From the NCBI GenBank assembly GCA_963804955.1, contig CAWDSQ010000014.1, forward strand, positions 192,001 through 256,000: a stretch of 64,000 nucleotides of DNA, given 5' to 3'. Position 1 is the first letter of the stretch. Every line of letters begins with the position of its first letter. A program made the position numbers and the translations under genes. The notes below the pieces were generated by a model. That model was given only the letters and a program-made list of their open reading frames with translations, had not been told where the DNA came from and did no database searches. Source of the stretch: an uncultured delta proteobacterium (GTDB lineage Bacteria > Desulfobacterota > WTBG01 > CAIYCZ01 > CAIRTM01). Shown one piece after another: positions 1 through 64,000 of this stretch.

Positions 1-180
1 GTGGGAATACCGCTCCGGCCGGATCGAAATGGTGCACATGGGCGGGTCCGAACAGACCGTGCCGGTCCAGGCGATGGTGATAATGTTCCAGCCTGTCTGC
101 TGCGTGCCGCAGCTGACCATCACGGCGGGCGCGGGATAAATCATGGTGCCGGGCTTCCAGACGACTTTCTTATTCTTCAT
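1..180 (-). CDS. Flavin reductase family protein, 5' part (runs off the window)
   Basis: Manual translation from ATG at 180: MKNKKVVWKPGTMIYPAPAVMVSCG...NIITIAWTGTVCSDPPMCTISIRPERYSH, a typical flavin-reductase N-terminus; not in ORF track. Confidence 0.85.
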   Translation of the reverse strand, partial: MKNKKVVWKPGTMIYPAPAVMVSCGTQQTGWNIITIAWTGTVCSDPPMCTISIRPERYSH

Positions 181-1558
181 ACAATTTTTTTCTCCGGTGC
201 CGGAAGGTATAGTAATTGAGATTAAGCAGCCGTGCGGCCTCGCTTTCGTTCCCCCCCGACATGCTCAGCGCTTCATCAATGTAGTTTTTTTCTATGGCCT
301 TCATCGCAGCAGGCAGGTCAAAGCCCGATGAAGTCAGGGCAGGCACGCCGGGACCCGGAGCGGACGCCCCGGCCTGCGCTTTTGCCAGAAACGCTTCAGG
401 CAGAATATTCTCCAGCGCCAGCAGCGGGCCGCGGCCGGTCAGCACGCCCCGCTCGATCACATTGCGCAGCTCGCGCACATTGCCCTTCCAGTCGCGATTG
501 AGCAGCGCCTGCTCGGCCTCGGCTGTGATGCCGGTAAATTCTTTGCCGAACTTGGCGCTGAACCCGATCATGAAATGGCGGGCTATGGGCAGTATATCCT
601 CCGTGCGTTTGCTGAGCCGGGGGATATCGACTTTTATAACGGCAAGGCGGTAGTAGAGGTCGCGGCGGAACCGTTCAGCCTCGATCATCTGCTCGACGTC
701 GCGGTTGGTGGCTGAAATGACGCGGGTTTTCACGCGCTTCTTCTGCGTGCCGCCGACGCGGTAATATTCGCCCTCCTCGAGAAAGCGCAGCAGCTTTGCC
801 TGCGCCTCCAGGCTCATGTCCGCCACTTCGTCTAAAAACAGGGTGCCGCCGGCGGCCTCCTCCACAAGGCCCCGCTTGCCCTTTTCATGGGCCCCGCTGA
901 AAGCGCCTTTCTCATAGCCGAAAAGTTCGCTTTCGATCAGCTCCCGGGGGATGGCGGCGCAGTTGAGCGTTATGAACGGGCCCTTGAAATTGGGGCTTTT
1001 GTAATGAATTGCAGCCGCCACCAGCTCCTTGCCCGTGCCGGTTTCGCCGCAGATGAGCACCGGCGTGTCCGGGCTTTGCGCAACAAGATTCACAAATTCC
1101 ATGACGCTCTGGATCGACTGGCTCTCGCCGATGAAACAGGGGATGTTTTCTTCGAGATAGCGCTCCTGCAGGCGCTGCACCTCCTTGCGCAGGCGCACGG
1201 TTTCAACGGCGTTGCGGATGGTAACCAGCAGGGCCTCCATATGCACCGGCTTGACAATATAGTCATAGGCCCCGAGCTTCATGGCGGACACCACGGTTGC
1301 TATATCCTCGAATGCCGTGATCATGATCACGACGGTGTCCGGCCTGAGCTTTTTTACCTCCTGCAAAGCCTCAATGCCGTTCATGCCCGGCAGGCCGATA
1401 TCCAGAAGGATCAGATCGGGCGCCTGCGACCTGACGGCCTCCAGCGCCTTTTCAGCGTCTTCAAAGCTCTTCACGTCATACTCTTTCTGCAGCGCCAGGG
1501 TCATGCCGTTGCGCGCTGTCGCCTCGTCATCGACGATAAATAGTGAGTAGGTAAGCAT
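170..1558 (-). CDS. Sigma-54-dependent response regulator (NtrC family; REC-AAA+-HTH)
   Basis: FIVDDE/LLDIGLPGMNG receiver, GETGTGKE Walker A, GAFSGA loop, LFLDEV, WKGNVREL, Fis-type HTH. Confidence 0.95.
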   Translation of the reverse strand: MLTYSLFIVDDEATARNGMTLALQKEYDVKSFEDAEKALEAVRSQAPDLILLDIGLPGMNGIEALQEVKKLRPDTVVIMITAFEDIATVVSAMKLGAYDYIVKPVHMEALLVTIRNAVETVRLRKEVQRLQERYLEENIPCFIGESQSIQSVMEFVNLVAQSPDTPVLICGETGTGKELVAAAIHYKSPNFKGPFITLNCAAIPRELIESELFGYEKGAFSGAHEKGKRGLVEEAAGGTLFLDEVADMSLEAQAKLLRFLEEGEYYRVGGTQKKRVKTRVISATNRDVEQMIEAERFRRDLYYRLAVIKVDIPRLSKRTEDILPIARHFMIGFSAKFGKEFTGITAEAEQALLNRDWKGNVRELRNVIERGVLTGRGPLLALENILPEAFLAKAQAGASAPGPGVPALTSSGFDLPAAMKAIEKNYIDEALSMSGGNESEAARLLNLNYYTFRHRRKKLYEE

Positions 1559-1585
1559 GTCAGCCTTTGCTTGAGGTTTTTGATT

Positions 1586-4219
1586 TCAGGTTTTTGATTT
1601 TGAATTTTGGGCCTTCGGGTCAGCCGCCGGCAGTTCGATGCGGAATTCGGCCCCGCTCCACCTGCTGACCCCGATGCTCAGCGTGCCCCGATGGTCGGTA
1701 ATGATGCGCTGGCACAGGCTCAAACCTATACCAGAGCCGTCCGACTTTGTCGTGTAAAAAGGGTCGAAAATCTTCGCGCGATCCTGCGGCGGAATGCCCG
1801 GTCCCGAGTCGCCCACAGTCACCACAAAATGCCCATCGCTGGCAGACGAGCGCAGCTCAAGATATTTCTCCCCACTCATGCCCTGCATGGCCTGAACGGC
1901 ATTGGTAATCAAATTAAGCATCACCTGCTCGATCATCTGCAGATCGGCGCGGCACAGCGGCAGGCTTTCTGAAAGCTCCAGGTCCACAGTAATGCCGCTC
2001 TTGCGAAGCGTGGCGGTTGAAAGCTTCAGGGCCTCTTCTATGGGCTGGTTGATGTTTATCAGCGAGAGCTTGGGCATGCCGGGCCTGGCAAAATCCATAA
2101 CGCGGCGGATGACGCCCTCGATTTTGTTCGACGCCCCCTCTATCTCATCGGCGATTGAGAGGAGCATGCCGCGCTCCGGCCCGTCGGCGATGCCGGCCTC
2201 GATGCCGTTTTTCAGGGAATACATATAGGAGTTGATGCCGGTAAGGGGATTTCTGATCTCATGGGCGATACCTGCCGTGACACGGCCGAGAGACGCCATT
2301 TTTTCCTGCAGCCGCAGGAGCTGCTCCATCTCGACGCGTCCCGAGATATCCCGGACGATGGCAGTATAAAAAACCCCGTTGCGCGAGCGCCAGGATGAGC
2401 GGGACAGCTCCATGTGAAATTCGCTGCCGTCTTTGCGCAGGCCCACCATCTCCGACTGCGCTCCATCACTGGGTTGAGGCATAACCTGATCAGCCATCTG
2501 CACATACAGGGCGCGAAGGCCCTCGGGAAGCAGCACGGCCGCATCTCTGCCGATCACCTCATCGGCGGTGTAGCCAAAGATATGCTCAGCAGCGCGATTC
2601 CAGAAAACAATATGATCCTGGGCATCGACCGAGATAATAGCATCGCTTGCGGTCTGCACGACCGAGCGGAAGCGCTCCTCGCTGCTTTCAAGAGACTCAA
2701 GCATGCGGCTGTTCAGAAGCGCAACGGAGGCAAGCTCGCTGAAGGCCGAGGCCATCCTGAGATCATTGTCGGTGAAGCCGCCGGGCTTGTTGACAAGGAC
2801 AAGCAGCGCCAGCACCTCTCCGCCGATAATAAGGGGCGAACACAGCACAGTGTCAACGGGCGGATGCTGCGCCGCAGCCGGGCCGCCGGAAAAATTCAGC
2901 ATATCATTTCTGAAGCGGGGAGTGCGCGCTTTGACGGATTCAAGGTATATGCCGGCCAAAGGCATCCCGCCGCTTGATAAAAACCCCGCGGGCAGCCTGA
3001 CGGCCCCATACTGTAAAGATTGTGCGCCATCAGGGCCGGAGACAATCCTGGCTATGAAGCCCGAGGTTGCGCCGGCAAGCTGCATGCAGAGGTCAAGGAT
3101 CGATTGAGAAGCCTCAACAAAGCCATGATAGGAGAGCACGGCCCGGGATGCCTGCAGCAGGGCCGCTGTTTCGGCGCCGCTGCGCTGCGACTCCTGCAGG
3201 GCTACGCGCAGGGCCGCCTCGGCCTGCTTGCGCACGGCCACCTCCTGGGTAAGTTCCTCCTGCTGCAGGAAAAAATTGCGGACCAGACGTGCAAGGTTTC
3301 CGAACTCGGTCTCAGATGAAACAAGACCGCCGATGAGCGATGGGTCGTGAAAATGCAGGCTTGCAGATATGCGCCTCAGAGGAAGGTTGACCCAGAGAAT
3401 CAGCAGCACCGACAGCAGCAGTATGACAGCCGAAACAAAAGCAATAAGCAGAATAAGCTGATTGCGCGACGTGATCTGTATTTCGCGGGTTAAGGTCGCC
3501 TCGCTGCGCACGCGGATCTGCGCAACGGGCCTCTTGTTCCAGCCGTAAACAACCCGGTAAAAGCCGATAACGCCGCTCTTTTCCTCATAGGTCGCCTCCC
3601 GGCTCTCCTCCCCCTTGATGGGATGAACCTCGACCTTGCTTTCCGTAATCAGAGAAAGCTCCGTTATATAGTCGCTGTTCCAGAGGCGGCCGACAAACAG
3701 ATACCCCATAGGCTGAGATGATCGTTCGGTGTCGGCGGCAGGCTGAACCGGCGCGCTGCGCACCTCCAAAAGCCCCTGCGGCGTTAGTACGAAAAAATTA
3801 CAGAAATAGCTCATGGCAAAAAGGCGGGGAAACATATCACCCTGGGCCGCGATGTCTTCAAAACCCTGCATCTCTGCCGGATGTGCGTTATAGACGGGCC
3901 GGAAAGAGGCATCGTAGAGCCACAGGCCGCTTACGTTGAAGCTGGGCATGAAGGCCGAAAAGAAAGATGGCTTTATTCTGCCTCTGCCGGCCACCGCAGC
4001 CACTATTTCGTCGCGGCAGCTGAAGTCGTAGGCAAACATCTCCAGGGATGCCTGCTCAAGGCGAAGCACGCGGTCAAACAGCGTGTTTTTCTCGTAAATT
4101 TTGCTGCGGATAAGCAGCAGCTCCTGCCGCGCCTCATGTTGCCCGAGCATGACAAACCCGGCCATAAACAGCAGGGTGATGACGACAAGCAGCAGCGTAA
4201 TGCGGGTCTGTGTTTTCAT
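1586..4219 (-). CDS. Membrane sensor histidine kinase (CHASE4-like periplasmic, GAF, PAS, HisKA, HATPase)
   Basis: Two TM segments, PAS (WNRAAEHIFGY), H-box AHEIRNPL, N box NLITNA, DSGPGI, GSGIGL; start set at MKTQTR. Confidence 0.9.
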   Translation of the reverse strand: MKTQTRITLLLVVITLLFMAGFVMLGQHEARQELLLIRSKIYEKNTLFDRVLRLEQASLEMFAYDFSCRDEIVAAVAGRGRIKPSFFSAFMPSFNVSGLWLYDASFRPVYNAHPAEMQGFEDIAAQGDMFPRLFAMSYFCNFFVLTPQGLLEVRSAPVQPAADTERSSQPMGYLFVGRLWNSDYITELSLITESKVEVHPIKGEESREATYEEKSGVIGFYRVVYGWNKRPVAQIRVRSEATLTREIQITSRNQLILLIAFVSAVILLLSVLLILWVNLPLRRISASLHFHDPSLIGGLVSSETEFGNLARLVRNFFLQQEELTQEVAVRKQAEAALRVALQESQRSGAETAALLQASRAVLSYHGFVEASQSILDLCMQLAGATSGFIARIVSGPDGAQSLQYGAVRLPAGFLSSGGMPLAGIYLESVKARTPRFRNDMLNFSGGPAAAQHPPVDTVLCSPLIIGGEVLALLVLVNKPGGFTDNDLRMASAFSELASVALLNSRMLESLESSEERFRSVVQTASDAIISVDAQDHIVFWNRAAEHIFGYTADEVIGRDAAVLLPEGLRALYVQMADQVMPQPSDGAQSEMVGLRKDGSEFHMELSRSSWRSRNGVFYTAIVRDISGRVEMEQLLRLQEKMASLGRVTAGIAHEIRNPLTGINSYMYSLKNGIEAGIADGPERGMLLSIADEIEGASNKIEGVIRRVMDFARPGMPKLSLININQPIEEALKLSTATLRKSGITVDLELSESLPLCRADLQMIEQVMLNLITNAVQAMQGMSGEKYLELRSSASDGHFVVTVGDSGPGIPPQDRAKIFDPFYTTKSDGSGIGLSLCQRIITDHRGTLSIGVSRWSGAEFRIELPAADPKAQNSKSKT

Positions 4220-4334
4220 GGGCAATGCTCTCTTGAGTCTCATTATACACGGAAGCAGACGCAAAAAAATAGTTTCTTTTTTTTTTATTTATGGTAACTT
4301 CCATTGTTATTTTATAATCATAAAGGAGATAAAC

Positions 4335-4682
4335 GTGTATTTTCTACTGACATCAACAGCCTATGCAATGGCTCCCGGCGCCGACGGCGGACAGGGCGGT
4401 GGCTTCACAGCCATTATCCCCCTGGTTCTGATGTTCGGCATCTTCTATTTTCTGCTTATCCGGCCGCAGCAGAAAAAAGCAAAAGAGCAGCAAAACATGA
4501 TCAATGAGTTGAAGCGGGATGACACTGTCGTTACGACAGGCGGCATCTACGGTAAAATAACCGGAGTTACCGACACCATCATCACCCTTGAGATCGCGCC
4601 CAACGTGCGCATCAGGGTTACCAAGAGCAGCATTGCCGGCAAGGCCTCGACAGAGGTAAAACCGGCTGAAGATAAAAAATAA
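4335..4682 (+). CDS. yajC: Preprotein translocase subunit YajC
   Basis: FYFLLIRPQQKK, VVTTGGIYGKI motifs; GTG start after AAGGAG; precedes secD. Confidence 0.95.
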   Translation: MYFLLTSTAYAMAPGADGGQGGGFTAIIPLVLMFGIFYFLLIRPQQKKAKEQQNMINELKRDDTVVTTGGIYGKITGVTDTIITLEIAPNVRIRVTKSSIAGKASTEVKPAEDKK

Positions 4683-4706
4683 ATAAATACATTATAAGGA
4701 GTTCCT

Positions 4707-6305
4707 GTGATGCAGAGCATGAAATGGCGATCGCTACTGTATGCGGCGATTCTCGCTGTGGCTGTAGTGTACCTGCTGCCGACCTTTGTTAAAATGCCGG
4801 CGGGGCTGGAAAAATATCTGCCGAAAGACAAGATAGCGCTGGGCCTTGACCTGCAGGGCGGCATGCACCTTGTCATTGAAGTGGAGACGGAAAAAGCGCT
4901 TGCAAACAGCCTTGATCGCTACGCCTCAGATCTCGAAGAATATCTCTATAATGAAAAGATTCCTTTTGACTCGGTCAAGGTCATTGGAGAAACCTCCATC
5001 GAGGCGAAAATCACCGAAGCCGAAGCTAAGGAAAAGGTTCGGCAGGTGCTGCAGAAGAATTTCCCCATGCTCAGGGAGCAGAATCTTGATGAGACCAAAG
5101 ACGGGGTGAACTTTACCCTGCAGATTGATCCCAAAGAAGCAATACAGCTTAAAAAGACGGCCACCGAGCAGGCCCTTGAAACTATCCGGAACCGCATCGA
5201 CCAGTTTGGCGTGGCCGAGCCCACTATTCAGCTCCAGGGCGAAGACCAGATCGTTATTCAGCTGCCCGGCATCAAAGACCCCAAGCGGGCCATCGAGCTC
5301 ATCGGCAAAACCGCGCTTCTGGAGTTCAAGCTTGTTGACGAGGGCAACAGCGTTGAGGATGCCCTGAAGGGCGATATCCCGGCAGACTGCGAGCTTCTGT
5401 ATCAGCGCGAAGTGAATCCCGCAACCGGCGAGGTCAAAAAAACGCCCTTTCTTCTGAAAAAGAAGACCCTCCTCACCGGCGATCGGCTGGTGAATGCACA
5501 GGTGCAGATCGACTCGCGCTTCAATGAACCCTATGTTTCTATGGAATTTGACGCGCGCGGCGGCAAAATATTTGAGCGCATAACAGCAAAAAACATCAAA
5601 AAGCGCCTCGCCATTATCCTGGACAATAATGTCTATTCCGCCCCGGTCATTCAGGACCGCATCGCAGGCGGCAATGCTCAGATAACAGGCAGGTTCGACA
5701 TGGAGGAGGCACGCGATCTGGCTATTGTGCTGCGGGCCGGGTCGCTTCCGGCGCCTGTGAAAATTCTCGAAAAACGCTCGGTAGGCCCCTCCCTTGGTCA
5801 GGATTCGATTAATCAGGGCATCCGGGCCATGCTTATCGGCTGCCTTGCGGTTATTGTTTTTATGATCCTCTACTACCGGCTTTCGGGCATTGTGGCAAAC
5901 TTCGCCCTTGTGCTTAATATCGTGCTGCTGCTGGCAGCGCTTGCCGGCGTGAAGGCAACACTCACCGTGCCGGGCCTTGCCGGTATCGTGCTCACAATCG
6001 GCATGGCGGTTGACGCCAATGTGCTTATTTATGAACGCATCCGGGAGGAACTGCGCAACGGCAAAACAACCAAGGCCGCCCTTGATACGGGCTATTCCCG
6101 GGCATTTATGACTATTTTCGACTCGAACCTGACAACGATGATCTCGGCTATTTTCCTTTTCCAGTTCGGCACCGGGCCGGTCAAGGGCTTTGCTGTCACA
6201 TTGATCTTCGGACTTCTTGCAAACATGTTCACTGCGGTTGCCGTTACGCGGCTTATCTTCGACTATTTCGTGCTGCAGCGCCGCGTAAAAACCATTAGCA
6301 TATAA
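4707..6305 (+). CDS. secD: Protein translocase subunit SecD
   Basis: LGLDLQGGMH, RNRIDQFGVAEP, IGMAVDANVLIYERIREE. Confidence 0.98.
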   Translation: MMQSMKWRSLLYAAILAVAVVYLLPTFVKMPAGLEKYLPKDKIALGLDLQGGMHLVIEVETEKALANSLDRYASDLEEYLYNEKIPFDSVKVIGETSIEAKITEAEAKEKVRQVLQKNFPMLREQNLDETKDGVNFTLQIDPKEAIQLKKTATEQALETIRNRIDQFGVAEPTIQLQGEDQIVIQLPGIKDPKRAIELIGKTALLEFKLVDEGNSVEDALKGDIPADCELLYQREVNPATGEVKKTPFLLKKKTLLTGDRLVNAQVQIDSRFNEPYVSMEFDARGGKIFERITAKNIKKRLAIILDNNVYSAPVIQDRIAGGNAQITGRFDMEEARDLAIVLRAGSLPAPVKILEKRSVGPSLGQDSINQGIRAMLIGCLAVIVFMILYYRLSGIVANFALVLNIVLLLAALAGVKATLTVPGLAGIVLTIGMAVDANVLIYERIREELRNGKTTKAALDTGYSRAFMTIFDSNLTTMISAIFLFQFGTGPVKGFAVTLIFGLLANMFTAVAVTRLIFDYFVLQRRVKTISI

Positions 6306-6323
6306 AATAGAAGGGATACCACC

Positions 6324-7257
6324 GTGGCATTCTTTGAACTGATAAAACCTAATACCAAAATCGATTTCGTCGGCATGATCCGCTACACGCTGGCGCTGTC
6401 ATGGATAGTGATTCTTGATCGGCATTGTCTCCCTGGTCGTAAAGGGCGGACCGACCTATGGCATTGATTTCAAGGGCGGCACGCTGTTTCAGGTAAAATT
6501 CGCCAGGCAGGTCTCAGCGGCGGATATTCGCGCAACCGTTTCCGGCATGGGGACTGAATCAAGCTCCGTTCAGGATTTCGGCGCTGCCACTGAAAATGAA
6601 TATCTCATCAATATCGAATCCAAGGTAGAGGACCTCGAACAATTTTCCGACCAGTTTAAAGCGGCTTTCGAAACCAAATTCGGCAAAGACAGCTTTGAAA
6701 TCCGGCGCAGCGAGGCTGTCGGCCCCAAGGTCGGCAAAGACCTGCGGCAAAAAGCCATGCTTGCCGTCCTCTTCTCCTGCATCGGCATGCTTATTTATAT
6801 GTGGTTCCGGTTCGAGTTGCGGTTCGGCCTGGGGGCGGTGCTCGGGCTCGTGCATGACGTGCTGATCGTGATGACTTTCCTTTCGCTGACCAATACGCCC
6901 ATCGATCTGACGGTTGTGGCAGCGCTGCTGACCATCGTCGGTTATTCGGTCAATGATACCATTATCATCTGCGACCGCATCCGTGAAAACATGCCCAAGA
7001 TGACACGCCAGAAATTCAGCGATATTATCAACGTCAGCGTCAACCAGACCCTGAGCCGCACGGTTCTGACCGTCGGTACGACGCTGCTGGCTGCACTGGC
7101 GCTTTTTCTTTTCGGCGGCGGCGTTATTCATGATTTTGCCTTTACCATGCTTGTGGGCGTCATCACCGGCACCTATTCATCCGTCTTTGTGGCCTGCCCG
7201 GTTGCCATCTACTGGGAAAAGATGTTTATGAATAAAGCGGCAGGGGCCAGAAAATAA
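6324..7257 (+). CDS. secF: Protein translocase subunit SecF (frameshift near 6412-6417, probably a sequencing indel)
   Basis: GTG-start N-terminus FELIKPNTKIDFVG in one frame joins GIDFKGGT...GYSVNDTIIICDRIREN in the next frame. Confidence 0.93.
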
Positions 7258-7441
7258 ATGTTTGCGGCCATGTAAATAGTTCCGGGCATTTTACAGCCTT
7301 GCCAACGGGGGCAGCAGACTCTGCAAGCAGCAGAACCCCGCATAGGCATTCATGTTGCAGGAGCGTTTGATTCCGCGAAAAAACGGCGGAGACATACGCT
7401 TCTGTTTTTTTAGAACACAGGTACTTTTAGCGGTATTATTT

Positions 7442-8681
7442 ATGATTACTGTTGAACAGGCACTGGAAACAATACTGGCTCATATAAGCGTACTCGGCAC
7501 CGAGCGCGTGGATATACTTGCAAGCCGCGGCAGGGTGCTCTCTGAAGATATTATTTCAATCCTCAATGTGCCGCCCCTTGATAATTCCAGCATGGATGGC
7601 TATGCCGTGCGTGCCAACGATGTGCTGGGGGCTGCACCTGACCATCCGAGAGCTCTTACAGTCGTAGGCGATCTGCCTGCAGGCTACACCGCTCAAGAGC
7701 CCCTACAGCCGGGTGAGGCCCTGCGCATTATGACGGGAGCGCCGATTCCGGAGGGTGCAGATACGGTCATTATGCAGGAAAATACGCGGGCACGAGGGCT
7801 CGCAGGTTACGATCCTGCAGGCCGAAAAGCCCGGAACCAATGTACGGCGCGCAGGCGAGGATATTAAAAAAGGCGCTCTCCTTTTTCAGGCGGGAACCCT
7901 TGTGCGGCCGGCACATATCGGCATCATGGCATCCATCAAGCGGGCCATGGTTTCGGTGTACCAGCGGCCGCGCGTTGCCATACTGTCAACGGGCGACGAG
8001 CTTGTTGACATTGATGAGGAGCTGGGGCCCGGAAAAATTGTTACCAGCAACTCCTACTCGCTGGCCTCCCTTGTTGAAGATGCGGGCGGCATGGCGATCA
8101 TGCTGGGCATAGCCCGCGACACGAAAGAAGCCCTGCGCAGCCGTATGCTTGAAGGACTCCATGCCGACATCATCATTTCTTCGGGCGGCGTATCCGTCGG
8201 CGATTATGATTTTGTAAAAGACGTGCTGCAGGAACTCGGCGCGGACATGAAATTCTGGAAAGTGCTGATGCGGCCGGGTCAGCCGCTGGCCTTCGGCGTC
8301 ATCGGCGGCAAACCCGCCTTCGGACTTCCCGGCAATCCCGTGTCGGCCATGGTATCATTCGAGCAGTTCGTGCGGCCCGCCATGCGCAAAATGAGCGGTC
8401 ACACAAAGCTGTTCCGTCCGCTCATTGAGGCTGTGGCACAGGAAGATGTGACGGGCAGACCGGGAAGAAAATTTTTTGTTCGCTGCAGGCTGGCGCAAAA
8501 GGATGGGCAGTGGCATGCCACCACCACCGGCGAGCAGGGCTCGGGGATATTAAGGTCTATGGCAGAGGCTTCAGGCCTTATGGTCGTGCCGGAAACAGCC
8601 GAGCGCATTAAGACAGGCGACCGGGTGAAGGTGCAGGTGCTTGATCCGGAATTGGGCTACAGCGAAACGCCGCAGTATTAA
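7442..8681 (+). CDS. moeA: Molybdopterin molybdenumtransferase MoeA (frameshift near 7785-7795)
   Basis: [25 protein letters not shown] in ORF 7352-7867; [27 protein letters not shown] in ORF 7755-8681. Confidence 0.93.
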
Positions 8682-8754
8682 GTCCGGCACGGTCCTTCAA
8701 GAAACTCGAACGTATAAACCATGTATCAGCATTGATCACTACAGGAGACAGGTC

Positions 8755-10554
8755 ATGGCAGAACCTTTTGTAAACCTCAAACGCACCAGTTACTGCGGCG
8801 ATTTGCGCAAAAGCCATGTGGGGCAGCAGGTTACACTCCTCGGGTGGGTGCACAGCCGTCGCGACCACGGCGGCCTTATATTTGTCGATCTTCGCGACCG
8901 GACAGGACTGGCGCAAATCGCCTTTCACCCCGACGCAAGCGCTGCAGCCCTTGAAAAGGCCCATGGCCTTCGCAGTGAATATGTTATCGCCGTGAAGGGC
9001 ACGGTCAATACCCGGCCGGAAGGCACGGTTAACCCTGATCTTCCCACCGGCGAGATCGAGGTGCTTGCAACCGAGCTCGTTATTCTCAACGAATCGCTGA
9101 CGCCGCCATTTGAGATATCGGACCGCTCGGAAGCCACGGAAACCCTGCGCCTGAAATACCGCTTTCTTGACCTGCGACGCCCAAAAATGCAGCAGATTTT
9201 TATTGCGCGGCACCGCATGTGCCAGCTCATCAGAAATTATTTGAGCGCTCAGAATTTCATGGAATTTGAAACGCCCATGCTCACCAAGAGCACGCCCGAG
9301 GGCGCCCGCGACTATCTGGTGCCGAGCCGCGTCGAGGCCGGCAGCTTCTATGCCCTGCCCCAGTCGCCGCAGCTTTTCAAGCAGATACTCATGGTGTCGG
9401 GCTTTGACCGCTATTTCCAGATCGTGAAATGCTTCCGCGATGAGGACCTGCGCGCTGACCGGCAGCCCGAGTTCACGCAGGTTGATCTTGAAATGTCCTT
9501 CATTGATGAAGAAGATATTTACGGCTTGCTTGAAGGGCTGATGAAAAATCTGTTTAAGGAAATTCTTGCCCTCGATGTGGCGACGCCTTTTCCGCGCCTC
9601 TCATATCAGGAAGCCATGGACCGCTTCGGTTCAGATAAGCCCGATACGCGCTTCGGCCTTGAGCTTGTCGATCTCAACCCGGCTCTCAAAAACTCCGGGT
9701 TCAAGGTGTTTGCCCAGGCAATCGAAAAGGGCGGTGTTGTAAAGGGCATTACCGTGAAGGGTGCGGATTTTTCCCGCAAGGACCTCGACGAGCTTGTGGA
9801 AGTTGCCAAAACCTACGGCGCAGGCGGCCTCGTCTGGATTAAAATCAATCCCGACGGCTGGCAGTCGCCGGCGGCGAAATTTCTCTCCGATACGGAAAAG
9901 GCCGATATTGCGCGCATCATGGGCGCCGAAACAGGCGACGTGCTGGTAATGGTGGGCGATGCGTCCTTCACCACGGCCTGTACGGCTATCGGCTATGTGC
10001 GCCTGCATCTTATTAAAAAGCTCGGGCTTGAGCCTTCGGAAAAATTCAAGTTCACCTGGGTCAACAAGTTCCCCCTGCTTGAATACAGCAAGGAAGACAA
10101 GCGCTGGGTGGCCATGCACCACCCCTTCACCTCGCCCCTTGAAGAAGATATGGAGCATCTTGACTCTGAGCCGGGCCGGGTGCGCGCGCGGGCCTATGAT
10201 CTTGTCATGAACGGCAGCGAAATCGGCGGCGGCTCTATTCGTATCCACCGCCAGGACGTGCAGTCGAAAATGTTCAGCCTGCTCGGGATTCAGCCCGATG
10301 AGGCAGAGGTAAAATTCGGCTTCCTGCTGGATGCGCTCAGGTTCGGCGCGCCGCCCCACGGCGGACTTGCACTCGGGCTTGACCGCATGGTCATGCTGAT
10401 GACCGACTGCGAATCGATCCGCGATGTTATCGCCTTCCCCAAAACGCAAAAGGCCGCCTGCCTCATGTCGGGCGCGCCGTCGCCGGTAGACAACAGGCAG
10501 CTTCGCGAGCTGCACATTAAAACAAATCTCCCGCCGAAAGAAGCAAAGGAGTAA
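8755..10554 (+). CDS. aspS: Aspartate--tRNA ligase, probably non-discriminating (Asp/Asn)
   Basis: [46 protein letters not shown]; start after AGGAG. Confidence 0.97.
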
Positions 10555-10586
10555 AAAAAAGGAGGCCAAAAGGCCTCCTTTTTTTT
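10553..10586 (+). terminator. Rho-independent terminator (bidirectional shape) after aspS
   Basis: A-run, GGAGGCC-AAAA-GGCCTCC hairpin, T-run. Confidence 0.9.
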
Positions 10587-10640
10587 ACTGCACCTGCTCT
10601 TTTAGGGAAACCTTAGGCTCTCTGGTTTAAGATGTTTCCA

Positions 10641-10669
10641 TTGACTCACAAACACCCTCGTCCTATATT
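10641..10669 (+). promoter_or_regulatory. Sigma-70-type promoter upstream of ybeD-like gene
   Basis: TTGACT-17 nt-TATATT. Confidence 0.55.
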
Positions 10670-10735
10670 CACCCCAACTTAAAACGCATTCCTATTGATT
10701 GCTTCAAGACATAAGCAAAAAAAAGAGCTGAAATC

Positions 10736-11002
10736 ATGAGCTGCGCTGACGATATTTTTCAATTCCCCTGTGAGTTTCCCATCAAAATCATGGGTAACAA
10801 ATCCGATGATTTCAGTACGATGGTAGTCAGGATTATTAAAAAAAATCTTCATGGTAAAAGTGAAATAACCATTGATAGCAGACTCAGCAGTGGAGACAAG
10901 TACCTATCCATCACCGCGACTATTACTGCGCAAAGCCGGAAGCAGTTGGATGCAATTTATCAGGAATTATAAAATAATACACAGGTTGTGATGCTTTTGT
11001 AA
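10736..11002 (+). pseudogene. ybeD: YbeD/DUF493 family protein with in-frame TAA at 10970-10972, nine sense codons before the natural end
   Basis: FPCEFPIKIMG, SSGDKYLSITATI, QLDAIYQEL*NNTQVVMLL*; the tail after the stop resembles the usual YbeD C-terminus. Confidence 0.7.
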
Positions 11003-11501
11003 AACGCTCCATTGAAACCCGTGACAATGCCGAGCGATTGGGAATAACGGAGCCGGCAGTCCTTTAACCACAATACCACACTAATTTTATTGCATAATTT
11101 ATGATTGGGAAGCTGTTATTTCCTGGTTTTTTATTTGCCCAGCATGAGAGCCGTAGTGTGGAGTTTTACTGAGCAACCTACCTCCACTACAGAATGAAAC
11201 GATCAGCTTTTTGATAGCCGTTATCTGGTGATAGGGTGGTATTTTTTTCTGGATCATAAGGTCATAATGCATGGTCTCCTTTTGGTTACCTGTATTATGG
11301 TGCAACGATACTTTTTTTACGTTTCGCCAACGGAATCTGTGGATTAAAGGGCGCTATTTTGGGATAATGTCGGGAAATGGCCTTTTAATAGACTACGGCT
11401 CGTCTCCGGTTAACGTTTGTGACAGAAAGTATTGATTACGGCGCACGAACTGATCTGTCAATTGCTTTTTTCTTTCATTAATTTACTAAGGAATAAGGAA
11501 T

Positions 11502-14500
11502 ATGAATGAGTTCAATACGATTAAAGAAACATTTGACAAGATTTACGGCTCATTGCCAATTCCCATCTTTCTGTTTGACGAAAAAGCAAAGCTGGTAAAT
11601 GCAAACCAGGCATTCCTTGCTCTCTCAAAGGCAAGCGCATCTGACCTTTCGAGCCTTTCCGTCTCTTCTTTTTTTGAGGTGCTAAAAACATACCGTTTCC
11701 CGGTTCCAGACCGCTATGTCACGGAGCTTACCAGTTTAAGCGGCGAGGTTATTCCGGTTGAACTCAATTATACAAAATTTATTGGGGCTGACGATTATGC
11801 CAAGGGCTGCATTGTTTTTTTAACTGATTTGCGGGAAAAAAATAAACTGCAGGAACATATACATCAATTATCTATTGAAATGGACGCCCTTAACATTCAA
11901 CTTGCAGGGGAAGAACCGGATCGGGCGCTGCTGGAGAGAAAGAAACTTGAACAGCAGCTAAAAGATGAAAAAGCATTTCTTGAAAATATTCTTGAATCCT
12001 GTGGCGATGGAATAATAATTTTTGATGGCAAGGGAACAATAACTCGCGTAAACGAGGCCTTTACTAAAATTACAGGAAAAGAAAAAAATGAAATAAAAGG
12101 AAATTTTAGTTCTTTGGGTCCTTACGAAGGAACATTTAAATCAACCACCGGTGAAATGATTATCCTGGAGCAGTCTTATCGTGAATATATCTACTCCCAA
12201 GTCGAGACATTCATTAAGCTTAAAGACGGTGAAAAAATTGAGAACTGGGAACTCTATGTTTTTAATAAGAAGGGCGAAGTTGTCCCTTTGGATGCTACAG
12301 CAACTGTGCAACGAAACGCTTCAGGCCTCATGACAGGCTCGGTTTGTGTCTTGCGGGACAGCACTGAAAGGAAAAAAGCGGAGAGAGCCATTAGTGAGGC
12401 GTATCAGTTTCGCAGTCAGTTTTTTACTAATATTACCCATGAATTTCGCACTCCGCTCACACTGGTACTCGGGCCTATCGAGGAAATTCTGCGTGGTGCC
12501 TTAGGGACAATCAATAAATCAATTTCAGGACAGCTCACCGTTGCCATGATGAATGCCAGACGATTGCTGAAATTGATCAACCAGCTGCTTGATTTCAGCA
12601 TGCTGGAGTCAGGAGCTAAAAATATAGTTTTTGAAAAAAAGGATCTGAAAAAATTTACGGCTGCAATACTTGATTCTTTTGCGATTGTTGCAAAAAAGAA
12701 ACATATCAAACTTAATTTTAATGCTGAGCCTGATATTCCTCCTGTCCCTATCGATTCAGGCAAAATGGAGAAAATTCTTTTTAATCTTATCGGAAACGCT
12801 TTCAAGTTTACACCTGCAAGGGGCTCTATCAACGTTACTATTATAAATCAGGTTGGATTCAGGCCTGGGACAGACTGGAATGAAATGGTTGCGAATGACT
12901 CCAATATACGAAGTGCAGTTCCGGAAGGCAATTGTGCAAAAATATCAATTCATGATACCGGCATCGGCATAAAAGAAGAAGATTTGACAAAAATATTTGA
13001 TCGCTTCAATCAGGGCAGTCTCTCTTACAATCATAGACAGGCAGGAGCAGGTATCGGCCTTGCCTATGCTAAGGAGTTGACAGAGTTTATGGGCGGGCAC
13101 ATCACCGTTAAAAGTCGGTATGGGAAAGGGTCTACTTTTTCAATATATCTTCCCATGGATAAACCGTTCATTAATAAAGAAATTGATACGCTGACATCTA
13201 CCGAGGAATTGTCATTGCAGGCTGCTGTAGAGCTTTCTGATATTTATCAGGGAGAAGACAGCATGCCGGATTGTGTCAGCGGTACCAAGCCCCTTATTTT
13301 TATCGTTGATGATAATCCGGATGTTCGCCAGTATATCTCGGGTATTATAATAAAGGACTATGATTTCATAACTGCAAGCAATGGCAAAGAAGCTTTGCAA
13401 AAGCTTGAGACACATCTCCCGGATGTCATTCTGTGCGATATTATGATGCCCGAGCTTGATGGCCATGAGTTATTAAAGCGCGTTAAAGCAACGCCCGGCC
13501 TGCAGGAAATACCCTTTATATTTTTGACTTCCCGGGCAGAAACCACCATGAAGATCGAAGGTCTTGAAAAAGGTGCGGATGATTACATTGTAAAACCCTT
13601 CAACTCTCTTGAGCTCCTTGCGAGGATCAAATCGCTTTTACGAATCAGGGATTTGCTCCGTAATGCTGAGGTACAGGAAAAGCGAATAGATATCCTCACC
13701 CAGAAGCTTCAAAAGAAATATAACTATGGAAACATTATCGGCAGCGCTCCCTCAATGCGAAAGATTTATCAGCTCATCGAGGCAATAAAAGACAGTGATT
13801 CAAATGTGCTCATTACGGGGGAGACCGGCACAGGCAAAGAGCTTGTTGCCAATGCAATCCATTACAACAGTCTGCGGAAAAATGGTCCCCTGGTATCGGT
13901 AAACTGTGGAGCAATTCCGAAAGAATTGATGGAGCGTGAGTTTTTTGGTCATGTAAAAGGGGCCTATACTGGCGCCGCTGATTCTCGCAACGGATATTTT
14001 GCAGAGGCGGACAAGGGAACCCTGTTTCTCGATGAGATTGGAGAATTGGACAAAGACTTGCAAGTGAAATTGCTGCGGGTGTTGGAACGGGGAGAAATGA
14101 TGAGAGTCGGTGATTCCAAGCCAATCAAAATTGATGTTCGTCTCATTGCTGCTACAAACAAAAATTTACTTGCCGAAGGGCAAAAGGGCGCTTTCAGAGA
14201 AGACTTGTATTACCGAATTCATGTAATACCCATACACCTTCCGCCGCTCAGGCATCGTACAGAAGATATACCAATGCTGATCGACCACTTTCTGAATAAT
14301 TTACAGGAAAGATTAAAAAAAGAGATGCCGAAAGTTACAGAAAAAGAATTGACGCTCTTTATGAACTATTCATACCCCGGCAATGTACGTGAACTGGAAA
14401 ACATCATGGAAAGATTTTTTCTGCTGGGCGGTGATGTTTCAAATCTCTTTAATGAGCACTCAGCTGATGCGGATTTGTTCCCTGAAAAGGGGACATATGA

Positions 14501-14693
14501 TGAACTTTTTTCTGCTTCAGACCCCTTGAAAACAGCTGTTCAAAAAGCAAAAGAGCACATTGAAAAAAATATTATTTTTTACACATTAAAAATCTGCAAT
14601 AATAATTATGTACAATCAGCAAAGAAGTTAAAAATAAGCCGTGCGTATCTTTATGAAAAAGTAAAGAAGTATAGAGACGCTAAAGAACAGTAG
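11502..14693 (+). CDS. Cytoplasmic hybrid PAS-PAS-HisKA-HATPase-REC-sigma54 AAA+-HTH regulator
   Basis: THEFRTPL H-box, NLIGNAFKF, DTGIGI, GAGIGL; receiver VDDN...CDIMMP; GETGTGKE, GAYTGA, LFLDEIGEL, YPGNVREL; C-terminal HTH; no TM helix seen. Confidence 0.92.
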   Translation: MNEFNTIKETFDKIYGSLPIPIFLFDEKAKLVNANQAFLALSKASASDLSSLSVSSFFEVLKTYRFPVPDRYVTELTSLSGEVIPVELNYTKFIGADDYAKGCIVFLTDLREKNKLQEHIHQLSIEMDALNIQLAGEEPDRALLERKKLEQQLKDEKAFLENILESCGDGIIIFDGKGTITRVNEAFTKITGKEKNEIKGNFSSLGPYEGTFKSTTGEMIILEQSYREYIYSQVETFIKLKDGEKIENWELYVFNKKGEVVPLDATATVQRNASGLMTGSVCVLRDSTERKKAERAISEAYQFRSQFFTNITHEFRTPLTLVLGPIEEILRGALGTINKSISGQLTVAMMNARRLLKLINQLLDFSMLESGAKNIVFEKKDLKKFTAAILDSFAIVAKKKHIKLNFNAEPDIPPVPIDSGKMEKILFNLIGNAFKFTPARGSINVTIINQVGFRPGTDWNEMVANDSNIRSAVPEGNCAKISIHDTGIGIKEEDLTKIFDRFNQGSLSYNHRQAGAGIGLAYAKELTEFMGGHITVKSRYGKGSTFSIYLPMDKPFINKEIDTLTSTEELSLQAAVELSDIYQGEDSMPDCVSGTKPLIFIVDDNPDVRQYISGIIIKDYDFITASNGKEALQKLETHLPDVILCDIMMPELDGHELLKRVKATPGLQEIPFIFLTSRAETTMKIEGLEKGADDYIVKPFNSLELLARIKSLLRIRDLLRNAEVQEKRIDILTQKLQKKYNYGNIIGSAPSMRKIYQLIEAIKDSDSNVLITGETGTGKELVANAIHYNSLRKNGPLVSVNCGAIPKELMEREFFGHVKGAYTGAADSRNGYFAEADKGTLFLDEIGELDKDLQVKLLRVLERGEMMRVGDSKPIKIDVRLIAATNKNLLAEGQKGAFREDLYYRIHVIPIHLPPLRHRTEDIPMLIDHFLNNLQERLKKEMPKVTEKELTLFMNYSYPGNVRELENIMERFFLLGGDVSNLFNEHSADADLFPEKGTYDELFSASDPLKTAVQKAKEHIEKNIIFYTLKICNNNYVQSAKKLKISRAYLYEKVKKYRDAKEQ

Positions 14694-14695
14694 CC

Positions 14696-14712
14696 GTCCA
14701 TATTTTATGGAC
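14696..14712. promoter_or_regulatory. Putative enhancer (UAS) for a sigma-54 activator
   Basis: Perfect inverted repeat GTCCATA-TTT-TATGGAC, followed by a second TGTCCA half-site, ~180 bp upstream of a -24/-12 element. Confidence 0.6.
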
Positions 14713-14750
14713 AATGTCCAGGTTTTGTTGAATTTTAAAATATATTGTTA

Positions 14751-14763
14751 AATCAATTGGTTA
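14751..14763 (+). promoter_or_regulatory. IHF binding site
   Basis: AATCAATTGGTTA matches WATCAANNNNTTR exactly, with an AT-rich tract upstream, lying between UAS and promoter. Confidence 0.6.
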
Positions 14764-14886
14764 TATGCAGTATCTTTTTTTTCTGTTCCTGCCAATAAGT
14801 ACATCTTTTGACCTGACCCATTAACACTGCCTGTATCATTCAACCTAACTACCTGTAATACAATTCCATTTTAAACAATAAAGCAC

Positions 14887-14904
14887 TCGGCATGTTTTTT
14901 GAAT
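14887..14904 (+). promoter_or_regulatory. Putative sigma-54 (-24/-12) promoter
   Basis: TCGGCATGTTTTTTGAAT: GG-N10-GA, close to TGGCAC-N5-TTGC with a non-canonical -12. Confidence 0.55.
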
Positions 14905-14971
14905 CACGACTACATGACTTTGAAATTTTTTTTGTATTTCTTAAAATATGCAGAAGGGAGCTGTAAAAAAC

Positions 14972-16915
14972 ATGAAGTTGTTAGCCACTGGTCATATTGG
15001 AAACGTTGAGATTAAAAACCGTATCGTTATGGCGGCAATGGGCGCTCATGGGCTGCATGAGCCTGACGGAGACTGGGGTGACCGTTATATTGCCTATTAT
15101 GAGGCAAGGGCCCGTGGCGGAGTTGGCCTTATTACAACCGAGGCAACCTTCGTTTCCCAGGCACTGGAGCCTTTTGCAAAAAATTTGTTTAATGTGGCAT
15201 CTGATAAACATCTGTCTTCAATGCGACGCCTTTCAGAAGCACTGCATACCTACGACTGCAGGCTGAGCATACAGCTGACCGCAGGGTTTGGCCGGGTTGT
15301 TCCGTTTCCTACAGTCCCGGAAGGTGTAAAGCCGGTTTCAGCCTCAGAGAACAAGTATTTTTATTTCCCCGACGACCCTGAATGGACAACCAGAGAGATA
15401 ACGACTGAAGAAGCAGAGGCTCTTGCCAAGGCTTTTGGCTACGCTGCCAGACGCTGCCGGGAAGCAGGAGTTGACTGCGTTGAACTGCACGGGCACGAAG
15501 GGTATCTAATGGATCAGTTCATGACCGGCCTCTGGAACCGGCGCACTGACCGGTATGGCGGATCCCGCGAAAATCGGCTCACCTTTGCACGAGAATCAAT
15601 CGAGGCAATACGGCGCGAAGCAGGTGCTGACTTTCCGATTATCTACCGCTATGGCATTACCCATTATCTTGAGGGCGGTCGGGAAGAAGAGGAAGGGCTC
15701 TGGATTGCCGGAGAGCTTGAAAAAATGGGGGTAGCGGCGCTGCATGTTGATGCCGGCTGCTATGAAACGCACTGGTGGCCGCACCCGCCGCAGTATGCTC
15801 CTCATGGTTGTTTAGTAGACCTGGCAGGAAAAGTTAAAAAGGTCAGTAGCCTGCCGGTTATTACCGTGGGTCGTTTACATTACCCAAATGTGGCTGAAAA
15901 AGCACTTGTTGAAGGAAAAGCCGATTTTGTAGCTATCGGCAGGGGACTTCTTTCTGACCCTGAATGGGTAAATAAGGTTCAGAGCGGCAGGACCAATGAG
16001 ATTATTCCCTGCCTGGGATGTCATGAAGGCTGCAAGTGGCAGATGATTGTCGGAGAACCCACAAGCTGCTCGCTCAATCCAACCACCGGGCATGAATTAG
16101 ATCGGCAACTTATTCCGCTGAAGCAGAAACGTACTCTCCTGGTGGTCGGCGGCGGACCGGGTGGTGTTGAAGCAGCCCGTGTTGGCGCAGCGCGTGGTTT
16201 TGACGTTACTCTTTGGGAGGCCTCGGACCGGATGGGTGGTAATCTCTGGATCGCTTCAAAGCCTGACTTCAAGCATGACCTTGCAGATTATGCAACTTAT
16301 CTCAATGGACTCGTACAACGTTTGCCTATAAGTGTTGTGCTAAATAAAAAGGCCACAGCCGGGGACATCAAAAACTTCGGGGCTGATTATGTCATCATTG
16401 CCACCGGAGCCGCCATGGAACCCCCGCCCTTTGACGGTGAGAACATACTGGCGGCAACTCAGGTCTTGAGCGGCAGGGAGCCGCAAGGAGAAAAAATACT
16501 GGTCATGGGCGGCGGAATCATCGGATGTGAAACTGCGATTTATCTGGTGCAACAGGGCATGCAGGTTACCATCAGTACCAGGGGTGATGCTGACGCACTG
16601 GCTAGCGACCACTTTGACCACAATAATCGCGAAATGCTTTTACTAATGATAAAGGATGCCTCTATCAATGTACTGCCGAGAACGTTTCCCGTAAGACTTG
16701 AAAACGATGGTGTGGTAGCCAGGCAAAACGGTACAGAGAAGAAGATTGCAGTGGACAGTCTTGTTTTTGCAGGTCGTTTCATAGCGGAGAATAGTCTTAG
16801 CACTGCCATAGGTACCAGTCAGAATATTTTCAGCATAGGTGACTGCGTGGAGCCCGGTCGGATTATGGATGCCGTGTGGGGAGCTTTTAAGGTCGTACGG
16901 GAAATTGAACAATAA
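14972..16915 (+). CDS. NADH:flavin oxidoreductase, Old Yellow Enzyme family with 4Fe-4S and FAD domains (enoate reductase/2,4-dienoyl-CoA reductase/BaiCD-like)
   Basis: IKNRIVMAAM, ELHGHEGYLMDQF, NRRTDRYGGS, CLGCHEGC...CSLNP, VVGGGPGG, GGGIIGCETA. Confidence 0.92.
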   Translation: MKLLATGHIGNVEIKNRIVMAAMGAHGLHEPDGDWGDRYIAYYEARARGGVGLITTEATFVSQALEPFAKNLFNVASDKHLSSMRRLSEALHTYDCRLSIQLTAGFGRVVPFPTVPEGVKPVSASENKYFYFPDDPEWTTREITTEEAEALAKAFGYAARRCREAGVDCVELHGHEGYLMDQFMTGLWNRRTDRYGGSRENRLTFARESIEAIRREAGADFPIIYRYGITHYLEGGREEEEGLWIAGELEKMGVAALHVDAGCYETHWWPHPPQYAPHGCLVDLAGKVKKVSSLPVITVGRLHYPNVAEKALVEGKADFVAIGRGLLSDPEWVNKVQSGRTNEIIPCLGCHEGCKWQMIVGEPTSCSLNPTTGHELDRQLIPLKQKRTLLVVGGGPGGVEAARVGAARGFDVTLWEASDRMGGNLWIASKPDFKHDLADYATYLNGLVQRLPISVVLNKKATAGDIKNFGADYVIIATGAAMEPPPFDGENILAATQVLSGREPQGEKILVMGGGIIGCETAIYLVQQGMQVTISTRGDADALASDHFDHNNREMLLLMIKDASINVLPRTFPVRLENDGVVARQNGTEKKIAVDSLVFAGRFIAENSLSTAIGTSQNIFSIGDCVEPGRIMDAVWGAFKVVREIEQ

Positions 16916-17037
16916 TTCATGTTTTCATCTTTTTTTTAATTGCAGATAAACACTCGTGCTGCAGGCACAAAAGAGAATATTTTGCCCCTTTAAATGCGAA
17001 TGCTGTTGAACCAATAAACTAGTTTATAGCTTTAATA

Positions 17038-17430
17038 ATGAAAAAAGATCAATCAATCATCGAACGTCATATGGAGCAACTGCTCTTTGATATCAAGCGT
17101 GGTTTTTTACAGTTTGTTGTGCTTTCGCTAATAGCGCAAGGACCAAAATACGCCTATGAAATAAAGCACCAGGTATATCAGGTCACCGGCGGTGCTTTTG
17201 ATATCGATCTTAATAATTTATATAAAAAATTAAGGTCTCTTGAGAAGGAGAAGATTTTAAAAAGCTCTGAAAAACCTTCGGTCCAGGGGGCAAACAGAAA
17301 GTATTACTCGCTTACTACTTACGGAAATAAATTTTTTAGTGAAGTTTTGACACGGATGAAGCCTGTCATTGGTTTATTTTATGGCAGAATGCAAAACATT
17401 TTATCGGACACAACTGAAGGAACAAAATGA
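17038..17430 (+). CDS. PadR family transcriptional regulator
   Basis: RGFLQFVVLSLIAQGPKYAYEI, LYKKLRSLEKE, RKYYSLT. Confidence 0.9.
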   Translation: MKKDQSIIERHMEQLLFDIKRGFLQFVVLSLIAQGPKYAYEIKHQVYQVTGGAFDIDLNNLYKKLRSLEKEKILKSSEKPSVQGANRKYYSLTTYGNKFFSEVLTRMKPVIGLFYGRMQNILSDTTEGTK

Positions 17431-18131
17431 TTGACAATACCGAGAACACCATCAGAAAACCAGTTGTTGTAGCGGGCGCTACAGGAAGGGCTGGCAGATG
17501 TATTATAAAAGAATTGTTGCACAGAGGGTATCGGGTACGCGCTCTGCTTGTGCCTCCCTTTGATCCGCCAAATCCATCAGGTCTCATCCATCCCGATATA
17601 GAGTTAGTACAGGGAAATCTTGCTTCAACTGCATCTCTTGAAATGCTTATGGAGAATGCCGACTATGTGATAAGTGCGATTGGGTCAAAAAAACCGTTTA
17701 GCAAAAAGGAAAACAACCAAATCGATAACCTGGGTAATCAGAACATTGCAAGAGCTGCACAGTCAAAGGGATTGCAGCATTTGGTGGTTATCTCTTCAAC
17801 GGGCGTTGGCAACAGCAGGGGGGCTGTGCCATGGCTGTACCGCATAGCAATGGGACCTGTACTTAGAATGAAGGAAAAGTCTGAAAATTTCATCAGGACA
17901 TGCGGCATTACCCATACAATTATCCGACCAGGAGGATATACGGAAAAAGAATTACCGGATACTGTTGTTTTCGGGGAGGGCGGTAAAATTTCCGGGCTGG
18001 TAAAAAGAGAGCAAATTGCCCGTGTATGTGTCGATGCATTATGCAACCCGGCAATGAAAAACAGAACTTTTGAAGTTGTCAATGCGGCAAAGCTCAAGGA
18101 GGAACGACGTAAATTTGTCATAACAGTTTGA
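17427..18131 (+). CDS. Atypical SDR / NAD(P)H-binding protein
   Basis: VVAGATGRAG, HLVVISSTG, K..SE, TIIRPGG. Confidence 0.88.
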   Translation: MIDNTENTIRKPVVVAGATGRAGRCIIKELLHRGYRVRALLVPPFDPPNPSGLIHPDIELVQGNLASTASLEMLMENADYVISAIGSKKPFSKKENNQIDNLGNQNIARAAQSKGLQHLVVISSTGVGNSRGAVPWLYRIAMGPVLRMKEKSENFIRTCGITHTIIRPGGYTEKELPDTVVFGEGGKISGLVKREQIARVCVDALCNPAMKNRTFEVVNAAKLKEERRKFVITV

Positions 18132-18311
18132 CGGTAATCTTTTTCATTACAGTCTGATCCAGACTATTAACTAAAAAAGCAGCAAACTCACAGTGTAAAG
18201 GCTGGTTGCTGCCTTATACATAGTTTCCAGGGTATGTGTAAGCCCCTAACAGCAGCAGTACGTAAACTGCTGACATTTTAAGTTAATAATTTCTAAAAAG
18301 GATCAGCGACA

Positions 18312-20699
18312 GTGAAAAAATTTGCTGAATTTATTGTTCGTAAGCGCTTCCTGATTATAGTCATTATCGGTATTGTCACCGGTTTTTTCATGTATGAGCT
18401 TACCAATCTTTCGGTAAAAACAATCTTGTCCGATCTGCTGCCCCAGAACCACACCTACATAAAAGTCCATAATAAAATCAGGAGTATTTTTGGCGGTTCC
18501 AATCAGGTCCTCATTATGGTCCAGGTTCGAACGGGTGATATTTTCAATCAGGATACGCTCTCTAAGATCCAATGGATAACCCGCGAGCTTGAAAAAATAC
18601 CCGGAGCTGATCCCTACAAAATAAGCTCCATTGCCGTATCAAAAATGAAGACCTTTAAATATACCTCGGGAACCATGCAGATTGATCCGCTTATGTACCC
18701 CGACATTCCGGGCAATGAGCGGGAAATGGATACACTGCGCGATAATATATACAGCAATCCACGGTACTACGGGCAATATGTATCCTATGACAGTAAAAAG
18801 AGCCTTATCATGGTGGATTTTCTTGAAGAGGATATCAACTACCGTACGGTGTTCAATGAGCTCAGTCGTATCAGGCAGCATACCGAGGATGGAAATCATC
18901 TCGTCAGCATTGCCGGCGAGCCTATGCATATGGGCTATATTGACCAGCTTATGAGCCAGGTTATGTTTGTGCTCGGCATAACGGTTTTCTGCATCATCAT
19001 AGTGTTATTTATATACTATAGAAACATACGGGCAGCGGTCCTCCCGGTATTGTCTGCTGCAATCAGCGCTGTATGGGGATTGGGCTTTATGGCCCTTGCA
19101 GGATTCAACCTCGATCCCCTTATTCTGGTTTTGCCATTTCTCATTTCACTTATGGCCGCACGCCATTCCATGCAGTGCTTAAGCCGTTATCTGGAAGAGT
19201 ATGCGCACGTTCAAAATACGCAGACTGCGGCAGTAACGACGATTGCAAGCATGTTTTTGCCGGGCCTTACAAGTATTATTACCGATGCCCTGGGCATTGC
19301 CCTGGTTGCTGTTGCGGTCATACCGGTGTATACCAACATTGCCATTGCATGCAGTTTCTGGTTCATTGCAACAGTTATTGTATCCGTGATTTTTACTCCG
19401 CTTACTCTATCATTCATTCCGGAAACAGAACGGCTCAGGAAGTATATGAGGAGAGTGCTGACTCGGGAACGTCAGGACTTTCGTGACAGATTTCTCGGCT
19501 GGCTTGGAGGCTGGCTACCCCGGCGGGGGAAATGGTATGTTGTTGCGGTTACCGTAGCAACGACTATCATAGGACTTTATTACGCTCAGCAGATAACCAT
19601 TGGGGATTTTATGCCCGGGTCTTCCATCTTATGGCCTTTTCATCGATACAACAAAGATGCATTCAGAATTACATTCAGCATGCCTTTGCTCAATCCTCTT
19701 TATATTATTCTGGAGAGCGACGGGGGGGGATTTGATGATGAAAAAGGCGGCGGATTTGTTACACAGGCTTCAACGCTCAGGGAGATGAACAGGTTTACAC
19801 GGTATATGATGCAGCATGACCGCGTGATGTTTGGCATGTCAATAGTCAGTACTGTTCCAAGATATTTAATGTCAACCTATGAGGATGATCCCCAGTGCTT
19901 TCATCTCCCCCGGGAAGATGAAGCCCTTCATTTTATTACCCGCCGTCTTCTGCACTCAGGTGAGCCCGGCACCTGGGATAAGTATGTGGACACGGAAGAA
20001 ACCTATGCAAATATAGTAGTCTATTGCCGCGATAAAATGCCGAAAACCATTGAAAGCGTGTTTCAGCACATACAGGACTATATAGCCAAAAATCCCGGTC
20101 CGCCGGGAGGAAAGTACCGGTTAGCCGGCGGCGCTGTCGGGGTACAGGCTGCAGTTCGCGAAGTCATTGCGGATTCCCAGCTATTGATTCTCATTCTTGC
20201 ATTGACAGGGGTGTGGCTGTTCAGTGCGCTTGAATTCAAGTCAATCACTGCAGGGCTTATACTTACCATACCTCTTGCCATTTCCAATGTCCTTACGTTT
20301 GCCCTCATGGCTGCCTACCAGATAGGTCTCACGGTTAATACCTTTCCGGTTGCTTCCGTAGGCATTGGGCTGGGGGTGGATTATGGCATCTATTTTGTAG
20401 GCCGGCTGATAGAAGAGAAAGAAAAAGGAGGGACACTGACCGAAGCGATATACAGGGCAATAACCACCAACGGCAAATCTATTATTCAGATAGCAACAAC
20501 TCTTACGCTCGGACTTGTTTTGTGGGCATTTTCACCTTTAAAATTCCAGGCAGAGATGGGCATTCTGCTGGCTATTCTTTTATTCCTGAATATGCTCGGG
20601 GCTCTTTTTCTTGTGCCGGCGCTTATCTGCATTCTTAAACCAAAATTTCTAACTACTATTTATCCTCCTCCTCAGACGCAGGAAAAGCAATGTGCATAA
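18312..20699 (+). CDS. MMPL/RND family transporter
   Basis: Duplicated 1+5 TM architecture with large periplasmic loops, FGGSNQV, GLGVDYGIY. Confidence 0.9.
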   Translation: MKKFAEFIVRKRFLIIVIIGIVTGFFMYELTNLSVKTILSDLLPQNHTYIKVHNKIRSIFGGSNQVLIMVQVRTGDIFNQDTLSKIQWITRELEKIPGADPYKISSIAVSKMKTFKYTSGTMQIDPLMYPDIPGNEREMDTLRDNIYSNPRYYGQYVSYDSKKSLIMVDFLEEDINYRTVFNELSRIRQHTEDGNHLVSIAGEPMHMGYIDQLMSQVMFVLGITVFCIIIVLFIYYRNIRAAVLPVLSAAISAVWGLGFMALAGFNLDPLILVLPFLISLMAARHSMQCLSRYLEEYAHVQNTQTAAVTTIASMFLPGLTSIITDALGIALVAVAVIPVYTNIAIACSFWFIATVIVSVIFTPLTLSFIPETERLRKYMRRVLTRERQDFRDRFLGWLGGWLPRRGKWYVVAVTVATTIIGLYYAQQITIGDFMPGSSILWPFHRYNKDAFRITFSMPLLNPLYIILESDGGGFDDEKGGGFVTQASTLREMNRFTRYMMQHDRVMFGMSIVSTVPRYLMSTYEDDPQCFHLPREDEALHFITRRLLHSGEPGTWDKYVDTEETYANIVVYCRDKMPKTIESVFQHIQDYIAKNPGPPGGKYRLAGGAVGVQAAVREVIADSQLLILILALTGVWLFSALEFKSITAGLILTIPLAISNVLTFALMAAYQIGLTVNTFPVASVGIGLGVDYGIYFVGRLIEEKEKGGTLTEAIYRAITTNGKSIIQIATTLTLGLVLWAFSPLKFQAEMGILLAILLFLNMLGALFLVPALICILKPKFLTTIYPPPQTQEKQCA

Positions 20700-20772
20700 C
20701 AGGAGATATCGCTGAGCGACAGTTGATTTACCAGCATATGCAAAACAAACAATAAGGTAAGGGGGACTTCCT

Positions 20773-22386
20773 ATGAAAAAAAAAGTTTTTATTATGGGTG
20801 TCATCGCAGGGATGCTGGTAATCTTTTCTGTGCTGCCCCGGAGGTGCGCTGCTACTCTATTCTTTTTGAATGAGGACCTCAGGGTAAAGGGGAGCCTGTA
20901 TGAATTCATGATTTACCGAACAAAATTCAACCCGGATGAACACTACTACCGGGATACCAGATTTGGTCTTATGCGTACTAAAGGCACCCTTGAGCTGTTG
21001 TATAAAGCGGTTGAGAATGACAAGCTTCAAGTAAATCTATTCGGGTTTTTTCAGTACTGGCGGGAAGCAGTACCTGACTTTGATGATGAGTACCGTCACA
21101 GTATAGCATCGGATAGCAGAAAAGGATATCAGGGGCCTTTCTTTGATCAGGATGACTGGATCAATGAGGCTTATGCGGATATTTACTCTGGACCATGGAA
21201 CATTCGCCTCGGGAAACAGATCGTGTTCTGGAGCGAGGTAGAGATGGTGCGAACCATTGATCGTATCAATCCCCTTGATTTGCGCTATACCACCCCCGGA
21301 ATTGACCCGTGGGACGAAATGAAGCTTGGGCTGTGGATGATGCGTGGCTTCTATAATTCTACTCTGCCGGGTCAGCTTGTTTTCGAAGGGATATGGATTC
21401 CGGGTGATTTTGAGGCGGTCAGGACTCCCACCGACGGCACCAGCATGGCCGGTGGCGTTGTTAAACCTCAGGGGCCTAAGGGCAGCTGGCCCAGGCCATT
21501 CGGCCAGAAAGCATTATCCGACCTTTTGTTTGAGCGGTCAAAACCGGCTTGGACCCTCAGCAATTCATCCTGGGCTTTAAGAGTCAGGGGCAATTCACCG
21601 GTCAGCCTTTTCAGAGAGGATTATCTGCTTGACTGGACAGTGAGCTGGTTTCACGGTATGGACACCAGTCCCGTCGCCCGCACCAGCACCCTCGGTGAAC
21701 CCAGCGTAACCAATCTAAACCCTAAAACCCTGAATGGCCTTATGGGCAGGAATGCGGTGAGCCGTGTCTTCGGTCTGAAGCTCCCGCAGGCGCCGCATTA
21801 CAGGCTTTTCAACTACAAATTTTTTGATGCACTCGGGGCAAGCTGTCAAAGCTTCGTACCGGCATTAGATTCGGTTGTGCGCGGGGAGTTCTCTTATGAA
21901 ATCGGCGTTCCCATCAACACAACATTTCCAAAGAGCGTTGAACCATCGGGCGACTTCATAACCGGCAACTCCGAACGTAACCAGGTGAATGTCGGTATTA
22001 CTATTGATAAACCCGTTATCATCCCGTGGTTCCAGGAACGCGGGTGGGCCGCATTTGATTGTTCGTTCGGCTGGAGTGCGCAACGGCGGCTCGGCGATGT
22101 CAGTCGCAGATGGTCATCGTTTGGCTGGGGGGACCGGTCCCAGAACAATTTTTCGGTACTGATTAAAGGCAAATTTTATCATGAAGAGATGCGGCCGGTA
22201 ATGCGTTTTTTTTACAATACCCGCAACTGGGGCTACGGCGTTCTAGCCTGTCAGTATGCGCCTGGAGAACATATGCGCTATGAAGGAGGATATATGTGGC
22301 TTTTTGCCAAGGATCCGAGCGATTCAAGTGAAGCCTCAAGCGAAAACGGTGATTTGCTCTATTTACGTATCGGGTACGAGTTTTAA
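20773..22386 (+). CDS. DUF1302-like outer-membrane beta-barrel protein
   Basis: Signal peptide, INEAYAD..RLGKQIVFWSE..IDRINPLD motif, C-terminal LRIGYEF barrel signature. Confidence 0.75.
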   Translation: MKKKVFIMGVIAGMLVIFSVLPRRCAATLFFLNEDLRVKGSLYEFMIYRTKFNPDEHYYRDTRFGLMRTKGTLELLYKAVENDKLQVNLFGFFQYWREAVPDFDDEYRHSIASDSRKGYQGPFFDQDDWINEAYADIYSGPWNIRLGKQIVFWSEVEMVRTIDRINPLDLRYTTPGIDPWDEMKLGLWMMRGFYNSTLPGQLVFEGIWIPGDFEAVRTPTDGTSMAGGVVKPQGPKGSWPRPFGQKALSDLLFERSKPAWTLSNSSWALRVRGNSPVSLFREDYLLDWTVSWFHGMDTSPVARTSTLGEPSVTNLNPKTLNGLMGRNAVSRVFGLKLPQAPHYRLFNYKFFDALGASCQSFVPALDSVVRGEFSYEIGVPINTTFPKSVEPSGDFITGNSERNQVNVGITIDKPVIIPWFQERGWAAFDCSFGWSAQRRLGDVSRRWSSFGWGDRSQNNFSVLIKGKFYHEEMRPVMRFFYNTRNWGYGVLACQYAPGEHMRYEGGYMWLFAKDPSDSSEASSENGDLLYLRIGYEF

Positions 22387-22421
22387 CCGCACACAACATA
22401 TCCACAGCTAAGGAGGATAGT

Positions 22422-23687
22422 ATGAAAAAAGTTTTCACAGGAATGATTATTTTATTTCTATTCTGGTGTATCAGTCTTACACCGGGTTTTGCCGGGGAAG
22501 TAAATTTTCCAACCCGCAGCTATGAAGGTGAAGAGCTTGCAAAAGTGCGCGAGTGGGAAAAGACCTGGGCCGGCAAAAAAGTATCTACTGAAAATATTGA
22601 TCAGGTCAATGAATTTCTTCATGAAGCTGTAGTAAAAGTCCTCAAAAATCCTAAGGGGTTCGGTGCGGAGTCTTTGTGGTTCACTATTGCGCCGTATCGG
22701 CCATATGCAGTCTCCTCCGGCATGATTGCCGCCACAAAAAAATGTGCGCCTGCAAGCAAGCTTGATAACGAAGATATGCTGGCAGGGTATAGCGATGTTG
22801 CCGGAATCCCCTTTCCACAGCCAAAATCAGGCCTTGAGATGGCATGGAATTTTGCAGGCAATTCCAAAGGTGACAGTCACCGGGAAAAAAATATCGGAGA
22901 TGTTGTTAACTGCGGGCAAAAAACCGAGCGGCATGCAGAAATGACCCGCTCGGAGCTGTACTGGATCGGAAGAGTAGATTCCGATCCGCGCCCCCGCATC
23001 CCTGCACAAGAAAACCCGAGGGGCATAGCACGATCATGGTTTCAGCGCAATCAAGCCCCGGTTGATTTTATTGACATGTCAGTACTTGAACTTAAATATA
23101 TTGACCATAAAAAGCAGGAAGATCTATGGGTCTACACACCGATGTTCAGAAGGATCAGGCGTTATACGGCAAGCCAGCGTACTGACTCAATTGATGGCAC
23201 CGATATGATCTATGACGATCAGGACGGATGGTACACCCATCTTACCGGCAACACCTATGATTTTAAAGGCCGGGCGGATCTTCTTGTTGCACGGCATCAG
23301 GATGCCGGTCAACTCCAGAGGGTCAAAGGCCAGGCTTTCTGGAACGGTATACAGCGCGAACGGGTTAATCACTGGGTCGTTGAAGTTAAAAGCAAGGAGC
23401 CGGGATATGTGTACAGCAGACAAATATGGTATCTGGACCCGGAGAACTGGCAGATGAACTTCAAGGTAATGTACAATCGCAAGGGTGAACTCTGGAAACT
23501 GTATGAACTGTTTTATGATGAGCATGCTACCGCATGTGGTGAAAAAACCTCGATATTTACTGCCGAGCAGTCGCTTGATGTGATTCGCCAACACGGCAGC
23601 CCCAATATCCGTGAAGTGACGGACGTGGGAGCATATATACGGCCTGATTTTTTTCAGACACAGAGCCTTAACCAAAAATCGTATTAA
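22422..23687 (+). CDS. DUF1329 domain (LolA-like lipoprotein-sorting fold) periplasmic protein
   Basis: Signal peptide, GIPFPQPKSGLEMAWN, WVYTPMFRRIRR, YNRKGELWK. Confidence 0.85.
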   Translation: MKKVFTGMIILFLFWCISLTPGFAGEVNFPTRSYEGEELAKVREWEKTWAGKKVSTENIDQVNEFLHEAVVKVLKNPKGFGAESLWFTIAPYRPYAVSSGMIAATKKCAPASKLDNEDMLAGYSDVAGIPFPQPKSGLEMAWNFAGNSKGDSHREKNIGDVVNCGQKTERHAEMTRSELYWIGRVDSDPRPRIPAQENPRGIARSWFQRNQAPVDFIDMSVLELKYIDHKKQEDLWVYTPMFRRIRRYTASQRTDSIDGTDMIYDDQDGWYTHLTGNTYDFKGRADLLVARHQDAGQLQRVKGQAFWNGIQRERVNHWVVEVKSKEPGYVYSRQIWYLDPENWQMNFKVMYNRKGELWKLYELFYDEHATACGEKTSIFTAEQSLDVIRQHGSPNIREVTDVGAYIRPDFFQTQSLNQKSY

Positions 23688-23726
23688 ACAAACAATGAGC
23701 AGTCAAAGCTATTGTCGAAGGTTATC

Positions 23727-24785
23727 ATGGTGAGAAAAATACAAATAAAAATGTTTCTTATACCGACTGTGCTTGTCCTGGTTTTAGGCTGTGACAGGTT
23801 TGACCGTTCCAAGATACAAATGCCGGCCTTCAACTTTGTCACGAGGGAAAATCTGCACAGCATTGCCCGGGTTGATAAACAGCATATCTGGGTGAGCGGT
23901 AATTACGGGACTATACTGTACAGCGCCGATGGCGGAAAGACATGGGAAAAGCAGGTCAGCGGCATCGCCGAGGAGCTGCTGGGATGCATATCGTTTGTTA
24001 ACCCTCAAGAGGGCTGGGCTGCCGGCGTCAGGGGAACAATTGTTCATACGGCTGACGGAGGAAAAACCTGGGCAGTGCAGCCAAGCGGTATTGAACAGGA
24101 TATCCATGATATCTTTTTCCTGGACACGCACTATGGCTGGGCTGTTGGCGAGAGCGGAACAGTTTTGCATACGGACGACGGGGGCAGGCGCTGGAAACGA
24201 CAGAGAGAGCCTGAAGACAAATACTTTAATGATGTTTTTTTTGTTGATAGAAAAACGGGATGGATCGCCGGCGAATTCGGAACAATCCTGCATACTGCCG
24301 ACGGGGGGTTAACATGGCAGCCACAAGAGTGTTCTGACCTTGCTGCTGTTTTCAAAGATGCCGAATGGGATAGGCCGCTGCCGGCGTTGTACGGAATGTG
24401 TTTTATTGATGAAAACCGGGGATGGATCGTCGGGATGGATGGTGTCATCCTGAGGACGGAAAATGGCGGAAAGATATGGTCACTGGAAAAGCCTGTTTCC
24501 GACAAGCCCCTGTACTCTATTATAATGCGTGGCGCACAAGGATGGGCGGTTGGAAACGATGGTTTTTATTTGATGACCGAGAATGGCGGTGATACATGGT
24601 CGGTAAAAGACCAGGCTCTAAAAACCAGATTTTGGCTGCGGGCGGTGTCCTTTCAAGATGATAAGCGAGGGCTTATTGTGGGCGCCCAGGGAACCATTGC
24701 GCTTACTGATGATGGAGGCTTTTCCTGGAAGCTCATATCAGGCTACAGCTACGATATGAAAGAATTCGGGCTGGCCGATTTCTAA
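23727..24785 (+). CDS. YCF48-like/BNR-repeat beta-propeller lipoprotein
   Basis: Lipobox VLGC; repeated GW.VG..GTILHT.DGG.TW motifs. Confidence 0.9.
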   Translation: MVRKIQIKMFLIPTVLVLVLGCDRFDRSKIQMPAFNFVTRENLHSIARVDKQHIWVSGNYGTILYSADGGKTWEKQVSGIAEELLGCISFVNPQEGWAAGVRGTIVHTADGGKTWAVQPSGIEQDIHDIFFLDTHYGWAVGESGTVLHTDDGGRRWKRQREPEDKYFNDVFFVDRKTGWIAGEFGTILHTADGGLTWQPQECSDLAAVFKDAEWDRPLPALYGMCFIDENRGWIVGMDGVILRTENGGKIWSLEKPVSDKPLYSIIMRGAQGWAVGNDGFYLMTENGGDTWSVKDQALKTRFWLRAVSFQDDKRGLIVGAQGTIALTDDGGFSWKLISGYSYDMKEFGLADF

Positions 24786-24817
24786 AGTTAATGTCCGTTA
24801 TTTTGAAGGAGCATGTT

Positions 24818-26614
24818 ATGAACAGACTAAAGGTGAACAAGCTAATCTGTATTATTCCCTTGGCTGTTTTTCTTCTGCTGGGTTCATGGTCTTGCGGGTT
24901 TCGCAAGGAGAAAATCGGGGTACTGTATGTGCTCCACGGCGGCATGGAGACCAATAATTCTCAAGGCATGTGGGATGCCGTGGTGCAGCAGTTTTCCTAT
25001 GACCATAATCATGCCATTTATCAATTCGTTATCTGGGATCCTGCACAGTGGCCAGCTGTTTTGGATCGTACAGCAACCGATTTTGCAAGGCGGTTTCTGA
25101 TAATGTATGAGTTTGGATATGAGCGCATGGGGGGCACCGATCCTTATCCTGACATCAGTGATAAGCAGTTGGCGCAATTGAAGGCTGAACTGAAAAAAAA
25201 TACTTGCGGCCTGGACATAAAATTTGAAGTCGACTGGGTTGGTTATTTAAGCGCAGACGATGTTGCGCATTACCCGTATCCCCGTTATATTTATAATATC
25301 CCCGATAATACTACCGGGTATCCGCCCGTCTCCGGAGTGTCCAAATGCACCTACTGCGGGGAGGGAGATCCGGACGGCCCCTGGAAGAAATGTGATCCTG
25401 AGCGCTACAATACAGACGGGCCGGTAGAGAGGCTGCTTAAAAAGGGGGTCACAAGTATCATTATGGTTGATACGACTACCGGCGGGGTTCGCTTTTCAAA
25501 AACCTTTGATGTGGTCCAAATGACCAAGCGGGCTCTCAATAAATGGAACCTGGAACACGATACCTCTATTCCCCTGATGTGGGTCAATGACCCCAATAAT
25601 TTAATGGAGCGCTCATATCCAACAAAACCCGAAGGATGGACACGCAGCAAAAAAGCTCCTGAGGTAGACCCGAAGTTTTCTTTGGAGGGTAATCCCAATC
25701 CTGTTGTGGAAGATCCACTGCTGGCTCAATTGCACGTTGAAGGTATAGAAAAGGCCTTTTTCGATTCGGTTCCTGATAATGCTACCGGTGTCATTCTTTT
25801 TAACCATCCAATACACGATTATAATGAGTATTTTGACCCAAAAATTAATGATACCCTTATCGTAAATAAAAATATTAAGGCCTTGCTTATTGAGCGGAAT
25901 CCTGACCTTGAGCCCGCGCATATCATAGGAGCCTATGGAGGGATCCTGGAAATAAATCCGGTTACTGGCCGTGAGGAACGGACCCGGGAAATGCGCGGAG
26001 AAACCTATGGTGCTGCATGGCTTTACGAGAGCGGCAAGCAAATGCCTGGTGAAGAGTGGGGCTACCGGTACTGGGATGCTTTAGAATATTTAAAGAACCG
26101 TGGTGTTAAGCACATTGTTATTGGGTTTCCTCAGATGATTACCGACAACAATTTAAACCTTATTGAAGTGCCGAATCAGTTTGCCAAGGAGATCGGTGTA
26201 AAAACATGGGCGAAATATAAACTGGGGGATTATACTTTGTACCCGGAAGTCGGTCATCCATTTGCAGACTACTGGGGAGTCTGGGTTGATACACAGTGCG
26301 GGCAGGAGGAATGCTGCTTTGAAATGGGCGGCTGCAGCGATGGCCGGGCATACCCACCGCCACGACAGGCACCAATCGATGCATCCCGCGGAGACTTGGA
26401 CCCCTCCCTTGCCTTTGACGGGAGCGCCTACGGGCAGCTGGGGTTTGATGTAACCGGGGACAGCGGATTGCCGGATCCTGAAAAACCAGTACAAGATCAG
26501 TACACCGGCACCTGGGATTTATACAGAGCGGCAAATGCCGACCCCCGGCTGGCAAAGCTGCTGGCGCGCCATGTATTGGATGCAGCTCTTAAAACGCTCC
26601 CACAGGAGGAGTAG
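24818..26614 (+). CDS. Exported lipoprotein with ferrochelatase (class II chelatase)-like fold, function unknown
   Basis: Signal ending LGSWSC; KIGVLYVLHGG, YERMGGTDPY, LLKKGVTSII, ILFNHPIH, DALEYLKNRGVKHIVIGFP..TD occur in HemH order. Confidence 0.65.
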   Translation: MNRLKVNKLICIIPLAVFLLLGSWSCGFRKEKIGVLYVLHGGMETNNSQGMWDAVVQQFSYDHNHAIYQFVIWDPAQWPAVLDRTATDFARRFLIMYEFGYERMGGTDPYPDISDKQLAQLKAELKKNTCGLDIKFEVDWVGYLSADDVAHYPYPRYIYNIPDNTTGYPPVSGVSKCTYCGEGDPDGPWKKCDPERYNTDGPVERLLKKGVTSIIMVDTTTGGVRFSKTFDVVQMTKRALNKWNLEHDTSIPLMWVNDPNNLMERSYPTKPEGWTRSKKAPEVDPKFSLEGNPNPVVEDPLLAQLHVEGIEKAFFDSVPDNATGVILFNHPIHDYNEYFDPKINDTLIVNKNIKALLIERNPDLEPAHIIGAYGGILEINPVTGREERTREMRGETYGAAWLYESGKQMPGEEWGYRYWDALEYLKNRGVKHIVIGFPQMITDNNLNLIEVPNQFAKEIGVKTWAKYKLGDYTLYPEVGHPFADYWGVWVDTQCGQEECCFEMGGCSDGRAYPPPRQAPIDASRGDLDPSLAFDGSAYGQLGFDVTGDSGLPDPEKPVQDQYTGTWDLYRAANADPRLAKLLARHVLDAALKTLPQEE

Positions 26615-26656
26615 AAAATACTATACACTATATAAAAACAAACAAAGGAGAGTCCT

Positions 26657-27364
26657 ATGCAAGCAATTCCCTATTATGAACGCATGATGGAACATCTGGC
26701 AAATTTTAATCTGTCTCCCATGAAAGAATATAACGGAGATGATATCACACAGTTTGAATACATTAAGACGGACATGATGACGCAACATCTTCGGGCATAT
26801 AAGGCCGACAAGTTGGACAAAATTGTCACGCTTACCACCGATATCATGGATGGTAAAATATTTGTTTATGGAACCACAATTGTTCCAACAGATGAATATC
26901 CTCTGCCTATTTTTACCTCTGAAATAGTTCCAGCGGTAAACCATCTCAGCTTGCGGGTTGATTTTATTCCCCTTGCAGATTGTGCACGTGACCTTGATTA
27001 TATGGAAAAATACATGATGCCCATGGAAGACCTGTGGGAAAAACACAGACCGATAGAAGGCTCAGGCATTGAGCGCTATACCTGGCAGCGGGTTATGCTT
27101 TCGCCTTTTTATTCGTATGGAAAATATAAATATACTATTGAAAATATCGAGGAAACGGCAATGCAGATTACTATTGACTATTTGAAACTCTATATAAAAC
27201 TCTGGTCCGGAGTGCAAAAGGCGGATCCCGGCTATATGAAGTTGCTCAATGAAAGAAAGAGAGTAATGCTGAATACCATGATGGAGAATGACCCGGGTGA
27301 AGGACCTCTGACAAAAGGCTTTGGCAAAGAAACAGCTCACAAAATTCTTTCACTTCTTTTTTAA
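26657..27364 (+). CDS. Ferredoxin-dependent bilin reductase / RCC reductase-like protein
   Basis: PTDEYPLPIF.SEIV, RVDFIPL...DYMEKY, LSPF, DYLKLY..LW, NDPGEGPLTKGFGKE; ~235 aa as for FDBRs. Confidence 0.7.
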   Translation: MQAIPYYERMMEHLANFNLSPMKEYNGDDITQFEYIKTDMMTQHLRAYKADKLDKIVTLTTDIMDGKIFVYGTTIVPTDEYPLPIFTSEIVPAVNHLSLRVDFIPLADCARDLDYMEKYMMPMEDLWEKHRPIEGSGIERYTWQRVMLSPFYSYGKYKYTIENIEETAMQITIDYLKLYIKLWSGVQKADPGYMKLLNERKRVMLNTMMENDPGEGPLTKGFGKETAHKILSLLF

Positions 27365-27427
27365 ACAAACCATATTGTTAAGACCATGCCAGGTGGTGTA
27401 TAGGGCAAGGCCAGAAAGGGAAGTCAA

Positions 27428-27883
27428 ATGAAAAAAGTAATTTTGTTACTATCTTTCGTGCTCTTTCTTTATGCATACCCCGGTTTTGCCGGCGAACAAA
27501 CCCCAGCACGTGGGGTAGTTGAAGCAACCGGTGTTGACCTTAAACAACAGGTTGTCAGGATACGCGGATATGAAGGTGTTTCACCCCTTAACCTTTTTAT
27601 AGAACCGGGAACGGTGGTTATTTGGCTCAACCAGTATCAAGGGCCGATAAAAATAACCTTCCTTTCAAAAAAGGTAACACTTGCATGTAAGAGCCCGGTT
27701 AATTTCTTTATTAATGAGCAGGGAGTCTTTGAATCAAGCGTTGTCGGGTTTGGCGCGGTTGCCAGTCTTTGTATGGTTGAATGCGGATCATTTGACTATG
27801 TAATAGAGCGATCACCGGCTGATGCCTCTGCAAGATCAGAGGGTTTCAGGTTTGAAGGAAGGATTGTCGTTAAGAAAAAATAG
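27428..27883 (+). CDS. Secreted cupredoxin-like protein
   Basis: Signal peptide; P.NLFIEPGTVVIWLN and terminal FEGRIVVK strands; no His ligands. Confidence 0.55.
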   Translation: MKKVILLLSFVLFLYAYPGFAGEQTPARGVVEATGVDLKQQVVRIRGYEGVSPLNLFIEPGTVVIWLNQYQGPIKITFLSKKVTLACKSPVNFFINEQGVFESSVVGFGAVASLCMVECGSFDYVIERSPADASARSEGFRFEGRIVVKKK

Positions 27884-27897
27884 ATGGAGAATCCTGT

Positions 27898-28440
27898 ATG
27901 ACAACTCATGAAATAACACCGGAAGAAAGAAAAAAGATAGTGGATGAGGCGCTTATAAAGATGAAGATAAAAAGAAAAAACCTCTCCCGCGAAGAACTTG
28001 AAAAAGAAATCATTGATTATCTCAGTAAAAAACAGCCCTGCAGTTTGGCGACCTGCGGCAACGACTGCACCCCCCGCATATCGGTAGTAGACTACGTCAA
28101 TGAGGGTCTTACCATCTATATTCTCAGCGAAGGCGGGGATAAATTCAAAAATCTTGCAGAGAACAAAAAAGTTGCCATTGGAATCGGTACCGGTGCCAAG
28201 GCTTTGAAAACAAGAGGTGTCAATATCCGGGGTATTGCCGAAGTCATTAGCGATGATGCACCCGGGTTTGCCCATGGTATAAAAGTCATGCAGCCTGTAT
28301 TGGATGACATGGCAGAGGCATTGGGGTGCCCTTTTAAGTTACCCAAGGGAATACTCAGGCTGATCAAAGTCACTCCAACTAAAATAGTTTACCATCATAC
28401 AATGCGGGGGGTTAAGCATGCTGTTTGGGAAGCATACTAG
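27898..28440 (+). CDS. Pyridoxamine 5'-phosphate oxidase-like (split beta-barrel FMN/heme-binding) protein
   Basis: CSLATC...PRISVVDY, KFKNLAENKKVAI, GVNIRGIAE, LIKVTPTKI. Confidence 0.85.
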   Translation: MTTHEITPEERKKIVDEALIKMKIKRKNLSREELEKEIIDYLSKKQPCSLATCGNDCTPRISVVDYVNEGLTIYILSEGGDKFKNLAENKKVAIGIGTGAKALKTRGVNIRGIAEVISDDAPGFAHGIKVMQPVLDDMAEALGCPFKLPKGILRLIKVTPTKIVYHHTMRGVKHAVWEAY

Positions 28441-28598
28441 TAAAAAAAAATTGATTTAAAAAAATGAGGGCTTGCTTCCTTGAGAAGCTTTAGGTTGAAG
28501 CCTGCTTAAAGGAAAACCTGGAATGCGGATAATTCCTTTTTCAGAGCTATAACAATAAAAAAATAAGCCCCGGAAGTATTTACAGTGAAGGAGCATTC

Positions 28599-29459
28599 AT
28601 GGCAGATAAGTTCGCTGACGTGCGTATTGTCGATAACTTTTACCAGACATCCAGTTTTTTCCCTATGCCGGTTGTTCTTGTGAGCACTCTGGCTGAATCA
28701 GGGCAAACCAACCTGGGACCCTACTCACTGTGTTTTCCTCATTATGTCACCGGAGGAAAAGATCATGCCATGATGCTTATTGCCCGCGGCACAAGCAATA
28801 CGGCCATGAATATAATACGCACCAGGGTATGTGCCCTTAATTTTATTCCGCATACAAAGAAATTCATGAAAAACTGCGTTATGCTGGGTTATCCGGGCGA
28901 AACCACTGAGGAAAAGATGAAAAACAGTATTTTTACCCTGATGCCATCTCTCAGACAAGAACAACAAAAACCCGGGCACTGGCCTGATATTGTTAAGGAA
29001 GCTGTTCAAATCTTTGAATGCACCTGGGATGACAGCTATCCTTTAAAGCCGCGCGAGGATTTAGTAGAATCCCATTTCCTGCTTCGTATTGATAAAATTG
29101 TCATGAAGGAGAAATGGAAAGATTGCCTGCTTAAAGGTAAAGGTTTCCCCCGTTTGCCGATTGATTATGGATACCGGGATAATGTTCGATTTTGGTTTGC
29201 TCGACAATCGAGGCCGTATGCGGTTCCCATTCCAAAAGAAAAAGGCAACAAAATTGAAACGGTGAAGTATGCCTGTGTCCGGTTTGACCCGAATATCGCC
29301 TGGCAGGATGAAGCCTGCGCAAAAATAGTGAAAGTGCCGAGCATATTTTTAAATAAAGTTATCAGTGGTGTTGTGAAAGCAGCAAAAGAGCAAGGGGTTA
29401 CGGTTATTACCCCCGAGTTTATGGACAAAATTCGAGATAAGCGCTCAAATCAAAAATAG
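28599..29459 (+). CDS. Flavin reductase-like protein with C-terminal PCP_red (BchB/ChlB C-terminal) domain
   Basis: FPMPVVLVST...NLGPYSL, TAMNI...LNF, FECT; C-terminal WQDEACAKIVKVPSIFLNKVISGVVKAAKEQGVTVITPEFM. Confidence 0.75.
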   Translation: MADKFADVRIVDNFYQTSSFFPMPVVLVSTLAESGQTNLGPYSLCFPHYVTGGKDHAMMLIARGTSNTAMNIIRTRVCALNFIPHTKKFMKNCVMLGYPGETTEEKMKNSIFTLMPSLRQEQQKPGHWPDIVKEAVQIFECTWDDSYPLKPREDLVESHFLLRIDKIVMKEKWKDCLLKGKGFPRLPIDYGYRDNVRFWFARQSRPYAVPIPKEKGNKIETVKYACVRFDPNIAWQDEACAKIVKVPSIFLNKVISGVVKAAKEQGVTVITPEFMDKIRDKRSNQK

Positions 29460-29699
29460 TGCAGTCCGCTCACCTGCAGGAGACAGTAATAAAGATTTTT
29501 TGAAAAAATTCAGCAAACAAACGGGTGTGGAGTCGACAGGTTGTCTTAAATGCCGTAATTAAAAACTAGACCTTTTAATTTGTTCCAGATGAGGATTTCC
29601 CCTTCGATAAGTGATATGTGTTGGCAGATAGAAAGTTTTGACTAATGTAATCTATTTAGCAGCGATTCCATGACATGAATTTCAACATGAAGGAGTTTT

Positions 29700-31118
29700 A
29701 TGGAAGTCCAGAGTGAAATTAAAAAAGATGTAAAAAAGTTTGCAGGCATAGAAATTCCGCCGGATCTAACCAGGTCGAATTTTTTCTTTCTGTATGTAAA
29801 CACCGTTCTCATGGGTTTGTTAATGGCTGTTTCTGCCATCATCCAGCCGGCATTTTTAAGTGATATTGTTAAAATTAAACAGGATTTCGCCGGCTCCATA
29901 AATGGACTGCTGCAGAATATGAGCCAGATTGCCACCTTTGCGTTTGTGGCCATCATCGGGGTTTTGTCAGATAAACTGGGGCGAAAAATACTGGCATTTT
30001 CGGGATTCATAGTTGTTGCATTTTTTACCTTTCTCATGAGCCAGTCCAATAGCATTGCTTCGTTTCTGAATATTCCTGCCGAATTTTCCTCCCAGATATG
30101 CGCACTGCTCAGCTTTTTCCCGGGCAGGGCTGCTGAATTCACTGATTTCGCTCCCGGGTTGCTCTGCACCTATATCACCCGTTTTGTAATCGGCATCGGT
30201 CTTGTCCTTGCCTATCCTCAGTTTATTACCATGGTGGCTGACTATACCTATGAGAAGGACCGCGGCAAAGGCATGGCAATGAACGGAGCCAGTATGGGCA
30301 TTGCAGCGCTGCTGGTCTTTGTAATTCTCGCTCCAATCCAGAAAAAGGCTGGGGTTCTAAATCTCATGTATATTATTTCAGGAGTTGCAATTGCAGGTGC
30401 AATTTGCACGGGGGTATTTCTGAGAGATAGGATACAGGAATCAAAGCTAAAAAAAATCGGGTTTTTTAATATAATTCCGATGGTACGAAAAAGCCTGCCG
30501 ATTAAAACAAGTTATCTGTGTGCGCTGGTGACCAGGGCTGATATTATGGTTCTCACCGCATTTTTAGTGACTTGGGCTGTTAAATATGGCCAGCAGGTCA
30601 AAATGGCTTCAAACGACGCAACTATGAAATCAGCTATTCCAATGATAATCATGGGTGTTTTTTCATTGATTGCTTTTCCAATAGTCGGCATCATGATTGA
30701 CAAATGGGGCAGAATACAGATAATCATACTTGCTCTTTTTAGCAGCGCATTTGGGATGACTCTTCTCGCTTTGTCTCCTAATCCATTCAGTAGTGTCGTG
30801 TATTTTGCGGTCATATTTATTGCAATTGGCATGGCTGGATCTATAGCAGGAGCCAATGCTTTGGCAGCAGATAATTCCCCCCCGGGTATGGTGGGATCAA
30901 TTCTGGGAGGTCTTAATACCATGCAGCCAGTTGGAGTATTGTTTTTCCTTGGGCTTGGCGGATATTTATTTGACGTGTTTGGACCTGGATGGGCTTTTGG
31001 GCTGAAAGGTGCTGCAAGCTTGATGCTTGGCATATGGGTATTTGCTGTAAGGGGCAACCTTATGGGGGAGCTGCGGCAGGCACCCGGCCATTACCCCCCC
31101 CCCCCCCCGAGCAAATAG
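29700..31118 (+). CDS. MFS transporter
   Basis: ~12 TM, GVLSDKLGRK and GIMIDKWGR MFS motifs, RGKGMA. Confidence 0.92.
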   Translation: MEVQSEIKKDVKKFAGIEIPPDLTRSNFFFLYVNTVLMGLLMAVSAIIQPAFLSDIVKIKQDFAGSINGLLQNMSQIATFAFVAIIGVLSDKLGRKILAFSGFIVVAFFTFLMSQSNSIASFLNIPAEFSSQICALLSFFPGRAAEFTDFAPGLLCTYITRFVIGIGLVLAYPQFITMVADYTYEKDRGKGMAMNGASMGIAALLVFVILAPIQKKAGVLNLMYIISGVAIAGAICTGVFLRDRIQESKLKKIGFFNIIPMVRKSLPIKTSYLCALVTRADIMVLTAFLVTWAVKYGQQVKMASNDATMKSAIPMIIMGVFSLIAFPIVGIMIDKWGRIQIIILALFSSAFGMTLLALSPNPFSSVVYFAVIFIAIGMAGSIAGANALAADNSPPGMVGSILGGLNTMQPVGVLFFLGLGGYLFDVFGPGWAFGLKGAASLMLGIWVFAVRGNLMGELRQAPGHYPPPPPSK

Positions 31119-31237
31119 TGGCAACTGACAAAGGAATGTTATGAAGCCGTCTCAAATCGCTACAGATACGGCGATGCCCCAATTTTCTGGTTCGGCGAAT
31201 ATCAATAATGATATTTTCATCATAATTAGTGAGCATG
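31113..31237 (-). mobile_element. IS481-family transposase remnant
   Basis: Minus-strand fragment IIDIRRTRKLGHRRICSDLRRLHNIPLSVATI resembles the IS481 HTH region; no integrase core. Confidence 0.55.
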
Positions 31238-31741
31238 AACAACCCCTTTTTATCAAAGCGTAAATGCGTGACTGTCAATAAATTAGAAGCCCCACAGCTC
31301 TCTGGAGATACCTGGTGGTATATAAAAAGCAAAAAGTCTGACTCCTTGCGGAATAATATATAACTACCCAGCGCGCGGACTCGAACCACGGATACTGGGA
31401 GCTTACTATAAAGCTTTGATTGCTTTATGTCAGAAATTTTGTAATTTTTTTGAGGAGAGTGACAGGTGTGTGACACGGCTGGGATAGCCGTATAAGGGGT
31501 AAGGGAACCGGCTAATTTTGTGAAGAATCATACAGGCCTAACTACTAGATAGAGTGTTTGGGCCTTTTCTCTAAAAAGTCAACATTACGTGATAGAATGT
31601 GGATATGCGAGACATGCCATGTCTCTGTCATTTAAGGGGTGAAGTCGGAACACAAGACCTCATACTGACCTGCGCCCCCTAACGAAAAAGCCTGCAAAAA
31701 TACGCCCCTCCATTCAAAATAAAGGCGGTCGGGGCGGCATA

Positions 31742-32086
31742 TCACATCGGGTTTTCATAAAAAACGTAGGTCGAAAAATCGCTGATCTCAAAATAAGTCT
31801 TTTTCTCACCCGGGTCCACCTGGTAGTTCAAATTCGCATCGATATGTCCGTAACCATAGCGGTATGAGCGTGCTTCAGGCTCGCCGGTACCGAGGGCCGT
31901 TGACATCTTATCGATTTTGATGAACCGCTTCACAAGCTTGTCGCCGGCATACACATCAACAACGCCGTTGGTGCCGGTCCAGTTTTGAATGCTGCGGCCC
32001 AGGCGGTTCTGCGACTCCTGCGTGCAGGCGGCACAGCAGACGACCAGGGCGCAGATTTCAACTGATAATAAAATTTTTTGCTTCAT
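31742..32086 (-). CDS. Conserved hypothetical lipoprotein
   Basis: Start MKQKILL after AGGGAG, lipobox CAAC, compact soluble domain. Confidence 0.7.
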   Translation of the reverse strand: MKQKILLSVEICALVVCCAACTQESQNRLGRSIQNWTGTNGVVDVYAGDKLVKRFIKIDKMSTALGTGEPEARSYRYGYGHIDANLNYQVDPGEKKTYFEISDFSTYVFYENPM

Positions 32087-32159
32087 GATGGTGCTCCCTT
32101 TATAAAGTTTTCCCACAAACAAGAGAACAATATTAATAATTAAAACATTTCTATTCCCT

Positions 32160-32322
32160 CCCCCTTTGGAGACTGTGTCGCAATTAACTTTGCTGTCATC
32201 TCGACCGAAGGGAGAGATCTTTGTAGTAAGTAAAATCAAGGGCTTAAGATTTCTCACCGCCTGCGGCGGATTCGAAATGACATTAATAAATCAATTGCGA
32301 CACAGGCTCTTGCTAAAGGGGG
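32160..32322. mobile_element. Nested palindromic non-autonomous element (MITE-like)
   Basis: 17-bp IR GAGACTGTGTCGCAATT / AATTGCGACACAGGCTC (1 mismatch) enclosing TGTCATCTCGA..GAGAGATCT / AGATTTCTC..TTCGAAATGACA, flanked by CCCCCTTT / AAAGGGGG. Confidence 0.7.
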
Positions 32323-32358
32323 AATTTTTCTCGCACCCTTTTTAGCAGAACGTTGTAC

Positions 32359-33403
32359 TTAATCGATTTGCGGCAGCGGCGTGTCCTTGGTCGGCACCGG
32401 CAGAATCGGGTACTCGACCTTTGGCTGCACGCCCGTGGTTGTTTTCAAAAAATCAGCAATTTTTTCAATCTCGTCCTTCGACAGCTTGATGCCGAGCTGA
32501 GCCGAACCCATGATACCGGTAGCCTCCTTCAGGCACCAGACTTTCCCTGAATGGAAATAGGGGGTCGTTAGCTCTATATTGCGAAGAGAAGGAGATTTGA
32601 ACACATACTGATCCGACTGCGAGCCCGTGAGCTTGAAGCGGCCCGTATCGCCTGCGGTAATTTCCGTTTGTGGGTTTTTCCACAACACCGAAGGGGAAAT
32701 AGCCCGTGCCGCCCATATTGATCCCGCCATGGCAGGACGCGCAGCCCTTGTTCATGAACAGCTGCAAGCCGTCTTTGTCGCGGGCCGTCAGGGCCTTTTC
32801 ATCGCCCTTCAGATACTTGTCAAAGGGGGAATCGGGTGTGAGCAGCGTCGCCTCGAACGCCTCTATGGCCTTGGCCATGGTGTCAAACGTCAAGGGGGTT
32901 TTCTCGGCGCTGAAGGCTTTCTTGAAGGCAGCTACATACTCGGGCATGCTTTCAAGGGTCTTGACCACCTGCTCGGGGGTATTGCTCATCTCGACCGATG
33001 CCTGCACCGGCCCTTTGGCCTGCTGCATCAGGTCGGTGGCGCGGCCGTCCCAGAACTGGGCGATATTAAACACCGAGTTGAGCACGGTCGGAGAATTGCG
33101 GCCGCCCTTCTGCCACTTGTGCCCTATCGAGGTTTCCTGAAAATCGGCGCCGCCAAGGCCCAGATTATGGCAGGTATTGCAGCTGATAAGGCCGCTGCGG
33201 GAAAGCCGGGGGTCGAAGTACAGCATGGCGCCCAGGGCGATCTTCTCCGGCGTCACGGGATTGTGGCCGATTGCCGGGGGAGTTGCGGGGATCGGTTTAA
33301 ACAGGGCCTGCGCCTGCTGCATGACCGGATCGGCCGTTGCGGCAAAGGATGCAGAGACCCCTAAAAAAATAATAGCAATGACAACAGTGACGACTTTTTT
33401 CAT
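32359..33403 (-). CDS. ccp: Di-heme cytochrome c peroxidase (frameshift near 32670-32680)
   Basis: Signal peptide, SCNTCH, QFWDGRA, GCASCH, then FKSPSLRNIELTTPYFHSG in the adjacent frame. Confidence 0.92.
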
Positions 33404-33462
33404 GGCATGACTCCTTTTAACGTTATGATTGCGTAATATTTGAACATCTGCCGCATATCTTG

Positions 33463-34419
33463 TCAAACAAAAATCAGGTCAAGCTGAGCAGCAGTCTCTA
33501 TGGTAAGACCGCTGCCGGGAGCAGGCAAATCTTCGTAGAGTTCCCCGTCTGCCTGAAAGCAGGTCGTTCCTGAACAGTGTATTGTAAGGCTGCGTGCCTG
33601 AAACTGCATAAGCGATGGCAGAAGCCGCGGCAGCGGCAGCTTTACAAACCGGGTCATATGCAGCATGAACCACTGCGGCAGCGTTGCAGCGATCGTAACC
33701 TCGAAAAGGCCGTCGTCAATGCGGCAGTGATCCGAAGGCCTGGCGCCTGCGGCATAGCTCGGTATGCTCGTCACCAACACCTGCCGCGCCCCCTGCCCTA
33801 TCTGCAGCGTACGGGGCTGCTTGTCCGTATCGGCATACCGAAGTTCCAGGGCAAAGGGCATATGATACAGCAGATTCCGGCCTGCAAACCAGGCATAGGC
33901 AACTCTGCCGCCAAATACTGCGGCGGCTGCACGCATGAACGGCGAATGCCGCAGGCGGTTGTAATCATTTGAAATTTTCGCATCGAGGCCGATGCCGCAG
34001 TAGTTGGTGAAGAAAAGTTCGCCGTTGACGCTGAATATATCAAGCCGTCGCGTGCTTTCGGCAAGAAGGGCCTTCACAAGCGGCCTTAGACCATTTTGTT
34101 TATAGAGCCGATAGGAGCCTGATACGCGGGCAAGATCATTCCCGGTACCGATGGGGATGATGCCCAGGCGGGGCTTTTTCTCACGGCGCGCAAGCTCCTG
34201 CACAATACGGGCTGCGGTGCCGTCGCCGCCTGCGGCAATAATGCTGTCATAGGAGGCAAAATCGCCCTGGAAAATCGACGGCCCGCCGTCCTGAGTAAAA
34301 GCTGTGTCGCAGGCAGTCTGTGCTCCCAGATCGTGCAGTATAAATTCAAGGCTTTCCTTGAGGCTAGCGCCTGCGCGGCCACCGGATACGGGATTGATAA
34401 GAAAAAGGGTTTTTTTCAT
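33463..34419 (-). CDS. Diacylglycerol kinase family lipid kinase
   Basis: INPVSGG, AAGGDGT, IPIGTGNDLAR, FQADGE. Confidence 0.92.
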   Translation of the reverse strand: MKKTLFLINPVSGGRAGASLKESLEFILHDLGAQTACDTAFTQDGGPSIFQGDFASYDSIIAAGGDGTAARIVQELARREKKPRLGIIPIGTGNDLARVSGSYRLYKQNGLRPLVKALLAESTRRLDIFSVNGELFFTNYCGIGLDAKISNDYNRLRHSPFMRAAAAVFGGRVAYAWFAGRNLLYHMPFALELRYADTDKQPRTLQIGQGARQVLVTSIPSYAAGARPSDHCRIDDGLFEVTIAATLPQWFMLHMTRFVKLPLPRLLPSLMQFQARSLTIHCSGTTCFQADGELYEDLPAPGSGLTIETAAQLDLIFV

Positions 34420-34442
34420 ACAGGCTGATGCAACAAGGGCTG

Positions 34443-34913
34443 CTAGGCAACCGGTTTGCGGTTTTTTAAATAAGCCGCCATTAATTCTTGAAAGGCCTGA
34501 CGCACTTCAGGATCGCCGATATGGGCCGACTGGACCTGTGTTGACAGCTTTTCGTCATCGTCAAGCTCGGGCAGCGGGCTCTCTTCATCATGCTGGCGCC
34601 CCGGCGACGCAACCGGCCCCACCTTAAAACGGATATCGGTAATTTTTTGTCCGCTGAGCCCGGCATTGAGTTTTTCAAGCAGCATGTCGCGCAGAAAATG
34701 AAGCTCCTGCACCCATACCGAGCTTGTGACATTGACATGCAGTACGCCGCCGCGCACCAGCACCGGGTTTGCATTGCGTGCTATCTGGTCACCTACGGCT
34801 GCAGTCCAGAGCCGGTACAGCATGACCTGCTCCATTTTGTCCTCAATATTCAGCTCATGGGCAACGTCTCTGAGCACGCTGTCCAGCGTTGTCAGTTGAG
34901 ATTTTTTTCTCAT
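34443..34913 (-). CDS. DUF721 / DciA family protein
   Basis: W.AAVGDQIARNANP...VLHVNVTSSVWVQEL..L...LN..ITDIRFKVG; start overlaps fmt stop. Confidence 0.85.
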   Translation of the reverse strand: MRKKSQLTTLDSVLRDVAHELNIEDKMEQVMLYRLWTAAVGDQIARNANPVLVRGGVLHVNVTSSVWVQELHFLRDMLLEKLNAGLSGQKITDIRFKVGPVASPGRQHDEESPLPELDDDEKLSTQVQSAHIGDPEVRQAFQELMAAYLKNRKPVA

Positions 34914-35863
34914 AAACGCAGCCCCTCCGCAAAACTCATTCCGGCTGCAAGGCGATATCCTTTTAAAAAAACGCCTGCCGGCATGCGTTTTTTTCCCTCG
35001 AGCTGCACCTCCTGCACAAGAACCGATCCCCGGCCCGCGGCCACCTCGATGCCGCCGGACGCAGCAGCGACGACAGTCCCTGGCCGGGTGGAGCAAGTTT
35101 TTTCCAGCGCCTCAGCGCGGTGCACTTTCAGCATTTTACCCTCAAGCCACGTGTAGCAGCCGGGCCAGGGCGTCATGCCGCGAACCTGATTGACAAGGCT
35201 TCGGGCATCTTTTTCCCAGTCTATAAGCCCGTCTTCTTTTTTCATCATGGCGGCATACGTTGCCCTGGCCTCATCCTGCGCCACTGGCTCCCATGCTCCG
35301 TCTCTCAGCTGGTCCAGTGCTTTCCCCAGAAGCTTAGCGCCCAGCACAGCAAGCCTGTCGTGCAGGGTTTGGGCCGTGTCTTCGGGCAGTATGGGCATGG
35401 GGTCCTGCAGAAGAATGGCCCCCGTATCCATGCCCGCATCAAGCTGCATGATGGTAACGCCGGTTTCCGTATCGCCATTGATAATGGCCCACTGTATGGG
35501 TGCCGCTCCCCGGTATGCAGGCAGCAGCGATGAGTGCACATTGATAAACCCGTGCCGGGGGATATTCAGCAGCGCCTGCGGAAAAATCTGGCCGAAGGCC
35601 ACCACCACGGCAAGATCAGGCTTCAACTGCCGGAATGTTTCCAGAAACTCCGGTGCGCGAACCCGTTCCGGCTGCAGCACCGGCAGATTGTGTTTGAACG
35701 CAAGCTCCTTGACAGGCGATGGCTTTACCTGCTGGCCGCGGCCCACGGGCCGGTCGGGCTGCGTTACCACAGCCGCGATCTGTTCGCCCCGGTCAATAAG
35801 CTCCTGCAGCGACGGCACGGCAAATTCAGGTGTTCCAAAAAAAACGATATGAAGGCTATTCAT
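34910..35863 (-). CDS. fmt: Methionyl-tRNA formyltransferase
   Basis: FFGTPEFA, VTQPDRP, NVHSSLLPAYRGAAPIQ, PWPG. Confidence 0.97.
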   Translation of the reverse strand: MNSLHIVFFGTPEFAVPSLQELIDRGEQIAAVVTQPDRPVGRGQQVKPSPVKELAFKHNLPVLQPERVRAPEFLETFRQLKPDLAVVVAFGQIFPQALLNIPRHGFINVHSSLLPAYRGAAPIQWAIINGDTETGVTIMQLDAGMDTGAILLQDPMPILPEDTAQTLHDRLAVLGAKLLGKALDQLRDGAWEPVAQDEARATYAAMMKKEDGLIDWEKDARSLVNQVRGMTPWPGCYTWLEGKMLKVHRAEALEKTCSTRPGTVVAAASGGIEVAAGRGSVLVQEVQLEGKKRMPAGVFLKGYRLAAGMSFAEGLRL

Positions 35864-36026
35864 TGAATCCTCATGGTGTAAAAAAATACGCGTCTCGTGT
35901 GTGATATACTGCAAGGCAGTGCCCTGTCAACAGCAATCATTTTTGATAACAATTAAAACACACTGTCGATTTGAATTCCCTTTAATTTATGCTATATAAA
36001 TTTCGATACGCTATTTTTTGAAATAT

Positions 36027-36560
36027 ATGGACTACAGAGTAAACCATTCAGTTATCGAGCTTTTTCAAGGCGACATCACCAGGCTGCAGGTGGATGCCAT
36101 TGTCAATGCGGCAAATTCCCGCCTGGCCGGCGGCGGCGGGGTCGACGGCGCCATTCACCGCGCAGGAGGGCCTGCCATTATGGCTGCATGCCGCAAAATC
36201 GGCGGCTGCCCCACGGGTGATGCGGTCATCACCACAGGGGGCGATCTTGCAGCAAAATATGTCATCCATACTGTCGGGCCGGTCTACCGCGGCGGCAGCT
36301 CCGGAGAGCCGAAACTATTGCGGAATGCCTATGCCAACAGCCTGAATCTTGCTGAAAAAAACGGCCTGAAATCACTGGCCTTTCCCTCAATTAGCACGGG
36401 CGTGTATGGCTACCCGATTGAGGAGGCCTCAAAAATAGCCATACGCGCCATCGTCGATCACTTAAAAGGGCAGACAATTATTAAAAAAGTGGTATTTGTG
36501 CTTTTCAGCTCCCCTGATTTAGAGGTATATACAAAGAACATGCAGCCGTTTTGTACCTAG
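36027..36560 (+). CDS. Macrodomain O-acetyl-ADP-ribose deacetylase (YmdB-like)
   Basis: GDIT, VNAAN..L.GGGGVDGAIH, IHTVGP, FPSISTGVYGYP. Confidence 0.95.
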   Translation: MDYRVNHSVIELFQGDITRLQVDAIVNAANSRLAGGGGVDGAIHRAGGPAIMAACRKIGGCPTGDAVITTGGDLAAKYVIHTVGPVYRGGSSGEPKLLRNAYANSLNLAEKNGLKSLAFPSISTGVYGYPIEEASKIAIRAIVDHLKGQTIIKKVVFVLFSSPDLEVYTKNMQPFCT

Positions 36561-36671
36561 CGCCAAAGTGCACTGTATGGAATTTCCGCGGTAATCAGCA
36601 GCGGCGGGCTGCTGCAGGAAAATCAGCCAAAAAAATATCAGGTGTAATAAGAATTCAACAGGAGACACACA

Positions 36672-37520
36672 ATGTGGGACTACAATGAAAAAGTAAAAGA
36701 GCATTTTCTCAACCCGCGCAATGTCGGTGAGATAAAGGATGCTGATGCAGTAGGAGAGGCAGGCTCCCTTGCCTGCGGCGACCAGCTGAAACTTATGCTG
36801 AAGGTGAACGATAAAGGCATTATCACCGATGCCAAGTTCCAGACCTTCGGCTGCGGCAGCGCCATAGCCTCGGCCTCGGCGCTCACTGAGCTGATTATCG
36901 GCAAAAGCATGGACGATGTGGCAAAAATAACCAATAAGGACATCGTTGACTATCTGGGCGGGCTGCCGGTTGAAAAAATGCACTGCTCGGTCATGGGCCA
37001 TGAGGCTCTGGAAGCGGCCGTGAGCAACTACTATGGCGAAAGCCCCGAAACGCTCGAGGCCAAAAAAAAGCATGTCGTGTGCGAGTGCTTCGGCGTGACC
37101 GACCAGGAGATCATCAGCGTCGTGCGCGACAACAAACTCCTGACGGTGGAGGATGTGACCCACTATACCAAAGCGGGAGGAGGCTGCATGTCGTGCCACG
37201 ATAAAATCCGGGCGCTCATCGAAAAAGTGGCCGGCGAGTCTGAAAAGGCCGCCCCGCCGAAACCGGAGGCAAAAAAGCTCACCAACCTGCAGAAGGTAAA
37301 GCTCATCGAAGAAACCTTCGAAAAAGAAATCCGGCCCATGCTGCGCGCCGACGGCGGCGACATTGAGCTGATCGATATTGAGGGCAGCCGCGTGACCGTG
37401 TCGCTGCGGGGCATGTGCTCCTCCTGCACGAGCGCAAGCTTTACCCTTAAAAAATACATCGAGCCCAAGCTGCGCGAATTTGTCAGCGATGATATTACTG
37501 TAGAGGAGGTGAAGCCGTGA
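36672..37520 (+). CDS. nifU: Fe-S cluster assembly scaffold NifU
   Basis: IscU domain (ACGD, FGCGSA, KMHCS), BFD-like CECFG...GCMSC, C-terminal Nfu GMCSSC. Confidence 0.96.
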   Translation: MWDYNEKVKEHFLNPRNVGEIKDADAVGEAGSLACGDQLKLMLKVNDKGIITDAKFQTFGCGSAIASASALTELIIGKSMDDVAKITNKDIVDYLGGLPVEKMHCSVMGHEALEAAVSNYYGESPETLEAKKKHVVCECFGVTDQEIISVVRDNKLLTVEDVTHYTKAGGGCMSCHDKIRALIEKVAGESEKAAPPKPEAKKLTNLQKVKLIEETFEKEIRPMLRADGGDIELIDIEGSRVTVSLRGMCSSCTSASFTLKKYIEPKLREFVSDDITVEEVKP

Positions 37521-38695
37521 GCCAGAACGTGGTCTACACAGACAACAATGCCACAACCATGGTCGCCCCGGAAGTTGTGGAGGCCATGACGCCGTTTTTC
37601 TCGCAGCTCTACGGCAATGCTTCAAGCATGCATTTTTTCGGGGGCCAGATAAAAAGGCCTGTTGATGAGGCCCGGGCGAAAGTGGCAGCGCTCATCAACG
37701 CCGACCCGGCTGAAATCATTTTTACCTCCTGCGGCACCGAAAGCGATAATTCAGCAATTCGCGGCATTCTGGCTGCGCAGCCTGAAAAGCGGCATATCAT
37801 CACATCGCGGGTTGAGCACCCTGCGGTAAAAAATGTTTTTCAACACCTGGGGAAAAACGGCTACCGCGTGAGCGAAATATCGGTTGACCGGCTGGGCCGC
37901 ATCGACCTGGACGAGCTGCGCGAAAAGCTCGACCATGAAACAGCGCTGGTGAGCATCATGTGGGCCAATAACGAGACCGGCGTTATTTTCCCTGTTAAGG
38001 AAATCGCCGAGCTGGTCAAAAGCAGGGGCGCCGTCTTCCACACCGACGCGGTGCAGGCCGCCGGCAAGGTGGGTATCGATATGAAAAAGACGCCCGTTGA
38101 TCTTTTGTCCATCTCCGGCCACAAGCTGCATGCGCCCAAGGGCATCGGAGTGCTGTACCTGCGCAAGGGCGTCCACTGCGTACCTTTCATGATGGGAGGG
38201 CACCAGGAAAACGGCCGCCGCGCAGGCACTGAAAATGTGCCCTATATTGTCGGCCTTGGCAGGGCATGCGAGCTCGCGCATCAGTTTATGAGCGTTGAGC
38301 AGCGGGAGGTGGCGCGCCTGCGGGATCTGCTGGAAAGCGAGCTTACGGAAAAGGCCATCGATGCAACCGTGAACGGCGATATCGAGCACCGGCTGCCCAA
38401 TACGACCAATATCAGCTTCAAATATATCGAAGGCGAATCGATACTGATGCTGCTGAGCGAGGTTGGCATAGCGGCCTCATCAGGCTCGGCCTGCACCTCC
38501 GGCTCCCTTGAGCCGTCCCATGTACTGCGGGCAATGGGCATACCCTTCACCCGCGTTCACGGTTCGGTCCGCTTCAGCCTGAGCAGGTACAACACCGAGC
38601 AGGACATTCACTGCATCGTCCAGCATATGCTGCGCATTGAAAAGCGCCTGCGGGATATTTCCCCTTTCGGCAGGGACGAAATTCATGCACACTAA
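37517..38695 (+). CDS. nifS: Cysteine desulfurase NifS
   Basis: [40 protein letters not shown]. Confidence 0.96.
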
Positions 38696-39620
38696 ACTGC
38701 CCGATATCGTCGAAGGGATTCTGACCAGCTACAGCACGCACCGCGGCATCAATCATATGGAGGGCGCCCTGCTGCCCGCGCGCGTGGCTGTTGAGGAGCT
38801 GGTGGTGACCATCCTCAACGTGCTGTTTCCCGGCTACTATGAAAAGCAGGAACTGCGCTTAAGCGACGTGAGCCTGTTCGTGTGGGAGCGCATCGTCTCG
38901 ATCTACCACGGTCTGTCAAACGAAATCGCAAAAAGCCTGCGCACCTCGGCAGATCTGGAGAGCCGGACCGATCAGGACATATCGCGGCTTGCCGTTGACA
39001 AGGTCGTTATCCTGCTGTCGCGCCTGCCCCATGTTCGGGAAAAGCTAACCGGCGATGTGCGCGCGGCCTATGAGGGCGACCCGGCCGCAAAAACCTTCGG
39101 GGAAATCATTCTGAGCTATCCGGGACTCTTCGCCATCGCCATCTACCGCGTGGCCCATGAGCTGTACCATCTGGAGGTGCCGCTGATTCCCCGCATCATG
39201 AGCGAATACGCCCACCGCTGCACCGGCATCGACATTCATCCCGGCGCACATATCGGCGACAACTTTTTTATCGATCACGGTACGGGCGTCGTCATCGGCG
39301 AAACAACCGAAATTGGCGACAATGTCCGCCTCTATCAGGGCGTGACCCTGGGGGCGCTCACCTTCCGTAAAGACGCCAAGGGCCGCATCATGAAGGGTGG
39401 CAAGCGCCACCCGACCATTGAAGACAATGTGGTCATCTATGCCGGCGCCACCATACTCGGTGGAGATACGGTTGTCGGCAGAAACTCCATCGTCGGCGGC
39501 AATGTCTGGCTGCTCGAATCCGTGCCACCCAATACCACCGTCACCCACCAACCCCCGAAGCTCTTCTTCAAAGAGAAAGAGCCTTCGCCCCGCGATGATG
39601 TCTACATGTATTATATTTAG
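38685..39620 (+). CDS. cysE: Serine O-acetyltransferase (EpsC/CysE type)
   Basis: [30 protein letters not shown]. Confidence 0.93.
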
Positions 39621-39635
39621 GATACTGTCAGTTGT

Positions 39636-39712
39636 GATTGGTTGAATCGGCTGAATTTATTAAACTGGGTTAATTGGCCGGGCTGGTTCTACTGGTTGAG
39701 TTGATTATTGGG
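39636..39712. repeat. Degenerate ~9-bp tandem repeats between convergent genes
   Basis: ATTGGTTGA / ATCGGCTGA / ACTGGGTTA / ATTGGCCGG / ACTGGTTGA. Confidence 0.45.
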
Positions 39713-39733
39713 CAGCCTACTACCATGAGCGGT

Positions 39734-40987
39734 TTATTTTGAATCAGTATCGGGCCGGGCAAGGGGCAGATAGATGTCGAATACCACACCGCGGGGCAGG
39801 TGGCGCTGCAGTTTTATATGCCCGCCGTGTATTGCTATGATCTGATTGCACACGGCAAGCCCCAGTCCCGTGCTGCTGGGCTTACTGGTATAGAACGGAT
39901 GGAACACCTTTTCCACATCCCCGTCATCGATTCCTTCGCCCGTATCTGCAATTGAAATTTTAACCTGCCCGTCTTCAAGAGCAGTCGAAATGTGCAGAAC
40001 GCCTCCTTTGTGCATGGCGTCGATGGAGTTATGAAAAAGGTTCTGCAGCACATGACGGAACTGGCCCGTGTCGAGCTCCATTGCCGGAATGCCGGAATGA
40101 AAGCTCTCTTCAACCTGTATGCTGTGGCGGGCGAATTCCTGCGCAAATCCCTTGAGCGCATCCTCGATAACGCTGCCCAGATACACGCTTGTGAGCTCCA
40201 GCTTTCTGGGCCGCACAAAATCCAGAAGCTCCGACAGAATCAGCTCCAGGCGATCTGTTTCATCAACGATGATCTGGAGATACTTTGCGCTGGCCTCGTC
40301 GGCCTGCTCTTTTTTCAGAAGCCTTCTGGCAAAGCCGCCTATGGATACCAGGGGGTTTCGCAGCCCATGGGCGACGGTTGCCGACATTTCGCCCACGGCG
40401 GCAAGTTTTTCCGAGCGAATGAGGCGGTCGCGGTTCACTTTGAGCTCGCTGTTGACTGCATCAAGCTCGCTGATTTTCTGCTGCAGGGTCTGCTGGGAAG
40501 CGGTCAGCTCGGCGGTTCGCTCATGCACCTTCTCCTCAAGCCTGGCAGCATACTGCTGCATGGCCTCTTCGGCAAGGGCGTTTCCGGCTGTATCCTCGTA
40601 GGTTTCACAAACCCCGATCAGCGAGCCGTCGGCGCCGGTCAGCGGCGTGCATGAAACCCGGTAGAGGTCCTTGCCGCCGGAGCTCGCCAGGTCAAGCATC
40701 ACCGTTTGTTTGCTGCCCGTCTCCATGCACCGCAGGGCAGGACAGGCAGGGCAGTTTGTATCAGAGCCGTCATGCAGCACGCTGTGGCAGGGGGGGGGGC
40801 TGCCCGGCGCTGCAGCCAGGGGAAACCATTTCTGCAGCGTCGCATTCGCACAGACAATACGCCTGTCGGGGGTAAGAATGACGATGCCGCGGCCAGGGTC
40901 ATCCATAAGCCCTGCAAGCAGGTTTGAGGACTGCTGCAGCCGCTCAAGCTCTTGAAGCAGTCTTTGATCGTCGCTTTTCAAGGACAT
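39734..40987 (-). CDS. PAS-domain sensor histidine kinase (cytoplasmic, Cys-containing PAS)
   Basis: CH..L...CPACP PAS, AHGLRNPL, NLFHNSIDAM, DTGEGI, GLGLAV. Confidence 0.9.
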   Translation of the reverse strand: MSLKSDDQRLLQELERLQQSSNLLAGLMDDPGRGIVILTPDRRIVCANATLQKWFPLAAAPGSPPPCHSVLHDGSDTNCPACPALRCMETGSKQTVMLDLASSGGKDLYRVSCTPLTGADGSLIGVCETYEDTAGNALAEEAMQQYAARLEEKVHERTAELTASQQTLQQKISELDAVNSELKVNRDRLIRSEKLAAVGEMSATVAHGLRNPLVSIGGFARRLLKKEQADEASAKYLQIIVDETDRLELILSELLDFVRPRKLELTSVYLGSVIEDALKGFAQEFARHSIQVEESFHSGIPAMELDTGQFRHVLQNLFHNSIDAMHKGGVLHISTALEDGQVKISIADTGEGIDDGDVEKVFHPFYTSKPSSTGLGLAVCNQIIAIHGGHIKLQRHLPRGVVFDIYLPLARPDTDSK

Positions 40988-41061
40988 GTAAAACACCAGC
41001 AGAAAAACATGCGCTGCCCACAGCCAAAGACCGGCACCGCATGAAACAAAAACAACGCAGG

Positions 41062-42243
41062 TTACTTAAAATACTTCTTTGCAACTTTGGCAAAGCCTTC
41101 AGCCGCGCCCTCGATCATGCGGTCATCAACGCAGTAGGCGATGCGGAAATAGCCCGGGCAGCCGAAGCCGCTGCCCGGCACCACCAGTATGCGCTCCTGC
41201 TGCAGTTCCATGACGAACTGCACATCATCGACCGGCGCCTTGGGGAAAAGGTAAAACGCTCCTTCCGGCTTGTGAAATTGATAACCCATCCCTCCAAGCA
41301 GGTCGCAGAGCCGGTCGCGCTTGCGCTTGTAAAATGAGAGGTCAACCGATACGCCCTGCAAATGCCGCACGATGCGCTGCATGGTGGCCGGAGCGTTCAC
41401 AAACCCCAGGGTGCGGTTGCAGAAAATAAGGCCGCCCATCATTTTGTCAAGCGGCGCAAGAGCAGGGTTCACGGCGATGAACCCCAGGCGCTCGCCGGGC
41501 AGCGACAAATCCTTTGAATAGGATGTTACAATGAGGCTGTTGCGATAGGCCTGCAGGATGCTCGGGACCTTCACCCCGTCATAGACGATTTTCGAATATG
41601 GCTCATCGGAAATAAGATAGATATCGCGGCCTAGTTTCGAGCATGCGCGGTTGAGCATTTCGCCAAGGGATATGATGGTTTTTGCATCATAGACACGGCC
41701 CGTCGGGTTGTTGGGCGAATTGATGAGAACGGCCTTGGTGCGTTCGGTAATTACCGCCTCAATGGCTGCTACGTCAAGGTTGAAATCTTCTGTTGTTTGT
41801 ACCAGCTTCGATATGCCGCCGGCATTGTCGATATAGAAATTATACTCAACAAAATACGGCACCGGCACAATGACTTCATCGCCCGGATCAAGAATGGTCT
41901 TCAGCACCACGTTGAGCGCCCCGCCTGCGCCGCAGGTCATGACGATGTGGTCGCCGAACATTTCAATGCCGTGTTCTTCGGACATGTATTCGGCAACGGC
42001 CTGCCGCGTCTCCATGTACCCGGCATTTGACATATAGCCGTGCTGCAGTGGCATGCGGTTACGGATCGCATCTTCCAGCAGATCAAAAAATTTTTCCGGC
42101 GGCTCCACATTGGGGTTGCCAAGGCTGAAGTCATACACTTTGTCTTCGCCGTACTGCTTTTTAAGAATTGCGCCCTGCTCGAACATCTTGCGTATCCAGG
42201 ATGCATTCTCCATGAAGTTCTGCACTTTTTTCGAAATTGCCAT
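41062..42243 (-). CDS. PLP-dependent aminotransferase class I/II (aspartate aminotransferase-like)
   Basis: SWIRKMFE, NSPNNPTG, SDEPY, SYSKDLSLPGERLG. Confidence 0.95.
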   Translation of the reverse strand: MAISKKVQNFMENASWIRKMFEQGAILKKQYGEDKVYDFSLGNPNVEPPEKFFDLLEDAIRNRMPLQHGYMSNAGYMETRQAVAEYMSEEHGIEMFGDHIVMTCGAGGALNVVLKTILDPGDEVIVPVPYFVEYNFYIDNAGGISKLVQTTEDFNLDVAAIEAVITERTKAVLINSPNNPTGRVYDAKTIISLGEMLNRACSKLGRDIYLISDEPYSKIVYDGVKVPSILQAYRNSLIVTSYSKDLSLPGERLGFIAVNPALAPLDKMMGGLIFCNRTLGFVNAPATMQRIVRHLQGVSVDLSFYKRKRDRLCDLLGGMGYQFHKPEGAFYLFPKAPVDDVQFVMELQQERILVVPGSGFGCPGYFRIAYCVDDRMIEGAAEGFAKVAKKYFK

Positions 42244-42373
42244 ACTGGTCTCCTGCGGTTAATCTGTGCTGTGTGTGGCTGGACTATGCTAGCCCAAAAA
42301 AAACCATAACGCAACAGCCGGGCACGAGGCGCTGCAGCGGCCTCATGGCGCATATAGGCTGCAGCTCACGATA

Positions 42374-44074
42374 TTATGCCGGTGCCGACTCCGTCTCAAA
42401 GGGCCATGCCAGCATGCCGCCATCCATGAAGGCGACATGGGTACAGCCTGCAGCCTCAAGAATGCGCTGCGCTTCATAGGCCCGCAGACTTGTCTTGCAG
42501 CTGATGATTATCTCCTTCTGCTGCGGAAGAGAAGCTGCCTCGGCGCGCAGCTTTCCAAGGGGCATATGCCGCACTGCCGGATGCGCGATGCGCTGCTGCT
42601 GATACTCCTGGGGGCTGCGCACATCGAGAAAGAGAAAATCATCGCCCCTGTCGAATTTTTCCTTCACGACAAGCGGCGATATGCCCCGGGCAAGGCCCTG
42701 CAACTTGTTTTCCAGAACGCCCGCAGCGGTAATAAAATTGTCCATGGCAGGTGAAAACGGCGGGGCATAGGCAAGATCAAGCCGGGAGGCCTGCGTTGCC
42801 GTGGCAGCGAAGGTAAGGCATGATACGGCAATGTCGAGCCGCTTTGCCACATCGCCCGGCCCGAGCATCTGGGCTCCGAGCAGCCGGCCGGTCTGTTTCT
42901 CGGCAACAAGCTTGATGATAATGGGCTGCGCTCCGGCATAAAAATGCGGCTTGTCAGGGCCGGGCACAATAACCGATTCAACATCATGGCCGAGCAGCCG
43001 TGCTGCGCGCTCGGTAAGCCCTGTGCAGCCCACGGTATAGGCGAACAGCTTGCACACGGCCGTTCCGAGAACGCCCGGAAATGCCGCAAACATGCCTGCG
43101 ATCGTGTCGGCAATAACCCGGCCATGTTTATTGGCCGTCGAGCCCAAGGGGGCAAAAACGGGGCTGCATGAGACAAGATGCCTGTTTTCAACACAGTCGC
43201 CGCCTGCGTAGATGTCGGGATCACTGGTCTGCAGTTGCTCGTTGACCATGATAGCCCCGGTCTGGCCCAGTTTCAGTCCGGCTTCCCGGGCAAGCGCGGT
43301 TTCCGGTCGCACGCCGACGGAGACAAGCACCATGTCTGCCGGCAAGCTTGCCTGTTCCGTGACAATGCCGGCAACCCTGCCCTCCCCATCGTCCTCAAAG
43401 CGCTGCACCACAGTGCCGGCGAGTATGGTGATGCCTTGGGAGCGGAGATACTTCTGCAGCAGCAGCGCCATGTCCGTATCAAGCAGCGCAGGCAGCAGCG
43501 TCGGGAGCCGCTCGATGACGGTGACACCGATCCCGTGCTGCGCCAGTGATTCTGCAACCTCGAGGCCGATGAGGCCGCCGCCGATAATGACAGCGCGGCC
43601 GGGCTTGTTACGGCCGATACATTCTTTGATGGCAACAGCATCGGCCATAGTAGAAAGCGTAAAAACATTCTGAAGCTGTGCGCCCTCAAGGGAAGGAATA
43701 AACGGCGTAGCGCCCGTTGCAATGACAAGCCTGTCATAGGCAAAGTCGGCTGCAGTGCCGCTTTCGAGATCAACGGCTGCAACGATTTTAGCCTTGCGAT
43801 CGATACGCCGGGCCTCGGTGCGCGTGAAAACCTTCACACCCTTGACTCCCTTGAAAAATGCCCCGTCGCGCACAATGCCAAGGGGCGTATCCATAAGGTT
43901 TTTAGGCTCGGGCACCATGCCGGCGATATACATGGGAAAGCCGCATGCTGCATAGGACAGGTCTCTGCCCTTTTCAAGAACAGTTATTTCAGCCTGCGGG
44001 TCAATACGGCGCAGGCGGGCAGCTGTTTTCATGCCGCAGGCATTCCCGCCGACGATAACGACTTTTTGGACCAT
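42374..44074 (-). CDS. CoA-disulfide/persulfide reductase with C-terminal rhodanese domain
   Basis: GGNACG, SYAACG, GGGLIGLE, DLAYAPPFS, LDVR...CKTSLRAY. Confidence 0.9.
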   Translation of the reverse strand: MVQKVVIVGGNACGMKTAARLRRIDPQAEITVLEKGRDLSYAACGFPMYIAGMVPEPKNLMDTPLGIVRDGAFFKGVKGVKVFTRTEARRIDRKAKIVAAVDLESGTAADFAYDRLVIATGATPFIPSLEGAQLQNVFTLSTMADAVAIKECIGRNKPGRAVIIGGGLIGLEVAESLAQHGIGVTVIERLPTLLPALLDTDMALLLQKYLRSQGITILAGTVVQRFEDDGEGRVAGIVTEQASLPADMVLVSVGVRPETALAREAGLKLGQTGAIMVNEQLQTSDPDIYAGGDCVENRHLVSCSPVFAPLGSTANKHGRVIADTIAGMFAAFPGVLGTAVCKLFAYTVGCTGLTERAARLLGHDVESVIVPGPDKPHFYAGAQPIIIKLVAEKQTGRLLGAQMLGPGDVAKRLDIAVSCLTFAATATQASRLDLAYAPPFSPAMDNFITAAGVLENKLQGLARGISPLVVKEKFDRGDDFLFLDVRSPQEYQQQRIAHPAVRHMPLGKLRAEAASLPQQKEIIISCKTSLRAYEAQRILEAAGCTHVAFMDGGMLAWPFETESAPA

Positions 44075-44121
44075 TGTGAGACTCCTTTCAAAAAAAGTCC
44101 TCTGCTGATGCACCTTCTGCG

Positions 44122-44367
44122 TTAAAAGGCTTTGGGGCAGCAACCGCCGGAAGCGCAGGGCGATGAGCCGCACTGCGGCCCTGTCTGGCAGCCCAGCGAC
44201 TGGCAGGCGCTGCTGGCCGCAGTGGTGTGAACATTAGGCGCCGACAGTATTTTTTCCAGTCCGGCGGCGCCGCAGGAGGTGCAGGCAAGGCCTTCAGCCT
44301 GACTGCCATAGACCAGAAACTCACTCACAGCGCCGCATTTTTTACACCGGTATTCATAGATGGGCAT
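44122..44367 (-). CDS. FmdB family zinc-ribbon protein
   Basis: MPIYEYRCKKCG...CTSCG...KILS, Cys-rich tail. Confidence 0.9.
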   Translation of the reverse strand: MPIYEYRCKKCGAVSEFLVYGSQAEGLACTSCGAAGLEKILSAPNVHTTAASSACQSLGCQTGPQCGSSPCASGGCCPKAF

Positions 44368-44445
44368 ACGCAAACTCCCTGCTCAAGTCAAAAAATCAAC
44401 ATTTAAAGGACAAACTTCATGGAAGCTGGCGCCATGGAAAAAACA

Positions 44446-44481
44446 GCAGGGGATTTGTACGCCTGCGTACAAATCCCCTGC
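44446..44481 (-). terminator. Rho-independent terminator after ferredoxin
   Basis: Long perfect inverted repeat GCAGGGGATTTGTACGC-CT-GCGTACAAATCCCCTGC, followed by T-run on the minus strand. Confidence 0.8.
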
Positions 44482-44508
44482 ATGATGGTCAACCAGTACC
44501 AGCTGCAC

Positions 44509-44682
44509 TCAGTCCATCGAAATAGCTTCGACCGGACACTCGTCAACGCAGGTACCGCAATCGACGCAGGTGTCGGCATCGATAACGGCCTTATCGTCTT
44601 TCAGCGCGATTGCCTCAACCGGGCATACTTCAACGCAGTTTCCACAGCCCGTGCATTTTGCCATATCAGTTTTTGCTGCCAT
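44509..44682 (-). CDS. 2x[4Fe-4S] ferredoxin (57 aa)
   Basis: Manual translation MAAKTDMAKCTGCGNCVEVCPVEAITLKDDKAVIDADTCVDCGTCVDECPVEAISMD; AAGGAG RBS; absent from ORF track. Confidence 0.95.
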   Translation of the reverse strand: MAAKTDMAKCTGCGNCVEVCPVEAIALKDDKAVIDADTCVDCGTCVDECPVEAISMD

Positions 44683-44758
44683 AAACTATATCTCCTTTCT
44701 AAAATAAAAATATTTTACTATATACCATTGATTTTTCCCTGCTGCAAACACAAAAGCG

Positions 44759-46036
44759 CTACTGGGGGAAATTCTCTTCGAGAGACCTCAGCAGGTTATA
44801 GAAATCACCCTGTGTGTCGATACTGCGATTTTTCACTTTCAGCGTTTCCGGATTGATGAGTGAGCTGAAGGCAATACCGTCGATCTCGAGGTTATCACAC
44901 ACCGTAACCATTTCACCCATCCTGCTCTGTTCAATCAGCCGATAGGCTCCCACACCGAGCTGCGATGTCAGCAGTGAATCATACAGCGACGGCGGAAGCT
45001 GCCTCGTTTCGTAGCCGGCTATCTGCGGCTTGAAGCTCTTCTTGGTGCCGGTTTTTCCACTATATATATTCTCAAGCTCTTTCGCCAGGTGCTCGCCGAT
45101 TTTTGCCTCGGCAAGGCGCAGGTTGCCGAAGCGGTCCTTCTCCATTATGGCCTTTGCATCCTCGGTCAGCATGTCTGCTATGCCCTCGGCAATGCAGAAG
45201 ACGCCGTAGCCGCGGCCGCGCTGTTCGCGCCTGATGACTATATCGACCAGGTCCTGGGCAAGCTCCTCAAGGCTGAAAGGTTTATTTTCATAGTCCTCGG
45301 GAATGATTGCCTTGGTGCCGCGGCCGTAAATGCTGGCGGCTGCGGTGTACCAGCCGGCCTTGCGGCCCATCAGTTCAACCACATGATAGCAGTTGGTCGC
45401 CTTGGCGTCATCATACAGACCCCTGACAATACGGCCCGCAGCCTCGGCAGCGGTGAAGTAGCCGAATGTCCAGGGAATGCCGTAATAGTCATTATCGATG
45501 GTCTTTGGCACATGCACAACTCCCTGAAAGGGAAATGTTTCGTCCTGTGCAAGACGCCTGCGGGTCAGCTCATGGATAAAATTGGCTGTTTTGAGCGTAT
45601 CGTCACCGCCTATGGAAATAAGGGCGCCGACCTTAAGATATTTGAAAGTATCGATGATGCGGCTGAGCGATTCTATTTTTTTCGGGTTATCAAGATCATG
45701 GAGGTTTTTGATATCCTTGCCGGGATTGGCCCGCGATGTGCGCAGGATGAAGCAGTTGGCTTCTATGGCATCAGAGGCGACCGTCTGGTCGATATATACG
45801 AAATGCTTGCCCGGCTGCAAATCCTGAGGCGGGAGGTCCTGCAGAAACTCATAGCCATTATTAAAGCCTATCACCTCTATGCCCCGGTCGAGAAACTGCT
45901 TGGCGCCGCCCGACAGCACGCGGTTGCCGCCGGGAGCCGGGCCGCCGGAATGCAGCAGGGCCACTTTGAGTTTCATGGATTTGAGCCGGGCAATAGCCGG
46001 TGTCAGCGACTCAAAATGAATATGTTTCACCCCCAT
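44759..46036 (-). CDS. pfp: 6-phosphofructokinase, likely PPi-dependent
   Basis: SGGPAPG, GGDDT and PKTIDND (the D/K pair typical of PPi-PFK), MGRKAG. Confidence 0.88.
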   Translation of the reverse strand: MGVKHIHFESLTPAIARLKSMKLKVALLHSGGPAPGGNRVLSGGAKQFLDRGIEVIGFNNGYEFLQDLPPQDLQPGKHFVYIDQTVASDAIEANCFILRTSRANPGKDIKNLHDLDNPKKIESLSRIIDTFKYLKVGALISIGGDDTLKTANFIHELTRRRLAQDETFPFQGVVHVPKTIDNDYYGIPWTFGYFTAAEAAGRIVRGLYDDAKATNCYHVVELMGRKAGWYTAAASIYGRGTKAIIPEDYENKPFSLEELAQDLVDIVIRREQRGRGYGVFCIAEGIADMLTEDAKAIMEKDRFGNLRLAEAKIGEHLAKELENIYSGKTGTKKSFKPQIAGYETRQLPPSLYDSLLTSQLGVGAYRLIEQSRMGEMVTVCDNLEIDGIAFSSLINPETLKVKNRSIDTQGDFYNLLRSLEENFPQ

Positions 46037-46440
46037 GGGAAGCCCCCTTTGCAGTTTTTTGGTTGCGGTGCAGCAAAAGCTGAACGAATGTGCGCAATAG
46101 AACCATCTGCCCCCGGAGCATTTCCGGCATGCCGGAGAGCAATGCTGCTTATTTAAAGCTATACCTATAACTATATACAGAGTAGTGATTCATTTCAAAC
46201 ATATTTCTTGCAGCAGCGGGCTGAAAAGTGCTGGAAAGAAACATCCGGGAGGGCGCTCGCCGGGTACGGTCTTTCGCCCAAAAAAGCAGCGGCAGATGAA
46301 AGAAATCTATATGGAGCATGTGCGGATCATCCGCCCGGCACAGCCAGAAATACGCTCGCCCGATTCCCGTGCCCGGAACTATCATGCACCATGGAAGGGC
46401 CGGGATATGATCCCTGCCTCCGGGGCGGGATGCTCCCGGT

Positions 46441-46480
46441 AAAAAATGCCCCCCGGCATACAAGGGTTCCGAGGGGCATT
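46441..46480 (-). terminator. Probable terminator downstream of the CIA30 gene
   Basis: AATGCCCC...GGGGCATT stem with T-run on the minus strand. Confidence 0.5.
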
Positions 46481-46605
46481 CATCAGATACGTCAAATTGT
46501 TACCGCCCATACATCGAGCTCTTGATAGCAGCAGCCGGATGTCGGCACACTCCGCCTGCTTGAGAATCTACCCGGCACAGGCCGTACAGTGGTGTTTTTT
46601 ACGCT

Positions 46606-47193
46606 TCACTTCTTCGGCTTGACGCCTGCTGCTGCAACGCCCTTAATCCACTCGATCTCAAGAGCAAAAGGTCCCTCCTGCTTGTCGGCGATAAGAAAGC
46701 CGAAGGAAGTAATGTCAGAGCTTTTCACCGGGGGCGCATTCGGCACCGGCTGGCCGCGGAATCGAGCGACAAAGTCCTTAAACGGAACCGTCACCGTCAT
46801 CCACTGATCTTTTTTGGTTGCGAAGGAAAACTGATAGGCATAGCCGCTGAAGCTGGCGTCTGTTTTTACCGTGAGCATATATGTTTTTCCGTCTCCCTTG
46901 ACGCGCACGCCCATGCCCTGAAAACCGCTGAGATCATATTTTTTATTCTCCCGGGAGCTGGTGGAGCAAAAGCCTCCATTATTCTTCAGCGACACCGTGC
47001 CCTTGAAAAGGGCCGTGCCCTTGCCGCCCGGCTGCAGGCTGCTTTCAGAAACGCCGCCCATAACCGTATCGTTCACGACCTGCCAGGGCTTGAAGCTCTC
47101 CGGATTTTTAAAATCAAAAATCATTATTTCCGTCAGTGGCGCACTCATTATAATTCCTCCAAGAAGCATATACGCAAGAATACATGATTTCAT
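46606..47193 (-). CDS. CIA30 family protein
   Basis: WQVVNDTVMGGVS, VSLKNNGGF, VKGDGKTY, LIADKQEGPFALEI. Confidence 0.92.
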   Translation of the reverse strand: MKSCILAYMLLGGIIMSAPLTEIMIFDFKNPESFKPWQVVNDTVMGGVSESSLQPGGKGTALFKGTVSLKNNGGFCSTSSRENKKYDLSGFQGMGVRVKGDGKTYMLTVKTDASFSGYAYQFSFATKKDQWMTVTVPFKDFVARFRGQPVPNAPPVKSSDITSFGFLIADKQEGPFALEIEWIKGVAAAGVKPKK

Positions 47194-47859
47194 AAAACCC
47201 TCCTCATTTGCTTAAGTTATAAGACATGTCACAACCGATCTCCTGCGTCATCCTCGTTATGTGAATCCCGGGATATCGTCTTCTCCACCAAATGGCAATA
47301 GGTGCACCGGCAATGCGTATAAATATATCACAACCCCTTCAAAACATTTTCTTATATTTATATCATGTAATTCCAAATACAAGCAATAGCAGGTCAAGTC
47401 AATAAGAATCATGTTACAAACAAAAACATGGGCGACACCTAACCCTGTGTCCAAAAAGCTTGGGCAGGATCATGTTGTTGCATTCTTATCAGGGAGGAGA
47501 GTATGCTTCAGGGGCTTATCAAGGGCAATTGCGCGAGTTAGACATCGTGAGCAGCATGAGCAGCATGAGCAGGAAAGGCACTTGCCGGGATAACGCGCCG
47601 ATGGAGGGCTTTTCATTCGCTGAGAACGCGCATGGGTAAATTGTGAGGATTACAAGACTCGTGGTAAAGCTCGGAGCAGTGTTTTTAGCTACAGAGAGCT
47701 GTTTCGCAGCAGAAGGCATTCTTCGTTGCAGTTCAAGAGCCCTTTGGACTTTGAAATCACCATGAATGCCCCTTATCCAAGAGTACGGAAAACTGGGGGG
47801 GGATCAAAATGAGCCAAAGCAAATTCAGCGCCGGGATGCCCAGCCTTAGTGGAGGGGCA

Positions 47860-49542
47860 TCACTTATACCGCAATTGTTCAATTTCTCCAGTGAGCATCT
47901 TTTGCAAATGGACCCCGTGAATCATTTTTTCTGCATTGTAAATATTCATGAAATGGGTGTCCAGAGGCGGCACATAGAATTTCATGGCGTGATTGCGCGC
48001 AAGTTCACGGTAATTAACCGGAAATAAAGGACGCGGGTCTTTGCCCCTTATACTATACGATAAAGACATACATCCAAATGCGATCCTGGCATGCGCCCAA
48101 AATTCAAAAATAGTACCGATTGAAAAAATGAAACAAATGGGGAGCACAACGGCAACACGATTTATTCGTGTATTACAGAGCTCATTGATCAGTTGACATC
48201 TGGGCACATATTTTGAAAACAGGACATAGAAGACAAAGGTTGGCAAAAACATGCCTCTCATCGAATAGTTATTGTAGTTAGTATAAGCGATAATATATGT
48301 GGAGAGAAAACATAATAACGCAGCAACGAAATACTTCCTGTCTTTATTACTAAACCGAGGAAATAGAAAAAAGAGCACTACCGGTATGAAGCAAAATTCA
48401 ACCAAAGTGACTAATAAAAACCAGACAGGTAACGATAATAATTTGTTGAGAAAAAAACTATCAGTGAAAGCAAGATGAAAACTGGCAGGAATAAAGCCCA
48501 TCCCGTGGGGTCTGTTCAAAAAAAGCTGTATTGGCAGCAGTAATGTAATGATTAGAATCGGTAAAACACGAATATTTAAAAATCGATTGATAATCAGTCT
48601 GTATTCAATGGCACAGAAGAGAGGCACAGCAAAAAAGGCAAACACACTGCTGTAAAACCCGGCTATCAATAATAAGCCGACGACCAAGGCTTTAGTTGTT
48701 TTATGTACATAACTGGTTTTTGAAAGGAATATGAATGCCAGTACAGTTGCGTAAAAACCCAGTACGTGTGGCATGGTCCAGAATAATGCCGAAAAAAAAG
48801 ACGAGATCTGGGCATTCCCATGCAAAAACAGTGCTCCTTGCCACCCATCGTGATGATTGACCAGCGGGGCCTTTAAAAAGACACTATCTGCAAGCCAGTC
48901 CAGACCACCAAAAGCAGTAAAAAGGAACACCATTATCCAAAGGGACCTGCGGTTTGGTGTTAACAGATTGACAATCTCAAGTAAACTGCCAAATATAAGA
49001 GGATAATACAGTGCATTCCCCACGCAGATGGCATCCTTTAAAGTAATAAATGGCAGAGCCAGTTTCATGACGGCAAAAGGAATCATTGAAGCGTAATAAT
49101 ACGAGTAATAATAATCCTGGTTGGCAAAATGCCTGAGAGGGAAAGAGTCCGACATCGTCATGGAAATCAGACCGGATATTCGCTGTGTATCATCCCATTG
49201 TACTTGAACAATGTTACCCGGAAGCCATTCCAGCAAGTAAGGGACACGTAAAAAGGAGAGCAGAAGCCAAAAGCCAGCCAGCCAGCTGATCATCCCCCAA
49301 GAAATGCATAAGGTTGTTCGTTTGGCAGATGCCTGGAAAACAAGCCGACTGCCGGCCAGCAAGCATGCTGGGTAGATCACGAGAAGCCACCAGACCGGGG
49401 TTTTGAGAGTGTTGCACACTATCAACGTGAACAGATTGCTTATCAAGACGAGAGCAAGGGTCTTTGTGAAAAGTAAACGGGTTAAAGCGGTACCGAGAAT
49501 GGTGTTTGGCAAGGATTTCATGCTTATCCGAAAAAACCTCAT
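47860..49542 (-). CDS. Polytopic membrane protein, possible GT-C glycosyltransferase
   Basis: >10 hydrophobic segments with a periplasmic loop (WDD..R..., YYY); downstream of a GT2. Confidence 0.6.
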   Translation of the reverse strand: MRFFRISMKSLPNTILGTALTRLLFTKTLALVLISNLFTLIVCNTLKTPVWWLLVIYPACLLAGSRLVFQASAKRTTLCISWGMISWLAGFWLLLSFLRVPYLLEWLPGNIVQVQWDDTQRISGLISMTMSDSFPLRHFANQDYYYSYYYASMIPFAVMKLALPFITLKDAICVGNALYYPLIFGSLLEIVNLLTPNRRSLWIMVFLFTAFGGLDWLADSVFLKAPLVNHHDGWQGALFLHGNAQISSFFSALFWTMPHVLGFYATVLAFIFLSKTSYVHKTTKALVVGLLLIAGFYSSVFAFFAVPLFCAIEYRLIINRFLNIRVLPILIITLLLPIQLFLNRPHGMGFIPASFHLAFTDSFFLNKLLSLPVWFLLVTLVEFCFIPVVLFFLFPRFSNKDRKYFVAALLCFLSTYIIAYTNYNNYSMRGMFLPTFVFYVLFSKYVPRCQLINELCNTRINRVAVVLPICFIFSIGTIFEFWAHARIAFGCMSLSYSIRGKDPRPLFPVNYRELARNHAMKFYVPPLDTHFMNIYNAEKMIHGVHLQKMLTGEIEQLRYK

Positions 49543-49550
49543 TTCAGGTT

Positions 49551-50879
49551 CTATATGAACTTCATCTTCCTGGCTGCAAACATGAGCATGCTCAAAAGCA
49601 GTACACCATGACGCCAGCGCTGAATATTGGTGGTCCCGTAGGTCCGCTCTTTGTACTGGACCGGCAGTTCGACGATCTTCATACCCAAACTGCTTGCACC
49701 GAAAATAAGGTCGAAATCACCGAACGGGTCGAAATCACCGAAATATGACCGATGAGCAGCAATTTTCAGATAGTTCTCCCGGGACAATACTTTGGTTCCG
49801 CACAGCGTGTCTTTGAAACGCTGTCCGATGACAAAGGAAAAAGCCATCGCAAAAAATTTGTTTCCCAGAATATTCCAGAACCTCATTGCCTTTGCATCCA
49901 TCGGATACACAAGCCTGCTGCCATTGATGAATTCTCCCCTGTTCTCAACCAGCGCCCTATAAAATTTGGGCAGATCTTCGGGCATTACTGACAAATCGGC
50001 GTCAAGAATCATGAGTATCTCCCGGGAAGCCAGTTCGAAACCCGTTCGTACTGCGTCTCCCTTTCCGTGTCCGCCTTGCTGCGCTATGAGTATCTTTTTT
50101 ACGGAGGAGTATTTTTCTGCCATGTCCCCGATCACCTTCCAGGTGTCGTCAGTTGAATGACCTTCAACAAATATCAACTCGTCGTCGGGTCCCATGCGGG
50201 GAATTCTTTGAATAAGACTCTCGATAGTGCCCGCTTCGTTGCGGGCTGCAACAACAACGGAGACCGAGGGGGCCACAGGCGCCGTGTCTTTAATCAGAGG
50301 TCTGGCCACAAGGATGTTGACCATGGAAAAAAGCCGAAAAAAAGGCAATGGCGCAAGGTATCTGTTCAGAAGATTGCTCAGCAAGGGGACATACACGGGA
50401 CAAAGTATGTGTTGCCCCCGCCGTACAGTTTCAAAACCGGTCAAAAAAAGCAGATTATCGATGTCGTCGTGTGCTATCCAGTTTTGTTCGGGAGTCCGGC
50501 AGCGCAGGCGCAATTTAGTAGCAAGCCGGATTATCGGTCTCCATAAGCTGCTGTAATAGGTAATGATCAGTCGCGTTTGAGCAGTGCAGACCGTGTGCAA
50601 CTCCTGGAGCAAACATTGAATATCACTCTCATAATGCAGATTTCCATTTAAGAGCAAAAAATCGGGCTTGAATTTTCCAATATCCGGCAGCGATGTTATA
50701 CGTGCAACCGAATCCGGCAATTCCAGCGTCGAAGATTGCGGGGCATACACTGCCGCTAGCCGATCCGGGAACAATTTCAGAAGATGTCCGTGCTGGGGTA
50801 AAATCTCCACAACTGAAGACTTATGCCTGATAAAAAGAGCTATATACTTGCAGAGCAGTGCGTAGAAATAAGTTTTCAT
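49551..50879 (-). CDS. Glycosyltransferase family 2 (DPM1-like) with degenerate N-terminal methyltransferase-like domain
   Basis: VSVVVAARNEAG, EGHSTD, GKGDAV, ILDADL, DTLCGTK. Confidence 0.9.
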   Translation of the reverse strand: MKTYFYALLCKYIALFIRHKSSVVEILPQHGHLLKLFPDRLAAVYAPQSSTLELPDSVARITSLPDIGKFKPDFLLLNGNLHYESDIQCLLQELHTVCTAQTRLIITYYSSLWRPIIRLATKLRLRCRTPEQNWIAHDDIDNLLFLTGFETVRRGQHILCPVYVPLLSNLLNRYLAPLPFFRLFSMVNILVARPLIKDTAPVAPSVSVVVAARNEAGTIESLIQRIPRMGPDDELIFVEGHSTDDTWKVIGDMAEKYSSVKKILIAQQGGHGKGDAVRTGFELASREILMILDADLSVMPEDLPKFYRALVENRGEFINGSRLVYPMDAKAMRFWNILGNKFFAMAFSFVIGQRFKDTLCGTKVLSRENYLKIAAHRSYFGDFDPFGDFDLIFGASSLGMKIVELPVQYKERTYGTTNIQRWRHGVLLLSMLMFAARKMKFI

Positions 50880-50978
50880 ATCTTTTTAGAAGTCTCGAAA
50901 AAATTGTTTTAAAACCTTTTTAGTGGGCTGTGACATTTAAAATTAACAGTTAGTCTCCAGCCCCTTCATCCCCTTCAA

Positions 50979-51809
50979 TTAGGGAGATGAGAAAAAACAA
51001 GCCTCCCACTCCCCTTGGGGAGAGGGTTGGGGTGAGGGGCGCCAAAATAAATTGTCCCAGTCCACTAGTAGAAATGCGACCTGATTTTTTGTTGCAAGGA
51101 GCGTGTAGTAGTCTTTTTCTTTAAATCCGAGCAAGCTGTCGGAATATTCAACAAGCTTTCTTCCACTCACAATATACAGAAAAAAATTATGGCCGCATAG
51201 CATATCGATTACTGCCTGATACGTTGTTCCCGCCTCGCGCAATCCATACGGCCATAATTCCATGAGTATGGTCAGTTGCGGATTGGCGCGCAGCGTTTGC
51301 TGCATTCCCATAAGCGCCTTATATTCATGACCCTGAATGTCCATTTTGATAAAATCGACCGGCTTTCCCTGTAAAAATGAATCCAGGGAAAAGCAGGCTA
51401 CTTGTTGCTTTATTCTGTTTTCAGCCGTGGGATGGGTCCTGTGATCGACGTTCAAATCGGTGGAGATATATAAATCAACAACTCCGGTTTTGTCGCTTAT
51501 GGCGGCCTGGTGGGCTGTAACCATGGACAGGCGCCGGGTAAACTTCTGAAGAAACGCGAAGTTGCGGGGGTGAGGTTCGAACGCGTGTACTTCCCCGGCG
51601 GGGCCGGTGAGCTTTGCAAGCAGCCGTGTATAGACACCGATGTTTGCCCCTATGTCAACGACCCTGTCTCCCGCGTTGACGAATCGTCGTAAGAGCGACA
51701 TGCTGCCGCTGTCGCTGATGCGCTTATAGAGCAGATACAATGGATAATACAGCCAGAAAGCATGGGTATAGGCCATATTGGCCAGGCGAAAAAGCGGATA
51801 GGTTTTCAT
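50979..51809 (-). CDS. FkbM family methyltransferase
   Basis: VDIGANIGVYT, AFEP, FIKMDIQGHE. Confidence 0.92.
   Translation of the reverse strand: MKTYPLFRLANMAYTHAFWLYYPLYLLYKRISDSGSMSLLRRFVNAGDRVVDIGANIGVYTRLLAKLTGPAGEVHAFEPHPRNFAFLQKFTRRLSMVTAHQAAISDKTGVVDLYISTDLNVDHRTHPTAENRIKQQVACFSLDSFLQGKPVDFIKMDIQGHEYKALMGMQQTLRANPQLTILMELWPYGLREAGTTYQAVIDMLCGHNFFLYIVSGRKLVEYSDSLLGFKEKDYYTLLATKNQVAFLLVDWDNLFWRPSPQPSPQGEWEACFFSSP
51002..51041. repeat. CCCTCACCC..CCCTCTCCC..GGG-type palindromic repeat inside the FkbM 3' end
   Basis: CCTCCCACTCCCCTTGGGGAGAGGGTTGGGGTGAGGGG, read as PSPQPSPQGEWE. Confidence 0.7.
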
Positions 51810-51810
51810 G

Positions 51811-53424
51811 TTATTGGCAGAACCCCCACGGCCGTCTGCCGTATTCTTTCAAGAGAATTTTCATGTTTTGCGGAAGATGCGGCATGTAGAAACGCCAGTA
51901 TATCCTGGAAGAAATACCCCTGGGATCATTAAGAACCGGGCCAAAAGTCACCGCTGAATTCCCTAAAACAGCTATCACCAGCAGGGCATTCAAAAACCAT
52001 TTTCGATACTGCCTTGCTGGGGAGCTTTTAAGTTCCTGAAATACGCGGGTCAGGTAAAACAGCAAAACGACGAATATGGGTTGATAAATGCGGGCGATCC
52101 AGTTTCCGCCCATCCACCATACACCGCGCGGTGGAGGGCAATTGATAAGCAGAAAGACTAAACCAATGCTGACCAGCACGCATATTTCCGGGAGAGTTAA
52201 ACGCACTTTAGCAATACAGGCGGCAATAATGAACAGTATCGGTAAAAAGAGAAAACAGGAAAAAAAGAAATTGGCAATCAGGTTCTCAGGTAATTTTTTT
52301 ATTGTTTCAACCCACTGCTCAAAGGGTGCAGGATTGAAATAGCTATCCGGAACATTGCCATACATGTCGGTATTAATGCTTGCAAACGAACTGCCCAGGC
52401 AGTAGTGCAGCACAACCCACCACAGTGCAACAAAGAGCAGCATGCCGAACAGTGCTGCAGGGATCCGCCGGTACTGTTTTCTGACCAAAAGCATCATAAC
52501 CGCAGCAGGACCAAAATAGGTCATAAAATCATATCCGGCAAACAGCAGTCCCATGCCTATCGAAACAATCCACACGCTGCGGGCGCACATGTCTTTATCC
52601 AGTTTCCATAAAAGCATATACAACCACAAACAACCGGGAACTATCAGCGAGTATACGAAGGGTTGCCCTGCGTAATACGCAATTCCGGGGTATACCGCCA
52701 ACAGCCATAAACCGGCTATTGCACCGGCTTCACCGCTCGTCCTGAGAGAGAACACTGCAAAGCTTGAAAATGCAAGCACCGTGAGCAGAAAATTCGTTAT
52801 GATGCCGCCCAGGTCATGTTCAAAAATTTTCATAAAGGGATAAGCAATAATATTATAGAGGATCCGGCGAAGTACTACACTGGACTCCCAGGTTTGTTTG
52901 GGCTTTCCATCCAGTAGAAAAAACAACGGGACAAAATACTTATAATCTCCGTTATACAAATAATGGCATTCTGGTTCGACAAACGGAAAATGGTATTCCG
53001 GTGGCAATATAAACGTGTTGGCATAGGGAGAAAGCGTTCCTGTTGACAGGTAGATCGCTGCACTGAGAACCGTTAGGGAGCAAAAAAAATGAACTTTAAA
53101 CCGCAGGGACGTCTTTTGGAAATAAAAAAAAAGTCTTTCGGCTGTTTGAAACAGCGATTGGCGTACGGCAACCTGCAGAAGACATAAGAACAATAAAAGC
53201 AGACACATCCACGAATTCAACCGAAAAACCGTTCTGCTTCTCTGGTAAATAGCCGATGGCTCGTTTGAACAAAACTGTATAAATCCAAACAACGCGATTT
53301 CAAGGGCGATAAAAAATACAAAGACCATTACTACAGTTCTTTCGGAACGGAAACCCCGTAGTGTATGGCTGCTTTGCAGCATTGGGTCATTTGTCGAAGC
53401 TGAAAAACCAGAGATCCAACGCAT
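51811..53424 (-). CDS. Polytopic membrane protein, possible GT-C glycosyltransferase
   Basis: Many TM segments, periplasmic loop with NGD/RRIL; co-oriented with FkbM and GT2. Confidence 0.6.
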   Translation of the reverse strand: MRWISGFSASTNDPMLQSSHTLRGFRSERTVVMVFVFFIALEIALFGFIQFCSNEPSAIYQRSRTVFRLNSWMCLLLLFLCLLQVAVRQSLFQTAERLFFYFQKTSLRFKVHFFCSLTVLSAAIYLSTGTLSPYANTFILPPEYHFPFVEPECHYLYNGDYKYFVPLFFLLDGKPKQTWESSVVLRRILYNIIAYPFMKIFEHDLGGIITNFLLTVLAFSSFAVFSLRTSGEAGAIAGLWLLAVYPGIAYYAGQPFVYSLIVPGCLWLYMLLWKLDKDMCARSVWIVSIGMGLLFAGYDFMTYFGPAAVMMLLVRKQYRRIPAALFGMLLFVALWWVVLHYCLGSSFASINTDMYGNVPDSYFNPAPFEQWVETIKKLPENLIANFFFSCFLFLPILFIIAACIAKVRLTLPEICVLVSIGLVFLLINCPPPRGVWWMGGNWIARIYQPIFVVLLFYLTRVFQELKSSPARQYRKWFLNALLVIAVLGNSAVTFGPVLNDPRGISSRIYWRFYMPHLPQNMKILLKEYGRRPWGFCQ

Positions 53425-53561
53425 GGGGCCCCATTTCCCGAAAAGAATAATTTTATTTTTACCGATTTATAATGTATTATTCTGCTAAATGCAAGTGATA
53501 CCATCTGTGATCAAGATGTTTCCACGTAAAACACAATTACTATTTATATAAAGTTCTTAAT

Positions 53562-54287
53562 ATGGATACCCGCTTACAGAATGAGATCGAGCATGGAAAG
53601 TACCTTGCAGGTGAAGGTGCAGGTGAAGTCTGGAACTGGGAATCACCGGCTGGCAAACTTCGCTGGCAGAGAAGAGTGAAGATGCTTACAGCGCATTTGA
53701 AATCATCGGATAAAGTATTGGAAATCGGATGCGGAACCGGATATTTCACGAAAGAAATTGTAAAAACAAGTGCCGAAGTTACAGCTATTGATATTTCTCC
53801 TGAGTTACTCGAAATCGCCAAACTCGAAATCACTGAAACCAATGTAAAATTCAGGCTTGATAATGCCTATGATCTGAGTTTTGATGATTGCAGTTTTGAT
53901 TCAATAGTAGGGAGTTCGGTGCTTCATCACCTGGAAATTGTAAAAGCGATCAGCGAAATGTTCCGGGTTCTGAAACCTGGTGGCAGCATGTTTTTCACCG
54001 AACCCAACATGATCAACCCACAAATCGCGCTTCAAAAGAATATTCCTGCGTTGAAACGCAAACTCGGCGACTCGCCTGATGAAACGGCCTTTTTCCGCTG
54101 GTCATTGAAAAAACTCATGAATAAAACCGGGTTTACCGAAATCATCATCAAGCCTTTTGATTTTCTTCATCCTGCATTATTTCCTTCGCTCATACCATTT
54201 ATTGCATCGCTGGGTGAAACTATAGAAAAAATTCCTTTACTGAAGGAAATCGCGGGGTCACTCTACATTACTGCAAAGAAGCCTTAA
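53562..54287 (+). CDS. Class I SAM-dependent methyltransferase
   Basis: VLEIGCGTG, IDISP, SVLHHL, RVLKPGG. Confidence 0.93.
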   Translation: MDTRLQNEIEHGKYLAGEGAGEVWNWESPAGKLRWQRRVKMLTAHLKSSDKVLEIGCGTGYFTKEIVKTSAEVTAIDISPELLEIAKLEITETNVKFRLDNAYDLSFDDCSFDSIVGSSVLHHLEIVKAISEMFRVLKPGGSMFFTEPNMINPQIALQKNIPALKRKLGDSPDETAFFRWSLKKLMNKTGFTEIIIKPFDFLHPALFPSLIPFIASLGETIEKIPLLKEIAGSLYITAKKP

Positions 54288-54504
54288 ACTGCTATTTTTC
54301 TTAAAATACCTGTAAATATATCGATATTCTTCTCCTTCACCTGTATATCGTTTTGCCGCCTTTTTTGAACAGTTTTTCAGATTTTTAGCGGGTATTTTTC
54401 GTATAATTTTTTTTGACTCTGAGGGGTATGATTGGTACGTGGATTCCCAACGAAAGGCAATTTAAGCCCCTTAATACTGTTACAGAACTGTTAAAGGAAT
54501 TTAT

Positions 54505-54549
54505 AAAAAAACGAGCACATGGAAGGCTTTCCCATGTGCTCGTTTTTTT
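54505..54549. terminator. Bidirectional Rho-independent terminator at the tRNA 3' end
   Basis: A7-CGAGCACATGG...CCATGTGCTCG-T7. Confidence 0.88.
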
Positions 54550-54557
54550 ATGTTAAA

Positions 54558-54634
54558 TGGCGGGCGATATGCGACTCGAACGCACGACCTTTGGCTTCGG
54601 AGGCCAACACTCTATCCAGCTGAGCTAATCGCCC
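54558..54634 (-). tRNA. tRNA-Arg (anticodon CCG)
   Basis: GGGCGATTAGCTCAGCTGGATAGAGTG-TTGGC-CTCCGAA-GCCAA-AGGTCGTGCGTTCGAGTCGCATATCGCCCGCCA; cloverleaf with encoded CCA. Confidence 0.97.
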
Positions 54635-54659
54635 GTGTTATGTGATGCAACCGGCTGAA

Positions 54660-54688
54660 GTTATACTGTGTTAAGGGCCGGATGTCAA
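54660..54688 (-). promoter_or_regulatory. Sigma-70 promoter of tRNA-Arg
   Basis: TTGACA-17 nt-TATAAC. Confidence 0.8.
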
Positions 54689-54733
54689 CCCGTGTTGTGG
54701 AAGCGGGCTGCACCGGCGCGGTAACCATAAAGA

Positions 54734-54768
54734 GAAAAAGGGGGCTTGCTGTGCGCAACCCCCTTTTC
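54734..54768 (-). terminator. Terminator after the upstream hypothetical gene
   Basis: GAAAAAGGGGG...CCCCCTTTTC stem-loop. Confidence 0.65.
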
Positions 54769-54785
54769 AAACAGTCGGAAAAAAC

Positions 54786-55960
54786 TTACTTCTTCATGCT
54801 GACAATGATCTCGGTCGTCTTGGCGCCCTTGGCGATATGCGACTTAATCTTGAAGGATGCCTTCTTGTCGGTCCTGGTTGCCTTCAGAACATTGGCAATA
54901 AAATCTTCGTCCATGGCGGCAAGGTCTGCCTTGTAGGCAGGGGGCGCCTGCAGCATGTCGCCGACCTGCACAAAGGGGTCAGCCGCAGCGGTCAGGGTAA
55001 CGGTGCCGTCGGCATTTTGGGTCTGCGTGAAGGCAATGTATTTCTTCTTTTCGCAGTACGCGATAATGGAAGCGATGTCTTCGGCGGTCTTGATCTTGCC
55101 GATTTCCAGATCAAGCTTGGCATCTTTCACCCACATCTTGGGGAAGGTCTGCCACAGCTTCAGATAGATTTCCTTTGCCTTGGGCTTTACGTTCAGGAAC
55201 AGCTGCAGCCAGGCAAGAAAATCGACAGCGAAAAATCCAAGGAATGAGCCCGGGCCCTGCTCCTCGAAGGTGCGCTTCTGTTTTTTCAGAATATAGGCCA
55301 CCGGCTCCTGATTGCCCATTTCAAGGTCGATGAACCTTCTTTCGACTTCAGGCAGGGGCAGATCGGGATTGGCGGCGCGGGTGCGCAGAATGATCTGACA
55401 GGCGCAGGCTGCGCCGTCGCGGCAGCGGCCGGAGGGCAGCTCGACAAGGATTTCTTCCTTGAGGCCGACCTTCTTGGCTTTCTCGATCAGCTCCCAGATA
55501 TACACATAGGTCAGGTACACTTCCTGCCGGTAATAGTCATGGCGGCAATAGGTGCAGTCTGCCGGGCCGTAGGCCGGATTTGCGCACCACTGCACATGGC
55601 CCACATGCTCGGTTTCCGTATTGCGGCGGGTAATGTACAGCGCGGGCACGCCGATAAAGCAGTCTTCGACAATGCGGCCAAGGGTGGGCAGGTCTTTTAC
55701 TTCCTTGAGGCCGAACTTTGCCATGGCGCCGTCAAAGGACATGTCGGCCAGAGCGCTGCCCAGACATTGCCGTAATATTTCAGGCCGTCCTTCTCGCCCA
55801 GGGCGGGCTTGAAAGTGTTCCAGATATAGTAGACATGCCCGAACAGAGACTTGAGTGCCTCTACCGTCAGGTCCTTCAGGCTCATTTTCAGGGCCTTGGC
55901 ATGGGCATCCATGAACGGAAGAAACGGTGAGGGTGCTGATTTTGCTGCTTTGGTTGCCAT
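54786..55960 (-). CDS. Hypothetical two-domain protein (DUF6125/V4R-like repeat), frameshift near 55745
   Basis: ORFs 55697-55960 and 54786-55742 join (NVWAAL-ADMSFDG); strong RBS and consensus promoter; internal duplication (LKEVKDLPTLGRI / IGKIKTAEDIASI). Confidence 0.6.
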
Positions 55961-56042
55961 GAAACTCTCCTTCAGTAAATAAGGTTTATAGGGTTATATG
56001 CTGTAGTACGCGTCCAGGAAAAAGCCTGTGCGGCACATATCT

Positions 56043-56072
56043 ATTATATAAATCTCGGCTTGCCATTGTCAA
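56043..56072 (-). promoter_or_regulatory. Sigma-70 promoter
   Basis: TTGACA-18 nt-TATAAT, both hexamers consensus. Confidence 0.75.
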
Positions 56073-56149
56073 ACAAAAACGAGCTTCTATAGGCTTCCGA
56101 ACCATTGCACGGGCGGGGGTTGCCGCATGCTGCAGTGCTGCCGCCGGCA

Positions 56150-56580
56150 TCAGCCCTGCTCGGTGATCACGATGCCCTTTTCCTTCACGAAACACGCCGA
56201 ATTTCTGGTCAATCTGCTGAATGTGCTTGATCAGCCAGTTGCCGAGAAACGTATTGACGGCAGTCTGCAAGAATCTGGGTGGGGCCGTCTTCTTCAAAAT
56301 CCCGCACCAGGTCAGTGAGCGTGCCCCGCAACTCCTCGTGCTTCTGCAGGTGCTCTGCAAGCCCGGGATAGCTATGCGCGGTCATGTGCTTCTCTTCCGT
56401 GGCGAAGTGAAAATGCGTATAGTCGATCAGAAAGCCCAGCGTCATGGCGATCTGCCGCTGAGCCCCATGTTCGGCAATGGCAGCTGATAAAGCATTAAAC
56501 CGGTCTATCCACGTTTTATGCTGCTCATCGATCAAGGCTATGCCGACGGACAAAGTTTCATTCCATACCAGTTTTTCCAT
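56150..56580 (-). CDS. Bacteriohemerythrin (two apparent frameshifts near 56265 and 56190)
   Basis: W...LSVG...IDEQHK, HFATEE, YP...H...H, then WLIKHIQQIDQKF in the next frame. Confidence 0.88.
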
Positions 56581-56786
56581 GACGTATTCCTCCCTAGTGC
56601 ACAAGCATCGCAAAATGTCGTTTGGTTTTTACAAAAGCATCCCCGACTGCCTCTTAAAAGAAAGAAACCACAAAACAACAAAAAAGAAAAGCATGAATTT
56701 TTAAGCCTGCGTGCTGAGCGGCCATGCCCCGGCAGGCAGGGGAAAAGCGCGGGTAAACCCCTGCCCTGTTTTTTTCATACACGGGC

Positions 56787-56840
56787 TTGACAGGACCGGC
56801 AGTTTCAGATATATTTTAGTTGTATATACAACTAAAATAT
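56787..56840 (+). promoter_or_regulatory. Sigma-70 promoter of aor overlapped by a 30-bp perfect palindrome (GntR/HutC-like operator core)
   Basis: TTGACA-17 nt-TATATT; ATATTTTAGTTGTAT|ATACAACTAAAATAT at 56811-56840. Confidence 0.75.
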
Positions 56841-56997
56841 ACGGGCGCGCTCTGCCCCCGTGCCCTGAAACGCAAAGCCGCTCCCTGCAGGGCATTGATC
56901 CGAAACAGGTGGATATCTGCAGGATACGTTCTTTTAAAAACACCGGGCAATGTCAACGGGCAATAAAAACTCTTTTACTCTACGTGAGGAGAAAGTC

Positions 56998-58940
56998 ATG
57001 GCACAAAGCGTTTACGGATGGCAGGGAAAAATACTGCGGGTTAATCTAACAACAAAACAGATCAGCGAAGAGCCCCTGTCCGAGGAGCTGCGGCGCGGCT
57101 ATATCGGCGGCGCGGGCATCAATGCGCGGCTGCTCTACGAGAGCCTCAAGGACAAAATCAATACCGACCCGCTGTCGCCGGACAACCCGCTCATCTTCGG
57201 CTTCGGCATTCTTGCCGGCACCATCCTTTCCCTGCTGTTCCCGCTTTACCGTCACCGCCAAAAGTCCGGTCACCGGCATTTTCGGCGATTCAAACGCCGG
57301 CGGCTTTTTCCCGGCCCGCGTGAAGCAGGCTGGCTATGACCATATCGTTATAACCGGCAAAGCAGAAAAGCCTTCGTCTTCTGCTCATTGAAAAAGGCAA
57401 AAAGCCTGAAATCGTCGATGCCGCAGACCTCTGGGGCCTTGATTCCTATGAAACCGATACGAAAATTCAGGAGCGCTTCGGCAAATGCGAATCCGCGCGC
57501 ATCGGACCGGCAGGGGAACATCTCGTGCGGTATGCAAATATTTATTCCGGCACGAGCCGCATCAGCTGCAATGGCAAGACGGGCATGGGCTGCGTCATGG
57601 GCTCAAAAAACTTGAAGGCCGTCATTGTCAAAGGCACGGGAGAGGTGCCGGTTGCCGATGAAAAAGCCTTTGAAGAGCTTGCAAAAACATACCGCGACCT
57701 GTGGGCCGGCCATGTGACCTATTCCCATAAAGAATACGGCTCCCTCATGCTCATCGCGCAAACCAGCGATCAGACGCGCATTAATAACCAGCAGGTTCGC
57801 ATCACGCCCGAGCAGATTGAAAAATATGATATTCTTGCGCTGGTTGAGAAATACAAAAAAGGCCAAACAGCCTGCTACCGCTGCCCCGTGGCCTGCACCA
57901 TAAAATGGGAGGTTGATGAGGGGCCCTATAAAGGGGAAAAATCCGATAAGCTCGAGTTCGGCCACTATACCAATATGGGGCCGCTGCTGGGCATATTCGA
58001 CTTCCCCTCCCTTGTGCATATCTCCGACAAGCTTAACCGCCTGGGCATGGACTGCATCACCTTCGGCTGGATCATGGCCATGGCCATGGAGTGCTGGCAG
58101 CGCGGCATACTGACGGCGGAAGAGACAGGCGGCATCGAATTCAACTGGGGCGATGTGGCAGTGGTGTCGAAAATGCTCGACATGATCAGCCGCCGCGAGG
58201 GCTTTGGCAATGTGCTGGCCGACAGCATGCCCATGATCCTCAAAAAACTGAAGCCCGAGGCCGCTGACTACGGCTTTCACATCAAAGGTCTGTCATTCTC
58301 CTACAACTGCACCCAGGCCGTGGCAATGAGCCTTGCTTCATCGGTTGCCACCCGCGGCGCCGACCATCTCAAGGGCCATCCCTTCCCGGCCATGATCGGC
58401 ATTGAAGAAATGCTTGAGCGGGCCCTGGGCAAAGACCTGCCGCCGGAAATTCTCGTGCATTCAAGCCCCGTTGCCAAGGGCCGCGTCGTGTGGTGGAGCG
58501 AAAACTACAAAATGCTCATGGACAGCCTCGGCATCTGCTTCATTCCCATCGTGGCATCGGATGTTTTCGGTGAACCGCTGGTGCTGTTTAAGGAATTAGG
58601 CGAAATGTATCAGGCTGCTACCGGCCTTGATCCCGCAGACCTTTTTGAAGCTTCCGAGCGCGCCTACCAGATCGAGAAATGCTTTAATGCGCTTCTCGGG
58701 ATTTCCCGTAAGGACGATTATCGCAGCGGCACGCGCCGGGGCGAGGAAGATCCGATTCATCACCCCGGCATGCTGGCTGAATATTACCGGTACCGGGGCT
58801 GCTCGGAAGACGGCCTGCCTACGGACAAGCGTCTGCGCGAAGTGGGCCTTGCGGATGAGGCCGGATTTCTTGAGCAGCACGGCTGCCTGGGCAAAAGCGA
58901 CTGCCCGAAAATTGAAGAGCTGGCGCCCCCGCAGGTTTAG
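56998..58940 (+). CDS. aor: Aldehyde:ferredoxin oxidoreductase (W/Mo-bis-pterin AOR family), frameshifts near 57228 and 57375
   Basis: [59 protein letters not shown] across three frames. Confidence 0.92.
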
Positions 58941-58975
58941 AGACCAGGGGTCGAGATTCAGGAGTCAGGGATCGA

Positions 58976-58998
58976 GTAGGGGCGCGGTACCCGCGCCC
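58976..58998 (+). repeat. GTAG-type REP
   Basis: GTAG-GGGCGCGG-TAC-CCGCGCCC. Confidence 0.7.
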
Positions 58999-59021
58999 GG
59001 CTCACTTAAGCAGGAGTTGTC

Positions 59022-59258
59022 ATGCGGATAACGATCAAGCTCTATTCAATGCTGCGCAGCTATCTTAAAGATGGCGAAAACGGCGTGGGCATTCTGGAGG
59101 TTTCCGACGGAGCAAAAATAGCCGACGTGGCGGCATCGCTCGGCATTCCTGAAAAGATACCCAAAATTACACTGGTAAACGGCGAGCAAAAAAGCCTGAG
59201 CGAACCCCTTGCCGAGGGCGACACCCTAAGCGTCTTTCCGCCCATGGCTGGAGGGTAA
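59022..59258 (+). CDS. MoaD/ThiS family sulfur carrier
   Basis: VNG, GD.LSVFPPMAGG C-terminus; follows aor. Confidence 0.93.
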   Translation: MRITIKLYSMLRSYLKDGENGVGILEVSDGAKIADVAASLGIPEKIPKITLVNGEQKSLSEPLAEGDTLSVFPPMAGG

Positions 59259-59439
59259 TCGCTTCAGCCCGAGCATGAATCCAGACACGAAGATGATCTC
59301 TCCCGCATTGCCGGGTATGAGGCCGAAATAGTTGTGAGGGATGCCGGCGCTGATCAGCATAAGCATGCTTGTTATAAACAGGCCGGGCCACCCTGTTTTT
59401 CGCCAGATAAGGATTGCGGCGGCAATCGAAAAAAATCCG

Positions 59440-61108
59440 TTAGTCAGCAAAACTCTCCGGCACCCGGTACAGGCCGCCCGACTGCTCCACAAGCTCGCCA
59501 AGTGACTGTGCGGCAAGCCTGTCGCGCGTGGCATCTTTCACATTGACACCAATATCTTCAGGGTACTGCACAAGGCCGAGCTCCCGCAGCTCGCCGATTT
59601 TGTTTGCGTCAACCAATTGGCCCAGCGGCGCATCACCCGCCACGGCGCAGATACAGGCGCTCCGCTCTTCAAGGTCTTTGCACCGGTAGAGATGGGCAAT
59701 GCCGATATCCGTTACGATATGCGAAAGATCCTGCCCGTAGATCATCACCGGCGGCAGGGGCAGATGCGCTTTTTCGGCAAGCTCCCAGGCGCTCAGCTTT
59801 TCGACAAAGGTAGGCCTCTGCGGGTTGCGGCATGACTGTACAATCTGAACGATCAGGCGCTTGCCCACGGGCATGGGTCCGTTGAGCAGCGGATTTAATG
59901 CATACTTTCGGCCCATTTCAAGCCAGGCCTTTGTATGGTGTCTGCGGCCCGGCGCTTGTGCGCCCATATTGGGCGCGCCGCCGAAACCCACGATGCGGTC
60001 GGCGGTGGCAGTTGAGCTGTTGCCCCACTGGTCGATTTCAAGGGTTGAGCCGATGAACATGTCAACAGCATAATGACCTGCAAGCTGGGCAAAAGCCCGG
60101 TTTGAGCGCAGTGAGCCGTCGGGGCCGATGGCGAAAACATCAGGCCGCGCCGCAACATAATCCTCCATGCCCTTCTCGGAGCCGAAGCAGTACACGGCCT
60201 GCACCCACCCGGCTTCAATGGCCGGTATCAGGGTAGGATGCGGGTTTAAAACCCAGTGCGTGCAGATTTTGCCTTTCAATCCCAGCTCTTTGCCATAGGT
60301 GGGCAGCAGCAGCTCGATAGCTGCCGTGTCAAACCCGATGCCGTGATTAAGCGACCGAACCCCGCAGGGCCCGTAAATGCCCTTAATAGCCATCATGGCC
60401 ATAAGTATGCTCTTGTGCGTTATCTTCGCCGGATCACGCGTGAAAAGCGCCTCCTGGTAAAATGGCTCTGCGGTGGGCACGATATAGTCGACCCAGTCTG
60501 CAGGAATATCCACACGCGGAAGTTTTTCCATTGTTTCATTGACCTGAGCGATCACAATGCCCTGCTTGAACTTCGTGGCCTCGGCGATGGCGGGCGTGTC
60601 TTCGGTATTGCCGCCGGTGAAGAGATTCCCGGCTGCATCTGCTGCATGGGCCGCAATGAGTGCTACGCGCGGCTGCAAATCAAGAAAGTAGCGCGAATAC
60701 AGCTCCACATAGGTATGAATGGCCCCCAGCTCTATCTTGCCTTTGACCACCATATCGGCAAAACGTTTGCTCTGGCTGCCGGCATACGACAGATCGATTT
60801 TGCGGGCAATGCCTTTTTCGAAAATATCGAGATGCTCGGGCAGGCTCAGGGTGGACTGCAGGATATGCAGATTATTTATTTTACGGGGATCAACGGCTGC
60901 AAGGGCTTGCGATAATACCTGCGCATGCTTCTGGTTGGTGCCCTCGATGCAGACCCTGTCGCCCGGCTCAAGCACAGCTTCAAAAAATTTGACCGCATCT
61001 TCCTCGCAGAACGATCTTGCCCGATACAGGCACCGATGCCGCTACGCGTTTATGCCGCGCCTGCGTGTTGTCGCCAATGGTGGTCCATGAATGCTGTTGT
61101 GGTTTCAC
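59440..61108 (-). CDS. mdcA: Malonate decarboxylase alpha subunit (acetyl-S-ACP:malonate ACP transferase), frameshift near 61005
   Basis: PGDRVCIEGTNQK, NHGIGFDTAAIELLLPTYG, LNPHPTLIPAIE, GFGGAPNMG; N-terminus in adjacent frame from GTG 61108. Confidence 0.9.
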
Positions 61109-61172
61109 TGTAGGACTTTCCGGTTTTTGGTTTCTTCTGGCGTGTATGCCCCCAGCAGGTTTATGTTCCGCC

Positions 61173-61201
61173 ATAGGGGCGGGTTTGAAACCCGCCCCTA
61201 C
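61173..61201 (-). repeat. GTAG-type REP next to the RAYT 3' end
   Basis: GTAGGGGCGGGTTTCAAACCCGCCCCTA perfect hairpin. Confidence 0.85.
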
Positions 61202-61222
61202 AACCTTCACCAAAACACTTAA

Positions 61223-61796
61223 TCACCGGTTCTCTTCATCTTCCTGCCAGTTGGCAGGATTGTTGATAACATATTCGCGGATGCGGCTCAAATCGTCATC
61301 ATCCCGGATCACGTGTTCATAATAATTGCGCTGCCATACCGGCATGCCGGACGTTTGGCGGATTTCGTTAACGCGTTTTGATGAAACCGTTTTGAATGCA
61401 CCAATGGTCAACCGACCCGAAGAGGTTTTGCGAATTTCGCCTTCTAGGGGCACGATGCATCGTGCCTCTTGTTTTGTATCGGTTGTATTTCGGCACGAGC
61501 ATCGGCCCCTACAATCCCGGATTTCCAAAATTCCATGAAAATGGTTCGGCATTACGACTACATTCATCCAATGCAATATAATCATATTGCTCTGCCAGCC
61601 ATGTCCACGCATTCCGCACAATCGTACCCGCATCATTCAACACCATTACGCCATCGACGATTTCCCCAAACAGACATGCGTGCTCATGCGAGCATATCGT
61701 CAAAAAATACATGCCTGCCTGTGCATAATCATACCCATGCAGGCGAATGGACCGACGGTGATGGATTTCAGCATTATATGTCGCAGTATCGGGCAT
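61223..61796 (-). mobile_element. REP-associated tyrosine transposase (RAYT, Y1 HUH family), frameshift near 61560
   Basis: RRSIRL.GYDY...YFLTIC, MPNHFHGI (HUH), WQRNYYEHVIR, YVINNP. Confidence 0.92.
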
Positions 61797-62037
61797 GTAT
61801 CTGTATCGTACTATATTTTATTGTGCCGGGTTAAGCAAACGCTCATAGATAGCTGTGGCATTTTCGTGGTCGATTATTGAGTTTTTTAACAACAAATGCA
61901 ATCTGCTTTTCTGTGAAAGTTTTAAAAAAGGCGCTTTTTGATCCCCCTCTGCAAGGGAGAATAAGCCCGCAGTCCGCAGTCACTGGCTTTTTAGGAACTT
62001 TGTGGTATGATTGCCGAACAAAAAGCACTAGAGAAAG

Positions 62038-62990
62038 ATGGTGGCTATGATCGACGAAATCCAATGGGCAGAGTTGTGCGTGACTGTCCGCAAACAGTAT
62101 GCGGAGGCAGTGGCGGAGTTTCTGATCGAAGAGGGGTCCAGCAATGGCATCGTTGAGGAAAAATCTCCCGCCGACAAAGATACCGTCATTTTAAAAGCAT
62201 ATATAAAAAATGATGCCGAACGCGACGGCTATGTTAACCGCGTTGCCGACTTCGTGGCAGGACTCTTTGCCGCCGCGGGCGATGTTGAATCAGTGCCCGC
62301 CATCGCCGTGAACCTCATACCGGATGAAGATTGGAACAAGAAGTGGAAATCATTTTTTCAGCCCCTCAAAATTACCGACCGGATCGTTATCAAGCCGTCA
62401 TGGAAGAACTATCACCCCCTGGAGGGCGAGATCATCGTTGAGCTTGATCCGGGCATGGCCTTCGGAACAGGCACGCACCCCTCAACCAGCATGTGCCTGA
62501 AAGTGATCGACGAGCTTGAGGTCAAGCTTGCTCCACGGGCAGCCTGCGCATGCTCGATGTGGGCACGGGCTCGGGCATTCTTGCCATAGCAGCGGCAAAG
62601 CTCGGCTTTACCGAGGTGGTGGGCGTTGATGTCGACCAGGTTGCTGTTCGCGTGGCGCAGAAAAATGCAGAAATAAACGGCGTGGCTGATGAGGTGGCGT
62701 TCAGCAATACGCCCCTCAGGATGCTTGAAGGGCAGTATCCTGTGGTGGTGGCAAATATTCTGCCCCATGTTCTTATCTATCTGAAGGACCATCTGATGGC
62801 GCGGCTTGAGGCCCATGGCTTTCTCATTCTTTCCGGAATTCTGATTGAGAAGGCGCAGGAGGTTAAAAACGCCTTTGCCCTCGACCTGCATTTTTTCAAG
62901 GAACTGCACGAAGAGCAGTGGGCCTGCCTGGTGTTTCAGAAGATTAGATCAGAACGAAAATTGTTTTTTTGCAGGTGGGTTAAGCCCTGA
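62038..62990 (+). CDS. prmA: 50S ribosomal protein L11 methyltransferase (frameshift near 62545)
   Basis: DWNKKWK.FF, LDPGMAFGTGTHPST, then LDVGTGSGILAI, VANIL, LSGIL. Confidence 0.93.
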
Positions 62991-63137
62991 AGAAACCGTT
63001 GGGTTTCGTGCCACAATCCAGTTTAAGCAAACTTAAATCCATGCAAAGAAGCACCTGCATAAGGGCAAACCCAACAAACCATGGCTTAGGGGATGTGCAG
63101 GTTGTCGATAACGTTTCGACTCCCACGTCTTAAGCGG

Positions 63138-63548
63138 TCATGGTTCAAGGCGTTTTATTTTTCCGACCCGAGATATATGCTTTTTGTCAAAAGAATATAT
63201 ATCGGATATGTGCAGGGTGTCCATAAGAGCAGCAATATAGGCGTCAACAAAATCAATATTCAGCCCCGCATACATCGGCAGGGCTTTGGCTATGACAGCC
63301 TTATTGGTAACGTGAAGGCCCGGAGTGGCCAGGATGGCGCTTATCATAGGTGCGACCGAGGTGTTTTTTAGTCCATATGCTGATTCAAGCACCCAGACAA
63401 CTTCGGCAATTACCATCTCAGCGGTCGTAAGCTTTAGTTTGCCCGCAGCCGCATCCTCCAGAAGCGCCTCCACTTTGTCAGCCTTTTTAGGATCGTCGTT
63501 GGTGAGATACCGGATAAAAAGGTTCGTATCGATAAAACAGGTTTTCAT
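63138..63548 (-). CDS. PIN-domain toxin (VapC family)
   Basis: FIDTNLFIRYL, AEVVWVL, DFVDAY, YSFD. Confidence 0.92.
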   Translation of the reverse strand: MKTCFIDTNLFIRYLTNDDPKKADKVEALLEDAAAGKLKLTTAEMVIAEVVWVLESAYGLKNTSVAPMISAILATPGLHVTNKAVIAKALPMYAGLNIDFVDAYIAALMDTLHISDIYSFDKKHISRVGKIKRLEP

Positions 63549-63790
63549 CGCATCTCATCCATCACCCGTTGAGCCACGGCAGCCCTGGCGGATTTTTTCT
63601 CATCGGCAATAGACGTTTTTCGCTTCGGCTTTACCGCTCCACGCAGATCTTTCAAGGTTTTAAGGGGCATAAGCACAATTTTTTCCCCTTCCCGCTCAAA
63701 ATCCACTTTATCATTGGGCCGTATGCCGAAGGCATCCCGGATGCCCTTGGGGATTGTCACCTGTCCCTTGGTGGTTACTTTTGCCAGCAT
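63545..63790 (-). CDS. AbrB/MazE family antitoxin
   Basis: KVTTKGQVTIPK.IR...GI; overlaps the toxin start. Confidence 0.93.
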   Translation of the reverse strand: MLAKVTTKGQVTIPKGIRDAFGIRPNDKVDFEREGEKIVLMPLKTLKDLRGAVKPKRKTSIADEKKSARAAVAQRVMDEMR

Positions 63791-63808
63791 GGTCGTACCT
63801 CCATTATG

Positions 63809-63849
63809 TTTCTTACTTTAAGAATAGGTAAGAAATTATGAATTGTCAA
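63809..63849 (-). promoter_or_regulatory. TA operon promoter with autoregulatory inverted repeat
   Basis: TTGACA-17 nt-TATTCT; TTTCTTAC-N11-GTAAGAAA straddles the -10. Confidence 0.75.
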
Positions 63850-64000
63850 TACTATTCCTTGCCGCTCTGTTTGGTTGAGAGCATTTAACATTTTTTTGTA
63901 GCCACGAAATAGAGACGTTCGTGGTGAGCCGCTCCCTACTACGTAAGCCAGAACTCAATCCCGCAATTTTAAAGTGAAAATTTACTTAATCTGACAGAGT

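Follow-up and report, generated by a model that had tools for sequence, protein, structure and literature searches.

Introduction

Ferrochelatases are cytoplasmic enzymes. Their Pfam family is PF00762, and examples of their structures are PDB entries 9kta/1ak1 from B. subtilis, 1hrk from human and 1l8x from yeast. CbiK(P) of Desulfovibrio vulgaris binds haem, and the exported class II chelatases otherwise known to us are small CbiK-type proteins, the role of which is still debated. IhtB is described in PMC12094164 as a haem-binding lipoprotein and as a proposed, not proven, reverse ferrochelatase.

Here, we describe a gene from a window of 64,000 nucleotides (the whole stretch of DNA that was analysed). 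Judged by the predicted structure, its family consists of mostly exported HemH-type proteins in which the catalytic Glu is gone and a second His has joined the active site. In the titles and abstract openings retrieved by a literature search, no secreted, periplasmic or extracellular ferrochelatase family like this one was found, and a search for ferrochelatase-like periplasmic lipoproteins returned only papers on lipoprotein transport.

Gene, export signal and family

The reading frame at 24791..26614 (+) is open and encodes 607 residues from its upstream ATG. A Shine-Dalgarno sequence lies 6 nt ahead of the ATG at 24818, and the nearest homologues begin with MN(R/K); the likely start is therefore 24818. 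Thus, 24818..26614 (+) is a real gene for a 598-residue protein, as the sequence-only reading had placed it (Table 1). Residue numbers below follow the 607-residue translation (P0001, start 24791).

Residues 10–35 contain a basic n-region and a hydrophobic core that ends in LLLGSWSC35. By sequence rules, these elements bear out the lipoprotein-type signal noted earlier (LGSWSC). The signal is of the Sec type and has no twin-arginine motif. A hydrophobic N-terminus precedes the first strand in 109 of 128 relatives, mostly ending in Cys and in some cases in an AxA-type site. The protein is probably Sec-exported and lipid-anchored, and its signal argues against the cytoplasmic or matrix-side placement of ferrochelatase. 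Nine homologues begin 5–6 residues ahead of the first strand without a signal peptide, and the family is therefore perhaps not exclusively extracytoplasmic. Some relatives carry thrombospondin-3 (TSP3) or dockerin-type repeats.

The family appears to be large, unnamed and mostly exported. At least 560 homologues were found at E≤0.001, with identities of 49–87% among the 120 matches listed, and the first match in the ESM Atlas is an unnamed cluster of 706 members. A phmmer search of 1.84 billion representatives yielded 168 proteins at E≤0.001, and each of the 150 listed is either a full-length relative or a fragment of one, with identities of 36–90%. A canonical ferrochelatase is unlikely to be among these 168 proteins, the sequence library being one without names. 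Among 201 genomes of the phylum, the family is present in six, all from its own order, with 4–7 matches each. In the contig 7 and contig 11 paralogues there are an in-frame TGA and frame changes. Assembly indels are likelier here than selenocysteine, since other genes of the assembly are similarly split.

Predicted fold and kinship to ferrochelatase

The AlphaFold2 (AF2) model of the exported protein (pLDDT 73.6, pTM 0.80) shows a two-lobe class II chelatase fold like that of HemH. In a Foldseek search, all 40 rows listed at E≤0.001, of 44 matches counted, are ferrochelatases or CpfC. The best match is human ferrochelatase (E 3.2e-9, TMt 0.65), and the next row is SirB (8.5e-3). VIA-align of the predicted model against 48,161 chains gave B. 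subtilis CpfC as the top match (Z 24.2, rmsd 3.0, 303 of 311 residues aligned), with lower scores for yeast ferrochelatase (Z 21.7), SirB (16.2), CbiK(P) (15.3) and FetB (15.1). Unrelated sugar-binding periplasmic proteins score Z 7–10 (9.9 or less). The comparison with HemH and CbiK proposed by the sequence-only reading thus reveals a chelatase fold with ferrochelatases in first place, and the exported class II chelatases that it had invoked, CbiK(P) among them, do appear as structural matches below the ferrochelatases.

Profile–profile alignment by hhalign with 12 canonical ferrochelatases covers 284 columns at E 5.6e-5, with a probability of only 66%. It pairs exactly the HemH-like blocks that had been recognized, in the correct order: KIGVLYVLHGG with KTAVVLLNMGGP, YERMGGTDPY with YEKIGGGSPL, VILFNHPIHD with LIFSAHGIPV, and GVKHIVIGFPQMITDNNLNLIE with GTKNLLMVPISFVSDHSETLYE. 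At the level of single-sequence searches, the exported protein matches no Pfam family at E≤0.01 and no NCBIfam model, does not reach the PF00762 gathering score (27 bits) and has no phmmer match among PDB sequences. A paralogue on contig 7 scores 20.6 bits against PF00762, over model positions 37–94 only. The family profile searched against the PDB places ferrochelatases on top (E 0.16, 39 residues). We propose that the family descends from ferrochelatase, retaining the class II chelatase fold, and that the chelatase catalytic apparatus has been lost.

Four insertions distinguish the protein from the ferrochelatase profile or model (Table 1). The final helix (residues 585–599) lies within the model range 38..603 that aligns with residues 2..312 of the CpfC chain, and it may be the counterpart of the last CpfC helix.

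Table 1. Features of the gene and its surrounding island in the window (residues in the numbering of P0001)
Feature	Position	Strand	Basis or remark
Hybrid histidine kinase / receiver / sigma-54 activator, head of low-GC island	11502..14693	+	Pfam, GC
Old-yellow-enzyme + Pyr_redox_2 reductase	14948..16915	+	FadH/BaiCD/bilirubin-reductase-long-form superfamily; under every curated cut-off
PadR regulator	17038-17430	+	Pfam
NAD_binding_10 / NmrA-like reductase	17427-18131	+	Pfam
Envelope unit of four genes (RND/DUF1302/DUF1329/BNR)	18312..24785	+	Pfam, NCBIfam
MMPL/HAE3 RND transporter	18312-20699	+	Pfam, NCBIfam
DUF1302	20773-22386	+	Pfam, NCBIfam
DUF1329/LolA-like	22422-23687	+	Pfam, NCBIfam
Ycf48-like BNR lipoprotein	23712-24785	+	Pfam, NCBIfam
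Shine-Dalgarno GAAGGAG	24805..24811	+	Read directly
Exported ferrochelatase-fold protein gene (predicted)	24818..26614	+	598 aa; 607 aa from 24791
Putative signal peptide, lipobox-like GSWS-C35 (Cys codon 24893-24895)	24818..24895	+	Sequence rules; N-termini of 128 relatives
H49 codon, invariant His at human ferrochelatase M76 position	24935..24937	+	hhalign
Insertion 1, residues ~154-210, with C186, C189 and C201	25250..25420	+	Gap against ferrochelatase profile; Cys conservation
Insertion 2, residues ~265-308	25583..25714	+	Gap against ferrochelatase profile
H339 codon, catalytic His equivalent (B. subtilis H183 / human H263)	25805..25807	+	hhalign
Insertion 3, residues ~383-426 (398-418 with pLDDT <50)	25937..26068	+	hhalign gap, AF2 model
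L455 codon, in place of essential Glu (human E343 / B. subtilis E264)	26153..26155	+	hhalign
Insertion 4, residues ~470-584, with C503, C508, C509 and C515	26198..26542	+	AF2 model, VIA-align, Cys conservation
Ferredoxin-dependent bilin reductase (FDBR) fold protein	26657..27364	+	PF05996 55.5 bits, cut-off 31; no signal peptide
Exported 151-aa protein	27428..27883	+	No Pfam family
PNPOx/split-barrel flavoprotein	27898..28440	+	Weakly like F420-dependent PPOX-class oxidoreductases and Rv2991
286-aa protein, C-terminal PCP_red (BchB C-terminus-like) domain	28599..29459	+	Pfam; domain under cut-off
MFS transporter	29700..31118	+	Pfam

Active-site residues and conserved cysteines

The catalytic His of ferrochelatase aligns with H339, which is kept in all 128 relatives, as anticipated by the sequence-only reading. 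The replacement of the DHLE-type Glu, also noted there, extends through the family: position 455 is Leu in 123 of 128 relatives and Glu in none. The column of the π-helix His (human H341) is occupied by N453 and by Asn or Ser across relatives. The π-helix Glu of ferrochelatase and its His partner are thus replaced across the family. H49 is kept in all 123 relatives in which the residue is present, and H441 and several Arg and Asp residues are likewise invariant. In 24 gamma- and alphaproteobacterial copies, H49 and H339 are each found in 23 and L455 in 21.

In human ferrochelatase, as reported in PMC9133952, M76 lies opposite H263, the enzyme is impaired even by E343D, and E343K abolishes activity and yields a protein purified together with protoporphyrin. 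The alignment and known ferrochelatase structures place H49 in a predicted position opposite H339 across the porphyrin site. Because E343K is inactive and yet holds protoporphyrin, loss of the Glu is compatible with a protein that holds a porphyrin without turning it over. If the loss of the Glu/His pair points anywhere, it is away from a simple reverse-ferrochelatase mechanism and towards ligand binding.

The two Cys-rich inserts pointed out earlier (CTYC...C and C.QEECC....GC) are real and their Cys residues are conserved. The patterns are C186-x2-C189-x11-C201 and C503-x4-C508-C509-x5-C515. C189 (127/127), C201 (126/127), C509 (127/128) and C515 (127/127) are nearly invariant, conservation is weaker for C508 (122/128) and C503 (119/128), and C186 occurs in only 75 of 128 relatives. 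The residues form short local pairs (189/201, 503/508 and 509/515), which may be disulfide loops, and C503 is also missing in all six sequences that lack C508. A [2Fe-2S] cluster as in human ferrochelatase is unlikely, given the Sec-type signal, the local pairing and the joint loss of C503 and C508.

Gene island and related loci

The gene lies inside a 20-kb island of co-oriented genes, in which exported and membrane components come first and cytoplasmic reductases follow. The four genes directly upstream correspond to the RND/DUF1302/DUF1329/BNR co-fit unit presented in 10.1101/072470 and form a single operon-like run. Export of a cell-envelope component and action on fatty esters have both been proposed for this unit. 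Its published associations are with fatty esters, Tween 20, monoterpenes and islands for the catabolism of aromatics (10.1101/072470, 10.1101/2020.07.04.188060 and PMC6394551), and pigments are not among them. Among the loci compared, a chelatase-fold gene appended to this unit is confined to the window and the loci most closely related to it. The FDBR gene begins 43 nt past the stop of the chelatase-fold gene, and the PNPOx and PCP_red genes come after it.

The same gene order is found in two related loci that hold most of the island, L017 (69% identity) and L018 (62%). L018 contains every window gene searched except those for the 151-residue protein and the NAD-binding protein, and L017 lacks these two and the PCP_red gene. 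Parts of the order are present in L015 and L016. Among 80 related loci, BNR genes occur in six and MMPL genes in five, and no conserved partner oxidoreductase adjoins the gene. Many neighbourhoods contain generic hydrolases and reductases, and one related locus encodes a multihaem cytochrome with TSP3 repeats. Pfam detected neither iron-uptake genes (Feo, TonB receptor, ABC) nor tetrapyrrole synthesis genes in the island. A promoter and terminator scan of 14–32 kb gave no excess over shuffled sequences (27 vs 30.6; 23 vs 19.6) and so does not bear on where operons end.

Association with bilin-reductase-fold genes

FDBR-like genes lie within 10 kb, in the flanks fetched, at 19 of the 80 related loci and are absent at the other 61. 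At five of these 19 loci, an FDBR-like gene follows on the same strand within 100 bp, and two or three copies are present at nine loci. None of the 80 loci that is labelled gamma- or alphaproteobacterial has a nearby FDBR gene.

Within the phylum, PF05996 occurs in the same six carriers (6–13 matches each) and in none of the 195 other genomes; the six are kin and count as about one event. Seven of ten distant carriers (Gammaproteobacteria, Alphaproteobacteria and Spirochaetota) also have PF05996; it was not found in the other three, the assemblies of which may be incomplete. FDBR genes are thus present in 13 of the 16 carriers examined (6/6 in the phylum, 7/10 distant). In a 151-genome sample of the class, both families occur only in the one carrier, with FDBR genes in 0 of 150 non-carriers. 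The link to tetrapyrroles suggested from sequence therefore gains support from context, as bilin-reductase-fold genes both adjoin the family and co-occur with it across genomes. The genome as assembled (87% complete) contains no haem oxygenase, and it yielded no canonical ferrochelatase at E≤1e-20.

Proposed function and alternatives

We tentatively favour, with somewhat less than even confidence, an extracytoplasmic tetrapyrrole binder or hand-over protein that is not a canonical chelatase. The ligand would be a tetrapyrrole, most likely metallated (haem or a chlorophyll-derived pigment), held in the inter-lobe cleft with H339 on one face and the family-invariant H49 on the other. As an extracytoplasmic receptor or hand-over protein, it would deliver this ligand to membrane transport, for which the RND/DUF1302/DUF1329/BNR unit next to it and the MFS carrier are the candidates here. 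Once in the cytoplasm, the ligand would be a substrate for reduction by the bilin-reductase-fold and flavin enzymes encoded nearby. We infer export, ligand, two-His ligation and transport direction alike.

Some observations count against a binder. MMPL/HAE3 RND proteins are known exporters and fit uptake poorly, and without a haem oxygenase the ring opening required for a bilin reductase has no explanation. The modest hhalign probability (66%) and the lack of a Pfam or NCBIfam match also count against it, as do the missing FDBR genes near 61 of 80 loci and in three of ten distant carriers.

More speculatively, and rather doubtfully, the binder may stand at the outer, extracellular end of a hitherto undescribed pathway that works without oxygen and that harvests, imports and reduces detrital tetrapyrroles from sediments. 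Its hosts would be an uncultured Thermodesulfobacteriota order and scattered Proteobacteria and Spirochaetota; its substrates would be chlorophyll- and haem-derived pigments or phycobilins, which would either serve as an electron sink or supply carbon, nitrogen or metal. The 4–7 chelatase-fold and 6–13 FDBR paralogues per genome would then reflect an expanded substrate range. The FDBR-linked family sits in bacteria labelled non-phototrophs. If the link is functional, it offers a testable route to how anoxic sediments turn over their vast store of debris from chlorophyll, haem and bilins. If true, the proposal would also explain a role of the FDBR family outside pigment synthesis and provide a natural case of a chelatase turned tetrapyrrole receptor.

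The main rival, which was the first option of the sequence-only reading, is an extracytoplasmic dechelatase (reverse ferrochelatase) that would remove Fe from haem, or Mg from pigments of the chlorophyll type, ahead of import. The fold, the export signal and the universal catalytic His suit such an enzyme, the invariant H49, H441 and Arg/Asp residues could make a new metal-handling site, and precedents are found in IhtB, with its putative reverse-ferrochelatase role (PMC12094164), and in the structural matches FetB and CbiK(P) (Z ~15). However, the proton-handling π-helix Glu and His are replaced family-wide by Leu and Asn/Ser, and the loss of this pair would hurt the reverse reaction too because of microscopic reversibility; even the E343D and E343K changes impair or inactivate the human enzyme (PMC9133952). 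The island also lacks Feo, TonB-receptor and ABC iron-uptake genes, and we consider a dechelatase unlikely.

It is improbable that the protein has no link to tetrapyrroles and that its fold has been turned to a different ligand, such as a solute, a metal ion or a lipid-like hydrophobic compound handled by the RND/DUF1302/DUF1329 unit. Sugar-binding periplasmic proteins share the general topology, the non-pigment substrates tied elsewhere to the unit (10.1101/072470, 10.1101/2020.07.04.188060 and PMC6394551) and the generic neighbouring hydrolases and reductases are in keeping with this alternative, and FDBR genes were not found in three of ten distant carriers. Against it, the Z score for ferrochelatase is 24, with 303 of 311 residues covered, compared with ≤10 for the binding proteins; the His that all ferrochelatases need facing the pyrrole nitrogens is invariant; and FDBR genes are uncommon, with none in the non-carriers (0/195 and 0/150), whereas 13 of the 16 carriers have them.

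A haemoprotein, in which b-type haem on H49 and H339 would not be cargo but a cofactor that supports electron transfer or sensing outside the cytoplasm, is quite improbable. Two invariant His residues that flank the predicted porphyrin site from either side (by reference to PMC9133952), redox-enzyme-rich neighbourhoods and the one locus with a TSP3-bearing multihaem cytochrome would accord with it, but no partner oxidoreductase is conserved next to the gene at the 80 loci, and the neighbours with the most firmly conserved association encode transporters and bilin-reductase-fold proteins of the cytoplasm, which fit cargo better than cofactor.

A working chelatase in a biosynthetic, export-directed pathway, inserting metal outside the cytoplasm while the RND pump exports an FDBR-made pigment, is very improbable: the characterised FDBRs are all biosynthetic (PMC10151467), MMPL/HAE3 RND proteins are exporters by family and a search of the genome at E≤1e-20 gave no canonical ferrochelatase, but the catalytic Glu/His pair is gone, the assembled genome yielded no haem oxygenase to supply a bilin, the island has no tetrapyrrole synthesis genes, and 6–13 FDBR and 4–7 chelatase-fold copies per genome look more like substrate-range expansion.

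Comparison with known systems

The exported family resembles HemH/CpfC in its predicted two-lobe fold, its block order, a first strand followed by GG, the Y..(I/M)GG..P motif and the invariant porphyrin-facing His. It differs in being ~290 residues longer, with the four insertions, and in bearing a Sec/lipoprotein signal, whereas HemH/CpfC is cytoplasmic or located at the inner membrane. The DHxE π-helix is changed to D(S/N)xL, with loss of the essential Glu and its His partner; a His occupies the Met/Tyr (M76/Y13) site; five to six Cys residues are conserved; and PF00762 is not matched at the Pfam threshold.

The pre-PcyA/FDBR clusters described by Rockwell et al. 2023 (PMC10151467) and in PMC13446030 likewise contain FDBR genes in conserved clusters of heterotrophic non-photosynthetic bacteria. 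Their partners, as named there, are haem oxygenase, an Fe-S protein, V4R proteins and bilin-binding globins, whereas the FDBR gene here is accompanied by genes for the exported chelatase-fold protein, for flavin reductases and for transporters, in a genome that as assembled has no haem oxygenase. Assignment to the pre-PcyA cluster type was rejected, since the haem oxygenase, V4R and globin context given in PMC10151467 does not match. The words "ferrochelatase" and "chelatase" are absent from the main texts of both articles.

CbiK(P) (PDB 2xvx) and IhtB/FetB of Porphyromonas gingivalis (PDB 9b86) are likewise extracytoplasmic class II chelatase folds of anaerobes, and the predicted fold and export or lipoprotein signal of the exported family agree with theirs. 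IhtB/FetB is an outer-membrane lipoprotein and CbiK(P) is periplasmic. Both are CbiK-type proteins (PF06180) of ~260 residues without the insertions, whereas the exported family is twice that size and has no PF06180 match. With Z 24.2 for CpfC, compared with 15.3 for CbiK(P) and 15.1 for FetB, its predicted structure stands nearer to HemH/CpfC, and its link is to bilin-reductase-fold genes, not to TonB/ABC iron-uptake genes.

Predicted structure of the probably exported ferrochelatase-fold protein

The AlphaFold2 model of the target protein (P0001), built on a 30-sequence alignment, has a mean pLDDT of 73.6 and a pTM of 0.80. Its core strands and helices exceed a pLDDT of 80, and segments 174–182, 341–346, 398–418 and 544–570 fall below 50. 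A Foldseek search of the PDB yielded 44 matches at E ≤ 0.001, and every one of the 40 listed is a ferrochelatase or a coproporphyrin ferrochelatase (best match, E 3.2e-9, TM 0.65 on the matched PDB chain); the first match after those listed is SirB (E 8.5e-3). VIA-align, independent of Foldseek and run against 48,161 representative chains, gave Z scores of 24.2 for Bacillus subtilis CpfC (rmsd 3.0, 303/311 residues), 21.7 for yeast ferrochelatase, 16.2 for SirB, 15.3 for periplasmic CbiK of D. vulgaris, 15.1 for P. gingivalis FetB, 14.1 for CbiK, 12.3 for CbiX and 9.9 or less for sugar-binding proteins. The chelatase fold on which the sequence-only reading depended is thus present in the model.

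The target matches no Pfam or NCBIfam family and, by phmmer, no PDB sequence. The family profile ranks B. subtilis-type ferrochelatases first in the PDB, at E 0.16 and over a 39-residue Y..IGG..P block only, and the Pfam ferrochelatase model, whose cut-off is 27 bits, scores a target paralogue at just 20.6. In the ESM Atlas, an unnamed 706-member cluster ranks first (0.95) and is followed by ferrochelatase clusters (0.83–0.84), which serve as leads only.

Relative to ferrochelatase, the target contains four insertions (approximately residues 154–210, 265–308, 383–426 and 470–584). Its last helix (residues 585–599) lies within the model range 38–603 aligned to CpfC chain residues 2–312, and we infer that it is equivalent to the last helix of CpfC. 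The conserved cysteines fall into short local pairs within insertions 1 and 4. Among 128 relatives, C189 (127/127), C201 (126/127), C509 (127/128) and C515 (127/127) are nearly invariant, followed by C508 (122/128) and C503 (119/128); all six sequences without C508 also lack C503. These residues probably form disulfide loops of an exported protein.

Active site

The target family was compared with a profile of 12 canonical ferrochelatases from genomes of the same phylum (E 5.6e-5, probability 66%, 284 columns, query 41–470, template 1–293). The target segment KIGVLYVLH49GG aligns with KTAVVLLNMGGP, positioning H49 on M76 (human numbering), which we take to be the equivalent of Y13 in B. subtilis ferrochelatase. 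Y110ERMGGTD117P aligns with YEKIGGGSP, and VILFNH339 aligns with LIFSAH, so that H339 occupies the position of the catalytic histidine. D452, N453, L455 and E459 align with human D340, H341, E343 and E347, respectively. H339 (128/128), H49 (123/123) and H441 (127/128) are conserved among the relatives. Position 453 is serine or asparagine, and position 455 is leucine in 123/128 relatives and glutamate in none. In 24 gamma- and alphaproteobacterial copies, H49 (23/24), H339 (23/24), L455 (21/24) and the cysteines (23/24) persist, and H74 and Y110 are not conserved.

According to a review of ferrochelatase, H263 variants are inactive without exception, E343 and H341 make up the hydrogen-bond network through which protons are abstracted, the inactive E343K variant co-purifies with protoporphyrin, and M76 lies at the top of the pocket opposite H263 (PMC9133952). 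Together with the residue mapping, these statements indicate that the target family retains the pyrrole-facing histidine and has lost the pair that drives catalysis. H49 could supply a second axial ligand from the face opposite H339.

Predicted export across the family

The target frame (24791–26614, +) is open over 607 codons, and the residue numbers used here follow this 607-aa translation. The upstream BNR gene ends in a stop codon at 24783–24785. A GAAGGAG motif (24805–24811) lies 6 nt 5' of ATG 24818, which is also where the closest homologues start (MN(R/K)...); the start that the sequence-only reading had chosen (598 aa) is therefore the likely one. Residues 10–35 comprise a basic n-region, a hydrophobic core and ...LLLGSWS-C35, without a twin-arginine motif.

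A hydrophobic N-terminus precedes the first strand in 109 of the 128 relatives and in most ends in cysteine. In fifteen relatives, the stretch ahead of the first strand is shorter than 12 residues: five are N-terminally cut, one has an apparently miscalled start, and nine begin with M plus 5–6 residues (P0056, P0077, P0088, P0096, P0097, P0104, P0114, P0119 and P0120). Judged from their sequences, these nine signal-less homologues may form a cytoplasmic subgroup; six of them have jointly lost C503 and C508. Surface-type modules, such as thrombospondin-3 and dockerin, are present in some relatives.

Family size and distribution

A word-indexed search found at least 560 relatives at E ≤ 0.001; the best 120 share 49–87% identity with the target, and nearly all are unnamed, with one labelled 'protoheme ferro-lyase' by one source. 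Among 1.84 billion cluster representatives, exhaustive phmmer retrieved 168 at E ≤ 0.001. Because the 150 listed are all full-length relatives or fragments, the family is compact.

The family (E ≤ 1e-10) occurs in 6/201 genomes sampled across the phylum, with 4–7 matches each: the source genome, 4/4 others of its family and 1/1 from the order's sister family. The remaining 195 contain no match. PF05996, the family of ferredoxin-dependent bilin reductases (FDBR), is found in exactly those six carriers (6–13 matches each) and in 0/195 of the others. Since the carriers are kin, this co-occurrence counts as about one event. PF05996 is also present in 7/10 distant carriers reached via loci (5/5, then 2/5); the three without it may be incomplete genomes, one being just 1.3 Mb in size. 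Across a 151-genome class sample of one distant carrier, the target family and PF05996 both occur solely in that carrier. The family–FDBR link is thus strong yet not obligatory.

The source genome, that of a non-phototroph, contains eight FDBR-family genes over the Pfam cut-off among ten matches (e.g. contig 22, 17173–17844; contig 7, 129019–129642; contig 32, 76205–76849). Neither haem oxygenase nor, at E ≤ 1e-20, canonical ferrochelatase was found in this 87% complete genome. Three further target copies on contigs 7 and 11 adjoin MFS, SDR, FAD/ETF and aldehyde:ferredoxin oxidoreductase genes. These paralogues (contig 7, 412.9–416.9 kb; contig 11, 91.9–93.7 kb) extend across two or three frames, and one of them contains an in-frame TGA; the window's MoeA and di-haem cytochrome c peroxidase genes (7352–8681, +; 32359–33466, −) are likewise spread across frames. 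For these frame changes, assembly indels seem a likelier explanation than pseudogenes.

Gene neighbourhood

The target resides in a low-GC stretch of approximately 10.6–31.5 kb (GC 0.42–0.49 versus mostly 0.52–0.58 in the flanks), which may be an acquired island bearing the whole module; GC likewise drops to 0.43–0.50 from about 46 kb to the far end of the window. All genes of the low-GC stretch lie on the + strand, with signal-peptide proteins first and those without signal peptides later.

Genes of the low-GC stretch, in order
Order	Product	Window position	Strand	Remarks
1	Kinase/receiver/sigma-54 activator		+	
2	Old-yellow-enzyme (OYE) + Pyr_redox_2 reductase	14948–16915	+	655 aa
3	PadR		+	
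4	NAD_binding_10 reductase		+	
5	MMPL/HAE3 RND transporter		+	
6	DUF1302		+	
7	DUF1329		+	
8	Ycf48-like BNR lipoprotein		+	
9	Target	24818–26614	+	
10	FDBR-fold protein		+	43 nt 3' of target; PF05996, 55.5 bits (cut-off 31)
11	Exported 151-aa protein	27428–27883	+	No Pfam family
12	PNPOx-type split-barrel protein		+	
13	Protein with weak PCP_red domain		+	
14	MFS carrier		+	

The best NCBIfam scores of the OYE + Pyr_redox_2 reductase are 398 bits for the bilirubin reductase long form (cut-off 750) and 395 for bile-acid BaiCD, which place it at superfamily level only; its architecture recurs in six related loci. RND, DUF1302, DUF1329 and BNR proteins have been described as a co-fit unit tied to envelope export or fatty esters (10.1101/072470, 10.1101/2020.07.04.188060).

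A one-genome-per-species scan gave 192 relatives and 80 retained loci, all from MAGs or a SAG (by record title, 46 Thermodesulfobacteriota/'delta'/unclassified, 33 Gamma-/Alphaproteobacteria and one Spirochaetota). Using tblastn, the window neighbours were matched in these loci as follows: FDBR 13, MFS 13, PNPOx 11, DUF1329 8, BNR 6, PCP_red 6, 151-aa protein 5, MMPL 5, DUF1302 5 and NAD-binding gene 2. The window order is largely conserved in L017 (69% identity) and L018 (62% identity) and partly in L015 and L016. Among the neighbours searched, L018 lacks only the 151-aa protein and NAD-binding gene, and L017 lacks these two and PCP_red. An HMM made from two FDBR-like neighbour clusters detected FDBR-like genes in 19/80 loci, all within the 46, at 7 to 8,932 bp from the target homologue. 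Five sit on the same strand within the 100 bp that follow the target homologue; nine loci contain two or three copies. Other recurring neighbours are OYE-type reductases, geranylgeranyl-reductase-family flavoproteins, alpha/beta hydrolases, amidohydrolases, TetR regulators and DUF169. One locus encodes an 880-aa alpha/beta hydrolase with a Chlorophyllase/PETase-like domain (L022, 6021–8663; 31 bits, cut-off 26), and another, 7 kb away from its chelatase-fold gene, a radical SAM protein resembling HemN/HemW/ChuW (L043, 18870–20156; about 100–110 bits, below all cut-offs).

DUF4397, luciferase-like and Rieske oxygenases, DUF1838 and TonB receptors recur in the proteobacterial loci. In seven of the gamma/alphaproteobacterial loci L044–L081, a DUF4397 gene directly follows the chelatase-fold gene (median gap 7 bp). 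This arrangement looks like an aerobic version of the neighbourhood.

Functional interpretation and comparison with known systems

These results support an exported protein of ferrochelatase descent that continues to address a tetrapyrrole without being a canonical chelatase. Service as a receptor or hand-over protein is favoured tentatively, at a little short of an even chance, because loss of the human glutamate gives a porphyrin-retaining dead enzyme, a histidine is gained opposite the catalytic one, and transporters and cytoplasmic tetrapyrrole-type reductases are the partners conserved beside it. Problems arise from the exporter nature of MMPL pumps, the absence of a ring-opening enzyme, the subgroup that has no signal, and those carriers in which FDBR genes are missing. 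Dechelatase activity, as proposed for IhtB, is the main rival, though an unlikely one for a family with this altered catalytic pair. A ligand other than a tetrapyrrole is distinctly improbable, and a haemoprotein using haem as cofactor, perhaps through H339 and H49, slightly more so. An export-directed chelatase is the least probable explanation.

Exported class II chelatases are already known, namely CbiK(P) and IhtB/FetB (PMC12094164). These are small CbiK-type proteins tied to iron uptake, whereas the target family is HemH-type. The pre-PcyA clusters of heterotrophs have partners that differ from those of the target, and the main texts of both papers on these clusters (PMC10151467, PMC13446030) mention no chelatase. 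No account of an exported HemH-type family turned up in the literature searches.
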